This document shows, piece after piece, positions 1 to 64,000 of a stretch of 64,000 bases of DNA (position 1 is its first letter; each line of letters begins with the position of its first letter). The notes below the pieces were generated by a model. It was not told the DNA's origin. It worked only from the letters and a program-made list of their open reading frames with translations, and searched no databases. Source of the DNA: a virus. Taxonomy: Duplodnaviria > Caudoviricetes. The stretch lies in the IMG/VR virus record IMGVR_UViG_3300027914_001343, positions 64,001 to 128,000 of that record, one strand, 5' to 3'. A program made the position numbers and the translations under genes.

Positions 1-369
1 AATATTAGTACTAATGGCATTTTACAATTACACTTAACATTTAATGGTGCCCAAACGACTGGTTATATAGGCGATTATGGCAAGGTCAACGCAATAACTG
101 CTTCGACTACAATTAATCCCGGACAAAGGCATTGTATTACTATGTCCAGAGGGGCCGATAGTTACAGGTATTTTTCTATATCTAAAGACAAGGTTTCTTG
201 GTCCCGCTTTGGTGGTAGTCCGGTTAGCCCATCTGCTACTATACTATCTAGTGGCGGGTTTCTGTTTATTGGTAGCCTCTCGGCGGGTGCCGCCGGTAAG
301 CTTTATTCTATCCGGATTTTTGGTGGCGACCTTGGTGGCGACACAACCACATTGAACATGTTTAGGTAA
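1..369 (+). CDS. 3' part of a low-GC LamG/ConA-like (tail fibre/receptor-binding type) protein, truncated by the window edge
   Basis: Frame 1 is open from base 1 to TAA at 367-369. The C-terminus FLFIG...GKLYSIRI resembles ORF 38300-38983 (YLFIG...GKLYSVRL) and the last strands of LamG-like domains. Confidence 0.55.
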   Translation, partial: NISTNGILQLHLTFNGAQTTGYIGDYGKVNAITASTTINPGQRHCITMSRGADSYRYFSISKDKVSWSRFGGSPVSPSATILSSGGFLFIGSLSAGAAGKLYSIRIFGGDLGGDTTTLNMFR

Positions 370-400
370 AAAAAAAAACACACATTACTATTAGCCTATT

Positions 401-436
401 CCCAGGGGGAGCCGAGGCTCCCCCTGGGTTTATGCC
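401..436. terminator. Bidirectional GC-rich hairpin between convergent genes
   Basis: CCCAGGGGGAGC-CGAG-GCTCCCCCTGGG followed by TTTATGCC. Confidence 0.85.
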
Positions 437-439
437 GTC

Positions 440-1735
440 TTACATGTTGTAACCGCCACTACCGCCACCACCGCGACCGAAGTTACCACCACCGCGACCG
501 AAGTTACCACCACCACCTCCATTACGGATCTGGCGACGTACTTCTGTAGCGGCCATATAGGACTGCGGTTCACGACGACCGAAGTTACGGTTGTCAACTG
601 GCAGACCACCAAAACTGCGCTCGTTGGCCCAAGCGCGGTTATTGCTCAAACGCTCCCGTATTTCAGGCTGACGAAGGAAGTCACTGTAGTTCTTCCGACC
701 ATTGGAAGCAACAGTAGCTGCAACAGCACTTGTTGTTTCTGCTGCCTGGGCTGGCGCAGGATCACCAAGCGTGCGAAGCGGCGGAGCGACACGTTCAACT
801 GCACGGCCGACAGCTGCGTTTTCTTGCACTCGTTGTTCTGCTTCTTCCACCTTCGAACGGCTTGCTTCGTTACCACTCAACATCGGCATGCTGCGCAGCT
901 CTTTATCGAGCTCGCCGATATTTTCCAGGGTTTCGATCCAATCCATGTTAACTGCATATTCCTTGGTAAAGACACCATTGAACAGAGTAACAAGGTTTGC
1001 CAGCGGGCTGAGCACGTTGGCAAATGTCCAGAGCAGACATTCGGTACGCGGTGCTTTCCGGCTCATGGTCGGATAGGAATAACGATTCTGTTCGCCAATA
1101 CCAGGAATCATGTATTCCATCAGAGACATGATGGCAGTACGATCTTTCACACGAAGCTTAACGCCCCAGATTTCCTTGTCGGATTCTTTGAGTTCTTCAT
1201 ACAACGGGAAGGACACAATACCGACGCAGTCGTAGGTCTTGCCTTCGAGCACACCACCCTTGCGGATAAACATGTCGACGAAGCTCTTCGAGATGCGATT
1301 GGTTGGGGTCTTCTTGATGATGTTCTGCAAAGCCACCACAGTCTTTTCATCAATGTCCTTCACCACAGTCAAGAATTCAGACTGTGATGGATTCAGCTGG
1401 CTATGCTGAGCCGGAGAAGAACCAATAACCAGAAGCTCTTGCAGGATGTCTGCGAACAAGATGTTCAGATGCGAGGTCACACACAGACGGAAACGAGCAA
1501 GTACTTCCGATTCACCACCAACCAAAGATTCCTTGAGCGGATGGAAAGCCACACGCTGAGACCAGTCAGCAATACGCAATTGGTTCTCGTACGGCAAAAC
1601 CACGCGCTTGCTTTTGATCGTAAGCGGAATTTTCTCATCACCAGTGTCGATATCCAGACACTTGTCTTCGGTGATGCTTACTCCGGCAGCTTTCAGAACT
1701 GCTTCGTAAAAACTCAAAACATCCATAATTGCCAT
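440..1735 (-). CDS. Conserved chimallivirus core protein (phiKZ gp70-like) with NFGRGG/Gly-rich C-tail
   Basis: 431-aa ORF with AAACAAGGA RBS, directly downstream of the PicA-like gene as in phiKZ. Confidence 0.7.
   Translation of the reverse strand: MAIMDVLSFYEAVLKAAGVSITEDKCLDIDTGDEKIPLTIKSKRVVLPYENQLRIADWSQRVAFHPLKESLVGGESEVLARFRLCVTSHLNILFADILQELLVIGSSPAQHSQLNPSQSEFLTVVKDIDEKTVVALQNIIKKTPTNRISKSFVDMFIRKGGVLEGKTYDCVGIVSFPLYEELKESDKEIWGVKLRVKDRTAIMSLMEYMIPGIGEQNRYSYPTMSRKAPRTECLLWTFANVLSPLANLVTLFNGVFTKEYAVNMDWIETLENIGELDKELRSMPMLSGNEASRSKVEEAEQRVQENAAVGRAVERVAPPLRTLGDPAPAQAAETTSAVAATVASNGRKNYSDFLRQPEIRERLSNNRAWANERSFGGLPVDNRNFGRREPQSYMAATEVRRQIRNGGGGGNFGRGGGNFGRGGGGSGGYNM
465..514. repeat. 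21-bp tandem repeat (about 2.4 copies) encoding NFGRGGG
   Basis: CCACCACCGCGACCGAAGTTA at 465-485 and 486-506, partial copy at 507-514. Confidence 0.9.
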
Positions 1736-1750
1736 TGTTTAAATCCTTGT

Positions 1751-3184
1751 TTAGAATTGATACTTCAATTCACCAGTTTCAGCGAACTGAGAGTTCGTGG
1801 TAAGAAGTTCATCAATAACGGCACCAAAAGAATCCGCCAGCTGCAGCGACAGGGAATCGTGTTCAGTAATAACCGGAGCGAACAACGCATCGCAAAACGT
1901 TGGCAACACGTAAGGCACTTGTTCGCTTCCTTCAATAGAAACCATGATTCTGGTATCGCCAAGCACATCAACAGACAAAGTCACAAAGTAATCAACTTCG
2001 TCGTTGTAGAACAAGTCACGCAAAACTTCCGTAGCAAAACGAATACGGAAAGTCTCAAGGTTCTCGGTCATGTCAATGTTACTGAAGGATTTGAAATCAC
2101 CAAGACGAACCTGACTCATACCCGTGCTATTGAGATTGGAAGCATCGAAATTCAGCTTTGTAATCCCAACATCCATCATGATTGCAGCCGCTGTCTGCGC
2201 CAGCACAGTTGCTACTTGAGTGTGGCGATCAGCAACGTGCCAGTACTCAGTAGTCCCGCTTTCATGGAAATTACTTGCGGCCCGTGTTGCGCCGCTCATA
2301 ATACCTGAGCTATAAACACCTGGGCTCATCGCGTGCGGATCAAGCTGGAGCAGCTCATGGATAGTAAAGTAATTCGTCGGAGTCGGGTCACCCCGCAAGT
2401 TCATCAAAGCAGACATGAACGGATCTTGGCTGACGAGAGGATCTCGCATCATTTTCCTGGCTTCGGAAAGAACGTCATTACGCCCTTGGCCAAAATCTTG
2501 GGTAGCTTGAGCGGAACGATAACCTTCAAACACTTGCGCAGCATAACCACTAGCCACACTGTTTTGACGGCGGGACTTCATCGGAGTATTCCGAATAACG
2601 TTCCGCATATCCAACATACCGCCAGGAAGTTCGCCGAGTTCTTGTCGCGTCATCACGCTGTAAATATCTTGCGGTCGAATAGCGAACTCATTGGAACCGG
2701 AATTGATGCCACTCCAGTTGTTGTTAGCCAGGACATGGCTGTTGTCTCGCACAGTCAAATAACGCTGGCGACCAAGCGGAGTTTCGGCAATAGTCTCACG
2801 CGACTGGATGGTGGAGTTGATGTAAAATTCCATCCGTGGGTCGAGTGTACCATTCATGCTGACGCCGAAGTGATCACTATAACCAAGGATCGTCTGAACA
2901 CGCGTGCTGAAATCAGAGACATCCTGAAGCTCGAGCATGAAGCGCAAACGACGTTCGCCCCAACCGCCGATGATACCGATTTCAGATTCCGGTTGTGCAC
3001 TCGGGCAAACAAGGCGATTAGCAACTCCAGCCAATGTATTGGCAGTAATCTGACCAGTACGATCAATAACTTCTGCCAGCGCATTCATCCCGTCATGATC
3101 GAGAATCGATTGGTAGGGGCGACGATACTGCTTGTTATACGTGCCAGTTTCGATCACGACGAATTTAGTTACGCGAATTGTCAT
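1751..3184 (-). CDS. picA: Phage-nucleus protein importer PicA/Imp1 (phiKZ gp69-like)
   Basis: N-terminus ETGTYNKQYRRPY and the GGWGERRLRFMLE motif; follows the sigma-like subunit; ATG 3184 has GGAGG RBS. Confidence 0.75.
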   Translation of the reverse strand: MTIRVTKFVVIETGTYNKQYRRPYQSILDHDGMNALAEVIDRTGQITANTLAGVANRLVCPSAQPESEIGIIGGWGERRLRFMLELQDVSDFSTRVQTILGYSDHFGVSMNGTLDPRMEFYINSTIQSRETIAETPLGRQRYLTVRDNSHVLANNNWSGINSGSNEFAIRPQDIYSVMTRQELGELPGGMLDMRNVIRNTPMKSRRQNSVASGYAAQVFEGYRSAQATQDFGQGRNDVLSEARKMMRDPLVSQDPFMSALMNLRGDPTPTNYFTIHELLQLDPHAMSPGVYSSGIMSGATRAASNFHESGTTEYWHVADRHTQVATVLAQTAAAIMMDVGITKLNFDASNLNSTGMSQVRLGDFKSFSNIDMTENLETFRIRFATEVLRDLFYNDEVDYFVTLSVDVLGDTRIMVSIEGSEQVPYVLPTFCDALFAPVITEHDSLSLQLADSFGAVIDELLTTNSQFAETGELKYQF

Positions 3185-4736
3185 TGCTATATTTCCTCCG
3201 TTCTGCAATTTCAATTACCAGCTCAGCCAGCTTGATTTTAATGTCCTGCGGTACAGCAAAACGCATGCTCTGGACACCTGCTTCATTGGGATTCACTTCA
3301 TTAATCCACGCACGAGGAAGTGTAAGACGCCAGTCATGATGACTCACCAGCGTCTCCATTTCTTCGATAGCTTGCACAGCGTGGTTCTTTTGTTTAAGCC
3401 TTTCGGCCTTTCTTGACTTCCGAATGAATGGATAAAGAAGATCGAGCTTCTCTACCATTTCACGAGGAATTCGTGCGCGTGTTTCCACACCAAACATTGC
3501 TAGCTCTTCACTGCTTTGTATTGTTTTAGCGGTTGCCACAGCAGCTAGTTCGGGGAAACCCCAATGCCACAGAACAGCCTGCGTAATACCAAGCATAGTC
3601 AAGACACAGCTCTTGCTGATGTAGTAGATGCCGCGCGGCGGAATTACATCTGCGGTAACCCACTGTGCAAGCGTTAGCTGAACATCCTGAATTTCTTCAG
3701 TAGCTAGAGCTTGAACAGATGCAAGGCTTTCACGAACCAAGCTTTCAGGAATGTCAGGCGCAATCCGCTTTGCGGCTTCCATACTGTAGTTCTTGACGTA
3801 GTGTTCGATTACCGAGATATCACCTTCCGGGATTTCTTGGCGGGCTTTATAACCTTCCAACTTCGAAAGATTGTTTTCACCCTCGCCACCATCCGGAACA
3901 ATCTTGGGACTCACTGTCCCCATGAATTGCCCGTCGGTTCCTTTGATTTTCTGGACTACGTACCGGTACGCCGATGTAACCAAATGAGGTTCGTTCGGAT
4001 TACCACTTACGTCACCTGGGCCAATACGTCGAACAATCACCAGCGCCAGCACCCATGTAGGATAGTTCTCGGAAGAAATCCCACCGAGGATAGCGGACGT
4101 GTTGGCTTTCTCGCGCCCAAGAAGGCCCTCGATATAAATACGAAGACGCTCGAGTGGCTGACTGTAATCGCCTGTTTGGAAACCTTCGTAAAGATTTGTC
4201 TGAACAAGCAGTTGGAAAGCGTAATATTCTTTCCAGACCGTACCTGTTTCTCGATGGGTCTGCGCGATAAACTCACCCCAGACTGGGAGTACCGGACGCA
4301 GCAAAACAGCCAGTGTCACCAGACGTCGATAATCTTCTCGCACGTAAGTACGATCGCGTGTCCCTACCAAAACTTCTTCTGAGCTAAACTCATTAATGAA
4401 ACCTTCCGGAATAAGAACATTGCAACGCAAGAAGACATGATCGAAGACATCTTCGAAAGGATGCAGTTCATAAAGCCGCTTGAGGATTGGCCTGATAGTC
4501 TGCATGAGCACAACTTGATCAGATACTGCGCTTTCAAACACTTCCTTGATTTCGCAATAGATGTCAAAAATTTCTTTCTGTTTTGTTTCGGGGAGACTGG
4601 CCCAAAAGCTATTGATCTCATTAAACATGTTTGCCTCGGCGGTTCTTGCTTTTTCGAGGAAACGCATGGACCAGGTAATTTCAGCTTTCCCGTGCCGAAC
4701 TACACAAGTACCACTATCCTTGTTTTCTAAGAGCAT
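3165..4736 (-). CDS. Non-virion RNA polymerase sigma-like subunit (phiKZ gp68-like)
   Basis: 523 aa; motifs FNEINSFW, RTYVREDY, PVWGEFI; lies between the ChmC-like and PicA-like genes. Confidence 0.75.
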   Translation of the reverse strand: MLLENKDSGTCVVRHGKAEITWSMRFLEKARTAEANMFNEINSFWASLPETKQKEIFDIYCEIKEVFESAVSDQVVLMQTIRPILKRLYELHPFEDVFDHVFLRCNVLIPEGFINEFSSEEVLVGTRDRTYVREDYRRLVTLAVLLRPVLPVWGEFIAQTHRETGTVWKEYYAFQLLVQTNLYEGFQTGDYSQPLERLRIYIEGLLGREKANTSAILGGISSENYPTWVLALVIVRRIGPGDVSGNPNEPHLVTSAYRYVVQKIKGTDGQFMGTVSPKIVPDGGEGENNLSKLEGYKARQEIPEGDISVIEHYVKNYSMEAAKRIAPDIPESLVRESLASVQALATEEIQDVQLTLAQWVTADVIPPRGIYYISKSCVLTMLGITQAVLWHWGFPELAAVATAKTIQSSEELAMFGVETRARIPREMVEKLDLLYPFIRKSRKAERLKQKNHAVQAIEEMETLVSHHDWRLTLPRAWINEVNPNEAGVQSMRFAVPQDIKIKLAELVIEIAERRKYSNDNSRN

Positions 4737-4823
4737 GCAAAACTCCTTGTTTAAAGTTTATTACTACTACTAGACACATTTGTAATATGTAACTATTTTT
4801 ATCTTGAATAGCTTAGGGCAAAA

Positions 4824-4853
4824 AGTCTAGGGTACAAGGAAGTACCCTAGACT
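4824..4853 (-). terminator. Intrinsic terminator after the chmC-like gene
   Basis: AGTCTAGGGTAC/GTACCCTAGACT inverted repeat with U-tract on the minus strand. Confidence 0.8.
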
Positions 4854-4866
4854 AGTTAGTTAGAAA

Positions 4867-5601
4867 TTAATACGGAAGATCCTCTTCAAAATTGTCAAAG
4901 CCGCCGCCAGCAGGTTTGGTGGATTCACCGCCGCGATTACCGCCGCCCTGATAACCACCGCCGCGGTTGCCACCATTACCACCGCCATTGCGGTTGTTGA
5001 ATTCGCGCGGTTCCGGTTCCTTGTATTCAGTAATCAGCAGATGCGGAATCATTGCCTGAATGAGCTTCACCCAAGCGCGAGCGAACATGACAGATACTTC
5101 GCCTTCAGACAACTGTTCGCCAGTGCCGTGATAGAAGACATGGAATTCGTCGGTTCCGAAACAGAACTTGATTGCGGTGCGCTTGTACTTGGTGACAGTA
5201 ATCCAGACACGACCCTTCGCGTCTTTGCCGACCAGGATTTCGGTATCGTTGACGAGACCTTCCGGCTTACCACCGCCCGGCTTGAAGTTCGGACGCTTGT
5301 TTTCGATCTTGAATTTGATTTCCGGCTTTTCTTCTGTCGGACGGAACGCACACGCCTGCTCGATCATGTTGGTAATGGCAATGGCCACACTCGCGTTGAT
5401 GCGGGCACTGATAGCACCCTGGTCGCGTTCAGCTTCAATGCCGTTGTAGACAACAATGCGCGGGTTGTTGTCGTAGATATTGATCATCAGAGAGGCATTC
5501 TTGCCTTCGCTGTTCTTGGTGTAGAGCTTGAGCTTCTGATCGTCCAGAGCATTTTTCTTGCGTTGCGGACGATTGCTGTTATTACCATTAAAGCCAGCCA
5601 T
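4867..5601 (-). CDS. chmC: ChmC-like phage-nucleus nucleic-acid-binding protein (phiKZ gp67-like)
   Basis: NNPRIVV and VGKDAKGRVWI motifs; N/G/R-rich tail (NRGGGYQGGGNRGG) ending in acidic FEEDLPY; immediately upstream of the gp68-like gene; ATG 5601 with GAGG. Confidence 0.7.
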   Translation of the reverse strand: MAGFNGNNSNRPQRKKNALDDQKLKLYTKNSEGKNASLMINIYDNNPRIVVYNGIEAERDQGAISARINASVAIAITNMIEQACAFRPTEEKPEIKFKIENKRPNFKPGGGKPEGLVNDTEILVGKDAKGRVWITVTKYKRTAIKFCFGTDEFHVFYHGTGEQLSEGEVSVMFARAWVKLIQAMIPHLLITEYKEPEPREFNNRNGGGNGGNRGGGYQGGGNRGGESTKPAGGGFDNFEEDLPY

Positions 5602-5652
5602 GATTAATTTCCTCGTGAAGTCGTACAACAAATGTACGGGATGTGTAAAAAT

Positions 5653-6504
5653 TTAAACCAGGATCTCTTTAAGAATATCTCTGGCGTAAGGGTTCTTTAT
5701 CTGCTCGATCGAGAAGACAATTTTGTCGCGAGTAGTGACTGGCGTCCACCTGTATTTGGTGGCGACGTCTATCAAGTCTTTTCTCAACTTAATATCCATC
5801 GGTCTGAAAGTCTCAGAGTCACCAAAAACCTGTAAAAAATCTTCTCTGAATGGAATCATTGAAAGTTCTTTACCGCCAGTGTACTTCGTGTACCATTGGG
5901 CGTATTTCTTTACTGCACCCGTATGGGATTCAAGCAATACCAAATCTTCAAACTCACGGCGCGAACACAGATCAAACGCGTAATGCGTGAGAATCATTGC
6001 TTTCATGTTCTTGTCGCTGTTTTCAAGTTTAAGCCTGAAAAACTTCAATTCGTAAGGTGCGCGTTCTTTGTCGTACCACTTTTGAATAAAACCGATCGTC
6101 TGAGTCTGAATAGCCGTGTATTCTTTTTGCTTAGGTGTGTTATCCATCCTAGGCACTGCTTTACGATACCTTACTTCAAGACTAGCGTAATCGCTTACGT
6201 AAAACACTACCTTGGTAAGACTTCCGCTATGCTCCTTAACAATAGCGGCAATCTGGTCCATCTCCTCGAGGATTGCTTTCGCTAATTCCTCAGCCACCAC
6301 ACTGCCTTGGTCATCCTTAGACAATGACCCCATCATGTTTCTAAACAGAGTCCTGACATTCACCCAGAACAACCGGATTTGTTTAATGGGTATTTCTTTG
6401 TGTTGTACTTCAGGATGAATACCTGTAGCAGATTCCAATGCCAAACTTGTTGCGACCGAGAGAGGGTACTGACCCATCTCTCGTTCATTGAGTGCATTGA
6501 ACAT
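5653..6504 (-). CDS. Conserved core protein (phiKZ gp66-like)
   Basis: 283 aa; REMGQYPLSVATSLALES, WVNVRTLFRN and LLESHTG motifs; synteny. Confidence 0.7.
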   Translation of the reverse strand: MFNALNEREMGQYPLSVATSLALESATGIHPEVQHKEIPIKQIRLFWVNVRTLFRNMMGSLSKDDQGSVVAEELAKAILEEMDQIAAIVKEHSGSLTKVVFYVSDYASLEVRYRKAVPRMDNTPKQKEYTAIQTQTIGFIQKWYDKERAPYELKFFRLKLENSDKNMKAMILTHYAFDLCSRREFEDLVLLESHTGAVKKYAQWYTKYTGGKELSMIPFREDFLQVFGDSETFRPMDIKLRKDLIDVATKYRWTPVTTRDKIVFSIEQIKNPYARDILKEILV

Positions 6505-7637
6505 TATTTCACCTCATCGAGAATTCTAGTAGCTCCCTCCAGAATCTCTTGAGAAGAGCCGTTATTCAACAACCTATCCATTAACAACTGCACGATGTTG
6601 TCTTTGGTGATGGTAATAGGGACAAACACGGCTTCTGTGATTGCTTCTGATTCTTCCTCCTGAACACTAAGGTCTCGAGCGATCTTCGACCAGTTATAAA
6701 GCGGGAACTTTCTGATAAGAATTTCCATGCTGTTCAGGATAGGATTAGTTGTCTCTGCCTCAATTCTGACATGACTTCCGTCCTCAAGACCAGAAACAAT
6801 CATTTCTACTTTGTTCAAGGTATCTTCGAGACTAAGACCAAGGCAACACACCGTAATGAATTTCATAGCCCTCTTGTTTTCGACAAACTTAATATCGTGT
6901 TCGCCGTTCTCGTGCGCCGTCACACGAACATGACCTTTAGCTTCTTCTTCATTGTGAGCTAAGCGATCGAATGAACCACATGGAAGAATACGTTTATAAA
7001 ACCTTGATGTGTGTACGTGTCCAATGAAGATCAGACCAGACACTAAGTCCAGATAAGCTTCTGAATCGTGCTTCTGGGCTTTTACGTGTTCCGGCAATTG
7101 GAAATCAAATTGTCCATGCATTAATGCATAGTCAACACGGTCAATACCTTTAGCGCGAAAGAGCTCTCTTATTTGGGAAAGGGTCTTCTCTGTCGTCGTT
7201 TCCCACTCATCGGGTACATAGAGGACTCGGATACCGAGTTCCTCTATGTACTCGACGCTTAGGTCTCTTACGTACTTTATATTGGCCCCAATTTGAGCTA
7301 ATTCGTTGATTGTAAGAAACACCTGAGGTTGATCCCAGTCATGACTAGGAGTACCCTTAAGTATTCTAACAATGATATTGTGTTTCTTACAAAGGCGCAG
7401 GAAATTAGACACCCACAAAAAGATATCAGTTTCATCTGTGCCTGTGAACGCCAAAAGGTCATCGAAGAAATCTCCGACAATCCAAATAGCGTCCAATGAA
7501 GCAGTTTCAGCGTTATCAGGAAATTCTCTACTGAGATTTTCAAGGATACGCCATGTAGGATTCTTAGGGTGGCCCAAATGGACATCACCCACAGAAGCCA
7601 TTTTCAATTTAGAGCGGGTCGTAAATGAGCTCATCAC
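6504..7637 (-). CDS. SbcD/Mre11-like metallophosphoesterase nuclease (phiKZ gp65-like)
   Basis: Calcineurin-like motifs GDVHLG, VGDFFD, GTPSHD, MHGQF, GHVH and GSFDRL. Confidence 0.88.
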   Translation of the reverse strand: MMSSFTTRSKLKMASVGDVHLGHPKNPTWRILENLSREFPDNAETASLDAIWIVGDFFDDLLAFTGTDETDIFLWVSNFLRLCKKHNIIVRILKGTPSHDWDQPQVFLTINELAQIGANIKYVRDLSVEYIEELGIRVLYVPDEWETTTEKTLSQIRELFRAKGIDRVDYALMHGQFDFQLPEHVKAQKHDSEAYLDLVSGLIFIGHVHTSRFYKRILPCGSFDRLAHNEEEAKGHVRVTAHENGEHDIKFVENKRAMKFITVCCLGLSLEDTLNKVEMIVSGLEDGSHVRIEAETTNPILNSMEILIRKFPLYNWSKIARDLSVQEEESEAITEAVFVPITITKDNIVQLLMDRLLNNGSSQEILEGATRILDEVK

Positions 7638-8169
7638 CAGGTCCTTGTTCGGATTTCTGGATTACTTTATCGGTAGGGGTTTTTTGGTCGAGAAAACCTT
7701 CTTTACCGTACCGTACCAAGATTGCGTTCCAACGTTCTGATGTGTCGGTCGATTTAGCACCGGCATTTTCCATCAGCATCGAACGCTCATTTAATTGGCC
7801 TACCAGATAATTTTGTCCTGCGATAGGACTCATCCTAGTATATTGCTCAGCAGTCTGCACAATATGGGAAATTGGAAGACCGTTTTCACCTGCGACATTG
7901 ACGGCATTACGATCCAAGAATCCAGGGACTGTGAAAATAACATTCCCTTTTTCATCTACAACGTCCACTTCGCGGTTCCAGCCACGCGCAAAGCCGATCC
8001 AAGTATCCATTGTCGCTTTATACTGAGACACCTCGCCCACAAACAACGGCAGGAAGACATTTACAAAAACTACTTCAGGTAGTCGAGGACGGTCGCTCTC
8101 GCTAATGTCATTCAGGAGTGCAGCAATCTCAGTGATCTCGCCACCAAAACTAGGGACAAACTCTTCCAT
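7609..8169 (-). CDS. Conserved hypothetical protein (phiKZ gp62-like)
   Basis: 186 aa; PEVVFVNVFLPLF, EVDVVDEKGNVIFTVP and WNAILVRYG; AAGGA RBS. Confidence 0.65.
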   Translation of the reverse strand: MEEFVPSFGGEITEIAALLNDISESDRPRLPEVVFVNVFLPLFVGEVSQYKATMDTWIGFARGWNREVDVVDEKGNVIFTVPGFLDRNAVNVAGENGLPISHIVQTAEQYTRMSPIAGQNYLVGQLNERSMLMENAGAKSTDTSERWNAILVRYGKEGFLDQKTPTDKVIQKSEQGPGDELIYDPL

Positions 8170-8182
8170 TGTTTTCTTCCTT

Positions 8183-8617
8183 TTAATAAGTGCCGTCGTT
8201 GTTTGCAGCTACTACCCTAGCAAACCGACCATTCATTTCTCGTAAGATTTGACCAACAGAATAATCTTTTCCTGCATCCGTAACCTGGATGTGAATCCGT
8301 AGCTCCATTCTGTTAGAACCGAACTCAACTTCATTAGTAGTCACAGTAACGCGGCTACTATCAAAATATCTGTTGAAGTATCCAGTAAGACTTTCACTAG
8401 CTTTACTGGCTAACTTACCCATGTCGTGACCTGCCTCAGCTATGATAGCCTGCATACTTGTTACTGTGCCGGCAAAGATGTAGCTTTGGCGTGGATCAGT
8501 CTCAAAAAAATAAGCCATCAGGAAGTCGACTTTCTCAGCAGTTCCCTTAACCCAACCATTTGTGGTTAGAGTAGGAACCACTTTAATTGCATCGTCATTA
8601 GGCATGCTGTTCACCAT
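8183..8617 (-). CDS. Conserved hypothetical protein (phiKZ gp61-like)
   Basis: 144 aa; VPTLTTNGWV motif; synteny. Confidence 0.6.
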   Translation of the reverse strand: MVNSMPNDDAIKVVPTLTTNGWVKGTAEKVDFLMAYFFETDPRQSYIFAGTVTSMQAIIAEAGHDMGKLASKASESLTGYFNRYFDSSRVTVTTNEVEFGSNRMELRIHIQVTDAGKDYSVGQILREMNGRFARVVAANNDGTY

Positions 8618-8646
8618 ACATATCAGTTATACACAGCATTAAGGGC

Positions 8647-8685
8647 AAAAAAAAAAAAGAGGACCGGTTTCCCGGCCCCCTCTTT
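8647..8685 (-). terminator. Intrinsic terminator
   Basis: GC hairpin followed by T12 on the minus strand. Confidence 0.75.
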
Positions 8686-8688
8686 GCC

Positions 8689-9321
8689 TTACAGCTGATT
8701 GCCGAACTCGGAACCAGGATCTTCCCCGCCGTGTGCGACAAACGCTCTAAGGTTTCTCCAACTTGTTTGAATATCAACCTGCTCACTCAGTTCGAGTTCA
8801 CGATCGCCTTCAATCAGTTCTTCAAAGTATTCAGTAACGAAGTATTGTTCTTCTTCCTCACCTTCTACCTTTTCTGGAACAAACAGCCCATTCATAGCGC
8901 GACGATAATCGTAATGGTCTTCACCAATGCGACCAGGATGTCTGTCAATGTAAGTACGACTGAATCCTTCGCAACGCTGCTGATGATAGAGTTTCCGATA
9001 ATCTGGTTCCGCCATCAACCATCGCTGCATCTCGAGACCGGCTGTCTGAAAGTCACTGATCGAAGTAAGTTCTCGAATATCATCAGCTTTGAAGAGACTA
9101 CCAACATTCCGAAGGATGGCTCTTGCTTTCCGGAATGATTCTCCGCTACTGAAGAATTCAAAAACACGTTCGGTCTCTTGGGAGAACCGTCTTCCTACGT
9201 CAGTCAACAACCCTGTAACGTGGTTAAACTGATTCTCCATATACCGCATGGTATTCGGATGAACTGATTGTGCTCCGTACAACAATGCATCAAAACCATC
9301 ATTGTCAAGTTCAGCAATCAT
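8689..9321 (-). CDS. Conserved core protein (phiKZ gp59/Imp3-like)
   Basis: 210 aa; FDALLYG, MQRWLMAEP and GEDHYDYRRAMNG motifs; follows nvRNAP beta'. Confidence 0.65.
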   Translation of the reverse strand: MIAELDNDGFDALLYGAQSVHPNTMRYMENQFNHVTGLLTDVGRRFSQETERVFEFFSSGESFRKARAILRNVGSLFKADDIRELTSISDFQTAGLEMQRWLMAEPDYRKLYHQQRCEGFSRTYIDRHPGRIGEDHYDYRRAMNGLFVPEKVEGEEEEQYFVTEYFEELIEGDRELELSEQVDIQTSWRNLRAFVAHGGEDPGSEFGNQL

Positions 9322-9345
9322 CTTTGCTCCTTGTTTAATGCCTTG

Positions 9346-10839
9346 TTAATAAGTCGGGACCAATTCTCGCAATCTTGCTGCCTTGCGCGGATCGTAATCA
9401 TTAGGCGAAGAACTAGTTAGCCAATGAGCGATTGTTTGCGCTACCGGTTTTGGGATAGCAAGGTTATTGGTCACCTCTCGCGGTTTATCAAGCCCAAAAA
9501 CAGACTTGTGTGGTGCGAGAGCCTCGAGAGCTTCCGCAGTAAAGCTATCGAGACTTAACGTGAAGTTGATTTGGTCGCCATCAAAGTCAGCGTTCATCCC
9601 TTTTACTGTAATAATGCTAATTGACACAGTCGGGATTTCAGTAGCTGGCTTTACCTTCGTAATGAAGACAGCCTGAGCTGAAGCACGCTCAAGCGATGGA
9701 TTACGCTGCATCACAGCAGGAATCCCAATTCCTGGTGCTTCTGCAATCAACTCCTTGAACAACTCATCCAAAATAGGATGGTACTGCTGGGAATTAAACT
9801 TCAGGAAACCAATCGCTTCATTCGGCGTAAAGCCGCGACTGATAAGCTTGTTGATCAAATGAATCCGCAAAACACTCACCCCGATACCCCAGGGGATGTG
9901 GATCTCGCGGTAAAAGTGGTCATCCGTGAGAGAGGAAATCACGGCTCGGAAACTGAAATGCGCCCGAGAACCAAACACATGCTTTCGGAAAACACCTGGC
10001 TTCTTAGCGAAAGTTGTCTTGTAGATACCTTCGTAGAATTCAGCCAGCTGCATGACAGCACGAACTACGCGATTTTGTTTCGTGTGCAAACTTACAGGAG
10101 TGTCACCTGTGTCGATACCCACTAACATCCGGATACCATCAACAGCGCCTGCGATGATTGGGTCTGCGTAAGGACCCATGTTACTTTCCTCGAGAATCAG
10201 CAGTGCTTTATTAGGCACTGGGAGATATGACGAGAAAACTGCATTGCGTTGTGTGCGCAGAAGTGTACTAAGATCTTCTTCTACACCAAACGGGCAGTCT
10301 TTGTTACGCAAGGCACGGATGTTAAACAGAATATCCATTACCTCATCGAAGTTTTCCACAAAACTGTTATACGAGCGCCGGATACCGGCTTCACGCATTT
10401 TCGCTTCAAGTTCAGGCAGGAAAGGCGCAGGTTTCACTGGAGCTTTGTAACTGGTGTCACACATCCAGCGCACTGTTTCAAAACCAGAGCGCGTGAAACG
10501 TTGCTTCAACATCAGCCATACGTGTGGATTCATGAGTTTTTCAACTCCTTCAGGAGCTCTCAACCAAACGAGAGGTTCCAGATCCTTTTCGAGTTTTGGC
10601 TCGACAGGTCTTCCACATTCAGGACAAATAATGCCTTCCTTGTGTTTACCTTTGGTGACTCCACAATAGCACGAGGGCATATTGTTCAAAACGTCACCAC
10701 TGAACGACGAATAAATCAAGTCATTCAACATGCGCTTTTGTTCATCAGTGATTTCGACGTAATCATTTACGATTACCGGTTCTATCGTCTTCTGATGGAA
10801 CGTATCGTCATAACTGATCAGCTCTTGGTAAATACCCAT
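9346..10839 (-). CDS. Non-virion RNA polymerase beta' N-terminal subunit (phiKZ gp55-like), uninterrupted
   Basis: Catalytic NADFDGD; zinc ribbon (SCYCG...CPECG); KKPGVFRKHVFGSR and QRNPSL motifs. Confidence 0.92.
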   Translation of the reverse strand: MGIYQELISYDDTFHQKTIEPVIVNDYVEITDEQKRMLNDLIYSSFSGDVLNNMPSCYCGVTKGKHKEGIICPECGRPVEPKLEKDLEPLVWLRAPEGVEKLMNPHVWLMLKQRFTRSGFETVRWMCDTSYKAPVKPAPFLPELEAKMREAGIRRSYNSFVENFDEVMDILFNIRALRNKDCPFGVEEDLSTLLRTQRNAVFSSYLPVPNKALLILEESNMGPYADPIIAGAVDGIRMLVGIDTGDTPVSLHTKQNRVVRAVMQLAEFYEGIYKTTFAKKPGVFRKHVFGSRAHFSFRAVISSLTDDHFYREIHIPWGIGVSVLRIHLINKLISRGFTPNEAIGFLKFNSQQYHPILDELFKELIAEAPGIGIPAVMQRNPSLERASAQAVFITKVKPATEIPTVSISIITVKGMNADFDGDQINFTLSLDSFTAEALEALAPHKSVFGLDKPREVTNNLAIPKPVAQTIAHWLTSSSPNDYDPRKAARLRELVPTY

Positions 10840-10860
10840 TTGCTTTCCTCCGCCAGTTTT

Positions 10861-10900
10861 AAGGGAAAAAAAGAAAGGGGACCGAAGCCCCCTTTCTCTT
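10861..10900 (-). terminator. Intrinsic terminator after chmA
   Basis: AGAAAGGGG/CCCCTTTCT stem with TTCG-containing loop and U-tract on the minus strand. Confidence 0.8.
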
Positions 10901-10928
10901 ACTGCTTAGCCGTTAGGCAAGCCCCTTA

Positions 10929-12851
10929 TCAGCGGCTGTAGTGACGGCCGTTGTAAACACCGAAGGTACGGGAAGCACCACCGCGACCGAAGTTGTTGCT
11001 GAAGACGCCGGACGGAGTCGAGCTCATCATCATGTTGCGGGCGAAGCTGCTGGTGGAACGCTGAGTGCCTTGGATGTCGCCGAAGTTCTGGACCAGAGGA
11101 GCATGGAACTTCGAAGCCGCGAACGCCTGAGCGATTGCACCCATCTGCACCGGGTTGAAGGTAATGCGACGCTGCCAGCCTTCGAAGACGGCGGACGGGC
11201 ACAGATGCTGGATGATCTGGCGACGACGGCTCAGGTGCACCTTCACGTCGTTCGTTTCGTTCACCATGGTTTCGCTGAATTCAGCGATGGTTTCCGGATT
11301 GCGATCGCCGGTCAGGTTCGCTACCGCGAGGTAGTCGAAGTGCGCCAGAGACTTCTTGGTGCCGTCACTGAAATGGCCCTTGTAGATACGGGCGGTTTCC
11401 AGTGCAATTGGCTGGGTCGGGTCGTAGAACTTGCTGAAGTTGCCACCGGTCAGTGCATCCATGGAAGCCACGAAGTATTCGACGGCGTCCGGACGGTTTT
11501 GAGCCAGCGGGATCAGCAGACCGGACATCCAGGATTGCGGACCAACTTCATCCACATCGGCCTGGATAACCAGACCCGGATGCATGAAGGCCGAAACCAG
11601 GTTCACCAGTTCGTTCGGCTGCACGTTCAGAGCAGAACCCCAACCATTCGGGTTCTTTTCCAGGTTGGCTTCGTAACCGATGCCGCCGATGTCATGCATG
11701 TCGGAACCATTCATGCTGCGCGGCAGGAACGCACGCACCCAGTTGTTGTTGTCGGACAGGACGTTCACGCTGGCCAGGGCCAGGAGATAGGCATTGAACG
11801 AAGCAGCATCTTCGGTATCCAGCCGGGTAATCACGAAGGACGGCAGGTACAGTTGGGTCGGGATCTGGGTATTCGGCGCTTGCAGCTGGTACGGATTGGA
11901 CGGTTCTGCAGCCGGGCTCCAGATCAGATCCATGTAACCGTACAGTGCAGTGATGCGCTTCATGCGATCAGCGGCGATACCGGTAGTGTTCTGGTTCTTC
12001 GGACGAGCGTAGAGCTCAACACAAACATCACCACGAACAGCAGAGCCGACTTCATCGAAGACATCGTCATTGCCGAAGGTGATGCGTGTGGACAGCGTGG
12101 CATCTTCCTTGGCATCCAGGATGCAAACATCCGGCTCACCGGCGACCTGCGAAATGGCGACGTGAATGGAAGCCAGGGCATTGGCGGCGGTAGAACGAGT
12201 GAGGTCGTCATCGGCGAAGTTGTAGTCGGCCGGGATCACGCAAGCATCGCAATCCAGGAAACCGGCGTTCTGGAAGTTCGCCATGAAGGTTTCGAAGATC
12301 ACTTCACGCATTGCGTCGTCGTAGGCATCGGACGCGAACTGCGGGATTTCAACTTGCTGACCATTGATGGTCTCGACCTTGGCAGCAAAGGCTTGGGTGG
12401 AGCCAGCCAGCAGCAGGGTGTGGACGCCGACGCCCAGTTCCGGTTCTTGTACACGGAAAGCAGCAACCATAACAGCCGAGATTGCGATGCGGCTGTTATT
12501 GTTCATGTCGATCGGGATCAGGCGAATTTCGTAATCCGGGGAAGCAGACTCGTACTGCTTCTTCAGGGCAGCCATCATCTTGACGACGGCTTCGCCAGAG
12601 GTGTTGCGGGACAGCGGAGCAGTGGTGGAACGGCAGCCGCTGATGAAGGAATGCTGGTGACGTTGTTGCATTTTAACTTCCTTGTTTTTGGGTTGTTGTT
12701 TGGTTTGGGAAACAGCTTCTTGTGCGGCTGCCGTACTTGCGGCACGCACACGGTTTTTCTGACTGGCTGCAAGCTTGGAGGCTACACCAGCATTCGCCAT
12801 TGCCGAAGCCATAGCGGTTTGTTCTTTTCCATCTTTACTGTGATCAATCAT
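10929..12851 (-). CDS. chmA: Chimallin, the major phage-nucleus shell protein (phiKZ gp54-like)
   Basis: 640 aa with strong codon bias; directly upstream of nvRNAP beta' and divergent from the gp52-like gene next to DNA polymerase (canonical chmA locus); extended N- and C-tails; early-promoter-like motif upstream. Confidence 0.85.
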   Translation of the reverse strand: MIDHSKDGKEQTAMASAMANAGVASKLAASQKNRVRAASTAAAQEAVSQTKQQPKNKEVKMQQRHQHSFISGCRSTTAPLSRNTSGEAVVKMMAALKKQYESASPDYEIRLIPIDMNNNSRIAISAVMVAAFRVQEPELGVGVHTLLLAGSTQAFAAKVETINGQQVEIPQFASDAYDDAMREVIFETFMANFQNAGFLDCDACVIPADYNFADDDLTRSTAANALASIHVAISQVAGEPDVCILDAKEDATLSTRITFGNDDVFDEVGSAVRGDVCVELYARPKNQNTTGIAADRMKRITALYGYMDLIWSPAAEPSNPYQLQAPNTQIPTQLYLPSFVITRLDTEDAASFNAYLLALASVNVLSDNNNWVRAFLPRSMNGSDMHDIGGIGYEANLEKNPNGWGSALNVQPNELVNLVSAFMHPGLVIQADVDEVGPQSWMSGLLIPLAQNRPDAVEYFVASMDALTGGNFSKFYDPTQPIALETARIYKGHFSDGTKKSLAHFDYLAVANLTGDRNPETIAEFSETMVNETNDVKVHLSRRRQIIQHLCPSAVFEGWQRRITFNPVQMGAIAQAFAASKFHAPLVQNFGDIQGTQRSTSSFARNMMMSSTPSGVFSNNFGRGGASRTFGVYNGRHYSR

Positions 12852-12922
12852 TTTGCTTTTTTTTCCCTTGTTTATACACTACGTAGTGTACAGTTAAACG
12901 AAACACGATTCCCTGTACACCA

Positions 12923-12947
12923 TTGTGATATAGGTCTAAAAATATTT
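12923..12947 (-). promoter_or_regulatory. Early (virion RNAP) promoter for chmA
   Basis: Minus strand reads AAATATTTTTAGACCTATATCACAA; TATATCAC resembles the phiKZ early TATATTAC; near-identical copy at 42351-42374. Confidence 0.7.
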
Positions 12948-13120
12948 GGAATCTGTGACTAGACATTATACCCCCTGCACTTACACAGGGCTACCGTGTA
13001 AGCACGAAAGTAACCAATGGCTATTCTCTATAGGATAAGGTACTATCCAGTAAAAAAATATTGGGTACTAGAGTCGGACCTAATTTTATAGTCAAACATT
13101 CAACAAGTTCGGGTGCGAGC

Positions 13121-14227
13121 ATGCTAAATTTATTTAACCTCTATCCGGATCTTAACGTTCCTATGCTGTACCCACAGAACTGGAATACTGTCAGACCGCA
13201 GTTGCGCCAGAACCTTGGGACGTTAATTCGATTCTACCGGAAAAATCCAATGGCTGTTAAGAGCGACCACTTTTTAGTTCGGTTGCTCCAGTCCATTACA
13301 GTTCCAAAATCACAACCTACAACTAGGTATTATGAGAACGTTAGTGCTATCTCACTTAATCTGTCAATGGCGTTAAAATTAACTTCTTCTATTTATCCAG
13401 GTCATGTTTTTAAAGGTGTGTTTTATGGGACAGGCACAACAGAAATTCTGATTGCTCATGACGAAAGTTTTGATCCAGTGGAAGCAGATAAGAACTGGAA
13501 GAACCTTTGTCCTGTGCGTGTATTACGGCATCCTCGTTCTGATCTAGGACTGAACCTTCCTGATGGTCATGCTACTGGTTCTGAAACTGGTTTGGCGGTT
13601 ATAGCTATCAATATTACGATGCTTGCAATTCAGTACAGAGGTTTTCGTAATGAAGAAACAAAGATAGCTGAAGTTACACACGAAAACCAGCGTTCAATAA
13701 TGCAGTTTATCCACATGTACGTTTTGCCGAACATGGTCCTTAGTCAAACCGATGTCGCACTTATCAATAGAGTGCTTCGACATGTCGAAGGCGCACCGCT
13801 CGGTGAAAGCTATAAAGGTCATTCTTTCTTTCTTTCTGATTATACCAAAAAGACTGACGATGTGATCGAAGTGGTTATTGAAAACCTGCGTAAGACTAAA
13901 AGAACCTTTACTGGTATTCTTAGGAATATTCCTGTTATCACTAAAGACACAGCTGAAACAGTGATGAATATTCCAGACATGGCACCTACTAAACAAGTGG
14001 TATGGGCTTTAGCTACAGCGGTACTACCGGAAATCAAGCTAATGCTTTTGCTCTCGGAAGAAAATGCCAAGAACAGGAACCAGCAAGAAATCAACAAGAT
14101 TCTTCGCGCTATTTTGAAGTATGAAAACAACAACTTCTTTGAGTCAGTTTTACCTAGGGATACACTTTACGAAGTTAGTAAAGAGATCCAGGAAATTGTT
14201 GGTATCATCGAGCATGCGGAACGCTAG
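13121..14227 (+). CDS. Conserved protein (phiKZ gp52-like)
   Basis: 368 aa from ATG 13121; PVRVLRHPRSDL and QFIHMYVLPNM; between chmA and DNA polymerase. Confidence 0.65.
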   Translation: MLNLFNLYPDLNVPMLYPQNWNTVRPQLRQNLGTLIRFYRKNPMAVKSDHFLVRLLQSITVPKSQPTTRYYENVSAISLNLSMALKLTSSIYPGHVFKGVFYGTGTTEILIAHDESFDPVEADKNWKNLCPVRVLRHPRSDLGLNLPDGHATGSETGLAVIAINITMLAIQYRGFRNEETKIAEVTHENQRSIMQFIHMYVLPNMVLSQTDVALINRVLRHVEGAPLGESYKGHSFFLSDYTKKTDDVIEVVIENLRKTKRTFTGILRNIPVITKDTAETVMNIPDMAPTKQVVWALATAVLPEIKLMLLLSEENAKNRNQQEINKILRAILKYENNNFFESVLPRDTLYEVSKEIQEIVGIIEHAER

Positions 14228-14229
14228 GA

Positions 14230-14262
14230 CATATTGGCCAGGCTTTCGCCTGGCCTTTATGC
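14230..14262. terminator. Bidirectional hairpin terminator, repeat family GGCCAGGC-N4-GCCTGGCC
   Basis: CATATT-GGCCAGGC-TTTC-GCCTGGCC-TTTATGC between convergent genes. Confidence 0.85.
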
Positions 14263-14264
14263 TG

Positions 14265-16418
14265 TTAATACTGGTCAGACACCAACCGCGTCAGTTTATC
14301 GTTGGAACAATAATACCCGAGTGTTTCAAGGATCAGATAGAAAACAGAGCAGGTATCAGCCACAATCTTTCTAACGTTCATAGCTGACAATACTTCTGTT
14401 GGAATACCATTTTGCAAAATAGCTTGCTCAGGTAATTGCAAGAGCCCAATGTATTTCTTGTTGTACTTTTGCATCCACGCAGCCATACGGTTAGCCAGAT
14501 CTCGATCCTCCAAACTATCCAGCCAGGTTTTGGTCTTGCTCGGCGTATCAAGATCGGTGGCGAACTTCAGACACATATACGGCGGTTCTTGAATACTACC
14601 GTACTTAGGAGAGAACACATCTTCCCACATCGAGTAGAAAATGTAATTTGACTCCATAGGTCCCTTAGTGTAAGAAGCTGCTTGTTTAATCTGGCCCTTA
14701 CGGAAATACTCAGAACCTCCATTACGGATATCAGAATACACACTACGTTCGATATCGGCAACACGAGTGAGCATTGCTTTCAGACTGATCTTCTTACCAG
14801 CAATAACGTCGTTCATGATATCGGTCATCATTGTGGTTGCTTGTTCCATGATTCGGACAGGTGCATTAGAAGACTTCAGGTGAACGCCCTTGATCTCCTT
14901 TTTGTACTTGTCAAACAAATTACCTTCTTGGCAACCGATCAACGCAAAATAATGTTTAGCTACCTGCGTAGGAACGAAGACGTCAAACTTGAATTCGTTC
15001 TTCATGGCTATCTGATGGATACGTGCGTTCTCGATACCAAAGTTGGCTGACATTCGTGCCAACAAATGGATAATAGACTGAGCCGATAACCAAATCATTG
15101 CAGCTGCTACTGAATTAGCTTCTTGGTCAAACTTGATGCTACCACAATACCACTCCACCCAGTCTTGCACAGTAAAGATAGTAGAGTCAGTGTCTGACGT
15201 AAGCGCAGCGTGGCGGATGCTTTCAGGAAAGTAGGCAACCGAAGCAGGCATGTTATCAGTAACCCAGAACGCTTTGATAAGCAATCCAAATTCTTTAACA
15301 GTATCTGCAATACCCAGAGCAGTGAGAGCTACGTTGGCACGAGCTTCATCCGTTGCGTTCTTACCGTCGTCAGCCATACCAGGAATAACGTATAAACGTT
15401 TACCTTTCATATCTGGCGAACATATCTGCACAGCAAGATGTACATTATCTTCCGGCTGGGCTTTTAGGACTGCTACGGCATTCTCAATCTCACCTGTCTT
15501 ATAGGAAGAGATACCCTTGATGAATTTACCGACAAGTTCTGGATTGAGCTGCTTCAGGTGGTACAGATCGCCCACATATACAAAAGCTGCGCGCTGGATT
15601 GGTGTCAGGCGTTCTACCAGCTTTTTGATCCGCATCATGCGGTCACGGCTGCGCCAATATTTCTTCGTAGAGAACTTGATGCATTCCATCACTTCGTCCA
15701 CTACAGGGTATTTAATCCCATAGACGTCGATAGCTTGTTGGATCATCTCGTAATCAACATTGTTAATAATAGAAACGATGTTGTACTCAACGATGTCAGG
15801 AGACCAGTAATGTCTATTCCCGCTAAGGAACTTTTCATTATTGGCGTTACCGTAACCGGATGTTGACCGGCAATTGGATGTTAACGTACTGTGCGCAGTT
15901 CGGTTGTACAGCGGCGTTGATGGGGAGACGTGCGCACCAGAGATTGCGTTATTGCCAAGCTTTCTGTTGTTCTGTTCATTCTTCTTAATCGAATACAGAA
16001 CAACATCTTTTGCCATCTCAGCAGCAAACATTGCCTTCTTAGCTACGCCCCGCGCCTTCACGTTACCATCGATGTAGTTTACGAGAAGAGATTGAATTTT
16101 GTGTGGCGGAATGTACGTAGTCAAAGTAGGTGCTATGAGCTCCTGATTTTCCAAAGCATCTTGCAGGTATTGACCTAGCGTTCCTTCTTTCTTCACGCGG
16201 TCACCATTGTCTTCCCGTTCCAAGTAAATAATCCTCGGGTCTCTGAAGGGAAAACGACCGTCCTTTGAGATTGCATGTTCTACAAAAGCTCTGCATTCTT
16301 CAATAGGCTTATTTGTCATTGCGCTCAAATAAGTAGCAGCATCTCTCTTGTAAAACTCAAAGATCCTAAGATCCCGGCGGTATTCGTTCTTTTCGAGTAC
16401 GAATGGGTTTGCTTCCAT
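14265..16418 (-). CDS. Family B DNA polymerase, polymerase-domain subunit (phiKZ gp50-like)
   Basis: Motif C LTSDTDSTIF; motif B-like KLGNNAISG; KHYFA and EIKGVHL; ATG 16418 with GGAGG. Confidence 0.88.
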   Translation of the reverse strand: MEANPFVLEKNEYRRDLRIFEFYKRDAATYLSAMTNKPIEECRAFVEHAISKDGRFPFRDPRIIYLEREDNGDRVKKEGTLGQYLQDALENQELIAPTLTTYIPPHKIQSLLVNYIDGNVKARGVAKKAMFAAEMAKDVVLYSIKKNEQNNRKLGNNAISGAHVSPSTPLYNRTAHSTLTSNCRSTSGYGNANNEKFLSGNRHYWSPDIVEYNIVSIINNVDYEMIQQAIDVYGIKYPVVDEVMECIKFSTKKYWRSRDRMMRIKKLVERLTPIQRAAFVYVGDLYHLKQLNPELVGKFIKGISSYKTGEIENAVAVLKAQPEDNVHLAVQICSPDMKGKRLYVIPGMADDGKNATDEARANVALTALGIADTVKEFGLLIKAFWVTDNMPASVAYFPESIRHAALTSDTDSTIFTVQDWVEWYCGSIKFDQEANSVAAAMIWLSAQSIIHLLARMSANFGIENARIHQIAMKNEFKFDVFVPTQVAKHYFALIGCQEGNLFDKYKKEIKGVHLKSSNAPVRIMEQATTMMTDIMNDVIAGKKISLKAMLTRVADIERSVYSDIRNGGSEYFRKGQIKQAASYTKGPMESNYIFYSMWEDVFSPKYGSIQEPPYMCLKFATDLDTPSKTKTWLDSLEDRDLANRMAAWMQKYNKKYIGLLQLPEQAILQNGIPTEVLSAMNVRKIVADTCSVFYLILETLGYYCSNDKLTRLVSDQY

Positions 16419-16480
16419 TAAGAACCTCCGTTTGTCTAATGGCAAAAGATAACTGAGGCCAATAAAAAAAAAAAGCGGCA

Positions 16481-16519
16481 TAAAAAAGAAAAAGGTCGAG
16501 GGGATGGCAGTCCCCTCGA
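16481..16519 (-). terminator. Intrinsic terminator ending the ncRNA candidate
   Basis: TCGAGGGGA-CTGCCA-TCCCCTCGA then CCTTTTTCTTTTTTATGCC on the minus strand. Confidence 0.85.
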
Positions 16520-16821
16520 AATAACTCACAAATAGAGCAGAGCAAAAAGTTTCCAATAAGAAAACAACCATGAGGGACCATCAATAAATTCAGTAGAGAC
16601 AGCGGCTGATTCACCCAGGCCGAGCTTCATGGCGGGGTGCGGGAATCAGCCAGCTCAAGGCGAATGCGGTATTGGGAAAACAAGGAAACCCAATTTAGCA
16701 CAAATCGAATGAACCAGCCGCGTCAACCAGGCAACGTCCGCTCAAAGGAGGAAAGCGGAAAGTTAGAGTAGCTGCCAGAGCCAAGCTGCGTACTCATTGC
16801 AAAGATCCTGGTGTTCTCTGC
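16483..16821 (-). ncRNA. Candidate ~340-nt structured non-coding RNA with anti-RBS loops
   Basis: No credible gene. TATG late-type start at 16824-16821; 5' GCAGAG complementary to CTCTGC near the 3' end; stems at 16604-16651, 16671-16694 and 16737-16759; own terminator at 16496-16519. Confidence 0.6.
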
Positions 16822-16851
16822 ATATTATTAGTAACAACACAATAAAAAAAA

Positions 16852-17250
16852 TTATTTTAACGCTATTGTGTAATCGTTGTACCCACCAACAGCGCAGAAA
16901 TTCTTGAAGCGCTGGATATCATCAGCAACTGCATTTTTGACAACAAGAGTCAGAGTTTGGGCACCCAGCTGGACGATCGTTTCTGTCTTGATCCATGGCA
17001 GTCCGATGATACGTGTGTTGCCGTTTTGGAAGCGCACTTTTACATAGTCGTAACTATAAGGATCATCTTCTACTGTGTCTTTCGACAAGTAAGTATAGAC
17101 TTGAGCATGGCGAGCCACAATATCGATTTGTTCTGCTGCTGCTTCGGGGTCCAAAATAGAGACCACGGTGACACCAGCAAATTCATCCCCGATAATTGCA
17201 GTAGGGTAGATGCTAAAGTTGTATGTCTTCCGTAATTCGAGTGTGCTCAT
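16852..17250 (-). CDS. Conserved hypothetical protein (phiKZ gp49-like)
   Basis: 132 aa; YNFSIYPTAIIG, DDPYSYDY and IIGLPWI motifs; GAGG RBS. Confidence 0.7.
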   Translation of the reverse strand: MSTLELRKTYNFSIYPTAIIGDEFAGVTVVSILDPEAAAEQIDIVARHAQVYTYLSKDTVEDDPYSYDYVKVRFQNGNTRIIGLPWIKTETIVQLGAQTLTLVVKNAVADDIQRFKNFCAVGGYNDYTIALK

Positions 17251-17257
17251 CTTAACC

Positions 17258-17635
17258 TCAAAATGGTAAAAGCAAAATATCATTCCCATGCATTTTTGAG
17301 TACGTGTATGGCATTACCAACTCTTGCTCATCATCATAAACAAAAATATCCAGGCGTTCAATTTCGCAAAAAATAAACATGCCAAAAGACTGTACTAGGT
17401 CCCTGACACGCGGTAGCGTGTCAGGTGTTGGCCTAGTTTTCATACGATGCAGTTCTGGCAGGGTTTTGACATAACAACTAAATGCGGCTGGGTCTGCTGT
17501 AATGCCTGTAAAAATCTGCATTATAATTTCTTCAGCATCACTCTCTTCAATTCCAGCTAACTCTTTCAAACTATTCTTTAAGAAACTTACTCTGGCTGAT
17601 GTGTCTAACAAAATACATGGTTTCATGGTAGCCAC
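17258..17635 (-). CDS. Hypothetical protein, member of putative paralogue array
   Basis: 125 aa, overlaps the upstream gene, GGAG RBS. Confidence 0.7.
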   Translation of the reverse strand: MATMKPCILLDTSARVSFLKNSLKELAGIEESDAEEIIMQIFTGITADPAAFSCYVKTLPELHRMKTRPTPDTLPRVRDLVQSFGMFIFCEIERLDIFVYDDEQELVMPYTYSKMHGNDILLLPF

Positions 17636-18027
17636 TCCAGTTTATCTTCCCTCAGGACGAGTATGTCAGACTGACTGGCGTGGTACTCAAACTTAACCAT
17701 GCCTGCTTTACCGGCGTCCTTATAAAACCCAAGTGCGTCGAATTGTCTAGACAGTTCAAAACCTAGACTGAGCGTGACGTCGAATACCTTTTCAGATTCC
17801 TCAGCTGTTAAGGTATTAATTCCGAACAATCCATCACCATAAGCCATCTCATCGCAGACGTCGACCAAATAGTCCTTCCTGGATTCTTCATCACACAGCC
17901 TAAGCGGTTCAATTAAAGAATCCAGTGCGGCATCTACGTCAAGGGAAGGAAAGGAAACATTGTTAGCCAGATCTCGTAAATTCTGAATGAGGTCTGGCGC
18001 GTCCATTACAATGTACTTGGGCGACAT
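17623..18027 (-). CDS. Hypothetical protein, member of putative paralogue array
   Basis: 134 aa, AAGGA RBS, overlapping neighbours. Confidence 0.7.
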   Translation of the reverse strand: MSPKYIVMDAPDLIQNLRDLANNVSFPSLDVDAALDSLIEPLRLCDEESRKDYLVDVCDEMAYGDGLFGINTLTAEESEKVFDVTLSLGFELSRQFDALGFYKDAGKAGMVKFEYHASQSDILVLREDKLEWLP

Positions 18028-18452
18028 CGAATGTTCCTTTTCCTAATTTCACAATCAACTGCCACATCGTCACCAATCCAAAAAACTTCTTTGTTGGTTG
18101 CAGTCGGATTATTGCCTTGAAACAGTTCATCCAGCATTGCATGTATCTGACGTTCAATGGACTCAATCATGAATTCCAAACGCCCTACGTTGTTGAGGTA
18201 TTCTTCAACAGTAATGTCGCACCCATCAACGGCGTTCTCGTAGAGTCTTAAAACGTAGTCACTTGCTGCTGAACGACTTACTACTTTACCTCTTGGCTCA
18301 AGGATACTTTGGACATGTCCATAAGTCGGGTCTACGTAACTAAGGACGCATTCACGAACTATATCGCGTACATCTCCTTCCAGAAATGATACATCATCTT
18401 TAATAGGCGAAATCTCTTTCACCATCTCAGCAGTAGGAATTAAAAGCAGCAT
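18006..18452 (-). CDS. Hypothetical protein, member of putative paralogue array
   Basis: 148 aa, tightly packed operon. Confidence 0.7.
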   Translation of the reverse strand: MLLLIPTAEMVKEISPIKDDVSFLEGDVRDIVRECVLSYVDPTYGHVQSILEPRGKVVSRSAASDYVLRLYENAVDGCDITVEEYLNNVGRLEFMIESIERQIHAMLDELFQGNNPTATNKEVFWIGDDVAVDCEIRKRNIRCRPSTL

Positions 18453-18461
18453 CCTGGTTCC

Positions 18462-18848
18462 TCAGTACTTTACGGCCGTCAGTACAATGTCGTTATTGGG
18501 ACCACAGACATCAGCTTCGAGGCTGTCGTTATTACCAAACTCAGTAGCTGGTAACATACTCCCAATTTCAGATGCCAATGCATTGTAAGTTTTGATAGCC
18601 AACAATGAGGCGCTTTCTGCACTGAAACCTTTCCTTAGCAGATAATTCTCAGGACCTTCTTTGTTATCGTCACGCAGAACTTCATTAAGCACGATTCTAA
18701 CAAATTCGACTGGGTCGATAGGGCAATAATCCTCAGAGTTTTCCTGGAGCTTCAGGAAAGGATGGTCTGACATTAATAACCGTCTGGCTTCCTGTGCAAC
18801 GAAATTAACAACCTCGTCACACGGAAGCAAGGCTTGTTTTATGCTCAT
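18462..18848 (-). CDS. Hypothetical protein, member of putative paralogue array
   Basis: 128 aa, ATGA overlap with the upstream gene. Confidence 0.7.
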   Translation of the reverse strand: MSIKQALLPCDEVVNFVAQEARRLLMSDHPFLKLQENSEDYCPIDPVEFVRIVLNEVLRDDNKEGPENYLLRKGFSAESASLLAIKTYNALASEIGSMLPATEFGNNDSLEADVCGPNNDIVLTAVKY

Positions 18849-19741
18849 TGGCGACCCCTTTCGAGTTTGTAATATTCGTTCATGAGTTCTTCAGATGTCA
18901 TCCGCTGAAGTTCAAACCACTGCCAGTCAGTTTCCTTGGCTAATAGCGCGATGGTTTCGCTGTAAGTGAGTTTGTGTACTTGATTGGTCTGGTCGACTGG
19001 ATTATTCGGTGTAACTACAAATGTAACGACGGGACGTCTAACGGAGCTTTCTGTCCCGTCGTACATTTTGATATTACAATCAAAAGCATCCTCGTTGGTT
19101 TTATTAACACCAGACATCTTCAATGACTTCCTGAAATCACGACCGTGTTTGTTTTCCCAATCATGAATGCGGAAATCAATACCCTTTTCGATCTCAATAT
19201 CTGTTCCACGCTGCCGGACAAAATGCATGATCCAGCGATCCTTCCCAAGGAAGTTATGCGTTTCTTCAATAATGCCAACCACGGCATTATGAATGATATC
19301 GAGCCCATCGGCTGTGAGCTTGTGTGTCTTAGGCATGTTAGCTTCAATTACGTCCAGCGTGTCTGCCGTTGTGTTACTGAAGTTTCCATGCTGTAGTACG
19401 ATGTTTTCAATTACATCGAAACAGATACCCATCCCAAACACAGGCAATGATGGTTGCGTGCTAGCACGGTACCTGAGCTTTTCATTGATGATCTTCTGTG
19501 TCCGTACAACCAAGATATCGCCTTTAATTCTGGTTGTGTCAGAACCTGGTTGCCATGTAAACTTTACTTGTTTTTTCCCTGTTGTAAAAATCAATACATC
19601 GCCAGGGATAATACTAGGCTCTTCATCTCCTGGAAAATATACACCTTCAGAATACAGTGGCACTCCAGCCTCTGCAAGAACATTCTCGATACGTGCCGCA
19701 ATTTCATGGCAGTCGATCAAAGTACGCTTAGTGACTCGCAT
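18845..19741 (-). CDS. Conserved hypothetical protein (phiKZ gp42-region), larger member of putative paralogue array
   Basis: 298 aa; FLGKDRWIMH and IEKGIDFRI motifs. Confidence 0.7.
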   Translation of the reverse strand: MRVTKRTLIDCHEIAARIENVLAEAGVPLYSEGVYFPGDEEPSIIPGDVLIFTTGKKQVKFTWQPGSDTTRIKGDILVVRTQKIINEKLRYRASTQPSLPVFGMGICFDVIENIVLQHGNFSNTTADTLDVIEANMPKTHKLTADGLDIIHNAVVGIIEETHNFLGKDRWIMHFVRQRGTDIEIEKGIDFRIHDWENKHGRDFRKSLKMSGVNKTNEDAFDCNIKMYDGTESSVRRPVVTFVVTPNNPVDQTNQVHKLTYSETIALLAKETDWQWFELQRMTSEELMNEYYKLERGRQ

Positions 19742-19744
19742 TGT

Positions 19745-20089
19745 TTACCTCTTATACCAGATGTACAAGCAATCAGTGTTTAACGCCAAAGTAATATTGA
19801 TGTTATTATACAACTTTGGCACTTTTACATATTCAGCAACAAGGCTAGTAAGCGGTAGTCTATTTGCCACGTAAGCTCTTGCTGTTGAACGTGTGCTTCC
19901 TTTGTAATGGCCATTTACTGCGAGAAGATAAATGCGCTCTATCTCTTCAGCGATGATCCATTCAATACAATCCTTGATGGTTACTCTAGGATCAATGAAA
20001 CCCAATCCTGCTCTATGGATTATCGGTGTCATTAACGCAACTATCTCAGAAACATCCTGAATTATCAGAGCGTCGTTACCGTTAAGCAT
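19745..20089 (-). CDS. Hypothetical protein, first gene of the array
   Basis: 114 aa from ATG 20089 with AGGAGGAGG RBS; the longer ORF-track version runs through a terminator. Confidence 0.7.
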   Translation of the reverse strand: MLNGNDALIIQDVSEIVALMTPIIHRAGLGFIDPRVTIKDCIEWIIAEEIERIYLLAVNGHYKGSTRSTARAYVANRLPLTSLVAEYVKVPKLYNNINITLALNTDCLYIWYKR

Positions 20090-20136
20090 AACCTTCCTCC
20101 TCCTACAGGATATGCCAAGTATGTAATTAATAACGA

Positions 20137-20167
20137 GCATAAGAGCCAGCCCGAAGGCTGGCCTCTT
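20137..20167 (-). terminator. Terminator downstream of phuZ and its structured RNA
   Basis: GCCAGCC-TTCG-GGCTGGC followed by TCTTATGC on the minus strand. Confidence 0.8.
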
Positions 20168-20450
20168 ATACTTTTGGTACACCCTCTATTTGGGAAATGG
20201 TCGGGTTCCTAGATCCATTTCGACTGGGGTCGGTCATTTGCAACTTTCACTATGTTGACATTCCGCTTTTAGCGACTCGGCCTCAAGTACTTGAGTTGTT
20301 TCTTTCCCCGTCCCTATCCGGTGGATGGGACTTTCTGCTTGTCGCGTTGTAATGCACCCCTGTAGTTAAACAGTTCGGCCAACGCCCGGTTGTGCGCGGC
20401 GTGACTTACCTAACTTGGCTTACAGGCACCTGATACCTGTGCTTTCATTA
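20168..20450 (-). ncRNA. Candidate structured RNA (phuZ 3' region or independent sRNA)
   Basis: About 300 ORF-free nt with nested stems (20422-20440, 20310-20331, 20282-20295, 20272-76/20341-45, 20226-30/20356-60, 20194-20221); a G-U pair favours the minus strand. Confidence 0.5.
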
Positions 20451-20473
20451 GTATTGATCACTATCTCATTGTG

Positions 20474-21502
20474 TTAAAGAACGAAACCCATGTCATTCGT
20501 AGAGTCATCCTTATTGAGGATACCGCCACGTTTCATACGAGCATTTTCACGTTCCTTGATATCAGCCAGGAATGCATTCAAACTCCTGGCCTGGTCTTGC
20601 AACATACCATAGGTGGTAATGAAGTGCAGAGGAGCTGCCTTAACGACTTCCTTGCTGATTTCATCCGGCAGGAGGCCGAGGCACTGGTACTCGAGAACGT
20701 TGGTGATGCCTTTGACGGCTTCACAACCTTCGCTGGTGCCCAGAGTGATGGCGCTGACTGCTTCGCCAAAGCTTTCACTGTAGCTGTCGTCTTTTTCCAG
20801 CATGACCAAACCAGCCAGGCAAGCTTCGTACGACGTAGTCTTGGTGAAGTTCAGCCAGTTCTGCAGGTCCTTGCTGTCGAGCTTCTGGTTTTGGCCAGAG
20901 AACAACATCGCCAGGCCAGTCACGACATCTTCGATCATTTGGTCGGCGGCCGGTTGCGGCAGCTTGTCGGACATTTGCAGATAGAACAGGATCACCGGCT
21001 TGTTGGTCTTGTCAACCAGACCTTCGTAGGTCTTCAGCGTGTTGAGGGTGTTTTCAGCAAACAGGCGATTGGTAATGGAACCAACAGCGATTGCGATAAC
21101 CGGCTCATCACGGAGCAGAAGTTCACGGGCCAGGATCGGAGCGATAACAGAGCCAGAGCCGCCGGAGGCCGAGCTGATCACGATGTTCAGGTTACCAGGC
21201 TTGAAACGTTGCAGGATCGCCTTATCGGCAGCGGCGATGTCAGTAAAGACGTCACGACGGATCTTGCCGGCGCCTTCTTTTTCATCGCCAGTGTTGATGT
21301 CCTTGATCTGGTAGAAACGATCTTCCGGGATCACCTTGCGGTTACTGTCAGAGGTGTCGACAAAGCAAACATCGATGCCTGCAAAGCCTGGATTGACAGT
21401 ATTGCGGTATTTGTCGAGACGAGCACCGATGCTTGTACCAGCGCCCCCGCAGGCGTAGATACGAACAACGTTTTCGGATGTCCCATTGTTGCTTTCAATC
21501 AT
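20474..21502 (-). CDS. phuZ: Phage tubulin PhuZ
   Basis: ACGGAGTSIG, GAGKIR, tubulin signature SASGGSGS, T7-like LDSKD, PhuZ-type C-tail ILNKDDSTNDMGFVL. Confidence 0.95.
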   Translation of the reverse strand: MIESNNGTSENVVRIYACGGAGTSIGARLDKYRNTVNPGFAGIDVCFVDTSDSNRKVIPEDRFYQIKDINTGDEKEGAGKIRRDVFTDIAAADKAILQRFKPGNLNIVISSASGGSGSVIAPILARELLLRDEPVIAIAVGSITNRLFAENTLNTLKTYEGLVDKTNKPVILFYLQMSDKLPQPAADQMIEDVVTGLAMLFSGQNQKLDSKDLQNWLNFTKTTSYEACLAGLVMLEKDDSYSESFGEAVSAITLGTSEGCEAVKGITNVLEYQCLGLLPDEISKEVVKAAPLHFITTYGMLQDQARSLNAFLADIKERENARMKRGGILNKDDSTNDMGFVL

Positions 21503-21585
21503 TTTGCTTTTCCTTGTTTATGTTGGTGTTGAAAAGATACTCACACACAAGATCTACAGTGCTGAGTAAAATTTAACCGTTTGTT

Positions 21586-21966
21586 TTACAGCTTGTTTAA
21601 CCACGTTGGTGTTTTACCAAAGATATTCGTTGGTGCTGATTTCTTTTTAGGAATTTCCCCTCTACCATACAGAAGAAAGTTTCTATGTATGGAAATAAAC
21701 CTAAGGGGTGTTTCATAGTCCAACATAGCTGGAACTAGGAAAGGGTGACGCTCACGAATATAAGTTTCAGCATAATGCAAAATCTCATCTCGTGTCAGAT
21801 TTAACTTCTTCTTTTGGTTTCCTTGTACAATGATTTCTTGTGCATTAAACCCAGCCAAAAGACTAAGCATGACAAGAAATTCTTTTTCAAAAGACTTACT
21901 AAAGATTGCTCTTAATGTAGACCTCGTTGTTAAGCAATCAGCAGGACTTGGGCAACTTTCAAACAT
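21586..21966 (-). CDS. Hypothetical protein
   Basis: 126 aa with AAGGAG RBS. Confidence 0.6.
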   Translation of the reverse strand: MFESCPSPADCLTTRSTLRAIFSKSFEKEFLVMLSLLAGFNAQEIIVQGNQKKKLNLTRDEILHYAETYIRERHPFLVPAMLDYETPLRFISIHRNFLLYGRGEIPKKKSAPTNIFGKTPTWLNKL

Positions 21967-22098
21967 TTTTTTCTCCTTTAGAAGGATAGAAACTTTTTAA
22001 TCTATAAGTTTACTCCTAACAATAAAAAAATTACTCAGATAAACTCAAGAAGATGATATGTGACTGAATGTTTTTTGACTATCTCTTAGGAGGTCTTT

Positions 22099-22902
22099 AT
22101 GGGACCGATCGATCGAGCCATAACTGAACTCCGTTTCAGGATTCCACCAAGAGTACTTGATGCGGTGTTTGTTCGGAAACAAGTAAGGTGGCGTGCTGTT
22201 CCGCAAAGTTTTGAGCAATCTGTGCTCGAAGCTGTCGTACGTCCGCGCGTTCTTGTTGATTGCAATCTTGTAGGTGGTACGCATGCGACTATTTCTTTGG
22301 AAGGTCTTGCGTGTGACACAATTGACATAGGTACTTATGTGTATCGTATCCCTAAGGATCGTACACAAGGGCGTTCTATTATCAGTGTCCTCAACCTCAG
22401 CTTTGCTTCACCAATGAACCCACTTGCGTACGGTGGCGTGCAATACGGTAATATTTCTACGGCGCTTACAGCTGGTCAGGCAGTTATGGATGTTCATGCT
22501 GCTGCGCCATATACCTCTACGGCACGTTGTAATCTTATTGGTGAAAACGTTGTTTTGATTCGTGATGCTGCTCAACCAACTGCACTTTCTTGCTTGCGTG
22601 TTATTCTCGGAAATGATGAGAATCTCTCGCACATCAAGATGCGCTCCTACCGGCATTTCAGTAAGCTTGTAGAACTCGCTGTGAAGTCTTATATCTACAA
22701 CGAGTACATACTTGAAATGGATATGGCAGAATTGGTTGGCGGTCAGGCGCTTGGGCGATTCAAAGAAGTAATTGATGGTTATGCTGATTCGGAAGAACTC
22801 TATCAAGAGTACATCAATACCACTTGGACTAAAGTGGCGTTCATGAATGATGATGAGTCATACGGTCGTTTCATCAACACAATCATTGGTGGTTATCGTT
22901 AA
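22099..22902 (+). CDS. Conserved phiKZ-like virion structural protein
   Basis: 267 aa; RPRVLVDCNLVGG, YRIPKDRTQGRSI and LAVKSYIYN motifs; AGGAGG RBS; TATG upstream. Confidence 0.7.
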   Translation: MGPIDRAITELRFRIPPRVLDAVFVRKQVRWRAVPQSFEQSVLEAVVRPRVLVDCNLVGGTHATISLEGLACDTIDIGTYVYRIPKDRTQGRSIISVLNLSFASPMNPLAYGGVQYGNISTALTAGQAVMDVHAAAPYTSTARCNLIGENVVLIRDAAQPTALSCLRVILGNDENLSHIKMRSYRHFSKLVELAVKSYIYNEYILEMDMAELVGGQALGRFKEVIDGYADSEELYQEYINTTWTKVAFMNDDESYGRFINTIIGGYR

Positions 22903-22909
22903 ACCGCGT

Positions 22910-22942
22910 CATATTGGCCAGGCTTGTGCCTGGCCTTTATGC
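22910..22942. terminator. Bidirectional hairpin terminator, GGCCAGGC family
   Basis: CATATT-GGCCAGGC-TTGT-GCCTGGCC-TTTATGC. Confidence 0.85.
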
Positions 22943-22945
22943 TGC

Positions 22946-23518
22946 TTAGCGTTTTCTTTCTGGCGGAAACTTAACAGCCAGTCGCATCGCACAATTCGCG
23001 TCTACGCATTTGAAACAGAAAACAACGCCATCCTTAGTAGAATCATAACTGACTGCGAATGGTTTTGTATTATAGTCAAGCGAAGACACAAACTTAATTA
23101 ATTCGTTGACTACCAGCTCGAAGGGTAGTTCACCACCTTCGATTCTGTTAAAGAAAGATTCGTTATAAGCCTTTACTTTAAGCGCATCGAGACGCTTAAT
23201 GAGGTCAGTGTAAGTAATGACATTCGACAAGATGATGCTATCACTAATCTGAGCATCAACCACTGCTTCTCTTCCGAATGACAAACCGTATTGTTCAACG
23301 ATGTCACGACGGCTGCCGTGTATCGTATCGCCATCTACGCAGATGTTTAAGCTAGTATTAAGCGCATGAATTGCTTTTATCATGTCTCGCAACCTCTTAA
23401 CCATCTCGAGTGCCCTAAAGTTCCTATATTGATCAACCGTCTCAATTAAGAGCTGTAACTTACCGGAAGTAAGCTCGGTATCCCTGAAAAATAAACTCAT
23501 TAAAAACTTCTGCTTCAT
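22946..23518 (-). CDS. Hypothetical protein (start uncertain)
   Basis: About 190-aa ORF converging on the terminator. Confidence 0.6.
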   Translation of the reverse strand: MKQKFLMSLFFRDTELTSGKLQLLIETVDQYRNFRALEMVKRLRDMIKAIHALNTSLNICVDGDTIHGSRRDIVEQYGLSFGREAVVDAQISDSIILSNVITYTDLIKRLDALKVKAYNESFFNRIEGGELPFELVVNELIKFVSSLDYNTKPFAVSYDSTKDGVVFCFKCVDANCAMRLAVKFPPERKR

Positions 23519-24010
23519 TTGGAAAGTCCGTTGTATGGTTGTTTGTGTTCTGAATACAGACAATCACAACAAAGACATAAAAAAGAAAATTTTCTAAAAA
23601 ATAAAAAAATATTTTTATATCAGTGTTATGATTAAGGAGTATTTTCCTAGTATCTATTAAAGGGGGCCCCCTCCGGGCCCCCTCCCTAGATAGAGTTCTA
23701 GGTTCAGTTCGTCACGCCCCCGCGTTCCTCACAGGTTTTAGTTGCATACGATAAGTATGCTAGTAAAAAAATATTTTTGAAGTAATGTTTTAGAACGAAC
23801 TATGGGGCCTTTACGGGCCCCTTATAGTGAGAAGAGTGTATAAAACCTATAAAGTAAGGGAATAATAGAGGCAGGCTTTTACGGCCTGCCAATAATCTAC
23901 TTTATGTAAGAAAAAAATAAAAGAGAAAATATTCCATAGTTTAACGGGACCGGTCGGCGCAGCTGCCGGGCTGATACTATGAGACTTTGAATAACCGCAA
24001 GGAGATCAAC

Positions 24011-24505
24011 ATGCGTAGACTGTTAAGCCGATCCCTCGAGGATCGCAGTGAAGGCGGTAGTAGCCGTGTTGCTATCGATGACAAGACAGTGGTGCTGAAA
24101 GGCCCGTTGTCCGACGCTTACACAAAAGCACTAGACATTGCTTTTGCTAAGAATGAAGAAGGTGTAGCAACTGAGAACTTTGATCAACAAGAAGCCGCTC
24201 AAGAACTGGCAAAAGTAATCTACGCTACTGCCAATGATGCCGACGCCACCAATGAGATCACAGTGTTTGCATCTGATACAGAAACACTGTCTCCAGATGA
24301 CGTTGTTGATATCACAATGGACCTTGTCAACGCTGATAAGACTGATGTTGCTAGCGACTACGTTATTATTATTGATGACGTAATTGAAACAGGTGCTTCT
24401 GGCGCAACTGGTTCTGTTGGGACCAATGTGGAAAGCAGAAATGTTGCAGCAGTTGAAGCTTTGGCAAGTAAGTTTAATGCCAAATTTATCCGTCGTTCCA
24501 AGTAA
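24011..24505 (+). CDS. Acidic head/inner-body-type virion protein with protease sites
   Basis: ATG 24011 with AAGGAG; S/A-x-E sites (SLE, ATE, AVE) typical of phiKZ head-protease substrates; GPLSDAYTKAL motif. Confidence 0.6.
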   Translation: MRRLLSRSLEDRSEGGSSRVAIDDKTVVLKGPLSDAYTKALDIAFAKNEEGVATENFDQQEAAQELAKVIYATANDADATNEITVFASDTETLSPDDVVDITMDLVNADKTDVASDYVIIIDDVIETGASGATGSVGTNVESRNVAAVEALASKFNAKFIRRSK

Positions 24506-24510
24506 ACATT

Positions 24511-24540
24511 TTGGCTAGGTAAAGTCCTAGCCATTATGCC
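24511..24540 (+). terminator. Hairpin terminator with TTATGCC
   Basis: TGGCTAGG-TAAAGT-CCTAGCCA-TTATGCC. Confidence 0.7.
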
Positions 24541-24579
24541 GCCACATTTTGTGTATAAATACAGTTAGAGGATCTAGCG

Positions 24580-25815
24580 ATGGGTAAGTCCATTAAAGGG
24601 GTCTTTGAGTCCGAATGTTCAGATTTCGTCGCTGATGCTTCGTTCGCAAAGAGGCTTCGGCTTTACGTTGTAGGTTTTACTAATAAGAACCAAGACCATA
24701 TTGCGTTCTTCGGAGGTAACCTGCTTGGCGTACAGGTAGTGAGGTTTACTGATCACGATCGTGATACATTCTTTAACGAGATTGTAGAGGTAGATGACGG
24801 TCCTCTTGAGGATCGCCTACTCGACCTTCCGACCGTGAATGAGAACTTCAGCGTTTCTAGCGACACCATGAACCTTACGTGTGCGTGGTTGCTGAACAAA
24901 ATTTACGAAAGCAAGGTTCTTACTAAAGAGGCACAACACCAAGCAATGATTGATATTGCCTTGGTCTTGCAATTCAAGTTTTTGACAAGCCGTCTGTATC
25001 GACACTTCAGATACCCAGCAGAAAAAAGTGTGGCTGAAGCCACCTATGCTGAGCTGTCCAATAAGTACGATATCAAACGTTACGGTAACTGGCTGGCGCT
25101 GTTTATTGCCAGAGCCGAAGCACTTATTTCGTCGGACAGTATCCACTATCGCGCTATCACGAAAATGGATGATGATGGAGACGTTATTTACTTGTTGAAC
25201 GATACTCAAGGTCGTATCCGAGACATGTTGAAAAACATTTACGATGTTTTCCTGCGCGTCCATCATCAAGGAAGCAGGATTGTTTCAGAAGCAGCCGTTA
25301 TTGACCATGATGGCGAACAAATTCTGAAAGACAAGACTCGTAGCCTTCCTCAGTACGAACGTTACATCAACAGTATCGTAACGGATAAGAATTCTTTTAT
25401 CCGCGAAGAATTGACAAAGATTATTGAGAAATTAGTACATACACTGCCGCCTCGGCTGTTCAGACATTCGTTGGAATGGATGTCCGATAACTATCGGCAA
25501 CGCGGCGCAACAGAAGTAGAAGAAGTGCTTGGTGCGACTCTCGTACATGCGTTTGAGTATTTTTCTGACAACCGCACGTTCGTTAAGAACACCAAAAACC
25601 TTCCAGAACTTCTTGGGAGACTCAAGGGAGTCTACATGAGTTCTCGTTCAACAGATCCATCGTTGCTTGAACTTCGTGAAAAAGTAGAGAAGATTGTGAA
25701 AACAGCAACAGGAAACAAAAACCCTAGCACAATTGCGGCAGTTAGAACAGGCGTGCTGTTGTATGTGGTTTTGCGTTCCATCACCATGCATCATTACGCT
25801 TCTATTGCCGCTTAA
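24580..25815 (+). CDS. Conserved phiKZ-like virion structural protein
   Basis: 411 aa; FFGGNLLGV, NDTQGRIR and GVYMSSRS motifs; upstream of the terminase block. Confidence 0.7.
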   Translation: MGKSIKGVFESECSDFVADASFAKRLRLYVVGFTNKNQDHIAFFGGNLLGVQVVRFTDHDRDTFFNEIVEVDDGPLEDRLLDLPTVNENFSVSSDTMNLTCAWLLNKIYESKVLTKEAQHQAMIDIALVLQFKFLTSRLYRHFRYPAEKSVAEATYAELSNKYDIKRYGNWLALFIARAEALISSDSIHYRAITKMDDDGDVIYLLNDTQGRIRDMLKNIYDVFLRVHHQGSRIVSEAAVIDHDGEQILKDKTRSLPQYERYINSIVTDKNSFIREELTKIIEKLVHTLPPRLFRHSLEWMSDNYRQRGATEVEEVLGATLVHAFEYFSDNRTFVKNTKNLPELLGRLKGVYMSSRSTDPSLLELREKVEKIVKTATGNKNPSTIAAVRTGVLLYVVLRSITMHHYASIAA

Positions 25816-25832
25816 CAAAGTGGTTAATAAAA

Positions 25833-26228
25833 ATGCTTGGACTTTTAAAACGATTTCTATCGTTTGGGTATTCTCGTTTAGAAAACTTGAAGGGTAAAAG
25901 GGTTTTCGAAAAGCAACACAGTCTGAGTGTTAGTAATAGCGTCAAAGTGATTTCGGTAGACGAAACGAGTGTCACAATCTTTGTCACTAGGACGGATTGG
26001 TTTTATCGGTACTCGTTGTGGTTACTACCTAAGAAAAAATTCTCAACGTTTAAGGTCTCTTCGTTTGCAAGTCACAACGCAAGCCAAAGACTTATTGATG
26101 TGTGTGAATTGGAAATCACTATCCCTGCACTTCTACCATGGTTTTTTAGTGATGAAATGCAGGCAGACGCTGTTGTGATGGCGTACGTAGACGTGTTGTT
26201 TGAGCGAATGAAGAAAGCCGGTCTTTAA
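25833..26228 (+). CDS. Hypothetical protein
   Basis: 131-aa ORF ending just before a terminator. Confidence 0.55.
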   Translation: MLGLLKRFLSFGYSRLENLKGKRVFEKQHSLSVSNSVKVISVDETSVTIFVTRTDWFYRYSLWLLPKKKFSTFKVSSFASHNASQRLIDVCELEITIPALLPWFFSDEMQADAVVMAYVDVLFERMKKAGL

Positions 26229-26234
26229 TAGGCA

Positions 26235-26269
26235 GCATATCGGCCAGGCGAAAGCCTGGCCTTTATGCC
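26235..26269. terminator. Bidirectional hairpin terminator, GGCCAGGC family
   Basis: GCATATC-GGCCAGGC-GAAA-GCCTGGCC-TTTATGCC. Confidence 0.85.
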
Positions 26270-28504
26270 TTACCCGTACGTACGACGATCACTAAAGAGA
26301 CCTTCACTAAACGAAATACGTTCCACTGCATGTCTAGGCGCAGTAAGACTTACTTCGTTATTCCCCCACTGGCGCTCGTAAGCGTCGTAGTTTCTACCAC
26401 GACCACGACGTGCCTCAGATGCTTTTCTAATAAGCTCATCGACACTGAACATTTCTCCATCCTCAAGAATAATTTTCCTTTCAAGAGAACGAAGCTCGTG
26501 TTCAATTCGAGCACAGAGGAAAGTATCACGTTCGCCAATCAGTTCCTTCTGAAGATCTTCAATACGTTCACGAAGATATTTCTGCTCAGCAGCTATTTCA
26601 AGTTCTTCGTAACTAAGTTCCTTTTGTGTTCGAATAGCTGAACCAATTTTGGTAATATCAATACCATAGAAGGACAGATTCTTACCTTGAGTAAGGAACC
26701 AATGTGTAAGCAACCAAGCGATCACCATATCGTCGTGTTCACCAACCTCATGGTCAATACGACCGTTTCTGATAACAAGGCCAAGGATCTGATCTACAAG
26801 TGTCTTATCCTTTACCTTAGTACCAGCACGTTTCATAGCTGCCATCAAAACGCTCGAATACAATTCGCCGCGACTGTAACTACCAGAACCAGATGTAGCA
26901 AAACCAAAAGTCTTCTTGTAACGAACGTAGATGTCTGTAGGACGACGATTCATCGGTTGCTTGATTTCACGATAACGTTCCGGGAATTCATCGTATTCAT
27001 TCACAACGCGATTGAACAGACGCTTGAACGGATCAATCCCGTAGCTAGGAAGCATGAGCAAGAGATAGTCAAGCAACATACCACCAGTAGAACGACGTTC
27101 AATAATGCCAGTTACGTTTTCGAAACGAACAAGTAACGAGCAGACCCATTTAGCGAGCACGATAAGGTTAGTTTCGTTATACGTACCAGCGCCAATAGTT
27201 TCTAGTGTCTCGACATCAGTAATCAGAAGCGAGATATCGTCACCGCCAGACGCTTCACTAGTATCCATTGTCATCAAGTATTTACCATTAGCCATCCGTT
27301 CTTCAACTTCATCTTCCGGAATATACCAGCGAATAACGTAACCATCAGGTTTGCTGAACTCATTAAAGAGAATACTCTCTACACTCGCCGCAACCATGTC
27401 AGCCATATGTGCAGGAAACGGACTCTTCTCAGTACCGGATGTCCAAATGTTGAAATAATCTCGGTTAGCGTCCTCACCAGTCTGGAGAGATTCTTCAAGT
27501 TTACGAGCAAGCCATTCGTCAGTCTTACCTAGTTGACGATGGTTAAACGTACCGTTAATCATCAGCTTCTTGGCACGAGATGCACCACGAACACGCTTAG
27601 CGAGCTCTTCAGCATTCTTGGAATCAAGAAACGCCTCATCCCAAACAGCAGCATCAGAAACAAGTCCATAAACGAACTTGCCGTCCTTGTCGTCCTTCTT
27701 ACCAGCGGTAGTAGTAAGGATAACACCATACGGGGATTTGTTCTTAATAGCTGCTTCAATAGCAGCACCAGTAGCCGCCAAAGCAGCAGGAAGAGCAATA
27801 GCGATATTTGGCTGGAATGGTGCTTCGTCAATATGCATGATTGGACTAGTCAGACCGCGACCAAGCAGCAGAGCACGCTTCGGGGACATTTGCGGTACGT
27901 GAGTCTTGTACGTGTTCTTGAACGTGTTGACGGTAATTTCTTCACCGTTATTCGCATCATCATGTCGCCTAAACTGCAAATAGAACGGAAGTTCTTCAGC
28001 GATGTCTTTAAGACGCTGGATGTTGGCACGCCGAAGCGTATCGTCCTTAGTCAAAAGGTTGATTTGTGTGGACTGACAGAGAACATTCATCAGCAACCGC
28101 ATCAACACGTCAGTACTGAAAGACTTACCAGTCTGACGAGGTTGAATCAGAATAAAGAAAATGTGATTAAAGAAAGACCAGTACAGTGCGATGTTGGCAC
28201 GATTAGCCTCCATCATTACTGGGTCAGTACCAGCAAGTGCCGGCGCTCTAGCAATCTCTCGGAAGAAATACCAGGGGTTGATTTTGCACTCAACAGAGAT
28301 GGCAGTGATTTGTTCTTCAGTGAGGTCCGGATCGTAAGGATCTACGCCTTGGAGAGACGGGTTAATAAGCGCCAAAAGAAATGCGTGGTTTTTGATACCC
28401 ATTGACTTGTAAACAGCAGCTAAGCGAACAAAGCTTTTGTTTTTAGTATTGATATCGATTATTGCGGACGGGTATTTTGCCCAATCCTCTTCGAATAAGA
28501 TCAT
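26270..28504 (-). CDS. terL: Terminase large subunit (phiKZ gp25-like)
   Basis: Walker A PRQTGKS, Walker B IDEAPF, coupling TTTAG, nuclease MDTSEASGGD and HDDMV; ATG 28504 with GGAGG. Confidence 0.93.
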   Translation of the reverse strand: MILFEEDWAKYPSAIIDINTKNKSFVRLAAVYKSMGIKNHAFLLALINPSLQGVDPYDPDLTEEQITAISVECKINPWYFFREIARAPALAGTDPVMMEANRANIALYWSFFNHIFFILIQPRQTGKSFSTDVLMRLLMNVLCQSTQINLLTKDDTLRRANIQRLKDIAEELPFYLQFRRHDDANNGEEITVNTFKNTYKTHVPQMSPKRALLLGRGLTSPIMHIDEAPFQPNIAIALPAALAATGAAIEAAIKNKSPYGVILTTTAGKKDDKDGKFVYGLVSDAAVWDEAFLDSKNAEELAKRVRGASRAKKLMINGTFNHRQLGKTDEWLARKLEESLQTGEDANRDYFNIWTSGTEKSPFPAHMADMVAASVESILFNEFSKPDGYVIRWYIPEDEVEERMANGKYLMTMDTSEASGGDDISLLITDVETLETIGAGTYNETNLIVLAKWVCSLLVRFENVTGIIERRSTGGMLLDYLLLMLPSYGIDPFKRLFNRVVNEYDEFPERYREIKQPMNRRPTDIYVRYKKTFGFATSGSGSYSRGELYSSVLMAAMKRAGTKVKDKTLVDQILGLVIRNGRIDHEVGEHDDMVIAWLLTHWFLTQGKNLSFYGIDITKIGSAIRTQKELSYEELEIAAEQKYLRERIEDLQKELIGERDTFLCARIEHELRSLERKIILEDGEMFSVDELIRKASEARRGRGRNYDAYERQWGNNEVSLTAPRHAVERISFSEGLFSDRRTYG

Positions 28505-28564
28505 AAGTGCCTCCAATGACCGAAATAAAAATATATAGTCATAGAGTGTATGTTTTTTACAACA

Positions 28565-28596
28565 GCATAGTGGCTGGGTTTTACCCCAGCCACTAG
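28565..28596 (-). terminator. Hairpin terminator with TATGC
   Basis: TAGTGGCTGGG/CCCAGCCACTA stem, TATGC on the minus strand. Confidence 0.7.
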
Positions 28597-28601
28597 TAGG
28601 A

Positions 28602-30299
28602 TTACAACGGCGGCATTTCGAGAGCCTCCCAAACATTCATACCCGCCACAGAAAGAATCAAATCTGTTTCGGTAGTACGTTTGAAGAACTTAATGAAAAC
28701 AGAATCGGTATTAGCCAATGCCACGTTTTCGATGGTCAGATCTTGATTCCACTGACTGATGTGGAACTCAAATTCGTTACTGCCAATGATAATAGAAAAC
28801 ATGTTTGGAACAGGTGCTTCTGTTTCATAGTCAGTATCGAAGAGTGGTTTAGTGCGATACATCACTTTGTCAAGCCATGCCTCAAACACAGTCTCATTTT
28901 GACTGATATTGAGATACTTGAGGTTAGCATTAACGAAAGTCATTAATGCAAATGTATCGCGTCCGTATTGCGGGTTCTGATTACTTTCGAAGCCAACACC
29001 CCAATTACTACCTGACTGATCGTCAGCTGGACGAAGCAACATGATTTCCAGCGTTTGCGTATGAACGTACTTCTTGTAAATACCGTTCACGTCATTCAGA
29101 TCAATAGACACAGACACCTTTTGGTTTGCGCCGTAATTGATAGGATTGAAAGCCGCCGTATTTTCATTGAACTTGACATACGGAGTAGCACGATAGAAAA
29201 CATTACGATCGAGATTAAGCAGGAACCATTCCAGACGATAACCATTCACGGCGTCGATCCAGACCGGATACCCAAAGAGCTTGACACTGTAAGCGCCATC
29301 TGCTTTCTGTGTAATTGCTTGATACGACTTAGTGATGAACTTCTCGTTGGTGACGGTAGCACCATAGACGATTTCATTATCAGCCAAGTTGTACTTGAGA
29401 ACAAGCGGCGTCTTCTGACCGACGATAGTGGAAACATAGTTGTCGAGACCAAAGATCTGGAACTTGCTGCCGTCTACCGGATACCGTTTCTTGGTGCCAT
29501 CGCTATAATGTACAACGCCATACAGACTGAACGATGATTTCGGAACGTTGATCGGGTACTGAATGAGTTGCTGGTTCGATTCAGACAGGAAAGGTGTTTC
29601 GAGTGTGATGTCCTTGATGTACTTCTCGCTTGCGTCAGCAGCGCGAATAAAGGACGTTTCCTTCACAATCACCTGTGTGATGCTTACAGGTGCGCCAGTG
29701 TCAGAATAGAAGATAACTTCCAACACTTCGCCATCGACCAAATCCTGCGCGGTATTACAAACCTTGACAACCTTCACCAGATCGGCTTCATCAGCAGAAA
29801 CTTTTTCCAATGGCACGTTCTGACCAATGAGAACACCATTGGAATCATAGAACGCGCTTACAACAGTCCCAGTGCCGGCGATCGTGCTTTCGCGGAAGAT
29901 CTTGGCAAACGAACAGAGATTACCAGAAACAGTCAGGCGAGCATCGATAGCGAGTGTATTCGGGATAACACTCTTATCGACATAGGCGCGGAAAGTAGTT
30001 GCTGGGGTTGCTGTAGCTGGACCAATAAGGCGGTCGTACTTCGACAACGTATCTGTTTTCACAGCACCAGTAATTTCTTCGAGTACAGGAATCAAAGTGG
30101 TGATGTCAATCGAAGTAACCTTGAACCACTGTTGCGTGTCAGTATCGACCACGTAATCGCGCACCTTAGGCACGTACTTACCACTACCAATTCCGCCGAG
30201 AAAGATCTCGAACATGGCCCAAATGTGCCATACCCCATCGGGTTCATAGTTGGGGACGATACCGTCGGTCCCCGCTACCAAAGACAGAGTGTCAGCCAT
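28602..30299 (-). CDS. Virion structural protein (phiKZ gp26-like)
   Basis: 565 aa, beta-rich, in the terminase-sheath block. Confidence 0.75.
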   Translation of the reverse strand: MADTLSLVAGTDGIVPNYEPDGVWHIWAMFEIFLGGIGSGKYVPKVRDYVVDTDTQQWFKVTSIDITTLIPVLEEITGAVKTDTLSKYDRLIGPATATPATTFRAYVDKSVIPNTLAIDARLTVSGNLCSFAKIFRESTIAGTGTVVSAFYDSNGVLIGQNVPLEKVSADEADLVKVVKVCNTAQDLVDGEVLEVIFYSDTGAPVSITQVIVKETSFIRAADASEKYIKDITLETPFLSESNQQLIQYPINVPKSSFSLYGVVHYSDGTKKRYPVDGSKFQIFGLDNYVSTIVGQKTPLVLKYNLADNEIVYGATVTNEKFITKSYQAITQKADGAYSVKLFGYPVWIDAVNGYRLEWFLLNLDRNVFYRATPYVKFNENTAAFNPINYGANQKVSVSIDLNDVNGIYKKYVHTQTLEIMLLRPADDQSGSNWGVGFESNQNPQYGRDTFALMTFVNANLKYLNISQNETVFEAWLDKVMYRTKPLFDTDYETEAPVPNMFSIIIGSNEFEFHISQWNQDLTIENVALANTDSVFIKFFKRTTETDLILSVAGMNVWEALEMPPL

Positions 30300-30302
30300 T
30301 GG

Positions 30303-32891
30303 TTAATCCTCCAAGCCATAGTTTTTAATACGCAGATACATGGACGTATCAACCTTTCCCTTCATGTAGTAATCCACTACTCGCAGAATAAACTTCATGT
30401 GGTAAATGTCCAGCTCTACAACAGTAAAGAGATTGTGTGGGTGTACCACTACGTACCGATCGTCAATTTGGTTAGCTTCTTGAGTAGGATCAAACTCAAG
30501 CAACCATTCGTAACTAGCACACAACTCAGCAACAAGTGAGTCGTTATAGTGTTGCAACAAACGATTGTCAGACAAGTAACCGTTATTCAGGTCACTAATG
30601 ATCTTATTCAAGAATGGGCTATAAACCTTGTAACGATCAGTGATGGTAAAGTTCTCAGGCTTCGCCGGGATATCTGAATACATCGTCATGTAGTCAGAAA
30701 CAGCAGCATCAATTACCTTAGCCTTATCGCGCAGCACAAACGTATCAGTAACACCAAATTCCTTAGTAGGAATGATAACGTCACGAATGCAGTAAGGCGC
30801 GCCATTAGCAGCATCAATCTGGACGCCGGTGTCTGTTTCTGCGAACTTCAGAGCATCGCGCGTTTTGATAGCGCCATCAACGACAATACGAATGACGCGG
30901 TCGTCACGAATGTCGAAGCGATCATTATTAGACAACAGACCAAATTGAATAAACCCTACTTCTTCTGGCACCTCGTGCTTAAGGTCAGAATCACAAAGAC
31001 CAGAAACGCGAACCACTACAGCCTGTGCTTTAGTAGATGGGTTATTGAGATATTCCTTATTGAAGATGACCACTTTAGGGAAATCAATTTTGTAATCGAT
31101 ACCTTCAATGATCGGGCGACCCTCGAGGAACAAATCAATGTGGCGACCAGGAATTTGCATAAGCTGAGAATGGACGTTTTCATCACGATAAACATCATGC
31201 GCCAGCGTGAATGTCAAAACACCGTCATTAGCCATCAAGCTGAGTTTATAAGAGAGCACATTATAATCAGAACGAACCAACGTAGCTTTCTTAGTGAAGT
31301 CAACAGCCCACTTAACGGTATTATCATCAATCAAATACATCCCGCCGTGTTCAGTCACGTCTTCCCATTCGTTTGTTGGTAAACCATCAACAATGTCACA
31401 CACATAGAAACGATAATTCCTTTTCGGATCGATCGTTTGATCCTGGACACTGTAGTTTTCATCAAAACTGGTAGACGAAACACCAGGGATGATTTCAACA
31501 TAAGCAGCACCAATATTCCTACATGCGTAAATACTACTCTCGATGTGGTTGTACCAACCAAGAAGTTTCCCAGCCGAATCATACTCGTAACCGGTAGAAT
31601 TCTTCCAAAGTCCATATGGGACATCAACGATTTTCTGACCAGAGCTGAGATAAACTTTACACGGTCCGTCACCAAGTACCTTAGCCATGGCGTTGTAACC
31701 AAGAGCGCTTTCAACTAACGCAGGCGTAATTACACGCGCGTCACTGCGCACAACTTCCGCATAAGCAGATGATTCCAACACATTTGCGCGCCACACTTCG
31801 TTGGTAGAATTAACACCAACCATAGCGTTGAGACGTTTCGCGTACGGAAGTTTCATCAATTCAGCAATACGGTTGTTCTCGTAAACCAACGTTTGTGAAC
31901 GACCGCCTTTACGAACAAAGACTTTGAGTTTAAGAAGATCAGCTTCTGGCCAAGCGTTAGCTACTGTGAGAGCATCGATATACGAGATACCGATGGAATA
32001 TGCCTGATGCGTAACATTCCTCACGGTGTTGCCAGCATTCCTGTGCAGATAAACACCTTTCGGTTTTGCCAGCGTGCCATTTACCAGATAGAAATCAATG
32101 TCATCGTGATAATACGCGTTTTCAGAACCTTCGTCCCAAAGTAACAAGTATTTGCGAATCAAATCAAGATCAGAATCGAACGTCGGAAGTTCGCTGATAG
32201 AGATATCCAGTACCTTTTTGATGGAAGCATCAAAGATTACCTCCACGATATCGTCCGTAGCGACATTGAGGAGATTAATGGTTTCGACAAGAAGACCATT
32301 AATGAAAGCGAAAACAGCGCCACCAAACTGAGCACCAAAGTTCTGATAATACTCGAAAGTATTCTGCAGAGCCAAAATTTCTGCGTTTGTTTTTGGAGCG
32401 CCGTATTGGATCTTAACGTCGTAAATGTCGCCGCCACTCGCAGTAGATCCAAAATACGCATTGGAATAAAAACGAAAATACAGATCGTCAGTACCAAGTG
32501 CCTCAGAGATCTTTGGCTGATCTTGTACTGCGATGATAACGTTCTTGTCCTTCGTTACCATGTACCAGACCGTGGACTTAGGAAACATACGGCCGTTAGA
32601 CAGATACGTATCAATCAACATGTTTGTTTCTTCGCAACACGTTGCCGTACTTACCCATTGCTGGTCAATATTCAAAATACCCAAAAGAGCAGGATGAAGC
32701 TGTCCAATTTGGTAAACATGGAATCTAGTTTTGGTCATGGGAAGGTCGTAAGTCTCCCACATAACACGAACTCTGTTAAAAGCACCAGTTACGCCGGTTA
32801 AGCGTTTCGGCTTAATAATGGACTGCATATCCTGCCGAGGCGCTGCCCAGATTTTCCTTAGAGCATAACTGACAATATGGTTGTAACTCAT
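30303..32891 (-). CDS. Virion/baseplate structural protein (phiKZ gp27-like)
   Basis: 862 aa from ATG 32891; IWAAPRQD, FHVYQIGQ and YSPFLNKI motifs. Confidence 0.75.
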   Translation of the reverse strand: MSYNHIVSYALRKIWAAPRQDMQSIIKPKRLTGVTGAFNRVRVMWETYDLPMTKTRFHVYQIGQLHPALLGILNIDQQWVSTATCCEETNMLIDTYLSNGRMFPKSTVWYMVTKDKNVIIAVQDQPKISEALGTDDLYFRFYSNAYFGSTASGGDIYDVKIQYGAPKTNAEILALQNTFEYYQNFGAQFGGAVFAFINGLLVETINLLNVATDDIVEVIFDASIKKVLDISISELPTFDSDLDLIRKYLLLWDEGSENAYYHDDIDFYLVNGTLAKPKGVYLHRNAGNTVRNVTHQAYSIGISYIDALTVANAWPEADLLKLKVFVRKGGRSQTLVYENNRIAELMKLPYAKRLNAMVGVNSTNEVWRANVLESSAYAEVVRSDARVITPALVESALGYNAMAKVLGDGPCKVYLSSGQKIVDVPYGLWKNSTGYEYDSAGKLLGWYNHIESSIYACRNIGAAYVEIIPGVSSTSFDENYSVQDQTIDPKRNYRFYVCDIVDGLPTNEWEDVTEHGGMYLIDDNTVKWAVDFTKKATLVRSDYNVLSYKLSLMANDGVLTFTLAHDVYRDENVHSQLMQIPGRHIDLFLEGRPIIEGIDYKIDFPKVVIFNKEYLNNPSTKAQAVVVRVSGLCDSDLKHEVPEEVGFIQFGLLSNNDRFDIRDDRVIRIVVDGAIKTRDALKFAETDTGVQIDAANGAPYCIRDVIIPTKEFGVTDTFVLRDKAKVIDAAVSDYMTMYSDIPAKPENFTITDRYKVYSPFLNKIISDLNNGYLSDNRLLQHYNDSLVAELCASYEWLLEFDPTQEANQIDDRYVVVHPHNLFTVVELDIYHMKFILRVVDYYMKGKVDTSMYLRIKNYGLED

Positions 32892-32950
32892 GTCAACCCC
32901 TTTGTGAACATAAATAAGTCCGGACATTACTGTCCGGACCTATTAATAGA

Positions 32951-33883
32951 TCAATTCATGAAACCAGCGCGGTTATCTTTCAGATCCACGAAATCATGGC
33001 ATAGATGCACTACCGACGCCGTGAAGGTTTTCTTCAGTTGATCTTGAGAACGCTCAAGAATCCTGGAAACACCGGAGTTCTTGTAAGTGCGTTCATTGAT
33101 AGCAGTGAAGATAACAGCAAGCCAGGTCGGCGGATGTTCGATACCGACAGCCAGAATTTCTTGTGCGTTGTAGCCGTACCAGGTATTTTTCAGAATCGAG
33201 AACAAAACACCTTGATTGAAGTTCTCGAGCCGAACAGTCCCGACCACAATAGTTGCTGCTGCGCAGAAATCAGCAAGCGTGGTCAGAGGAGCTTCGAGTT
33301 GATCAACAACAGCATAAACATCTTCGACAGACGAACGCGTAGCTTTTGCTACAGTAGCGGCAATCTTGTCGCGTTCTTGAGGGCCGAACTTGTTGTCTGC
33401 ATCGAAAAGCGTGTAGTAGAAAATACCAGCCAGGATGGAGAGGTTTTGTTGTTCGCCAGGATTCAGTGCGTAACGTGTACGGACATTTTCACTGATCCAG
33501 GAAGCAAACGTAGCGACGGCCAGCGGAGAAACATCACGCAGATATTCGACGCGCTCAGTACGCCAGATGTATTCGAGTGCCGCGCGCATCCTCAACATAT
33601 CGCCTTCGATCGTGTTAGAAACGATAATTTCGTTGTTTTGGTTGAGGCGCGTAAAGGGCCGCATATCAACAAAAACCTTCAGATTCCCATCTACGACAAA
33701 AGAAATCGGATGGAGAAAAGCAGGTACGTTGTTGTTGTCGTTAACGACCCAAAGGACGTTAGCAAAACGATCGTCAGGACGGAGTCCGCCACGCACCATC
33801 GCTTCTTCGAGCGCATGTGTAATTTTGCCAATAACGAAACCAGTACACGCTGTAGTTTCGTATGCGGATGTAAACACGGACAT
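32951..33883 (-). CDS. Virion structural protein (phiKZ gp28-like)
   Basis: 310 aa; SAYETT, PAFLHPI and IEHPPTW motifs; divergent from the sheath gene. Confidence 0.72.
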   Translation of the reverse strand: MSVFTSAYETTACTGFVIGKITHALEEAMVRGGLRPDDRFANVLWVVNDNNNVPAFLHPISFVVDGNLKVFVDMRPFTRLNQNNEIIVSNTIEGDMLRMRAALEYIWRTERVEYLRDVSPLAVATFASWISENVRTRYALNPGEQQNLSILAGIFYYTLFDADNKFGPQERDKIAATVAKATRSSVEDVYAVVDQLEAPLTTLADFCAAATIVVGTVRLENFNQGVLFSILKNTWYGYNAQEILAVGIEHPPTWLAVIFTAINERTYKNSGVSRILERSQDQLKKTFTASVVHLCHDFVDLKDNRAGFMN

Positions 33884-34144
33884 CGCAGATCCTTTCTAAT
33901 TAAATTAATATCGGGCTGACTAATGCAACCCCCATCCTATGGTAAAAAAATATTACATTGCCACTCTATAACAGGGAAAAAAGTTCCAGCTCTGTAAGAT
34001 AAATAAGGAAACGTAATACTTTTTTCAAAATAGTTATGACTGAAAAACTGTTATATAGGTAGTTCAGCATATGGAGGACGAGGTTTTTAGTCTCATAGCA
34101 TCGTCTTCGAGTAACCATACCATTCACCATAAAGGAATGACACG

Positions 34145-36229
34145 ATGAATGCAATCGTAAACGGTGCACCGATGACCGTGTTCCAGGGGACGAATGACAA
34201 GAGCAACCGGGCCGAGGTAGCTGAAGCCGAGGTTCTCCCGTCGCATCTCCCTTGGGTGTATCTTTACACCCAAGATGGTCCTACCACTCCGCAACTGGTT
34301 GCTGGTAGTTCCCGGAACATCATGTACGGTGCCGACTCTTTCGATCCCCGTAAGGCCTACGCTACCCACGCTACGGTCCTCTCGAACGTTTTCCAGGCTG
34401 CGGGCAATGCCCAGATCATCCAGCGCCTGATTCCGGCAGACGCTGCCCCGCGTGCAAACCTGCGTCTGGCGCTGGATGTTCTTAGCACCAAACTGCCCGT
34501 CTACGAGCGTAATACCGATGGCTCGATCAAGACGGATGCAGCTGGTAAGCCGGTAGCCACCTCCACCACCGTCGACGGTTACCTTGTCAAGTGGGTGAAA
34601 ACCCACATTGCACTCGGCTCCGAAGGCGAAGATAAGTTTGGCCAAGGCACTGAAGTCGCTGGCGATCAGACTGACACTGATACCGGCACGCAATCGCGCC
34701 GTATCCCTATCCTTGATCTCGAAGTCTCGCACATCGGTAGCAAGGGTAACAACCTCGGCGTTCGTCTGTTTGCGCCGACAGCTAAGTCGTCCGTGCCTGT
34801 TTCTGCCAAGACCATTTCCAAGGAAAAGGTTTATCCGTTCCGTGTCGCATTCGTTTCGCGCACTGATGAACTCTCGACGGCCAAAGTCATTGAGACTCAG
34901 TCCGGCGAACAAACCGTGAACGTTACCTGGCAAGACATCTTCGACCGTAGCAGCGAGCAAGAACTTGGCATTACTGACAACCTGCTCAGCAAGTACCAGA
35001 ACCTGGCTCCGAATGATGGTTCCATGCCGGTGTTCGGTCCGTTCGGCCGCATCAGCGTTTACAGCGAAAATATCGCTGCGCTGCAGACTCTGTTCTATGC
35101 GGCAGAAAAAGCCTTCATCGATGCGTTCTCTGATTTCACTGGCGCTTCCGGTGAAGAAGGTTTGTTCAACTTCATCAGCGGTGTTTCTTCGAACAACGTT
35201 CCTTACACCTCGTTCCGTTTGACAACCGGTGGTTCGGAAACCGTTAAACCTACTGAAGCTACCACTCTGTGGGCTACCGGTGGTTCTGACGGCACGATGT
35301 CGAACGCTGCTTTCGATCTGTTGGTGCGTGACGCTGTCGCTGATTTCGCCAATGCGAACAACAGTGTCCAAGACACTGCGTACTTCCCGACTTCCTGCCT
35401 GTATGACTCCGGCTTCGGCCTGGATGTCAAGAAAGCGCTCCCGCAGTTTATTTCGCTGCGCAAGGACACTTTCGTGGTGCTTGCCACGCACGCAGTCGGT
35501 GAAAGCCTGACGGCTACTGAAGAATCGTCTATCGCTGTGGCACTGAAGACGGCTCTGCAGATGTATCCGGAATCCGATTACTTCGGCACCGAAACGATGC
35601 GCGGTGTTGTTGTTGCTCGTTCCGGCAAGCTGTTGAACTCGACCTTCAAGAAACGTCTGCCTCTTTCGATCGAACTGGCCAACAAGGCTGCCAAGTACAT
35701 GGGTGCTGGTAACGGCATCTGGAACAGCGTCTACTCGTTCGATGAATACCCGGCCAATGAAGTCGAGCTCTTCGGCGACATCAATTGCGCATGGACTCCC
35801 GCTACCGCCCGTAACAAGGACTGGGACAACGGGATGATCTGGGTTGAGAACTATGGGCGCAACAGCGTCTACTTCCCGGCTATCCGCACCGTTTACGGCG
35901 ATGACACCAGCGTTCTGACTTCGTTCCTGACCATGGCAGCAATCGTGGAACTGGAAAAGGTCGGCGATCGCGCTCGTCGTCGTTTCAGCGGTAACTCCAA
36001 GCTCACTACTGCTCAGCTGATCGAGCGTGTGAACCAGTTTGTGGAAGAAAACACTGTGGGTCGTTTTGATGAGCGCTTCACGATCGTGCCGGAAACTTAC
36101 ATCACTTCTGGTGATGAAGCTCGCGGTTACTCGTGGACGCTGAAGATCAAGATCTACGCTGCGAACATGAAGACTGTTCAGACCCTCGTCATCGAAGCCT
36201 ATCGCGCTGACGACCTGGCTGCGGCATAA
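34145..36229 (+). CDS. Contractile tail sheath protein (phiKZ gp29-like)
   Basis: 694 aa with strong codon bias; VNGAP, YDSGF, YPESDYFGT and FPAIRTVYGDDTSVL motifs; followed by the tube gene. Confidence 0.9.
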   Translation: MNAIVNGAPMTVFQGTNDKSNRAEVAEAEVLPSHLPWVYLYTQDGPTTPQLVAGSSRNIMYGADSFDPRKAYATHATVLSNVFQAAGNAQIIQRLIPADAAPRANLRLALDVLSTKLPVYERNTDGSIKTDAAGKPVATSTTVDGYLVKWVKTHIALGSEGEDKFGQGTEVAGDQTDTDTGTQSRRIPILDLEVSHIGSKGNNLGVRLFAPTAKSSVPVSAKTISKEKVYPFRVAFVSRTDELSTAKVIETQSGEQTVNVTWQDIFDRSSEQELGITDNLLSKYQNLAPNDGSMPVFGPFGRISVYSENIAALQTLFYAAEKAFIDAFSDFTGASGEEGLFNFISGVSSNNVPYTSFRLTTGGSETVKPTEATTLWATGGSDGTMSNAAFDLLVRDAVADFANANNSVQDTAYFPTSCLYDSGFGLDVKKALPQFISLRKDTFVVLATHAVGESLTATEESSIAVALKTALQMYPESDYFGTETMRGVVVARSGKLLNSTFKKRLPLSIELANKAAKYMGAGNGIWNSVYSFDEYPANEVELFGDINCAWTPATARNKDWDNGMIWVENYGRNSVYFPAIRTVYGDDTSVLTSFLTMAAIVELEKVGDRARRRFSGNSKLTTAQLIERVNQFVEENTVGRFDERFTIVPETYITSGDEARGYSWTLKIKIYAANMKTVQTLVIEAYRADDLAAA

Positions 36230-36283
36230 AACACGGAGGGTATTTGATTATACCCTCCATCTATTCATCGAATGGAGATCGAC

Positions 36284-37156
36284 ATGGCTCGAATCACTAA
36301 TGCTCTCATGGGCGACAATGCGTACGGGAAAGGCACTCAAGGTGCTGTCCTGGACCTGCGCTATGGCGGGCAAATGGGCTTCGCTCCCAACTTGAGCGAA
36401 TGGGTGAGCAACCAGCAGTACGTTAGCCGTAACGTCATCTGTCTTCTGGTTGAAGCACCTACTGGTTTCCAGCTGTTGCAAAATCCGGATTACTGGGTCG
36501 GCACGCTGCGTTCTCTCGTGGAACTGCATGCCATCAGCATTACTGGCCTCAACGCAACTCTGGAAGTTGAATACGCCGAAACTCCGGTTGGTGGCGGCGG
36601 CGAAATGCATGAAGACGTTACTGACGTCAAGCGCACTCGCACGCAAGTTACCTTCAGTTGGAACGAAAAGTATGGCATGCCCGTACAACGTTTCCTGTCC
36701 GGCTGGATTCGTTATCTGATCATGGACCCGGATGCTAAGGTTGCTCTGATCAACACTCTCAGCAGCGATGCTTCCAAGCGCGTTACTGACATGCTGTCTG
36801 ATCGTTCGGCTGCCTCGATGATTTTCATCGAACCCGATCCGACCCATACGAAGGTAATGAAAGCATGGCTCGGCACCAACATGATGCCGCGCACTTCTGG
36901 CGAAATCGAAGCGCAGCGTGACCTCACTGCTGCCGGCGAAGCCAAGAAGTACGACGTGCAATTTACCGGTATCTTCCAATACGGTCTTGGTGTGGATACG
37001 TTGGCTCAGAAACTTCTGAACGCTATCAACATCACTGGTGCCAATCCGTACACCCGCGCAGCTTTCATTAGCGACATCGCGGCTGACGTGAAGAAGCAAG
37101 ACCAAGGCAGCTATGGTTCTAACGTGGTTGCAACTGGCGGTAGCAAGACAGCCTAA
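36284..37156 (+). CDS. Tail tube protein (phiKZ gp30-like)
   Basis: 290 aa; EKYGMPV and FIEPDP motifs; follows the sheath gene; GGAG RBS. Confidence 0.88.
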   Translation: MARITNALMGDNAYGKGTQGAVLDLRYGGQMGFAPNLSEWVSNQQYVSRNVICLLVEAPTGFQLLQNPDYWVGTLRSLVELHAISITGLNATLEVEYAETPVGGGGEMHEDVTDVKRTRTQVTFSWNEKYGMPVQRFLSGWIRYLIMDPDAKVALINTLSSDASKRVTDMLSDRSAASMIFIEPDPTHTKVMKAWLGTNMMPRTSGEIEAQRDLTAAGEAKKYDVQFTGIFQYGLGVDTLAQKLLNAINITGANPYTRAAFISDIAADVKKQDQGSYGSNVVATGGSKTA

Positions 37157-37161
37157 CAAGG

Positions 37162-37202
37162 CGGCATATTCGGGGACCCGCAATGGTCCCCGATTTATGC
37201 CG
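37162..37202. terminator. Bidirectional hairpin flanked by GGCATA/TATGCC
   Basis: CGGCATAT-TCGGGGACC-CGCAAT-GGTCCCCGA-TTTATGCCG. Confidence 0.85.
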
Positions 37203-37206
37203 TTAG

Positions 37207-38280
37207 TTAATATATACAAGCACCATGCCCTGCGCCAGGGTAAGGATAAGGCGATAGAGCAAACTGATTTTTTAACGTAAAAGTATCGCCATTGCGTTCA
37301 AGAACAAAAACGTGATTTCCAGTTGTTGCTGAAATACCAATATAAAGATAGGTATTGTCCGGACTGAATCTGGTCCAACATACCGTACCAGAAGATGTTG
37401 GAATATTGACAGTAAGTTTACTGATACTGGAGCCGACTCGTTTCAACAAATAGAACTTGTAAGTTCCTGAAGACGGTATGTAAATGTAAGTGCCGTCAGA
37501 ACTAATAGCCAAACCATGAAAATATCGAGTGGCAAGAGAAGTCACACCTGCTGTAACAAATGCTGCTTTGTTAACTATGTTGGTGAAAATACCGTTACTA
37601 TAACTGTAGAGAATTGGTTGATCTGTATGTGATGTAGAAGAAGCAAGGAGGAAATTACCATCATCACTAAAAACTACCCTACCAACATGTGAACCTGTAT
37701 TACCGGCAGCAATACTAATTCTAGTGTTTGTTACAAAATCGTAACAATATAAATTAGCAGCGATGTTCCAAAGAAGACATCGATTGTCTTTGGAAAAAGC
37801 TATGACGGCACCGGTCGCCGTCGAGACAGCACTTACCAAAGTAGGTAAACTATCCCTAGTAACAATATCACCAGAAATATTGAAAATAGCGATATACGGC
37901 GCAGCATTCATCCTAATAGCTAGCTTAGTGCCTTCCGACGTAAAATCCAAAGAACTTACGCTGTCCCAGTCTAACGTCGGTAAGGCGAGCTCAACAAATA
38001 CATTTGCTTTCCTACGAAGTATCTTTAAACCCCTTGTTGTATTTGATGCTCCACCACCCCACCAACCATAGGCTGTGTATTCCCCATTTTTAGAAGACAC
38101 AACTGTTTGGCCAGGTGCGGTAGTACTGAATGTAGCAGGTAAAACAACTTCAGTTAGACCGCCACCAGAATAATTAAAAGCCCGGAATTGTTTACCAGCA
38201 GCAAACGCACCAATCAATAAATGTGCAAATGCACCACCTGGTTTATTATTAAAGTGGCGTGTGAATAATGAGAAACGCAT
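37207..38280 (-). CDS. Beta-propeller (WD40/YVTN-like) protein, possible receptor-binding or tail accessory
   Basis: Repeated blade motifs FTSEGTKL, FSKDNRCL, FSDDGNFL, ISSDGTYI, FSPDNTYL; AT-rich. Confidence 0.7.
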   Translation of the reverse strand: MRFSLFTRHFNNKPGGAFAHLLIGAFAAGKQFRAFNYSGGGLTEVVLPATFSTTAPGQTVVSSKNGEYTAYGWWGGGASNTTRGLKILRRKANVFVELALPTLDWDSVSSLDFTSEGTKLAIRMNAAPYIAIFNISGDIVTRDSLPTLVSAVSTATGAVIAFSKDNRCLLWNIAANLYCYDFVTNTRISIAAGNTGSHVGRVVFSDDGNFLLASSTSHTDQPILYSYSNGIFTNIVNKAAFVTAGVTSLATRYFHGLAISSDGTYIYIPSSGTYKFYLLKRVGSSISKLTVNIPTSSGTVCWTRFSPDNTYLYIGISATTGNHVFVLERNGDTFTLKNQFALSPYPYPGAGHGACIY

Positions 38281-38299
38281 TTTAATAAACCTCCAAAAG

Positions 38300-38983
38300 T
38301 TACCTATAAAAACTAGCAGTACCTTCTGCAGTATTAGCTAATCTCACCGAATAAAGCTTACCTTTAATACCGCGACCTATAAAAAGGTATGGGGTGCCAC
38401 TTCCTATGGAAGTGTTTTTAACACCCATGTATTTTGACACAATACCAGATGGCGTAGAAATAGCTGAATAAACCTTCCCAGATGTTCTAACATAAGCCAC
38501 CGAACGTCGTAAGTTGAAACCCATAGAAACCAACCATTGATTTCCTATATCGACATAAATGCTTTCGCTGCTAAGCATAAGAAGGACACCGTCCGGACCG
38601 TTATAGTAACCACCACCTTGTTGAGAAATAAGATAGCTGCCCGGACTGTCTGGGTCTAAGGACAGCTCAACAACAATAGCAAAATCTGAACCATTGTTCC
38701 TAAATTCAGCAGGTTGAGCACTCAGAGAAATGACAAGACAACAGTTCCCGTCTAGCTTTACATACTCGCGCCCGTCTGGGTCCTTACCATAAGTACCGCC
38801 AGGAAAGTCACCGTTTATAATCGAGGTGCCGGTAGCGTAATAGTACCAGTAGCCGCGTAAGTTACCCTTTAATTGCTTAAGTTTTTTATCATGCACATAA
38901 AAGTCAGCAAAAGCTCTTGGGTCAGCGACAGGACCGGCTGGTTTTCTTTTTAATATGGTTTGTGCAAGAACGAATGGTCTCAT
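38300..38983 (-). CDS. LamG/ConA-like accessory protein, probable paralogue of the gene at 1-369
   Basis: 227 aa rich in G/Y; LFIG...GKLYSVRL; AAGGA RBS. Confidence 0.55.
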   Translation of the reverse strand: MRPFVLAQTILKRKPAGPVADPRAFADFYVHDKKLKQLKGNLRGYWYYYATGTSIINGDFPGGTYGKDPDGREYVKLDGNCCLVISLSAQPAEFRNNGSDFAIVVELSLDPDSPGSYLISQQGGGYYNGPDGVLLMLSSESIYVDIGNQWLVSMGFNLRRSVAYVRTSGKVYSAISTPSGIVSKYMGVKNTSIGSGTPYLFIGRGIKGKLYSVRLANTAEGTASFYR

Positions 38984-39052
38984 GATTTATTCCTTATAAT
39001 GGTTTGTTGTTAAAAATTACTGTTACACTCACATAGCATAAAAGCCGGGCCA

Positions 39053-39460
39053 TCAGGCCCGGCGTAGTTCACCTTTATACACAGCTTCGATACCAAGGGC
39101 CTTTAAATGCTCTATAACGAGATTCAGAAACAAATGCCTATGGCAGAACGTATTCGGAGCACAATAGCAAGCAAGGGCCATTCTAGGGTACTTAGCGAGT
39201 GTATCCCAGTACAATTTAAATTCTTCTTTACTTCTAACCATCTTAGCTAGATAAATCTCAGAGTATTCTTCTTCAGAAACCTTACCAGATTTGTAATCCA
39301 TGACCAGACTGTAGTCTGGAGCAAAAGCCTGAATTCCGTTCTTAGCAGTAATGTTGAGCAGTTTTATACCTTGTGCTTCTGCTAAGCGCCATTGTCCCAT
39401 TTGGATTGTCCAGATCTCATGCATGTAACGAAATCGCTTTGAGCTGTCTATAGAGACCAC
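39053..39460 (-). CDS. DUF488-family-like protein
   Basis: FAP...DYK.G, Y...Y and ALACYC...FCHRHL motifs; start GTG 39460 or ATG 39424. Confidence 0.7.
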   Translation of the reverse strand: MVSIDSSKRFRYMHEIWTIQMGQWRLAEAQGIKLLNITAKNGIQAFAPDYSLVMDYKSGKVSEEEYSEIYLAKMVRSKEEFKLYWDTLAKYPRMALACYCAPNTFCHRHLFLNLVIEHLKALGIEAVYKGELRRA

Positions 39461-39650
39461 AACCTTTACGACCTTCGGTGAAACCCCTAGCGCGCAAAAG
39501 CAATTTTATTTGTAATCCGAAGTAATTATAAACAGTCACAGATTTGCCTAGTGACCTAGCCTTAAAAAATGTTACTTCCGGTGGGCAGTTGTTAAACTTC
39601 GCCCTTAGTTCCATTTTCAAAGCGTTTCTATTTTTACGATTGTTTACCAT
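39417..39650 (-). CDS. Small basic hypothetical protein
   Basis: 77-aa ORF from ATG 39650 after a terminator. Confidence 0.4.
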   Translation of the reverse strand: MVNNRKNRNALKMELRAKFNNCPPEVTFFKARSLGKSVTVYNYFGLQIKLLLRARGFTEGRKGCGLYRQLKAISLHA

Positions 39651-39667
39651 GAACGCCACCAAAGAAT

Positions 39668-39703
39668 AAAAAAAAAAATAAAGCAGGGGGAAAATCCCCC
39701 TGC
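39668..39703 (-). terminator. Intrinsic terminator
   Basis: AGCAGGGGGA/TCCCCCTGCT stem with U-tract on the minus strand and TTATGCC on the plus side. Confidence 0.8.
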
Positions 39704-39722
39704 TCATTATGCCTTAAGCTGT

Positions 39723-40631
39723 TTAAGCTTCAGACGGGTTTTGCGCGTCAGCACCGACATTGCTTTCACATTCAGGTTCGACTTGCTCAGTCGGTTCATC
39801 GTTTTCAGCTTCCAGACGCGCTGCGTTTTCGGCGATCTGTTGCATCAGTTCCGGAGAGAACATGTTTTCCGGCAGAACTTGACGACGATTGTAGTTGGCG
39901 AGATCATATTCGAATTCACCAGCTTCATTCTTCGTCACGATAACACCAATACAACCAGTACCAGCAGAGATCTGTTTCAGGTTTTCCACATCCTGTTCGG
40001 TCTTGGCAAGGATACAGAACGTGTTCCACTGGATCCCGTTCTGATTTTCAGTGGCGTACAGTTCCGGGTTGGCATCGACCTTGGAAGTGATTTCGGCAGA
40101 GACATGGTTGAAGTTTTGATCAATATCATCAGTAAGTTCCGGATTGATACTGACAACCTGTTCCACAGCATGACCGCAGGTCGCCAAAATTTCAGCGATC
40201 TTTACAGCGTGCACGTCAACGTTTTCGTCACCAAAACCACAGAAGACGAGATTGTTGACGGCGGCTGGGAAGCCGGCACCGACCAGGACGGTAGCGATTT
40301 CAGCGAACGACATTTCTTCGATCTTGGCAAACTTTGTAGCGAAAAGCTCGAGGCGACCCTTGGCTGCCGTGGCGTTTTCGTGGATCTTGGCAATGGCGAC
40401 GTCAATGAATTCCTGGCTGGATTCCGCAGTTGCCTTTTCAGTAAGGCGCGCAACGAATTCACGGATCTGATTCAAGCCAGCGTCGGTTTCATGGATAGCC
40501 AGTTGTTCTTCGAAACCGTGACGGACGATGATCATTTCGTCGGCGGCGCCTTCACCAGCTTGGTCTTCCATGCCCAGTTCTGCGGTTTGGTCCAGAGTTT
40601 CTTGAGCGATTGCTTGCTCTTGGGTAGTCAT
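39723..40631 (-). CDS. Acidic hypothetical protein, probably highly expressed early
   Basis: 302 aa, biased codons, AAACAAGGA RBS. Confidence 0.75.
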   Translation of the reverse strand: MTTQEQAIAQETLDQTAELGMEDQAGEGAADEMIIVRHGFEEQLAIHETDAGLNQIREFVARLTEKATAESSQEFIDVAIAKIHENATAAKGRLELFATKFAKIEEMSFAEIATVLVGAGFPAAVNNLVFCGFGDENVDVHAVKIAEILATCGHAVEQVVSINPELTDDIDQNFNHVSAEITSKVDANPELYATENQNGIQWNTFCILAKTEQDVENLKQISAGTGCIGVIVTKNEAGEFEYDLANYNRRQVLPENMFSPELMQQIAENAARLEAENDEPTEQVEPECESNVGADAQNPSEA

Positions 40632-40707
40632 TTTTTAATGCTTTCCTTGTTTGGAGTGTTAAAGGACAGGGCACCGAATAGTGCCCTGGTACTACAAAGC
40701 CGGCAGA

Positions 40708-41166
40708 TTAATCAGCCAGCAGGGTTGCTGCACGAGCCTTGGCGTCTTTCAGGATTTCATTGAACTCGCCGCGTTTGGCAACGGCGGCACTACGAACTTT
40801 CATGACGATGCTGCCGTGCGAGACGACTTGTTCGCCGGGCTTGGCGGGATTTTGACTGACGGTCTTGCGGTTGTACACACCTTCGTACTTGTCACCACCA
40901 GTGCCGTTGATGGTGACGCTGAAAGTGTTCAGTTTGCCGTTCTTTTTCATTTCGTCCGGCGCGACCGTGTCAAGTGCCAAAGCGGCAGCAGCCACGATAC
41001 TGGCACGGTAGTTATTCGATAGAGCTTCGGACTCAGCAGTCAGGCCTTCCGGCAGATTGCGGACGTAGAAGTCCTTATCGGCAACGATCGTGCCTGCAGT
41101 TTTGTCGATGGTGCCGTTCTTGATCAGGTCTTCAGCGAGTTTTTTGGTTTCGGGAGAAACTGCCAT
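40708..41166 (-). CDS. Conserved hypothetical protein
   Basis: 152 aa, biased codons, AAAACAAGGAAA RBS, hairpin at 40668-40687 downstream. Confidence 0.75.
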   Translation of the reverse strand: MAVSPETKKLAEDLIKNGTIDKTAGTIVADKDFYVRNLPEGLTAESEALSNNYRASIVAAAALALDTVAPDEMKKNGKLNTFSVTINGTGGDKYEGVYNRKTVSQNPAKPGEQVVSHGSIVMKVRSAAVAKRGEFNEILKDAKARAATLLAD

Positions 41167-41169
41167 GAT

Positions 41170-41598
41170 TCATTTCCTTGTTTTAGAGTTGCGATTATTT
41201 CGGTCACCATCCCAGCGATTCCGCACGGAATAGAAACCAGTTGTTTCTGCCGCTGGCGCAGCAGGAGTTGTTACGATCCTGGCTTTCTTAAGAACAACAC
41301 TAGAAACCAGGTAACCTTGCACTGCTGCTGCGCCATTATTCACGGCTTGTGCAACAGCTGACTGCCCTACAAGAACAGTCATCTTTCCTTCGCGCTTATA
41401 AAACATCACGAGGCCTTCCGGATTAATTTCTGAGTCCTTGAAACCAGTGACGTAACCAGTACTGAGGTCGTTAAGCTCAGAAACACTCACTTCAATCTTG
41501 GGCATCGTCGGAACAAGACCGATGAGCTTCTTGTAGTCATGTACGACATCAGCAAAATACAGTACTTTACCAGACATCCGATTCTCCTTATTCTGCAT
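41170..41598 (-). CDS. Hypothetical protein with basic tail
   Basis: 142 aa (alternative ATG 41577 with AAGGAG); LVSSVVLKKAR motif. Confidence 0.7.
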   Translation of the reverse strand: MQNKENRMSGKVLYFADVVHDYKKLIGLVPTMPKIEVSVSELNDLSTGYVTGFKDSEINPEGLVMFYKREGKMTVLVGQSAVAQAVNNGAAAVQGYLVSSVVLKKARIVTTPAAPAAETTGFYSVRNRWDGDRNNRNSKTRK

Positions 41599-41622
41599 AG
41601 CTTAGCTATGTGCTGTAAGAAA

Positions 41623-42288
41623 TTACTCGGTGTCGTCTTCGCCGAAAACTTCACGAGTCTCATCTTCGATCTGGTCTTCCATCTCGATAGGACCAGGGAA
41701 GTAGCTTGAAACCAAGCAGCTGTCCTCACTGTAAGTGAAGTTAATAATGCTCACATTGTTGTCGAGCGATAAAAGCCTGATTGTTTCCAGTTCGTGGTCG
41801 TCGAAGGAACCCACGAGAACAACAGCGTTTTCACCGTCGTTATGCGATGCAGCCATCAGATCAAAAGCTTCCTTCAAACGACCGGCTGTCTCAGGAACAA
41901 AAGGATACAGACAACCAAGACTGATCTCGGCAAAATCAGCGTCGCTGGCCTTGATACCGATCCAACCGAGTTCGCGCCGGATACTGTCGAAAATCATCGC
42001 ACGTTCTTCGGTCGGCATTTCTTTCCAGGCCAGGAATGATTCGACGGCTATGAAGACTTTTGCGTCACCGAGTTCATGACCCATTGCAACGAGATCCGAC
42101 AGCAGTTCACACATATCGCGGTTCTCTTCTGGAAGCTTGCCAGTGGAAGCACAAGCTTCGTTATAGCGCGCAAGCAAGTCATTGCGGCTATCGTCGCAAT
42201 TGTCGAGTGCAACCGCGATCTCAGCAGCACTGTAATGACGCATCAGCAACGCACCGTCTTGCGGCAAAATAGTTTGTTCAGATACCAT
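41623..42288 (-). CDS. Acidic hypothetical protein, first gene of an early operon
   Basis: 221 aa from ATG 42288, early-promoter motif upstream. Confidence 0.7.
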   Translation of the reverse strand: MVSEQTILPQDGALLMRHYSAAEIAVALDNCDDSRNDLLARYNEACASTGKLPEENRDMCELLSDLVAMGHELGDAKVFIAVESFLAWKEMPTEERAMIFDSIRRELGWIGIKASDADFAEISLGCLYPFVPETAGRLKEAFDLMAASHNDGENAVVLVGSFDDHELETIRLLSLDNNVSIINFTYSEDSCLVSSYFPGPIEMEDQIEDETREVFGEDDTE

Positions 42289-42350
42289 TTCTTTAACCCT
42301 CTTGTTTAGTAAATGAAGGAACATTAAGAATCTACAGTTCCAACCCAAGT

Positions 42351-42374
42351 TTGTGATATAGGTCTGAAATATTT
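42351..42374 (-). promoter_or_regulatory. Early promoter, near-identical to the chmA promoter
   Basis: Minus strand AAATATTTCAGACCTATATCACAA; 15 nt identical to 12923-12937. Confidence 0.7.
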
Positions 42375-42382
42375 TTCATTAG

Positions 42383-42412
42383 GGCATATAGGCTAGGCCG
42401 AAGCCTAGCCTA
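42383..42412 (-). terminator. Hairpin terminator with TATGCC
   Basis: TAGGCTAGGC-TTCG-GCCTAGCCTA-TATGCC on the minus strand. Confidence 0.8.
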
Positions 42413-42417
42413 GTAGA

Positions 42418-43179
42418 TTACCACTTAGTCCATGCAGGGGTTGCCGAAGCCGGCTTGTTCCACCCCATGGTGTTTACAAGTTCTTTAGCGAGACCAATAC
42501 CTGCGTCCTCAGCAGCATACCCATGCGGAAGCTTAGTTTCAGCAACACGCTGGATTACGCTACGAGAAATCTGGCGATCGACATAGCATTCGAGCTTAGG
42601 CGACTTGTATTTCTCAGCAACAGAAATACCAGGCTCAGTTACAACGTCCCAGGTGATAATCTGGCGCAGAACACGTTTCGTGATGCCGTGCTCGCGATAG
42701 TCGTCAGTAAAAGCCCGAATCGAGAAACAAACATTTTCATGCTTGTTGTCGAGAGACTTTTCGAAGTGTCCACCATGTGGACCACTGCCCTTAACCTTGG
42801 CCAGCATTGCAATCACAGGTTTGCCTTGCTCGTCCTTGACGCTGTCAAAATCGAGCCAGATTTCCTTATAATGACACGCCACGTTATCTTCGTAGATGTT
42901 CATCACGCGATTAACGAATTGGTCTTCAGTCATACCTGGCATGAACTTCGGATGACCGAGCTCACCCTTCAGTTTGCCACCCTTCACACGACGCTGGAAA
43001 GAGCTACTGCCTTCAAAGAGCTTGACAGCTTCTTGATGTTCATAGAACTGACCAGCAGAATTGTAGACACCCAAGGCACCAAGCACGACCGTGTAGTAAC
43101 CATCATCATCCTTATTTAGGATTCCTTGCTTACCAGTATTGTCGAGAGCAGTACAGGTAAAACGCACAGTAGCAGCCAT
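42418..43179 (-). CDS. Prohead (head maturation) protease (phiKZ gp175-like)
   Basis: GELGHP (His), FSIR (Ser) and TWDVVTEPG (Asp) motifs. Confidence 0.9.
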   Translation of the reverse strand: MAATVRFTCTALDNTGKQGILNKDDDGYYTVVLGALGVYNSAGQFYEHQEAVKLFEGSSSFQRRVKGGKLKGELGHPKFMPGMTEDQFVNRVMNIYEDNVACHYKEIWLDFDSVKDEQGKPVIAMLAKVKGSGPHGGHFEKSLDNKHENVCFSIRAFTDDYREHGITKRVLRQIITWDVVTEPGISVAEKYKSPKLECYVDRQISRSVIQRVAETKLPHGYAAEDAGIGLAKELVNTMGWNKPASATPAWTKW

Positions 43180-43195
43180 TTTCTAGCTCCCTTTA

Positions 43196-43921
43196 TTAAC
43201 GACGCAAAATTGATTCAATACGTTCAGTACGATCAGCAGGAGTAACAAGCGCACTTACCAAACCATCGTGGAAAAAAGCACCAGCCAGTTTATTGGTGGT
43301 GTTAGTTGCACCGAACTGAACGCTCTTCAGAGGAATAAAAGCTGGAGGATTCTTGGAAAGATCCGTCATGTCTTTTACAACCTGTCTGTAATACTTAGTG
43401 CGATCATTAGGATCACGACTGATCATCGAAACAATCAGTTCTGTTACTTCTTGGTTAGCACCAATATTTGCACCAGCATGTTCTTTAGCTGTGTCAAAGA
43501 TCTTACCCATTTCGGTATAACCAAGATACCAAGGCACACGACCCTTCGAAATAATCTCATCGTAAATACGGTAAGTGAGGGTGTCAGTCATAACCAGATC
43601 GAGGCTGGAAATGACGGTGCTGCCTGGTTCAAAAACAAATTCATAGTACTCATCGCCAAGAACGTTAATCACGTTTGTGGATGTAGGCTCGATACGCATC
43701 ATCGCATTAACGACTGAAACCGCGTAGAACGTATCGTCAACAATAATGGCATAAATACCAACGATGGTTGTTTCAATACCAATGGAGGCGAGATTGCGTT
43801 CCTCAAACCGAACCGGGATTTGAATCTTGCAGCCTTTGGTAGTAATCAACCGACCATCAGGAAGTTCTTTGAGAACACTATGGATTCTCCCGGCATCACG
43901 CACCAGTTGCTTTGGATTCAT
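43196..43921 (-). CDS. Conserved virion protein (phiKZ gp176-like)
   Basis: 241 aa from ATG 43921; GRVPWY and TTNKLAGAFF motifs. Confidence 0.72.
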   Translation of the reverse strand: MNPKQLVRDAGRIHSVLKELPDGRLITTKGCKIQIPVRFEERNLASIGIETTIVGIYAIIVDDTFYAVSVVNAMMRIEPTSTNVINVLGDEYYEFVFEPGSTVISSLDLVMTDTLTYRIYDEIISKGRVPWYLGYTEMGKIFDTAKEHAGANIGANQEVTELIVSMISRDPNDRTKYYRQVVKDMTDLSKNPPAFIPLKSVQFGATNTTNKLAGAFFHDGLVSALVTPADRTERIESILRR

Positions 43922-44087
43922 CTTCCGTACCCCGTTTGTTTTTGATAATCTCAATGAAACGCATAAACTCTTCTTTATACTTACGTTCTTCTTCCAACGT
44001 AAGTTTCGGTGGTTTAAATCCGATACAGGCATGAATACCAGAACAACCACAGCGAGGACATGCTGCAAAACTAAGTTTGTTTTTCAT
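43896..44087 (-). CDS. Small putative zinc-binding protein
   Basis: 63 aa; CPRCGCSGIHAC followed by a charged helix; fills the gap between terminator and gp176-like gene. Confidence 0.55.
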   Translation of the reverse strand: MKNKLSFAACPRCGCSGIHACIGFKPPKLTLEEERKYKEEFMRFIEIIKNKRGTEDESKATGA

Positions 44088-44106
44088 TACGAGTCCCGAC
44101 GGATAA

Positions 44107-44130
44107 AGCGAGCTCCGTCGGGAGCTCGCT
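44107..44130 (-). terminator. Hairpin terminator
   Basis: AGCGAGCTCC/GGAGCTCGCT stem. Confidence 0.75.
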
Positions 44131-44134
44131 ATGG

Positions 44135-45574
44135 TTAGGCAACGACCTTCACAACCATCTGAGTAGCCACCCAGTCAGCGATGTATTCGAGAATAGCAAT
44201 AGCCGCCGCTTCACGAATTTCGATTTCAGGATTTGCTTTCTTGGCGTTTTCAATGCCGGTCAGAATACGCTCCGCGCCAGAGTTCGGGAATCGGGCGTAA
44301 CAAACCAACTTCAGACAAAGAGCGTAAAGATCGACCAGTTCCGATTCAGTAACATACTGAAGCATCTCGTTGAACTTATTCAGAACCTTGTCAATATTGC
44401 CAATAGTTCCGAGTTCTTCCTGGGTGATTTCCTTGAGCTGCAGTTGGAAGTGCATCGCAAGGAACTCTTTGATGCGGTTGTAACGACGATTGCGTTCAAC
44501 GCTTTGCACCAGACCACAATGGTGATCCCAGACAGCCTTCAATTCAGCTGCTTTCTCAAGCAGCGCCAGGTTGCTGGTGAGCATCGGACCCTTGACCAAG
44601 CTACCGAAGAGCACCTCGTTCGAACCACCGGCTTCAATGAAACGCTTGTAGTTAGGACCATCCACAGTCACAGTGTTGTCGGTGTAACTGAGTACAAGCA
44701 GAGCAGTCTTTTCAGTGCGTTCCATCTTGGACAGATGGTAAGCAACCACGTTGCCTGCGTTGTTACGGAAATCCGCCATCAAGTTTTCGTAGTCGCTTGC
44801 GGCCATTTCGGTGCCGTTCGGAACATCATCAATAAGACGGCGAGCCAGTAGGAAAACAGCGAGAGCGCGATCTTTACCGAGTTCAGCGTCATTCAGCAGA
44901 TCACGGAACGTAACGATCTTGGTGTCGGTGAGATCAGCTTGTTTCTGTTGGAAGAAGGTTTCCCAGACAGAGATAAAGAAATCGATACCGATAGCCGCAG
45001 CCCATTGGCGAATGTCGTTGTCGAGAATAATGTTGCCAGTCATCATGTTTTCAATGACGTCGCTAACCGCCATGGAAGGCAGGCGCATGCGAAGAGCGGG
45101 GTTCTGGTAAGCAAGGCTTTCGAAGTCTTCAACCATGCGTTTGATAGCTGGGTTGAGCAACGGTGCCGGTTCGTCCTTGACGATGACTTCCATACCAAGC
45201 AGTTCGGATGCAGACATACCGCCAATGCTTTCCGAAACCTTGTGAACAAGTTCGGAAACGACAGGCGCAACAACAGTGCGAGCAAAGTTGATTTGACCTT
45301 GAACGGACTTAGCGGCAACAGCTGTAATTTCGTCCATGGTCTTGTCGTGATCGGAAGTACCGAAACATGGATTGACGGTGTTTGCGATATAAAGCATGTC
45401 GTCGACACTCGGCGCAATATTCTCGCCGTTGATAACAACAAACTTTTCATCAGCACGAGCAGCCATGACCAGTTCCTTCAGCGGAGAGATCTCCAGAGGA
45501 ACAATAATCATGGAACGCGCATCAGCCACTTCCATCAACGAATAGGCCGAATCAATGGCGGACTTGTTAAGCAT
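44135..45574 (-). CDS. Conserved virion protein (phiKZ gp177-like)
   Basis: 479 aa; FARTVVAP and GGSNEVLFG motifs; between vRNAP and protease. Confidence 0.72.
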   Translation of the reverse strand: MLNKSAIDSAYSLMEVADARSMIIVPLEISPLKELVMAARADEKFVVINGENIAPSVDDMLYIANTVNPCFGTSDHDKTMDEITAVAAKSVQGQINFARTVVAPVVSELVHKVSESIGGMSASELLGMEVIVKDEPAPLLNPAIKRMVEDFESLAYQNPALRMRLPSMAVSDVIENMMTGNIILDNDIRQWAAAIGIDFFISVWETFFQQKQADLTDTKIVTFRDLLNDAELGKDRALAVFLLARRLIDDVPNGTEMAASDYENLMADFRNNAGNVVAYHLSKMERTEKTALLVLSYTDNTVTVDGPNYKRFIEAGGSNEVLFGSLVKGPMLTSNLALLEKAAELKAVWDHHCGLVQSVERNRRYNRIKEFLAMHFQLQLKEITQEELGTIGNIDKVLNKFNEMLQYVTESELVDLYALCLKLVCYARFPNSGAERILTGIENAKKANPEIEIREAAAIAILEYIADWVATQMVVKVVA

Positions 45575-45773
45575 TGTGAGCCCCATTCAGCTTGGCGCTC
45601 AGGCTTGCTTGGAAGCGGGTCTGGGCGAGGTTGTAAACGACGCTACGGGTGATGGGCGAACCATTCAGGGTATCAGCCACTTCATTACCGAGCACTTCAA
45701 ACGCGATAGCTGCTACCAGCTCGGCACCATTGGCCAGAGTAGCGAGCGTCTCGACGGATTTCTGGTGTCTCAT
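45567..45773 (-). CDS. Small hypothetical protein
   Basis: 68 aa from ATG 45773, GGAG/AGGA RBS, overlaps the next start. Confidence 0.6.
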   Translation of the reverse strand: MRHQKSVETLATLANGAELVAAIAFEVLGNEVADTLNGSPITRSVVYNLAQTRFQASLSAKLNGAHNA

Positions 45774-45802
45774 TTCCTGTCTCCGGTTTGACAAATAAAT
45801 AA

Positions 45803-45828
45803 ACTAGGGGAGCTTTGGCTCCCCTAGC
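45803..45828 (-). terminator. Hairpin terminator
   Basis: CTAGGGGAGC/GCTCCCCTAG stem. Confidence 0.75.
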
Positions 45829-45830
45829 GA

Positions 45831-48800
45831 TCACTTCCTGTAGATCTCCACAGCTTTCTTGGCGACTACCTTCAGCAGAGTCGTGGTCGTACCAATAACG
45901 AAGGGGCTCGTTACAATACGATCGTAAATAGACTTCTGACCAAAGATACCATCAACGATAATACCTGATTCCGTTCGAATCTCGAACGGTTGTACCTTAC
46001 CGAAAACGGTTTTGAGCTGGTTACAGAACACGCCCTTGTCACCGATACCGGCAGGTGCATCACCAGTGATGTAAATGCGAATCGCCATGGAGTCCAATGC
46101 AAGGGGTTCGCCCTCGACACGGAAACTCTCATCGACTTGCCCAGTAAAGGATTTCTTGCCGAGCTCACGACTTCTACGCATCAGCTCCTTGTCAGAAGCA
46201 TTAACAATAGAGCGGAGTGTTTCGGACATGTCTTCCTTTTCGCCGTGATAGAAAACCTCGATACGTTCAACAACGCCCTTGGATTTCGCCATAGGGGTTT
46301 GTGCGCCGAGAACGCGGAGTGCTTCAATGGATTCCTCATCAAACATGCCGGCCCTGGAGGTCACAGCATCTTCGATTATGCATAAAATGTCTTCGGATTC
46401 CACAACATCGCCAACTTTGATCAGTTTTCTTACACTCTGATCAAACGTAACGACAATGGTTCGTACCTTAGTTGTCTTGGTTTTCAACAACTCAGCCACT
46501 CTCTTAGAGATAGTAGAAGAGTCTTCCAGCGTATCTGTGCTTTCGAACAGAGCCGTCTTTACAAGAGTAGCTGTCTTCCAAACGACAGTACCGGGACAAA
46601 GAGGATCTTTTTCAAAGAACCCAGGGTTGTAAGTGAGGATATCGCCTTCCTTCACTTTTTGTCCGATCTTAACATTCGCAACGACTTCTTGCGGAATTGT
46701 CAGACCGCCGGAGTTACCATAGCGTCGGCCGATTTCGATATATCGACGTTCACCGTCTACGTACTCAACGCAGACAGCATTTTCGGTAACATCAACAATC
46801 TTACCGTCCTTCTTGGCAGCAAATGCAAACATGTCGCCAGTGCGCTTAGCTATGACTTGTTCATAACCTGTCCGAACGAGAGCTGGTCTATAGCCATTAC
46901 ACGGAACTGTGTGTTCGTGCTGAATTGACACAAAGTTGACGCGTTTCCCATCGTCACGATCAGATGCTGGTGAAACAAGTGCCGACGAAGAGAGAAGACT
47001 TGACGGATCAGGATTCTTCAGATCAAACCTACGCGAAGTTCCGCGCAGAGAAGTGAACATCGGGTCTGCACTGGTGTAAATGTTGATACCGGTGTCAGAG
47101 CTATCCTTAGTTGCTTCAGAAATAGTACCCATGTCGTTAGGATGATAAGCGCGCGTGCGCTTCACCATAGAGCGAGAACTACGACCGCCAGCACCGTTGT
47201 ACGTAACAGACTCTTGGGCCTTCAAGTTTTCAATTGGGTTGATGTCAGACACCAAAGCAATCGACGGGTCTTGAGTGATAGTTTTCCAAACAGCAAAAGG
47301 ATTCAAATCAATCTGTGCTTTTGCTTTACCTGGACGCCCAGCGTGGCCTCGGATGGAACGAACGATTTCAGTATAAACAGCACCAGCCATACGTTCATAA
47401 CCACGGAGCCGCATGTAAGCCGGATCAAGTTCATCTGGGTGTTGATCAATAAGAAGCATCTTGCAAGAACGAATAAGCAAGCCACGGAAATCAGTCGGCT
47501 CATTCATCCCAATCAGAAGTTCCTTAGTGATCGGGTCAATAAACATCCGATACATCAAATCGATCTCGCGCAGATAACGCGCGCCAAGACCAGCGCTTTC
47601 AAGCACATTCAGATAAACACCAGGACGATCAAATTCATGGCTGTTGAAGCTCTTGATAGCGCGATGATACTCGTTGAAACCACCGAACACCATTGCGGCC
47701 AAACGATCGTCACGATTGAATACCAGGGTTTCATCACTGAAGACAACGCTGAATTCGTCTTCCGTAACGTTTGCTCGTTGCCCAGCCATAACTCGACGTG
47801 GCGTTACCTTCAAGTACCTGAGCAAACGTTCCAACCCCATCTCGTAAGCCAGAACAACACCAACAGGAATTGGCTTACCCTGAACTTTAAGCACGGCAAA
47901 TTCAACAGGCTTCTTGTTCAGGTCGAGTTCAATGCATTCTTCGAACGGCAAGAGGAGTTCGTAAACGCCTTTGCTATTGACAACGTAAAGTGCGTCATCT
48001 TGATCGATCAATACATCGCGACCATCAGAAGTCTTACCGCAGGGTTTGAACTTCTGACTGGAACGACCGTGAGAATAACTGTTGAACTTATCGCCGTAGA
48101 CTTTCTCAAGTTTTACGTGATCCAGATACAGAGTAACGCTTACTGGTTTGGAATTAGCTTCCACGAACTTACCAACGAAGGTGATTTCGCGGAAACCCAT
48201 AGCGAGCGTGCTGTAAAGCCTTGGGGCATCGTAAGCTGAATCAAAAACGTTACTTGGTTGAATAACCTCGATGGTTTTATCATCAGGGTCCATGCCCTTA
48301 GCCATGACAGAGTTACGCAACCAGACACCGTAGTTATCCACGCGTTTTTCGCTACGACTAACAAACGTTTTGCCGTAGTAGCTAGTCAAAGCAACCTTGT
48401 CGAAAGAGATCTTCCGAATCGGCATATCACCACGCTGTTTACGCATGCGGTACTTAATACCGTTAGCGGAATAGACACCCTCATCATCAATAACTGGAAG
48501 CTTGAAACGAAGCGTGCTTGGCGTACCTTCAACAGGTGTAACACGAACGCTGTGAATGTCGTAACTGCCAAGAATATCCTCGACACGTTCCACTTCGTAA
48601 CCAGTTACACAAAGACCTGCGTTTTGAACACCCATGACCATGCCTGCTACGTCTTTGTGGAATACCTCTTTGAGATAAACCGAATCAAAGTCCTGCAGTG
48701 TTGACTTCAGCATGGTTTTGTCAAACACAGACGGGATGTCGGGAATCTTTTTGGATTCCTTAATCTGTACGACTTCAGGGTTTACTTTCATGAAAGTCTC

Positions 48801-50282
48801 AAGCGTACCAGTACCGTAAGGTGCAGGGATTTGCTTATAAGACTTAGAAAGTTCCTGATAGCGACGATACTCAGCTGCCGTCATCCCGCCATCGTCAGCC
48901 AGACGATTGCAAATTTCCATGACAGCTTCGTCAGGAGCTTTGTCGGCAGCAACCATATCGAACGTATCGACAGCAGCCATTTCTGCTTCATGATTCTCTT
49001 TCTGAATTGCGTCAAGAGCTTCAAGGTCTTTTTCGATCTGGTTTTCAATTTCCTGATCTACCTTGATATCATCAACAGTATCGATTGTCCCGACAACATT
49101 ATCCGCCACAACAGCACTGACGTCAACTTCTTCAGTAGGGGTTTTTACGGAACCATCAGAATGAATCCGGCTGTGCGCATGTTGATGGGTTTCTTTGTGA
49201 ACCAGAGGTTCAACCGGAGTAGCGCTTTTCACAATAGTAGTTGCTTCACCGGTATCTTTACCAGTATCTTCATCTTCAGAACCAGCTGCTTCTACAACGT
49301 CGTTAGTTACTACACCATTCCGAATCTGGAGCATGGCCATGACAAAACGCAAGACACGATACTGCAGTTGTTTAGGTTCAAGCCCTTTAGTTGCTGCCCT
49401 TTCATCCAGTTGACCTTTGAAATCACCATCGTTCTCAGAAGGTTTTCTCCAACTGTCAATAACACCAAGGTTAAGCACCGTCCAACGGCCAGATTCTTGG
49501 AAGATGAGGTTGACCTTCTTCAGCTGTTCCTTGTCGATCTTAGAGATCATGGACTTAGAACGCCCTTCACCACACCACTTCCAGATTTCAAGCAAGAAGA
49601 GTGATTCAGGACTGTTAAAGATCGCAAGCGTCCGTTGCGTCATTGCTTCCATAGAAACATTAAGCGCTTCAGCGAACCCTTCCATAACGAAGTTAAATCG
49701 GTCCTCGCTTTCGAAAGCTACGGTCATAGCTTCTGCAGCCATCTTCAGTTCGAACAAAGAAGGCAGGCTCTTAGGAAGAGTAACGTCGATGAAGTGATTC
49801 CGTTCACTTTCAGTAACCGTTTTACTGATGTTGTCCCAAACAGTAGCGTTGATGTTGTGCCACTTGTTGTATTCGCTATAAAGCGAACGGACGTACCGAT
49901 AAGTGCGGTGCAAAAAACTGTAGTTGTAAACAAGCGGAACGTTCACATCACGCAAACCAGTCTTCGAATCAGTTACCGAAAGATAACGACGGTTCTTGAT
50001 GAAGTACTGTCGAATCACAGTGGAGAACTGTATAGGAACAATCCGTGGATTGCCTTCGAGCTCAGCCAGCTGAGTGACTTGCATGACCGGAATTCGTCGT
50101 CTAATATTCCTGAAAAGGAATTCATCAGGAGCAGGACCATCGTCAAGCGGACCGTCACCTGGATGATGAAAGATAGAAAGACGCGGAAGCTCCAGAAGCT
50201 CGATAGGTGCAGTAATCGGACTCAGCAACATCTCGAGTTTCCGAATACCAAACTTCCTGAAAAAGACATCGTAGTGAATCAT
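45831..50282 (-). CDS. Virion RNA polymerase beta subunit (phiKZ gp178-like)
   Basis: 1483 aa; GGRSSRSMVKRTRAYH, DDGKRVNF, EDSSTIS and GDKGVFCNQLKTV motifs. Confidence 0.92.
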   Translation of the reverse strand: MIHYDVFFRKFGIRKLEMLLSPITAPIELLELPRLSIFHHPGDGPLDDGPAPDEFLFRNIRRRIPVMQVTQLAELEGNPRIVPIQFSTVIRQYFIKNRRYLSVTDSKTGLRDVNVPLVYNYSFLHRTYRYVRSLYSEYNKWHNINATVWDNISKTVTESERNHFIDVTLPKSLPSLFELKMAAEAMTVAFESEDRFNFVMEGFAEALNVSMEAMTQRTLAIFNSPESLFLLEIWKWCGEGRSKSMISKIDKEQLKKVNLIFQESGRWTVLNLGVIDSWRKPSENDGDFKGQLDERAATKGLEPKQLQYRVLRFVMAMLQIRNGVVTNDVVEAAGSEDEDTGKDTGEATTIVKSATPVEPLVHKETHQHAHSRIHSDGSVKTPTEEVDVSAVVADNVVGTIDTVDDIKVDQEIENQIEKDLEALDAIQKENHEAEMAAVDTFDMVAADKAPDEAVMEICNRLADDGGMTAAEYRRYQELSKSYKQIPAPYGTGTLETFMKVNPEVVQIKESKKIPDIPSVFDKTMLKSTLQDFDSVYLKEVFHKDVAGMVMGVQNAGLCVTGYEVERVEDILGSYDIHSVRVTPVEGTPSTLRFKLPVIDDEGVYSANGIKYRMRKQRGDMPIRKISFDKVALTSYYGKTFVSRSEKRVDNYGVWLRNSVMAKGMDPDDKTIEVIQPSNVFDSAYDAPRLYSTLAMGFREITFVGKFVEANSKPVSVTLYLDHVKLEKVYGDKFNSYSHGRSSQKFKPCGKTSDGRDVLIDQDDALYVVNSKGVYELLLPFEECIELDLNKKPVEFAVLKVQGKPIPVGVVLAYEMGLERLLRYLKVTPRRVMAGQRANVTEDEFSVVFSDETLVFNRDDRLAAMVFGGFNEYHRAIKSFNSHEFDRPGVYLNVLESAGLGARYLREIDLMYRMFIDPITKELLIGMNEPTDFRGLLIRSCKMLLIDQHPDELDPAYMRLRGYERMAGAVYTEIVRSIRGHAGRPGKAKAQIDLNPFAVWKTITQDPSIALVSDINPIENLKAQESVTYNGAGGRSSRSMVKRTRAYHPNDMGTISEATKDSSDTGINIYTSADPMFTSLRGTSRRFDLKNPDPSSLLSSSALVSPASDRDDGKRVNFVSIQHEHTVPCNGYRPALVRTGYEQVIAKRTGDMFAFAAKKDGKIVDVTENAVCVEYVDGERRYIEIGRRYGNSGGLTIPQEVVANVKIGQKVKEGDILTYNPGFFEKDPLCPGTVVWKTATLVKTALFESTDTLEDSSTISKRVAELLKTKTTKVRTIVVTFDQSVRKLIKVGDVVESEDILCIIEDAVTSRAGMFDEESIEALRVLGAQTPMAKSKGVVERIEVFYHGEKEDMSETLRSIVNASDKELMRRSRELGKKSFTGQVDESFRVEGEPLALDSMAIRIYITGDAPAGIGDKGVFCNQLKTVFGKVQPFEIRTESGIIVDGIFGQKSIYDRIVTSPFVIGTTTTLLKVVAKKAVEIYRK

Positions 50283-50284
50283 CG

Positions 50285-51904
50285 TTAGTCACCTGTCAAA
50301 TTGTGTAAAACGAGCTTGACTGTATCGATCCCACAGCTAGAGACCAAACTACCATCGACATCGACATAAGCACGTTTCTGTTTAAAGAACGCATTTACTT
50401 CAGCTACGGATTCGTCGCTATAAACGAAGTTACCTGACGCCGTATCACCGTCGAAGTCAGCTTCAAGACCCTTAAGTTTGGACGGATGCGGAACAAGTGT
50501 GTTAAGGAAGTCACTGTCACGAACAGGGAACTGATAAGCGATATCGTCATCCGGACAAGGCGCCCATTGATCATCAAGAGGCCTGCGCTTCTCAGAAACA
50601 ACAGTAGTTTTTACGTAAGTCTTACTTGGGTAAATACTACCACTACCTGCAACAGGGTAGCGCGTAACGAAAAGCGGATAGTTGTTGATCACCTTGTAGA
50701 CCGAGAGGTACAGAAGTTCACAAAGAGTTATTGGACGTACGTGCCGAATATCCCGTGATTCAGGAACTTCGCCGATATCGTGGATCAGTTTGAAGGTATT
50801 GTCAGGACCGAGATAAATCAGACCGATGTAATAACCATCAACCTCAACGTAGCGATGACGCATTTCTTCATCACCAAACTGCGTAATTGTCTTCTCGATA
50901 CCTTCATTCGTCATCCAGCGATCGTAATAGTACGGCTTCAGACGAACCAGCTCAGCTTTCAGAGTCTTCTTATTGACCAGCTTAGCAGGTGCTTCAGGAC
51001 TAGTAAAAACACTAGCAATAAAACCATTACGAATCTGGTAACAGGAGACAGGTAAAATACCTTTCATAGCTTGGTACAAACCAACCAGAGTGGTATTCAT
51101 CGTAATCGCGTCAGGAGCATCCAGAAATGGCGTGGAAGTGTCCATGGCAGTAATAACGTTACGAGTACCATTAAAGATACGGCGCGATGCCCACTTACCG
51201 AGGAAGAGTTTCTTCTTGCCCTCTACCATTGATTCGATAAAAGCATAAAGCTCATTGAACCGCATCTGGAGGTTATATCGCGCCACATTCAGAACTTCCG
51301 GACTTGAGTTCACTGCTGACTCAGAAACAGTATTCGCAATCGAAAGAATCTGACGGTAGAACTTGTTGATATCGCCTTCCGTGATACGACCGTTCTTGAC
51401 TTCAAGATCTCGATAACCAGCCGGCATAACGACGATTTTGTCAGTCATCGCTGTCGACTTGTACTTTTCCAAAAGAGCAATGCTTTGCTGACGTGTAATG
51501 CTCTTCGTTTCCTCGAACTTGATGTCCTTCCATTTAGAAACAAAGAACGCAAAGCCGGTCTTACCATCAATGCTGTTAGAGCGTTCGAAATCATTGGTTT
51601 CGGTATTCCAGATGGCGTATTCTGCGCCAGACATGATGCCAGAATAAAGACCTTTCATGTCAACCAGTGTTTTGTAAATGATCGGGTGGAAAATAGGAAC
51701 ACGGATGTCGATGTAGGAGAAACGCTTATCGCGCATTTCAGTTCCTACCTTACCAAACGTGCTAACAGAAAACAAACCATCTTCGTGGAACTGATTAGCT
51801 CCATCAAAGAAATCAAGAGCCTTAACTGGCTTCAAACCTTGCAGCTTTCTTTGATCGAGTTCAAGCAACGAAACGTTGAAAGGAACGCTAATTGGAGAGC
51901 CCAT
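50285..51904 (-). CDS. Virion RNA polymerase beta' N-terminal subunit (phiKZ gp180-like)
   Basis: Catalytic ADFDGD; DGLFSVSTFG, SRRIFNGTRNVI and VTRYP motifs. Confidence 0.92.
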   Translation of the reverse strand: MGSPISVPFNVSLLELDQRKLQGLKPVKALDFFDGANQFHEDGLFSVSTFGKVGTEMRDKRFSYIDIRVPIFHPIIYKTLVDMKGLYSGIMSGAEYAIWNTETNDFERSNSIDGKTGFAFFVSKWKDIKFEETKSITRQQSIALLEKYKSTAMTDKIVVMPAGYRDLEVKNGRITEGDINKFYRQILSIANTVSESAVNSSPEVLNVARYNLQMRFNELYAFIESMVEGKKKLFLGKWASRRIFNGTRNVITAMDTSTPFLDAPDAITMNTTLVGLYQAMKGILPVSCYQIRNGFIASVFTSPEAPAKLVNKKTLKAELVRLKPYYYDRWMTNEGIEKTITQFGDEEMRHRYVEVDGYYIGLIYLGPDNTFKLIHDIGEVPESRDIRHVRPITLCELLYLSVYKVINNYPLFVTRYPVAGSGSIYPSKTYVKTTVVSEKRRPLDDQWAPCPDDDIAYQFPVRDSDFLNTLVPHPSKLKGLEADFDGDTASGNFVYSDESVAEVNAFFKQKRAYVDVDGSLVSSCGIDTVKLVLHNLTGD

Positions 51905-51967
51905 TTCTCACTCCTTTAGGCTAAACTTATGAGGTCTTAGGACTATTCTTATAAACGGAGCCAAATT

Positions 51968-54900
51968 ATGGCCAGTAAAGATCAATTCGTAGTCGATGAT
52001 TTTAACTTCGATAATGAGTTAGCTTTCCCTGATTTTGGTGGCGAAGGTAACGGGTTTACGGTCAAAGATGATCGATCCCCTGTTACCAAATTTGCCTCTG
52101 GATTTGGCGAAGGCATGAAGGACGCGCTGACGAGTGAAGCTTTCATTCGTACTGCGGTTAAGACGGCGCTGCCACGCGGTTATGGTCAAGCTCTTGACAT
52201 GACTGGTGAGGTTACCAGCTCCGTTAAGGATCTATACAATAGTACGGCTCAAGAACTTAAGCCGGTTATTAAAGATCTCAGACGGATCACTGGGCGTGTT
52301 TTGCCTGACGCAGAAAAATTTCTACCTAAGTCAGTAGCGGATAAACTGCGTGAGTTTTCGAAAGATCCTGACGAACGCTCTGGTAGTGATTTCGATCCAC
52401 GAGAAGCTTCCATTCAAGGCTCTCTCGGCGAAGTCTTCCAGATGCAGGCAGAGACTGAAGCCAAGAAAGAAAAGACTGACGATACCAAGGATAAACTGCG
52501 TGAAGGTGTACAGCAGCTTCGTTTCCGCTCCGAGATGCATGAACTGGACGCCATTCGTATCGGTGTACAGCAACTCGCGTCGTATCAGGATAAAGTAGGC
52601 GTTAACTTCCAGCGTAAGTCACTGGAATTGCAATACCGCCAATACTTCGTTGCAATGGATGCATTGCAAGAAGCGAAGACCCAAGGTGAACTCTTCAAGG
52701 AAGCACTTCCTGTCATTGCCAAGAACACCGGCCTTCCTGACTATGTCAAGAAGACACCGATGGAAAGCATGAAGGAAATAATGCGTAACAAGTTTATCGA
52801 ATCCATGAACGATGGGATTTTCGATAAGCGTCGAAACTTCGTGAGGAACTTTACCCGTAACCTTACCAAGACAATCAAGAACAAAGTAGCACAGTCTGCG
52901 TCTGATTTCCAGATGGCGTTGGCTGGCGGTGAAATGATGCTTGACGCTGCAGAGATGCAGAAGGAAATGGGTGGGGAGTTCGACGGTTATGGCATGGCTG
53001 GTAATATGGCTGCCAACACTGTCGTTGATAGTTTTGGTGCCAAATACGGTAAGAAGCTTCGTGAGTACATCGAAGAATCCAATGCCGGTAAACCGATTGT
53101 AGGTCTTGGAAACAAGCTTATCTACGGAGCCACTAACCTTGCTCAAGAAGCTGGGATGTGGGCTAAGTCCGATAAGAACAGCAATATCCCATTTGTTGAC
53201 CTTATCAAGGAAACTATCAACAGTACACTTGGGCGTCAAGATAACAGTCTCGATGTTGATGATCTCGGTAATCTGCAAGAACCTATGCCGTTTAATCGCA
53301 GAACGGCTAAGTCAATCAACGAAATCATTCCTGGATTGCTTGCACGAATTCACCGAGAAATTAAGATCCTCCGCACTGGTGATGAAAATGCAGAACTAGT
53401 GTCGTATGACTTTAGCTCGAACAAGTTCAGTACTGAAGAGAAAGTCCAGAAGAAGATTTTCACTGAAGTAATCAAACAGGAAAACAAAGCTTCTATTGAA
53501 CGCGATGTCCGTGAAATTGTTGATCTTGTCGATAAGGACAAAAAGCTTAGTCCAGAAGAGCGTAAAATCCTTGGTGAGTTTATGCTCAAGGATAACGTCG
53601 AAGGTCATGGGGTTTCTCATTCCCGTCGCCTGACAGACGTGACTTCGTACGAAGGCAAGTTCTCTAAAGATGCTGAAATGCTTGCAGAAGCATTCAAGCG
53701 ATACTTTGAAAAGGACGAAGTCGGCAATAAACAGATTGCGTTGTCTAGCAAGTACGCGCAGCTCGGCGATCGTATTAGTGATAGCCGTAAGAAGATTCAG
53801 GAATTTAGTCTAGCTGGCCAGCAAGAATTGCTTGGTCGTCTTGGTTTGATTACTGAAGATTTCGATGCTGTTGCGCAGAAGAACATCAACAACATGCATT
53901 ACGAAAATCTTGGTAAAACTTCGGAAGAAGAATATCAAGAGCTTCAAGCAAAGAACGTTGAGTCAGTCTCTTCTGAAGGTGACGCTATTTCCAAGAAAGC
54001 TGGAAAGCCTTATAGTCGTAAAGCCAGAGGTCGCACTCCTATCGAGGAAGAAAAGCAAAAACCAGAATTCAACGCAGGCATTAAGCAAGAACCAATCAAG
54101 CTTAATGTCAAGGATCTTAAGTTGGATCTTGGTGAAGTAGTGGGTGCGCTTGGCGAAAATCGTTCTGTTGAAGAGAAGCAATTGGCTATGCTCGAGAAAA
54201 TCGAGGAACGCCTGAATGCTGGTATTAAGTTCATCAACATGAACGGCATTAGCGAAGCCATGGGTGACGGCATGACCAGTCTTAAGGAAGGCCTTAAGAA
54301 GGGTAAGCGGTGGTGGAATGAGTCCGTCCTCGAGAACATGAAGTCTCTTGGCTCTGGTGCTTGGAATCTTGGCGGTAAAGCCGTAGGCGCGGTTAGCGAA
54401 GGTTTCAATAGAACTAAGAAATGGGGTGGTAAGGGGATTGAGAAAGTCAAAGAGTGGTGGGCTGACGATCTCTGGTTACCTGGCGAAACAGTCCCTCGTT
54501 TGCTTGCTTGGAAGATGGAAGCAGGTCACTATATCGACGAAGCTAGCGGTAAGGTGATCAAATCTGCCAAGGACATTACCAGTAACGTTATTGATACCAC
54601 CTTGCCTGCTGGCCAACAAATTGTTCTGCAGGCAACAGATCGTTTTAAGATCGAAGCCAGAACCATTGGTGGAAAGATCAAGAACATCGCTAAAGCACTC
54701 GGTGGCGGTTTCCTTAAGAAAGGTAAGGAACTCTACGATAAGCTCCCTGCGGCCTATGCTACCGCGCTTGGTATCGGCAAGAAGATCGTTCAGAAGGTTT
54801 GGGGTGTTCTTGATGGTCCTGTAGACGTTTACGTTAAAGGTCGACTCGAACAACCTGCACTTACTGCTCTTGGGATGCGTTCCGGGTATTACCGTTCCAA

Positions 54901-57900
54901 AATGACTGGTAAAGCAATCGAAAAGGTAAGTGATATCGACGGCCCAGTCATCGCGGCGGATAGCGGTGATGTGTTGCTTACCCACGACGATATTGCGAAG
55001 GGCCTTGTCGATAAGAACGGCAAGCCAATTCGACACGGTCTTGGTAAGCTTTTCGGCATGGGTAAAGATTTGGTCAAAGGTGCTGTTCGTAGCGTCATGA
55101 AAGCTGGTTCCGCTGTTGCTGGTTGGCTTCGCAATAGTCTTGGCAGTGTTCGTGAATTCTTCGCCGGTATGCTTGGTCCTGACGGGTTGCTGTTTGGTGG
55201 TGCTGGACAGATGGTTGATCACTTAGCAGCTATTCGACAGATCTTGGACGATCGCCTCCCAGGCGGTTCTAAAAAGGTTGAAGGCGATGCCGATGGCGAT
55301 GGTGTGCGCGATGGTTCTGCTGCAGACCAGCGTCGCAAACGTAAGCCTAAAGGTAAGACAGAGTCAGTTGCACGACCTGATGAGAAGCCCGGTGTTTTTG
55401 GAAAAATGCAGGGTTTCTTTGATCGTATTGCTAAACGGTTTGAAGATAAAGACGAAGATTCTGATGAAGGTGGGATTGATGTCGATATTGATACCGATGG
55501 CGGTAGCGATCGTAGGAAGAGCCGTAAGCAACGTCTGAAGGACAAGGCTCGCCATGCCAAGGACCGCACTGTTGAAAAACTCAAGGAACTTCGTGAGAAA
55601 ACTAAACCTCATTTGGACGAAGCCAAAGAAAAGGCTAAGGACAAGATTCAAGAGGCTCGCGAGAAAGGCAAAATCAAAGCTGAAGAAGCCAGGGAAAAAG
55701 CCAAAACCAAATACGCTGAAGGCAAAGCAAAGGCCAAGGGTTACTGGGAAACTACCCGTGAAAAACTCAAGGAAAAAGCTGACGCTAGAAAAGCACTGAA
55801 GGCAGAAAAAGCAGCAGCTAAGGCCGCAGCTAAAAAACCTTCCTTTGGTGGTCGTATGGCGCGCGCAGGTATGCGTGGTCTTGGTAAAGGCGCATGGGGT
55901 CTCGCTAAGGGTGTTGGAAGCGTCGGAATGGGCGCTGCTCGTGTTGTTGGTGCTACAGGTAGTCTTCTTAATGCGGGCATCAGTGGCGGAGCTAGTCTGC
56001 TCGGTCGCGGTCTCATGATGGGAGCTAGCGCTTTAGCGCCAGTTGCTGGCGCAGCTGTAAGTGCTGTTGGTAGTGCCGTCGGTGCAGGTCTTGGATTAGC
56101 AGGCAGTGCCCTCGCCGGAGTTGGTGCTATTTTGGCATCACCAGTTGTACTTGGTGCTCTTGCGGTCGGCGCTGTAGCTGCCGGTGGATACTTCGCTTAC
56201 AAATACTTTACACGTAATAAACTCGACGATTGGTCAAAACTCCGCTACATTCAGTACGGTTTTGCGGCTGATAAAAACGACTGGGTTAGTAAGGTGTTTG
56301 AACTTGAAGATCTTCTGCTTCCGTACATCACCTACGACCAACAAGGTAATGCAGCGTTCCATGTATCCAGCCTTGATGATAAAGTCAAGGAAAAGCTTAA
56401 GGATAACATCAAAGCCTTTGGTGTAAGTTTTGATAAGCAGGACCAGGTGGAGAATTGGTTGCATTGGTTTGACGCACGTTTCAGACCAGTTTACCTTACT
56501 CACTTGACTGCTTTGAAGAAAACCAAAGACAAGGTTCCGCTTAGTGATGTCGGAGATAAGCTTTCTGCGGTTGAACGCAAGAAGTACTTCGATCTAGCCA
56601 AGTTCCCTGATGGTCCTTATGGTGCTGCGTACTCGCCTACACCTGAATTGAAATCTCTCCCGTCTGGAGCAAAAGAAGTTAAGGCCTACGTCGATCAAAT
56701 GCAACCAAAGATCGACAAAGAAGCGGCGGACGAAGAGAAGAAAGGAAAGGATGGTGGTAAGAGCAAGAATGCTGCTACTAGAGCAGCAATTGCTGCCTCT
56801 GATTCAGTAAGTGATCCTGTTGCGCAGAAAGCCCAAGCCAGCAAGCCAGGTGAAAAAGACGCTAAGCCAGGAACACCGGGTGCTAAGCCAGCTACGCCTA
56901 AAGCAGGAGCGCCAGCGGCAGCAGCTGTCGCAGCAGCAGTTGCTGGTGGTGGTAAAGATACTGGTGCTATCAAGGTGGAGGCTACAGCTAAGCCAATTGG
57001 GGGCGTTATTGGTGGTATTGTTAGTGGTGTCGACGCGGTCCGCTACAAGGCTTACGGTATCAAGGAAATGGAAGCCGACAAGCTTTCAGTAATTACAACC
57101 CTTGAAGCTGAAGTGGTTTCGTTTATAAAGATTGACGGCAAGAAGGTCGTTAGTTGGAACGGTAGTCCTGAGGCTATGTTTAACAAACATGGCGCTGCTT
57201 TCGGAGTTGATTTGTCCGACAGTAATCACAAGGCTTCCTGGATGAGTTGGTTTACTGAACGATTCCTCCCGACTTACCTCAACTACTTGACGTTGCTTTT
57301 CAGCGCTACCAATAAGTCAGATGTAAATGCAGCGCGTGTTGCTTTGAAGGATCAAGCTGCTGTTGATGTGGCTATGGGTGTACTTAATACGAGCGTAGCT
57401 GGGAAATCTGTCTGGCTCAACGGTCGTAGTCCATGGCCTGGGTATGAACTTAACGGAAACGTTAACAGTACTGACAAAAACATCGCTGGGTTGAAAGACC
57501 AAGCAAAACAAGCAGTTCTTAATGAGCAACAATCAGTTGACCGTAAAGGCACTAAGGATGGCTCTGATAAAAAGAGCGCTAATGGTGCTAATCAGGATGG
57601 TAACAAGAATCAAGACGCTGACAAAACCAAAGACCAAGGCTTCTTCAAAGACATGGTTTCTGGCGCTAAGGATGCCCTCAGTAGCGTTAAGTCCGGTTAT
57701 GGAAAAGCAATGGATGCATTGGGTTTCAGCAACCATTCTGAAGAGTACGGCCAAGGCACAGTTGTTAACATGCCTACTAAAGGCACTGGCGGTAAGTATG
57801 ATGAGGTTCCAGTACCTACTGGCGATGGGAACGCACCTGCTCTGGCTCCGACAATTAATGCTGCTGCAAAGATTGTCGGTGTAGACCCGTCACTGATGAT

Positions 57901-59158
57901 GCGAATCGCAGCTATCGAATCTGGGTTTAGAGCAGGTGTGGTAGCCAAGGGAACTAACGCAACTGGTTTGTTCCAATTCTTGCCGAGTACGTGGAAAGAA
58001 TACACTTCCAGATTCAGTAAGAAGTTTGGAATTATGCCAGGAACACCAGCGACAGACCCAAGAGCTAACGCGCTGTTAGGCGCGGCTTTCCTTAGAGAAA
58101 ACGCTGATTACATCTCCAAAACCAAGGATAAGATTACTGACACTGATCTTTACATGGCGCACTTCCTTGGTAAAGGTGGCGCAGCGAAGTTCTTTAAAGC
58201 TAATCCGTCTATTTCTGGCCCTGCGTTTATGCCTAAGGAAGCACGGGCAAATCCAGACATTTTCTACAACAAAGGCACGCCTAGAACACTGAGCGAGATT
58301 TATCAATTGCTTAATGGTCGGATGCATGATGTTGTTAAACGTTTTGGTTTGTCTGGTGGCGGTGGTTCTGAAGCAATGTTGACTTCTGCGCCTACTCCAC
58401 AAGCAGCTGCTGCTCCTACAGCGCCTGCTGCGGCTGCAGCTCAGCCAGCTAAACCTGCCGCGGCCGCAGCTGCGGCAGCTGCGACGACAGCTAAACCTGC
58501 CGCGGCCGCAGCTGCGGCAGCTGCGACGACAGCTATGCCTAAATCAACAGCAACGGCAGATACGCCAATGATGCCAAATGAAGGCAAAACAGCAAAACCA
58601 CAAGGGAAGAAAGCGCAAGCAAGAATTCCTATTAGTGATCAAGCACCTGGTCTTACCGGTGTGGCTGAAGCTAGTCTGAGTATTGGTGGGGTTGGTTCTG
58701 GTTATGCGTCTAGTGCTAATGAAGCCAAAAAGCGGACTAAGCCTGTCGCGCCTGTTGAGACACCTAAAGCTGAAATTCCCACAAGTCCAGCAGAAGATCC
58801 AGCAGTTAAGGTCATTGGCGAAGGGTTCAATCCTAAACCAATTACACCTAAAGTGCCGGACATTCAGGTTCAGCAGAAGGTTCAGCAGGAGGCACTGCAA
58901 AAGACGTTTGGTTCTGTCGATGAAGTACTTAAGAAGTCACATGTTGAATTGGTTAAACAATCCAGCACGCTTGACAACATTCTGAAGGCTCTCATCAATA
59001 TGAAAGCGCTTGCGCAACCAGCCGTTAGTAAAGAAGCTGAGGTAAAGGATAGTTCACCTACGGCTGCGGCAAAACAAAAGCAGCCACAGACCATCAGAAG
59101 CACTTCTACTGGTGGAAAACTTCCGACGCCGCCAGTTTCAATGGCAAGGCCTGTTTGA
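51968..59158 (+). CDS. Tail-associated lytic transglycosylase / tape-measure-like protein (phiKZ gp181-like)
   Basis: 2396 aa; SLT motifs AIESG, ATGLFQF...TW and YMAHFLG near the C-terminus; Gly/Ala hydrophobic membrane segment; divergent from vRNAP. Confidence 0.9.
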   Translation: MASKDQFVVDDFNFDNELAFPDFGGEGNGFTVKDDRSPVTKFASGFGEGMKDALTSEAFIRTAVKTALPRGYGQALDMTGEVTSSVKDLYNSTAQELKPVIKDLRRITGRVLPDAEKFLPKSVADKLREFSKDPDERSGSDFDPREASIQGSLGEVFQMQAETEAKKEKTDDTKDKLREGVQQLRFRSEMHELDAIRIGVQQLASYQDKVGVNFQRKSLELQYRQYFVAMDALQEAKTQGELFKEALPVIAKNTGLPDYVKKTPMESMKEIMRNKFIESMNDGIFDKRRNFVRNFTRNLTKTIKNKVAQSASDFQMALAGGEMMLDAAEMQKEMGGEFDGYGMAGNMAANTVVDSFGAKYGKKLREYIEESNAGKPIVGLGNKLIYGATNLAQEAGMWAKSDKNSNIPFVDLIKETINSTLGRQDNSLDVDDLGNLQEPMPFNRRTAKSINEIIPGLLARIHREIKILRTGDENAELVSYDFSSNKFSTEEKVQKKIFTEVIKQENKASIERDVREIVDLVDKDKKLSPEERKILGEFMLKDNVEGHGVSHSRRLTDVTSYEGKFSKDAEMLAEAFKRYFEKDEVGNKQIALSSKYAQLGDRISDSRKKIQEFSLAGQQELLGRLGLITEDFDAVAQKNINNMHYENLGKTSEEEYQELQAKNVESVSSEGDAISKKAGKPYSRKARGRTPIEEEKQKPEFNAGIKQEPIKLNVKDLKLDLGEVVGALGENRSVEEKQLAMLEKIEERLNAGIKFINMNGISEAMGDGMTSLKEGLKKGKRWWNESVLENMKSLGSGAWNLGGKAVGAVSEGFNRTKKWGGKGIEKVKEWWADDLWLPGETVPRLLAWKMEAGHYIDEASGKVIKSAKDITSNVIDTTLPAGQQIVLQATDRFKIEARTIGGKIKNIAKALGGGFLKKGKELYDKLPAAYATALGIGKKIVQKVWGVLDGPVDVYVKGRLEQPALTALGMRSGYYRSKMTGKAIEKVSDIDGPVIAADSGDVLLTHDDIAKGLVDKNGKPIRHGLGKLFGMGKDLVKGAVRSVMKAGSAVAGWLRNSLGSVREFFAGMLGPDGLLFGGAGQMVDHLAAIRQILDDRLPGGSKKVEGDADGDGVRDGSAADQRRKRKPKGKTESVARPDEKPGVFGKMQGFFDRIAKRFEDKDEDSDEGGIDVDIDTDGGSDRRKSRKQRLKDKARHAKDRTVEKLKELREKTKPHLDEAKEKAKDKIQEAREKGKIKAEEAREKAKTKYAEGKAKAKGYWETTREKLKEKADARKALKAEKAAAKAAAKKPSFGGRMARAGMRGLGKGAWGLAKGVGSVGMGAARVVGATGSLLNAGISGGASLLGRGLMMGASALAPVAGAAVSAVGSAVGAGLGLAGSALAGVGAILASPVVLGALAVGAVAAGGYFAYKYFTRNKLDDWSKLRYIQYGFAADKNDWVSKVFELEDLLLPYITYDQQGNAAFHVSSLDDKVKEKLKDNIKAFGVSFDKQDQVENWLHWFDARFRPVYLTHLTALKKTKDKVPLSDVGDKLSAVERKKYFDLAKFPDGPYGAAYSPTPELKSLPSGAKEVKAYVDQMQPKIDKEAADEEKKGKDGGKSKNAATRAAIAASDSVSDPVAQKAQASKPGEKDAKPGTPGAKPATPKAGAPAAAAVAAAVAGGGKDTGAIKVEATAKPIGGVIGGIVSGVDAVRYKAYGIKEMEADKLSVITTLEAEVVSFIKIDGKKVVSWNGSPEAMFNKHGAAFGVDLSDSNHKASWMSWFTERFLPTYLNYLTLLFSATNKSDVNAARVALKDQAAVDVAMGVLNTSVAGKSVWLNGRSPWPGYELNGNVNSTDKNIAGLKDQAKQAVLNEQQSVDRKGTKDGSDKKSANGANQDGNKNQDADKTKDQGFFKDMVSGAKDALSSVKSGYGKAMDALGFSNHSEEYGQGTVVNMPTKGTGGKYDEVPVPTGDGNAPALAPTINAAAKIVGVDPSLMMRIAAIESGFRAGVVAKGTNATGLFQFLPSTWKEYTSRFSKKFGIMPGTPATDPRANALLGAAFLRENADYISKTKDKITDTDLYMAHFLGKGGAAKFFKANPSISGPAFMPKEARANPDIFYNKGTPRTLSEIYQLLNGRMHDVVKRFGLSGGGGSEAMLTSAPTPQAAAAPTAPAAAAAQPAKPAAAAAAAAATTAKPAAAAAAAAATTAMPKSTATADTPMMPNEGKTAKPQGKKAQARIPISDQAPGLTGVAEASLSIGGVGSGYASSANEAKKRTKPVAPVETPKAEIPTSPAEDPAVKVIGEGFNPKPITPKVPDIQVQQKVQQEALQKTFGSVDEVLKKSHVELVKQSSTLDNILKALINMKALAQPAVSKEAEVKDSSPTAAAKQKQPQTIRSTSTGGKLPTPPVSMARPV
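58446..58535. repeat. Perfect 42-bp tandem duplication in an Ala-rich linker
   Basis: CAGCTAAACCTGCCGCGGCCGCAGCTGCGGCAGCTGCGACGA twice, plus CAGCTA. Confidence 0.92.
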
Positions 59159-59164
59159 GATAAG

Positions 59165-59199
59165 CCTGGGGAGGGAAACTTCCCCAGGTTTTATTTTGC
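59165..59199 (+). terminator. Intrinsic terminator
   Basis: CCTGGGGAG-GGAAA-CTTCCCCAGG followed by TTTTATTTT. Confidence 0.8.
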
Positions 59200-59219
59200 T
59201 TTATTTTGGAGTAAAAGAA

Positions 59220-61340
59220 ATGGCTAGTCCAAGAATTAAGAACAGTCACTGGATTCGACAGTCGTTTCTTGTTGAGTCAAAACAACTGGAGACGGTTGAT
59301 AAACAAAACAGATTCTTCAGTACAGTTTCATTGAAGTTTACCGACACTACGCCCGGCGGTAGCATTGCTATTAATCCGCCACCACAGTTTACGCGCTATG
59401 CTGACTTACGCCCTGTAAATGGCGGCACAGCTAACCCAAGAACAAAAGCAGGTATTTTGGCTAATGGTAGTATGGGGATGGGTCGTTACTATAGCGAAGC
59501 TATTGACGACAATTCCCAAATCATCAGCATGCGTTTCGGTGTACCCGAATACAACAGCATGACTACTTTCTTTACTGGCTTCTATAATTCAGGCGCTGGT
59601 AAACTTGCACGCACTGGTCGCGCACCAGGTATCTTTTATACGCTCGGGCGAGCAGCTGGTTTTGTGGTTAGTATCTGCGCATGGAAACTCCTGGCAGTCC
59701 ATATGCTCGGTGTTGGGTACAAATTCGTTACTGAAAAACCGACCACGAAATACTATTACTTAAAACCAACTATGGCGCTTTACTGGAACGCAGTACAGAC
59801 GATTGTTAACCAGATCGCAGTTAACCGCGGCATGGTTCCTCGTGTTGGTGATCCGGACGTCGTTAGAAAGATTGGCGGCGACTATCAATTCGATAAAGAA
59901 GCACGGGCAAAAATGCACAGTATTCTGCCGGAGATTTTTACCGAAGGCGGCAGTATTAATGTTTACGCAGTAGCTAACAGGGCTCAACGTTTGGCTAGAG
60001 CATACGAAAAACTGCTTGAACAGCGACTCAATGGTGATAACTTCGATGTAGGTAAAGCTATTGTCGAAGTGCAAAAAGAAATTCAGCAAAATAAGCTTTC
60101 TCCAACCGGTAAAGGCGTTTGGTCTAACAGTACGACAAACGACACTGGCGAAATCACTAAATGCGGTGATGGTTATTTGGAAAAATGGTTTAATTCATCT
60201 CTAGGTGAAGAGGGTGCCGCTGCCACTGGTAAAACAAACGGCGAAAGTGCCATAACTCTTAGTACTGATGATACTGAAAATAAGATCACTATCAATAGCA
60301 AGAAACAGGCTTGGTACAGCCGCTTAAAGGATTTTGCCGATGCAGAACTCGACGATGGTTCTATGTTTGCTACTTTCAGAGTGAACGCTACTGGCTCCAT
60401 TAACGAAAGCTTCAGTAACTCTGTGACTGATTCTGACATCCAAAGCAAAATTAATGGGATGTCTAGTTCAGCTAGAGAGACAAACTTTAGTTTCGCTAAT
60501 GGTAATCTAGCCAGCGGCGTTATTGGCGACATGATCGGCGGTGTCTTCAACACGTTCAAAGACTTTGCAAGTGGTGTTGCTGACAGCCTTAAAATTAGCG
60601 GTTTGGCTTCTCTTGGCGGTGCGGCTTTTGTTGATATTCCAAAACACTGGCAAGATTCCTCAGCTAGTCTGCCAAGAATGAACTACACCATTAATTTGGT
60701 AACGCCTTATGGTAACCCAATGTCGCAGCTGATGAATATTTATATTCCTCTCGCTATGTTGCTTGCTGGTGCTCTTCCTCTTTCCACTGGTCGTCATTCC
60801 TACACAAGTCCATTTATTTGCGAACTCTTTGATAAGGGTCGTTGCCAAACCCGTTTGGGTATGATTGATAGCCTTTCCATTACTCGCGGTACTGGCAATA
60901 CTGGCTTCACTCGCGATGGACATGCTTTAGGGGTGGAAGTAAGCTTCTCAGTTGTGGATTTGTCTTCAATCATGCACATGCCTATTTCGATGGGTTTCAC
61001 TACTTCTGACATTATCAGTATTACTGGTGGCGCAGCACTGGGCGCTGCTGGAGGTATGTCTATCGCTGGTGCTATCGGTGGTCTTTTAGGTGCTGGTTTC
61101 GGCGCAGCTATTGGTGCTGGTGCTTTTGATGACGGAACTGTGTTTTCTGACTACTTGGCTGTTCTTGCTGGGATGGGGCTTGCTGATCAGATTTATCCGC
61201 TCAACAAGATCCAAATGAACCTAACAAGAAAAGCCGCGCAGTTTGATACATGGGCAAGCATTCCGCACTTTGCATCATGGGCTGGTGATACAATTCCAGG
61301 CAGAGTTATGAGTGCGTTCTACAAGGGCGTTAAACGATAG
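59220..61340 (+). CDS. Virion tail/baseplate protein (phiKZ gp182-like)
   Basis: 706 aa from ATG 59220; FTDTTPGG, GMGRYYSEAID, SYTSPF and LGMIDSLSITRG motifs. Confidence 0.78.
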   Translation: MASPRIKNSHWIRQSFLVESKQLETVDKQNRFFSTVSLKFTDTTPGGSIAINPPPQFTRYADLRPVNGGTANPRTKAGILANGSMGMGRYYSEAIDDNSQIISMRFGVPEYNSMTTFFTGFYNSGAGKLARTGRAPGIFYTLGRAAGFVVSICAWKLLAVHMLGVGYKFVTEKPTTKYYYLKPTMALYWNAVQTIVNQIAVNRGMVPRVGDPDVVRKIGGDYQFDKEARAKMHSILPEIFTEGGSINVYAVANRAQRLARAYEKLLEQRLNGDNFDVGKAIVEVQKEIQQNKLSPTGKGVWSNSTTNDTGEITKCGDGYLEKWFNSSLGEEGAAATGKTNGESAITLSTDDTENKITINSKKQAWYSRLKDFADAELDDGSMFATFRVNATGSINESFSNSVTDSDIQSKINGMSSSARETNFSFANGNLASGVIGDMIGGVFNTFKDFASGVADSLKISGLASLGGAAFVDIPKHWQDSSASLPRMNYTINLVTPYGNPMSQLMNIYIPLAMLLAGALPLSTGRHSYTSPFICELFDKGRCQTRLGMIDSLSITRGTGNTGFTRDGHALGVEVSFSVVDLSSIMHMPISMGFTTSDIISITGGAALGAAGGMSIAGAIGGLLGAGFGAAIGAGAFDDGTVFSDYLAVLAGMGLADQIYPLNKIQMNLTRKAAQFDTWASIPHFASWAGDTIPGRVMSAFYKGVKR

Positions 61341-61378
61341 GGCATAGAGGGCGGGAATTTCCCGCCCTCGTTTTATGA
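61341..61378. terminator. Bidirectional hairpin flanked by GGCATA/TTATG
   Basis: GGCATA-GAGGGCGGGAA-T-TTCCCGCCCTC-GTTTTATG. Confidence 0.8.
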
Positions 61379-62470
61379 CGCAGTAACCGCCACTACGTTG
61401 GATTTCGGAGATACTTCCGGGAAAGCACTAGCGAGATTTGTTAGAACTTCTTCCGTCTGAAACAGCGTCGCTACAGCAAGAATCTTCCTACTGTCTTCAT
61501 CTTCAATCCTACAACCAGAAATCATGATTGTCTTAAAATCAGCGCTACCATAAGCAAACGGAATAGCATTAATGTATTCGACCGTTTCTAGTGAAGTACG
61601 TTTGATTGAGGTGGTCCGCCAGTTCGGATCAATTATGTCAAACACAGTGTAAATTTCTGCAGCAAGCGTTGTGTAGCTGTCCGTGGTTTTTGGGATGCTG
61701 TAAGCTTTTGCTAACTCTCTAATGATAACTGGATTAAGCTTAAGTATGCCGCCAGTTCCGAGAGTAGAACAAATATCCTTAATGGTTAAAAGATCAGAGC
61801 ATTTAATCACCGTAGGTAAAACAAGAACAGTAATCTTCTTTATGCTTTCGTCGTCACCACTGAATTGCTTAATGATGTCAAGATAAGTACCATGAACGCC
61901 AGCATTTACAGCTGTAATGATCGTCGAGGCAGCTACTGCAATCCTGGTTTGCAGATCATAGACTGCAGTTTTGCTAGATCCAAGAAAGGCCGAGATCTGT
62001 CCAATGATTTTTCTTACTTGTTCTACTTGACCGTGAATCTTCTTTTCAACACCATTAATCTGGACACGGACGTCACTTACTTTCTGGTAGCCAGATTGTG
62101 CTGTCTCTACGAGCTTGGTTACGTTAGTAACTACCTCAGATTCAATACCTAGATTCTTAAGACCAGACTTAAGAGCATCAGTAGAAGCAAGAATTCGAGC
62201 AGCACCAGTGGCTTTGTCAATCTTAGCTTTCGAATCAAGAACAAAATTCTTAGCATTCTGAACTTTATCGATCTGTGCTTGTGATTGTTTGATATAACTC
62301 TCAGTAGTGGCTGTAATGTTGCTGCGCCAAGATTCTACTGTGTTTACTGTTTTGTTAGCTGCAGTAGTGATCGTTTCCGTGTAAACATCAACTGGAGCCA
62401 GTGCGTCCTTAGCAGTGGAAACCCATGTTGGTTTCGCCAGTCCTGGTTTGTCTTTCTCATTAGTGGCCAT
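61373..62470 (-). CDS. Probable virion structural protein
   Basis: 365 aa; LAPVDVY N-terminal motif and helical coiled region. Confidence 0.65.
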   Translation of the reverse strand: MATNEKDKPGLAKPTWVSTAKDALAPVDVYTETITTAANKTVNTVESWRSNITATTESYIKQSQAQIDKVQNAKNFVLDSKAKIDKATGAARILASTDALKSGLKNLGIESEVVTNVTKLVETAQSGYQKVSDVRVQINGVEKKIHGQVEQVRKIIGQISAFLGSSKTAVYDLQTRIAVAASTIITAVNAGVHGTYLDIIKQFSGDDESIKKITVLVLPTVIKCSDLLTIKDICSTLGTGGILKLNPVIIRELAKAYSIPKTTDSYTTLAAEIYTVFDIIDPNWRTTSIKRTSLETVEYINAIPFAYGSADFKTIMISGCRIEDEDSRKILAVATLFQTEEVLTNLASAFPEVSPKSNVVAVTAS

Positions 62471-62486
62471 TATGTAAGTTCCAATG

Positions 62487-62524
62487 CAAAAAAAAAAAGA
62501 GGGAGCCCTAAGGCCCCTCTTTTT
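62487..62524 (-). terminator. Intrinsic terminator
   Basis: AGAGGG...CCCTCT hairpin with T12 on the minus strand. Confidence 0.75.
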
Positions 62525-63054
62525 TAATCAAATAACACCCCCTCGTAATTTGGGGTCTTAGGCGCAATACCGTTCTTTAACTGAGTACGAAGCTCAGTAA
62601 GACCGGAAACAAGCCAGCCGCTAATTTGCGGACGAACTTGTACACCGATCACAGGAACAGTCTTGCTGATCTCGATGTAATAGTGATCAAACGGCAAATC
62701 ACTATTTACGAACATTTCATAAAGATGTTCGTGCTGAACTATCTTCAGATAAGTCGCTTCGATGATCAGTGCTCGGAAATCTTTAATCTTCCGACCGCCT
62801 TGATAGTTGCTTGCTTTCTTCGCTTTCATACCGTGCAAAAAGCGGAAGCGTTCCCGATCTTGTGGAAACGGGTAGCGCAGCCATGCCCAATAAGCTTCGA
62901 CACTTCCGAATGGCCCAAAGACAGGATGTCTGAAACCAATCGCTGCGATGTGACATAAGTCACGCCCGAGCTCCGTTTGACCTCGCAAGTCAATGTTGAT
63001 GTGATCAACACCATCGCGTGTCACTACTTCCGGGAGTTCTGCGATTGCGTTCAT
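62524..63054 (-). CDS. NADAR-like (T4 gp30.3-type) protein
   Basis: 176 aa from ATG 63054 (AAAGGA RBS); DGVDHINI, TELGRDL, FGSVEAYWAWL, LHGMKAK and SDLPFDHYY motifs. Confidence 0.6.
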   Translation of the reverse strand: MNAIAELPEVVTRDGVDHINIDLRGQTELGRDLCHIAAIGFRHPVFGPFGSVEAYWAWLRYPFPQDRERFRFLHGMKAKKASNYQGGRKIKDFRALIIEATYLKIVQHEHLYEMFVNSDLPFDHYYIEISKTVPVIGVQVRPQISGWLVSGLTELRTQLKNGIAPKTPNYEGVLFD

Positions 63055-63055
63055 T

Positions 63056-63643
63056 CTATTTCCTTTCTGATCCGGTTTCGTCCCAGGGCGCGGTTTCATC
63101 CCCAGGTAGCCGTGTCGTTGTTGGCGGGGGATCTCCGATAGCCCCGCTGGTTGTAGGTGGTCCGGCATCGTTGGTATTACGCCGGTTAGAAAGATTGTTA
63201 CTGCTCTTGCGGCTCTTTTGAGATTCATTACGAAATCCTCCAAACTGTATAGTTGGTTCGTCGCTCCCAAAGTTCACTGTTTCGGTATGGATACTGGTTC
63301 GGCCGTCCTGATAATACGCCTTAATCGAGAACTCGAACTTAACTACACCGAAAAATCTCAAGGAATTCAAAAAGACTTTCCACGTCATCTGATATTTTGT
63401 AAATTCCTTGATCAGGTTTCCCCTTCTGGATGTCCTATCCTTGGGGGTATTCGGGACGCAATTTTTCGGGTCCGCGAGATATTTCTCCATCAGCAAATTC
63501 CACCGATGGAGAGAGTGTTGAGATGCAATTCCCAGGTCCGCCATCATAGTGACGAACATACGGAAGAGAGCCGCACCTGGCCCTCGTGCCCTTCGTTTCG
63601 CGGCGTCTGGGTCACCGAGAATAGGACTTAACTGTTTTGACAT
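63056..63643 (-). CDS. Conserved hypothetical protein
   Basis: 195 aa; RGNLIKEF and MTWKVFLNSLRF motifs; AAACAAGGAG RBS; disordered C-tail. Confidence 0.7.
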   Translation of the reverse strand: MSKQLSPILGDPDAAKRRARGPGAALFRMFVTMMADLGIASQHSLHRWNLLMEKYLADPKNCVPNTPKDRTSRRGNLIKEFTKYQMTWKVFLNSLRFFGVVKFEFSIKAYYQDGRTSIHTETVNFGSDEPTIQFGGFRNESQKSRKSSNNLSNRRNTNDAGPPTTSGAIGDPPPTTTRLPGDETAPWDETGSERK

Positions 63644-63704
63644 TCTTTGCTCCTTGTTTAGAATTGTTCACCAGTTATTGAACTGTGCCGTACACACACT
63701 GAAG

Positions 63705-64000
63705 TCACATTGCTGATTTGAGCAATGTGTTTGAGATCATCTCAAGGTCTCGCAGAAACTTTTGACATACGCGATAGTTATATCCGCCAACACCCACTTG
63801 TTCAGCCGATAGCAGCTGCATTAACTCACAGAAGCGGAGCGCCTGCATTTTAAACGTCGCGCCAGTTTTAATTGGGTCGACGTAATAACCATCATTGTTT
63901 ACACAGATAAATGTATCCAACGTACTGCTAATGTAATCGGTCGGAATAAGGCTTTTATCGACCTTGGTATTGGATTCAAGGAATTTACAGATCTGCTTCA
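63705..64000 (-). CDS. 3' end of a hypothetical protein, truncated by the window edge
   Basis: Reading frame of ORF 63705-63920 appears to stay open to the window end. Confidence 0.55.
   Translation of the reverse strand, partial: KQICKFLESNTKVDKSLIPTDYISSTLDTFICVNNDGYYVDPIKTGATFKMQALRFCELMQLLSAEQVGVGGYNYRVCQKFLRDLEMISNTLLKSAM

What the first reader, a model, noticed from the sequence alone, without database searches (positions are those of the whole stretch)
16483..16821. Structured ncRNA candidate whose loops are antisense to the ribosome-binding sites of phage-nucleus and spindle genes
Seen: a ~340-nt gene-free unit between the gp49-like gene and DNA polymerase. On the minus strand it starts at a TATG (+1 G at 16821), its 5' GCAGAG can pair with CTCTGC near the 3' end, it has several stems, and it ends in its own terminator. 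Loop 1 (16677-16688) reads UUUCCUUGUUUU, the complement of the AAACAAGGA leader: 12/12 for gene 41166, 11 nt for phuZ and gene 40631, 9 nt for the gp68-, gp70- and gp59-like genes and gene 63643, and 8 nt for chmA. Hairpin 2 (16737-16759) displays UCCUCCUUU, like the 16S rRNA anti-Shine-Dalgarno. Its GCUUUCCUCC is a 10-nt complement of the nvRNAP beta' RBS (10842-10851) and 8 nt of the picA RBS. A U-G closing pair favours the minus strand. A third segment, UUGUUUUCUU, complements the gp62-like leader. Established: TATG is the phiKZ late promoter consensus. Inference: a late-expressed trans-acting RNA that silences or handles early/middle mRNAs. If the plus strand were transcribed instead, the loops ACAAGGA and AGGAGGA would resemble a CsrA/RsmA sponge. 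Anti-SD sequences match many mRNAs generically, so specificity is unproven.
Basis: partly seen in the sequence, partly recalled or inferred. Interest (0 to 1): 0.9.

Follow-up and report, generated by a model that had tools for sequence, protein, structure and literature searches.

The report
Jumbo-phage RNA with anti-ribosome-site loops
A nucleus-forming giant phage carries, just before its DNA polymerase gene, a folded non-coding RNA of about 340 bases whose exposed loop is the exact mirror of the ribosome-docking motif used by the phage's own shell and RNA polymerase genes; it probably controls their translation, but no transcript has yet been seen.

Summary
Window 16821-16483 (minus strand) is an ORF-free unit bounded by TATG and an intrinsic terminator. 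It matches no Rfam family.

It is homologous to the equivalent gap of Burkholderia phage FLC9 and about 10 uncultured relatives. A covariance model built without the window finds it full-length (27.9 bits, E 2.6e-6). The fold is kept by compensatory changes: 19 of 51 pairs, 0 of 500 shuffles. G-U pairs (63, against 4 A-C cells) put the RNA on the gene strand.

Loop B (UUUCCUUGUUUU) is 99% unpaired. Its 9-nt core is invariant across relatives. It complements AAACAAGGA, which occurs 14 times on the coding strand. The closely related AAACAAGG sits 7-14 nt before a start codon in 15 of 16 copies: chimallin, PhuZ, two RNAP beta-like genes and others.

The motif is enriched only in the three phage genomes tested whose RNA carries CCUUGUUU (14, 33, 25 copies), and in none of eight relatives without it.

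Best reading: a trans-acting RNA that occludes these ribosome sites. Expression, timing and the sign of the effect are unproven. The third segment and the "late" timing are not supported.

This scan noted similar polymerase-upstream CU-loop RNAs earlier on other phage DNA (e1-5643359, e1-5524955, e1-329497).

The parts
16821..16824 (-). TATG motif, the putative nvRNAP-type promoter core, with G at 16821 as the presumed +1
   Evidence: Sequence. In phiKZ late promoters TATG has G as the start site (PMC4666361). The 5' end TATGCAGAGAA resembles RP12 TATGCAGAAAA. FLC9-type relatives have TCTG here, so promoter function is inferred only.
16483..16821 (-). Predicted non-coding RNA of about 339 nt
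   Evidence: ORF-free. MFE -112.2 kcal/mol, z -3.57. No Rfam match. Homologous to the FLC9-type RNA.
16816..16821 (-). 5' strand of closing helix P1 (GCAGAG)
   Evidence: Pairs with CUCUGC at 16542-16537 in the MFE and centroid folds. In relatives the purine-rich 5' end likewise pairs with a 3' pyrimidine-rich stretch in single-sequence folds. Not tested by covariation.
16537..16542 (-). 3' strand of closing helix P1 (CUCUGC)
16738..16758 (-). Hairpin A, whose loop UUCCUCCUUUG is a mimic of the canonical anti-Shine-Dalgarno sequence
   Evidence: Mean P(unpaired) of the loop is 0.82. FLC9-type relatives keep CCUCCUCC in a hairpin loop with different stems. Best duplexes are -12.9 kcal/mol with the RNAP-beta'-like leader at 10851-10842 and -10.4 with the polymerase leader.
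16707..16721 (-). 5' strand of the long helix (GCGGCUGGUUCAUUC)
   Evidence: Pairs with 16616-16602. This 15-bp helix is 100% paired in 9 sequences, with 6 pairs changed on both sides.
16602..16616 (-). 3' strand of the long helix (GGGUGAAUCAGCCGC)
16671..16694 (-). Hairpin B: stem AUUGGG/CCCAAU with loop UUUCCUUGUUUU (16688-16677), the complement of the AAAACAAGGAAA leaders
   Evidence: Mean P(unpaired) 0.99. UCCUUGUUU is invariant in all 10 aligned sequences. At least 9 nt of complement to 14 of 121 start regions, against 0.4 for shuffled loops. Duplex about -13 kcal/mol, against -5.4 for an E. coli-type 16S tail on the same leaders.
16549..16565 (-).
   Evidence: MFE fold. The segment is mostly paired (mean P(unpaired) 0.31). 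Target matches are not above shuffles.
16482..16519 (-). Intrinsic terminator: 9-bp stem (6 G-C pairs), loop CUGCCA, then a U-run
   Evidence: The equivalent terminator is present in all relatives.
16476..16483 (-). TTATGCCG, a promoter-like motif for the DNA polymerase gene that overlaps the terminator's U-run
   Evidence: Invariant in window, FLC9, RP12 and FLC1-1B. Present before the polymerase gene in most of 80 related loci. Follows a terminator-like hairpin at about 10 of its 17 copies on the gene strand of this genome (my reading of the flanks).
41173..41184 (-). Predicted target: leader AAAACAAGGAAA of the 152-aa gene 40708-41166 (12/12 with loop B)
   Evidence: The FLC9-type orthologue keeps AAACAAGGAAA.
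21512..21519 (-). Predicted target: AAACAAGG leader of phuZ (20474-21502)
   Evidence: phrog_4733, tubulin PhuZ, E 1.4e-76. The orthologue in G001 lacks the motif.
12866..12873 (-). Predicted target: AAACAAGG leader of the first start of the chimallin gene (10929-12851)
   Evidence: phrog_4795, nuclear shell protein, E 3.4e-81. The orthologue in G001 keeps the motif.
12680..12687 (-). Predicted target: second AAACAAGG leader, before the in-frame internal start of the chimallin gene (ATG 12671)
40645..40652 (-). Predicted target: AAACAAGG leader of the 302-aa gene 39723-40631

Best explanation
The unit encodes a structured non-coding RNA of about 340 nt, read from the gene (minus) strand. It runs from about 16821 to the terminator at 16519-16482. 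It belongs to an undescribed RNA family placed between the gp49-like gene and the DNA polymerase gene in one branch of the nucleus-forming jumbo phages (FLC9-type and uncultured relatives).

A closing helix and a 15-bp long helix hold out two single-stranded pyrimidine-rich loops.

Loop B (UUUCCUUGUUUU) pairs over 9-12 nt with the leader motif (A)AAACAAGGA(A). That motif forms the ribosome-binding site of a set of non-structural phage genes: chimallin, PhuZ, two RNAP beta-like subunits, a Nudix-like and a dUTPase-like protein, and several conserved unknowns. Loop A (CCUCC) pairs with ordinary strong Shine-Dalgarno sites.

Pairing covers the Shine-Dalgarno sequence and is predicted to be far more stable than the 16S tail on these weak AAGGA sites. 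The RNA should therefore keep 30S subunits off these mRNAs and lower their translation once it accumulates. This would act as a shut-off or feedback on the nucleus and transcription gene set.

Shown here: the RNA fold, its conservation, its strand, loop exposure, complementarity, and the co-occurrence of loop and motif.

Inferred: that it is transcribed, that it pairs in vivo, that the effect is repression, and when it acts.
For: Family and fold:
1. No ORF and no Rfam family.
2. The same place in FLC9, RP12, FLC1-1B and many IMG/VR contigs is an ORF-free gap of 300-600 nt. It ends in a terminator followed by TTATGCCG.
3. Homology: nhmmer hits FLC9 at E 0.0044. Model R2, built from 8 FLC9-type sequences without the window, hits only 16593-16734 (minus) in the window, over the full model length, at 27.9 bits and E 2.6e-6.
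4. Covariation in the long-helix domain: 96.1% of cells paired and 19 of 51 pairs changed on both sides, with 0 of 500 shuffles reaching this. Slid controls give 40-48% paired.
5. Strand: 63 G-U cells against 4 A-C cells, and a terminator on the minus strand only.

Loop and motif:
6. Loop B has P(unpaired) 0.99. UCCUUGUUU is invariant across window and relatives, while the mean column identity of that 10-sequence alignment is 75%.
7. AAACAAGGA occurs 14 times on the coding strand and once on the other strand; that single copy is the RNA gene itself.
8. 15 of 16 AAACAAGG copies lie 7-14 nt before the start of an ORF of at least 117 aa. The genes were identified.
9. At least 9 nt of complement to 14 of 121 start regions, against 0.4 for shuffled loops. 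Duplexes are about -13 kcal/mol, against -5.4 for a 16S-type tail.

Co-occurrence across phages:
10. The motif count on the gene strand is 33 in FLC9 and 25 in G001, against 1-2 on the other strand. In RP12, FLC1-1B and G002-G007, which lack CCUUGUUU in the RNA, it is 0-4, the same as the reversed-pattern control.
11. Reciprocally, AAAGGAAAG (the complement of the RP12-type loop) occurs 6-10 times in the RP12-type phages and 0-1 times in the FLC9-type phages and in this genome.
12. The most frequent RBS 7-mers are ACAAGGA and AACAAGG only in G000 and G001.
13. The motif is kept in the leaders of orthologous genes in G001 at 30-58% protein identity: chimallin, one RNAP beta-like gene and the g41166 homologue exactly; the other RNAP beta-like gene as AACAAGGAAA; and the 431-aa gene's homologue about 35 nt upstream of its start.

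Feasibility:
14. Antisense oligomers placed at or near the SD or AUG of phiKZ chmA block ChmA synthesis (PMC12571901).
Against:
- The co-occurrence of loop and motif rests essentially on one clade (window plus FLC9-type) against the others, so it is close to a single evolutionary event.
- The contig of L041, whose RNA also shows CCUUGUUU, has only one coding-strand AAACAAGG in 26 kb.
- In 4 of 8 genomes the loop matches the commonest RBS word only partly.
- phuZ and two other orthologues in G001 lack the motif.
- FLC9-type relatives have TCTG instead of TATG, so an independent promoter is uncertain.
- Any CU-rich loop matches SD sites generically. Hairpin A's matches are only modestly above shuffles.
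- An RNA that silences chimallin and RNAP genes would harm the phage if made early, and its timing is unknown.
Confidence: 0.5

Rival explanations
1. The pairing is the same but the outcome is positive or protective. By binding the AAACAAGGA leaders, the RNA would shield them from a nuclease or a host repressor such as an Hfq-type A-rich-site binder. Alternatively it would hold or escort these mRNAs, so that the gene set is favoured and not silenced.
For: All the pairing evidence applies equally. The target set contains essential, presumably highly expressed genes (chimallin, RNAP subunits) whose canonical SD pairing is weak at -5.4 kcal/mol. Strong repression of these genes looks costly.
Against: The duplex covers the SD itself. 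In known cases, and with antisense oligomers on phiKZ chmA, this blocks translation (PMC12571901). No feature was found that would release the site for the ribosome.
Confidence: 0.15
2. A protein decoy or sponge. The CU-rich loops would imitate the 3' tail of 16S rRNA, or another pyrimidine-rich site. They would titrate a host or phage protein that binds such RNA, for example ribosomal protein S1, a 16S-tail-binding maturation factor, a nuclease or a defence factor.
For: Several pyrimidine-rich loops sit on one scaffold. Loops in some relatives look very like the 16S tail, for example UUACCUCCUUUC in L025. This multivalent layout recalls sponge RNAs.
Against: It does not explain why the loop's non-SD extension (UUGUUU) matches a leader extension (AAACAA) that is enriched only in the phages carrying it. 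No candidate protein was identified.
Confidence: 0.12
3. A cis-acting part of a neighbouring mRNA: a long structured 3' UTR of the gp49-like gene, or, through terminator read-through, a regulatory leader of the DNA polymerase gene whose CU loops mask the polymerase RBS.
For: The position directly upstream of the polymerase gene is conserved in many relatives. FLC9-type relatives lack TATG at the 5' end. Hairpin A can pair with the polymerase SD at -10.4 kcal/mol.
Against: A strong terminator followed by its own conserved TTATGCCG motif separates the RNA from the polymerase gene. In RP12, FLC1-1B and L041, one or two genes lie between the RNA and the polymerase gene. Loop B fits other genes' leaders far better than the polymerase leader (-13 against -6.6 kcal/mol).
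Confidence: 0.1
4. The plus strand is transcribed, and the loops ACAAGGA and AGGAGGA act as a CsrA/RsmA-type sponge.
For: On the plus strand both loops carry GGA in an A-rich context. The plus-strand fold is also more stable than shuffles (z -2.95).
Against: Of the conserved pairs, 63 cells are G-U on the minus strand and would be A-C mismatches on the plus strand, against 4 the other way. Pairing is 96.1% against 82.6%, although the structure was predicted on the minus strand. There is no plus-strand terminator or promoter-like site. All neighbouring genes and signals are on the minus strand.
Confidence: 0.02
5. A DNA-level element next to the polymerase gene, such as a replication origin or a packaging or recombination site, and not an RNA gene.
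For: A fixed position beside the DNA polymerase gene.
Against: Compensatory changes, including many G-U pairs that work in RNA on one strand only. Promoter-like and terminator signals frame the unit. No repeats typical of origins were noticed in the sequence.
Confidence: 0.03

Closest known systems
Base-pairing sRNAs with C/U-rich loops that occlude Shine-Dalgarno sites (Staphylococcus aureus RNAIII, RsaE/RoxS type)
   Same: Structured RNA that displays pyrimidine-rich single-stranded loops on stable stems. The predicted action is pairing with the purine-rich ribosome-binding site of several mRNAs, which blocks initiation (general mechanism from my own knowledge; the abstract of PMC10433868 states the principle for RoxS).
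   Different: - No sequence or structure match to any Rfam family.
- Encoded by a virulent jumbo phage of Gram-negative hosts, not by a bacterium.
- The seed is U-rich with a 5-nt extension beyond the SD, matched to a phage-specific leader word.
- The predicted targets are the phage's own core genes.
Unnamed polymerase-upstream CU-loop RNAs of other chimalliviruses noted earlier in this scan (e1-5643359, e1-5524955, e1-329497)
   Same: Same genomic place (a gene-free stretch before the DNA polymerase gene of a nucleus-forming jumbo phage). Folded RNA of 200-470 nt with pyrimidine-rich anti-SD-like loops. I saw the same layout myself in FLC9-type, RP12-type and many IMG/VR loci.
   Different: These are AI notes on other genomes, not publications, and I could not compare sequences. 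Model R1 (built with the window) gives full-length matches, beyond the window and its seed lineage, only in two distant members, L229 and L211; model R2 (built without the window) re-finds the window and L229 full-length. The other clades share place and loop type but not a demonstrable common fold.
Antisense oligomers directed at the RBS of phiKZ mRNAs (PMC12571901)
   Same: Short antisense pairing at or near the SD or AUG of chmA, nvRNAP or picA mRNAs blocks synthesis of that protein in a nucleus-forming phage. This is the same site and the same kind of target genes as predicted here.
   Different: Synthetic peptide-conjugated oligomers added from outside, each with one target. Here it would be a natural RNA encoded by the phage itself, with one loop fitting a shared leader motif of about 15 genes.
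sRNA candidates of phiKZ and 201phi2-1 (sRNA005, upstream of tail gene gp182/gp277; PMC11512511)
   Same: Small RNA candidates conserved by position among jumbo phages.
   Different: - Different locus (5' UTR of a tail gene), size (<250 nt) and sequence.
- At the gp49/polymerase junction, 201phi2-1 has what reads as a small protein-coding unit and PA1C has only a 181-nt gap. Neither shows CU-loop hairpins.
CsrB/RsmY/RsmZ protein sponges
   Same: One scaffold that displays several copies of a short motif in hairpin loops.
   Different: The motif on the transcribed strand is CCU/UCC, not GGA. The GGA version would need the plus strand, which the G-U pattern and the terminator argue against.

Membership tests
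FLC9-type polymerase-upstream RNA (unnamed family defined here from FLC9 and IMG/VR relatives) | Lies on the gene strand between the gp49-like gene and the DNA polymerase gene, and ends in a terminator followed by TTATGCCG | tested here: met
FLC9-type polymerase-upstream RNA (unnamed family defined here from FLC9 and IMG/VR relatives) | Full-length match to a covariance model of the long-helix domain built without the window | tested here: met
   Model R2: window 16593-16734 (minus), model positions 1-196 of 196, 27.9 bits, E 2.6e-6. It is the only hit in the window.
FLC9-type polymerase-upstream RNA (unnamed family defined here from FLC9 and IMG/VR relatives) | 15-bp long helix kept by compensatory changes | tested here: met
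   100% of cells paired, with 6 pairs changed on both sides. The window reads GCGGCUGGUUCAUUC / GGGUGAAUCAGCCGC.
FLC9-type polymerase-upstream RNA (unnamed family defined here from FLC9 and IMG/VR relatives) | Hairpin B inside the long helix displays UCCUUGUUU | tested here: met
   Invariant in all 10 aligned sequences.
FLC9-type polymerase-upstream RNA (unnamed family defined here from FLC9 and IMG/VR relatives) | A 5' hairpin displays CCUCC | tested here: met
   Window 16758-16738; FLC9-type relatives show CCUCCUCC. MAFFT did not align the two hairpins column for column, so homology of this hairpin is by position and content only.
Any Rfam 15 family | Score at or above the family's gathering threshold | tested here: not met
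   0 matches in the whole window. At E up to 10 only chance-level hits appear (snoRNA models; CrcZ at 12.8 bits against a threshold of 95).
SD-occluding base-pairing sRNAs (functional class, RNAIII/RsaE type) | Exposed pyrimidine-rich seed complementary to the ribosome-binding sites of several mRNAs | tested here: met
   Loop B P(unpaired) 0.99. At least 9 nt of complement to 14 of 121 start regions, against 0.4 for shuffles.
SD-occluding base-pairing sRNAs (functional class, RNAIII/RsaE type) | Expressed as a discrete RNA that pairs with its targets and changes their translation | not testable with these tools
No transcriptome of a phage carrying this RNA was found in the literature searches.
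CsrB/RsmZ-type sponge | Repeated GGA motifs in loops of the transcribed strand | tested here: not met
   GGA is on the plus strand only. The conserved structure, the G-U pairs and the terminator are on the minus strand.
phiKZ-type late transcription unit | TATG with G as +1, recognised by the non-virion RNAP, and late timing | tested here: inconclusive
   TATG is present at 16824-16821, and the consensus is confirmed in PMC4666361. However, TATG alone is not sufficient in phiKZ (same paper). TATGC-type motifs also precede the polymerase gene and other genes here, and FLC9-type relatives have TCTG.

The most novel reading that the evidence does not exclude
The RNA might be an adaptor instead of a repressor. 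It would act as a trans-acting, phage-encoded 'second anti-Shine-Dalgarno'. Its conserved scaffold would dock on the 30S subunit or on a phage factor. Loop B would then recruit the AAACAAGGA-led mRNAs (chimallin, RNAP subunits), whose pairing with the host 16S tail is weak. This would give the phage a private channel of translation initiation. A less extreme variant is that, once the resident phage has made its own early proteins, the RNA silences the same leaders of a superinfecting related phage.
Probability: 0.07. Interest if true: 0.95.

Novelty: new variant of a known kind. Interest (0 to 1): 0.78.

Why it matters
Nucleus-forming jumbo phages are studied intensively for how they separate transcription from translation, yet almost nothing is known about their post-transcriptional control. 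In the papers I read, the only positionally conserved sRNA candidate sits before a tail gene.

This finding offers a concrete, testable regulator-regulon pair. The regulator is a conserved RNA. The regulon is a conserved 9-nt leader word shared by the shell, the spindle (in this phage), RNA polymerase subunits and other core genes.

If the pairing is real, it would be a phage-wide translational switch acting on the genes that build the phage nucleus. It would also explain why a distinct ribosome-binding-site 'dialect' is maintained in this clade, and it would give a natural counterpart to the synthetic antisense knock-downs now used on these phages.

FLC9 is a cultured phage with a culturable host, so the tests are feasible.

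Tried and rejected
Searches that gave nothing:
- Rfam at the gathering threshold and at E up to 10: nothing.
- blastn of the gap against 50,697 phage records: no match.
- nhmmer against the first 84 loci: only FLC9 and L005, both weak.
- No supplementary tables of the 201phi2-1 paper are held.
- The metagenome scan found no relative closer than 59% polymerase identity, so the window-specific 5' domain (P1, hairpin A) could not be tested by covariation.
- Metagenome contigs of L211, L229 and L216 cannot be searched whole, so their motif counts are unknown.

Limits of the family model:
- Model R1 found no full-length member among the other polymerase loci of IMG/VR. It found only two weak ones in metagenomes (L229, L211). 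A common fold for all polymerase-upstream CU-loop RNAs is therefore not shown.

Tests that turned out uninformative or mixed:
- A loose scan for hairpins with CU-rich loops is uninformative: 81 on the sense strand against 106 on the antisense strand, and hundreds in the own genome.
- The 8 x 11 matrix of loops against start regions gave a clear own-genome signal only for distinctive loops (G000, G001, G003, G006). Long U-rich loops score best in the most AT-rich genomes regardless of origin.

Readings rejected:
- Small ORFs in the gap (34 aa and 82 aa on the minus strand, 44 aa on the plus strand), judging from the sequence and alignments: I saw no ribosome-binding site before them, they are not kept in relatives, and the variation is compensatory, not codon-like.
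- The plus-strand CsrA-sponge reading.
- The third segment as a functional site.
- An equivalent RNA in 201phi2-1 and PA1C. 201phi2-1 has what reads as a small plus-strand coding unit at that place, and PA1C has a 181-nt gap without CU loops.
Full report
WHAT IS THERE

The window comes from a 149-kb IMG/VR virus record. It is a divergent nucleus-forming jumbo phage: chimallin, PhuZ, multisubunit RNAP genes and a family-B DNA polymerase were identified with PHROGs. Its nearest cultured relatives are Burkholderia phage FLC9 and Ralstonia phages RP12 and FLC1-1B, at 53-57% identity over the polymerase N-terminus.

The finding lies between the gp49-like gene (16852-17289) and the polymerase gene (14265-16418), both on the minus strand. 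On that strand the gap reads as follows:
- TATG at 16824-16821.
- About 300 nt of G+C-richer sequence.
- A 9-bp terminator stem at 16519-16496 with a U-run.
- Immediately afterwards, TTATGCCG (16483-16476).

TTATGCCG is invariant in the four phages first compared and is present before the polymerase gene in most of 80 related loci. No sigma-70-type promoter and no plus-strand terminator were found. No Rfam family matches. The minus strand folds at -112.2 kcal/mol (z -3.6) and the plus strand at -100.5 (z -2.95).

Confirmed:
- Loop 1 (GGG-UUUCCUUGUUUU-CCC, 16691-16674).
- Hairpin 2 (CCGCUUUCCUCCUUUGAGCGG, 16758-16738).
- The GCAGAG/CUCUGC closing helix.
- The terminator.
- The listed complementarities: 12/12 for gene 41166; 11 nt for phuZ, gene 40631 and the internal chmA start; 8 nt for the first chmA start; 10 nt at 10851-10842.

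Not confirmed: the third segment lies largely inside a stem (mean P(unpaired) 0.31) and matches start regions no better than shuffled versions.

IT IS A CONSERVED, STRUCTURED RNA ON THE GENE STRAND

FLC9 has a 536-nt unannotated gap at the same place. RP12 and FLC1-1B have gaps of about 430 nt one or two genes further from the polymerase gene.

A pattern scan of IMG/VR for the loop-1 hairpin returned 27 stretches. Thirteen are FLC9-type copies of the whole element, and one more lies on the contig of L041.

Aligned with the window, the FLC9-type copies share:
- a purine-rich 5' end;
- a hairpin displaying CCUCCUCC;
- a 15-bp long helix;
- inside that helix, a hairpin displaying UUUCCUCCUUGUUU;
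- the terminator and the TTATGCCG motif.

In the long-helix domain (9 sequences), 96.1% of cells form standard pairs and 19 of 51 pairs carry changes on both sides. No one of 500 column shuffles reaches either figure. Sliding the 3' partners drops pairing to 40-48%.

A covariance model built from the eight FLC9-type sequences alone finds one place in the 64-kb window: 16593-16734 on the minus strand, over the full model length, at 27.9 bits and E 2.6e-6.

The conserved pairs contain 63 G-U cells, against 4 A-C cells that would be G-U on the other strand. The fold works at 96% on the gene strand and 83% on the opposite strand. The structure was predicted on the gene strand, which biases this count, but the size of the asymmetry, the terminator and the neighbouring genes all agree.

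Two more distant full-length members turned up in metagenomes: L229 (23.7 bits) and L211 (20.1 bits).

Other clades show an ORF-free gap at the same place with long-stemmed hairpins that display U-rich/CCU loops. These include RP12-type phages and L012, L015-L020, L023, L025, L031 and L046. An example is the 12-bp stem with UUUCCUCCUUUCU in L017. My models do not link their folds to this one. 201phi2-1 and PA1C have no such RNA at the gp49/polymerase junction.

THE LOOP MIRRORS A PHAGE-SPECIFIC RIBOSOME-BINDING WORD

In the 149-kb genome AAACAAGGA occurs 14 times on the coding strand and once on the other strand. That single copy is the RNA gene itself.

Fifteen of 16 AAACAAGG copies sit 7-14 nt before the start of an ORF of at least 117 aa. 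These ORFs are:
- chimallin (both candidate starts);
- PhuZ;
- two RNAP beta-like subunits;
- a Nudix-like and a dUTPase-like protein;
- conserved chimallivirus proteins of unknown function.

Loop B is unpaired in 99% of the ensemble. It has at least 9 nt of perfect complement to 14 of 121 predicted start regions. Shuffled loops give a mean of 0.4 and a maximum of 9 in 300 shuffles. An E. coli-type 16S tail reaches 9 nt on none of them.

Predicted duplexes are about -13 kcal/mol for loop B, against -5.4 for the 16S-type tail on the same leaders. The loop's UUGUUU part matches the AAACAA extension, which is not part of a Shine-Dalgarno sequence.

LOOP AND WORD GO TOGETHER ACROSS PHAGES

AAACAAGGA copies on the two strands (gene strand first where an orientation is evident):

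| Genome | Copies | Loop with CCUUGUUU? |
|---|---|---|
| FLC9 | 33 / 2 (one of the two is its own RNA gene) | yes |
| G001 (FLC9-type, 315 kb) | 25 / 1 | yes |
| RP12 | 2 / 0 | no |
| FLC1-1B | 2 / 1 | no |
| G002 | 2 / 1 | no |
| G003-G007 | 0-4 per strand, like the reversed-pattern control | no |

Conversely, AAAGGAAAG (the complement of the RP12-type loop) occurs 6-10 times on the gene strand of the three RP12-type genomes. It occurs 0-1 times in the FLC9-type genomes and in this one.

After fetching seven whole contigs, I found that the commonest RBS 7-mers are ACAAGGA and AACAAGG only in the window's genome and G001. Everywhere else they are AAAGGAA or AAGGAAA. In four of eight genomes the RNA's main loop contains the exact complement of the genome's commonest RBS word; in the other four the match is partial.

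Orthologous genes of the window's phage and G001 share 30-58% protein identity.
- Chimallin, one RNAP beta-like gene and the g41166 homologue keep the word exactly.
- The other RNAP beta-like gene keeps AACAAGGAAA.
- One further gene has the word about 35 nt upstream of its start.
- phuZ and two others have lost it.

Caveats. This is essentially one clade against the rest. In addition, the 26-kb contig of L041, which also has the loop, shows only one coding-strand copy of the word.

MECHANISM

Most likely the RNA is made from the gene strand and its loop B pairs with the AAACAAGGA leaders. Because the duplex covers the Shine-Dalgarno site and is much stronger than the ribosome's own pairing there, it should keep 30S subunits away. 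Loop A would do the same on ordinary strong sites.

That antisense pairing at this position suffices in such phages is shown by synthetic oligomers: those binding at or near the SD or AUG of phiKZ chmA block ChmA synthesis (PMC12571901).

A TATG start would mean transcription by the non-virion RNAP (PMC4666361). The RNA would then appear after the first wave of expression and feed back on the RNAP-beta-like and shell genes. This timing is inference only, for three reasons:
- TATG alone is not sufficient in phiKZ.
- TATGC-type motifs also precede the polymerase gene and other genes here.
- FLC9-type relatives have TCTG at this place.

RIVALS

- The same pairing with a protective or activating outcome.
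- A protein decoy that imitates the 16S tail.
- A cis-acting UTR.
- A plus-strand CsrA sponge.
- A DNA element.

The report sections give the evidence for and against each.

COMPARISON WITH WHAT IS KNOWN

It works like the C/U-rich-loop, SD-occluding sRNAs of Gram-positive bacteria, but it is not a member of any catalogued family. I found no paper describing it. The phiKZ/201phi2-1 sRNA candidate conserved by position is at a different locus.

Earlier notes of this scan describe similar polymerase-upstream CU-loop RNAs in other jumbo-phage genomes (e1-5643359, e1-5524955, e1-329497). These are unchecked AI notes, but they agree with what I saw in related loci.

- the strand assignment;
- the model-based link of the window to the FLC9-type RNA;
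- the definition of the leader word and its gene set;
- the co-occurrence of loop and word across eleven genomes;
- the retention of the word in orthologous leaders.

VERDICT

This is a real, conserved, structured phage RNA gene (about 0.9). It most probably acts by pairing with a phage-specific ribosome-binding word. About 0.5 goes to repression by pairing and 0.15 to the same pairing with a positive effect. Expression, timing and effect remain to be shown.

Noticed in passing
window 4745-4775 (minus strand), and G000:C1 about 63135-63180 (outside the window, L112): Two genes (the 523-aa phrog_3209 protein and an RNAP beta-like subunit) share the leader AAUAAACUUUAAACAAGGAGUUU. From memory it resembles the T7 gene 10 'epsilon' enhancer leader (UUAACUUUAAGAAGGAG). 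Both leaders are preceded by an AT-rich ACAUAUUA(C/U) box that may be an early-type promoter.
   Followed up: no
window 12866-12873 and 12680-12687 (minus strand): The chimallin gene has two in-frame candidate starts (ATG 12851 and ATG 12671, giving 640 or 580 aa). Each is preceded by the AAACAAGG word at normal spacing. Other first-reader notes (e1-5779604, e1-5779611) raised the same point.
   Followed up: partly
G000, gene strand; for example window 36229, 16483, and several places outside the window: TTATGC(C/T)G occurs 17 times on the gene strand. By my reading of the flanks, in about 10 cases it directly follows a G+C-rich terminator-like hairpin. This suggests a recurrent terminator-promoter unit in this phage, also seen before the polymerase gene of most relatives.
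   Followed up: partly
L116 (Pseudomonas phage 201phi2-1, NC_010821.1 42454-42997): The annotated gp82 lies on the minus strand. The plus strand, however, carries a terminator-TATG unit, a good RBS (GGAGUGAUACCAUG), an ORF of about 120 codons and a second terminator. The annotated gene may therefore be on the wrong strand.
   Followed up: no
window 4824-4853 (minus strand): An 11-bp-stem hairpin displays CUUCCUUG, again the complement of CAAGGAAG. It lies about 75 nt upstream of the AAACAAGGAG leader of the gene starting at 4736. It could be a terminator or a local anti-RBS element.
   Followed up: no
L102:2482-2531; L100/L111; L094; L093; L085/L087/L101: Other IMG/VR contigs hold the same hairpin-loop word outside a recognisable polymerase context. 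An example is GGCCGCCCGGG-UUUCCCUCCUUGUUU-CCCGGGCGGCC in the 8.4-kb contig of L102 (17.7 bits with R1, local match). Some may be chance matches and others unrelated RNAs with the same loop.
   Followed up: no
L002 (RP12) 3460-6161; L003 (FLC1-1B) 2365-5284: In RP12-type phages a gene of about 605 aa lies between the gp49-like gene and the RNA gap, and one or two small genes lie between the gap and the polymerase gene. The RNA gene is therefore not tied to the polymerase promoter region.
   Followed up: no
window 20168-20450 and 23564-24010: Other first-reader notes flag two further non-coding, hairpin-rich stretches in this window (after phuZ, and a 450-bp block). I did not examine them.
   Followed up: no
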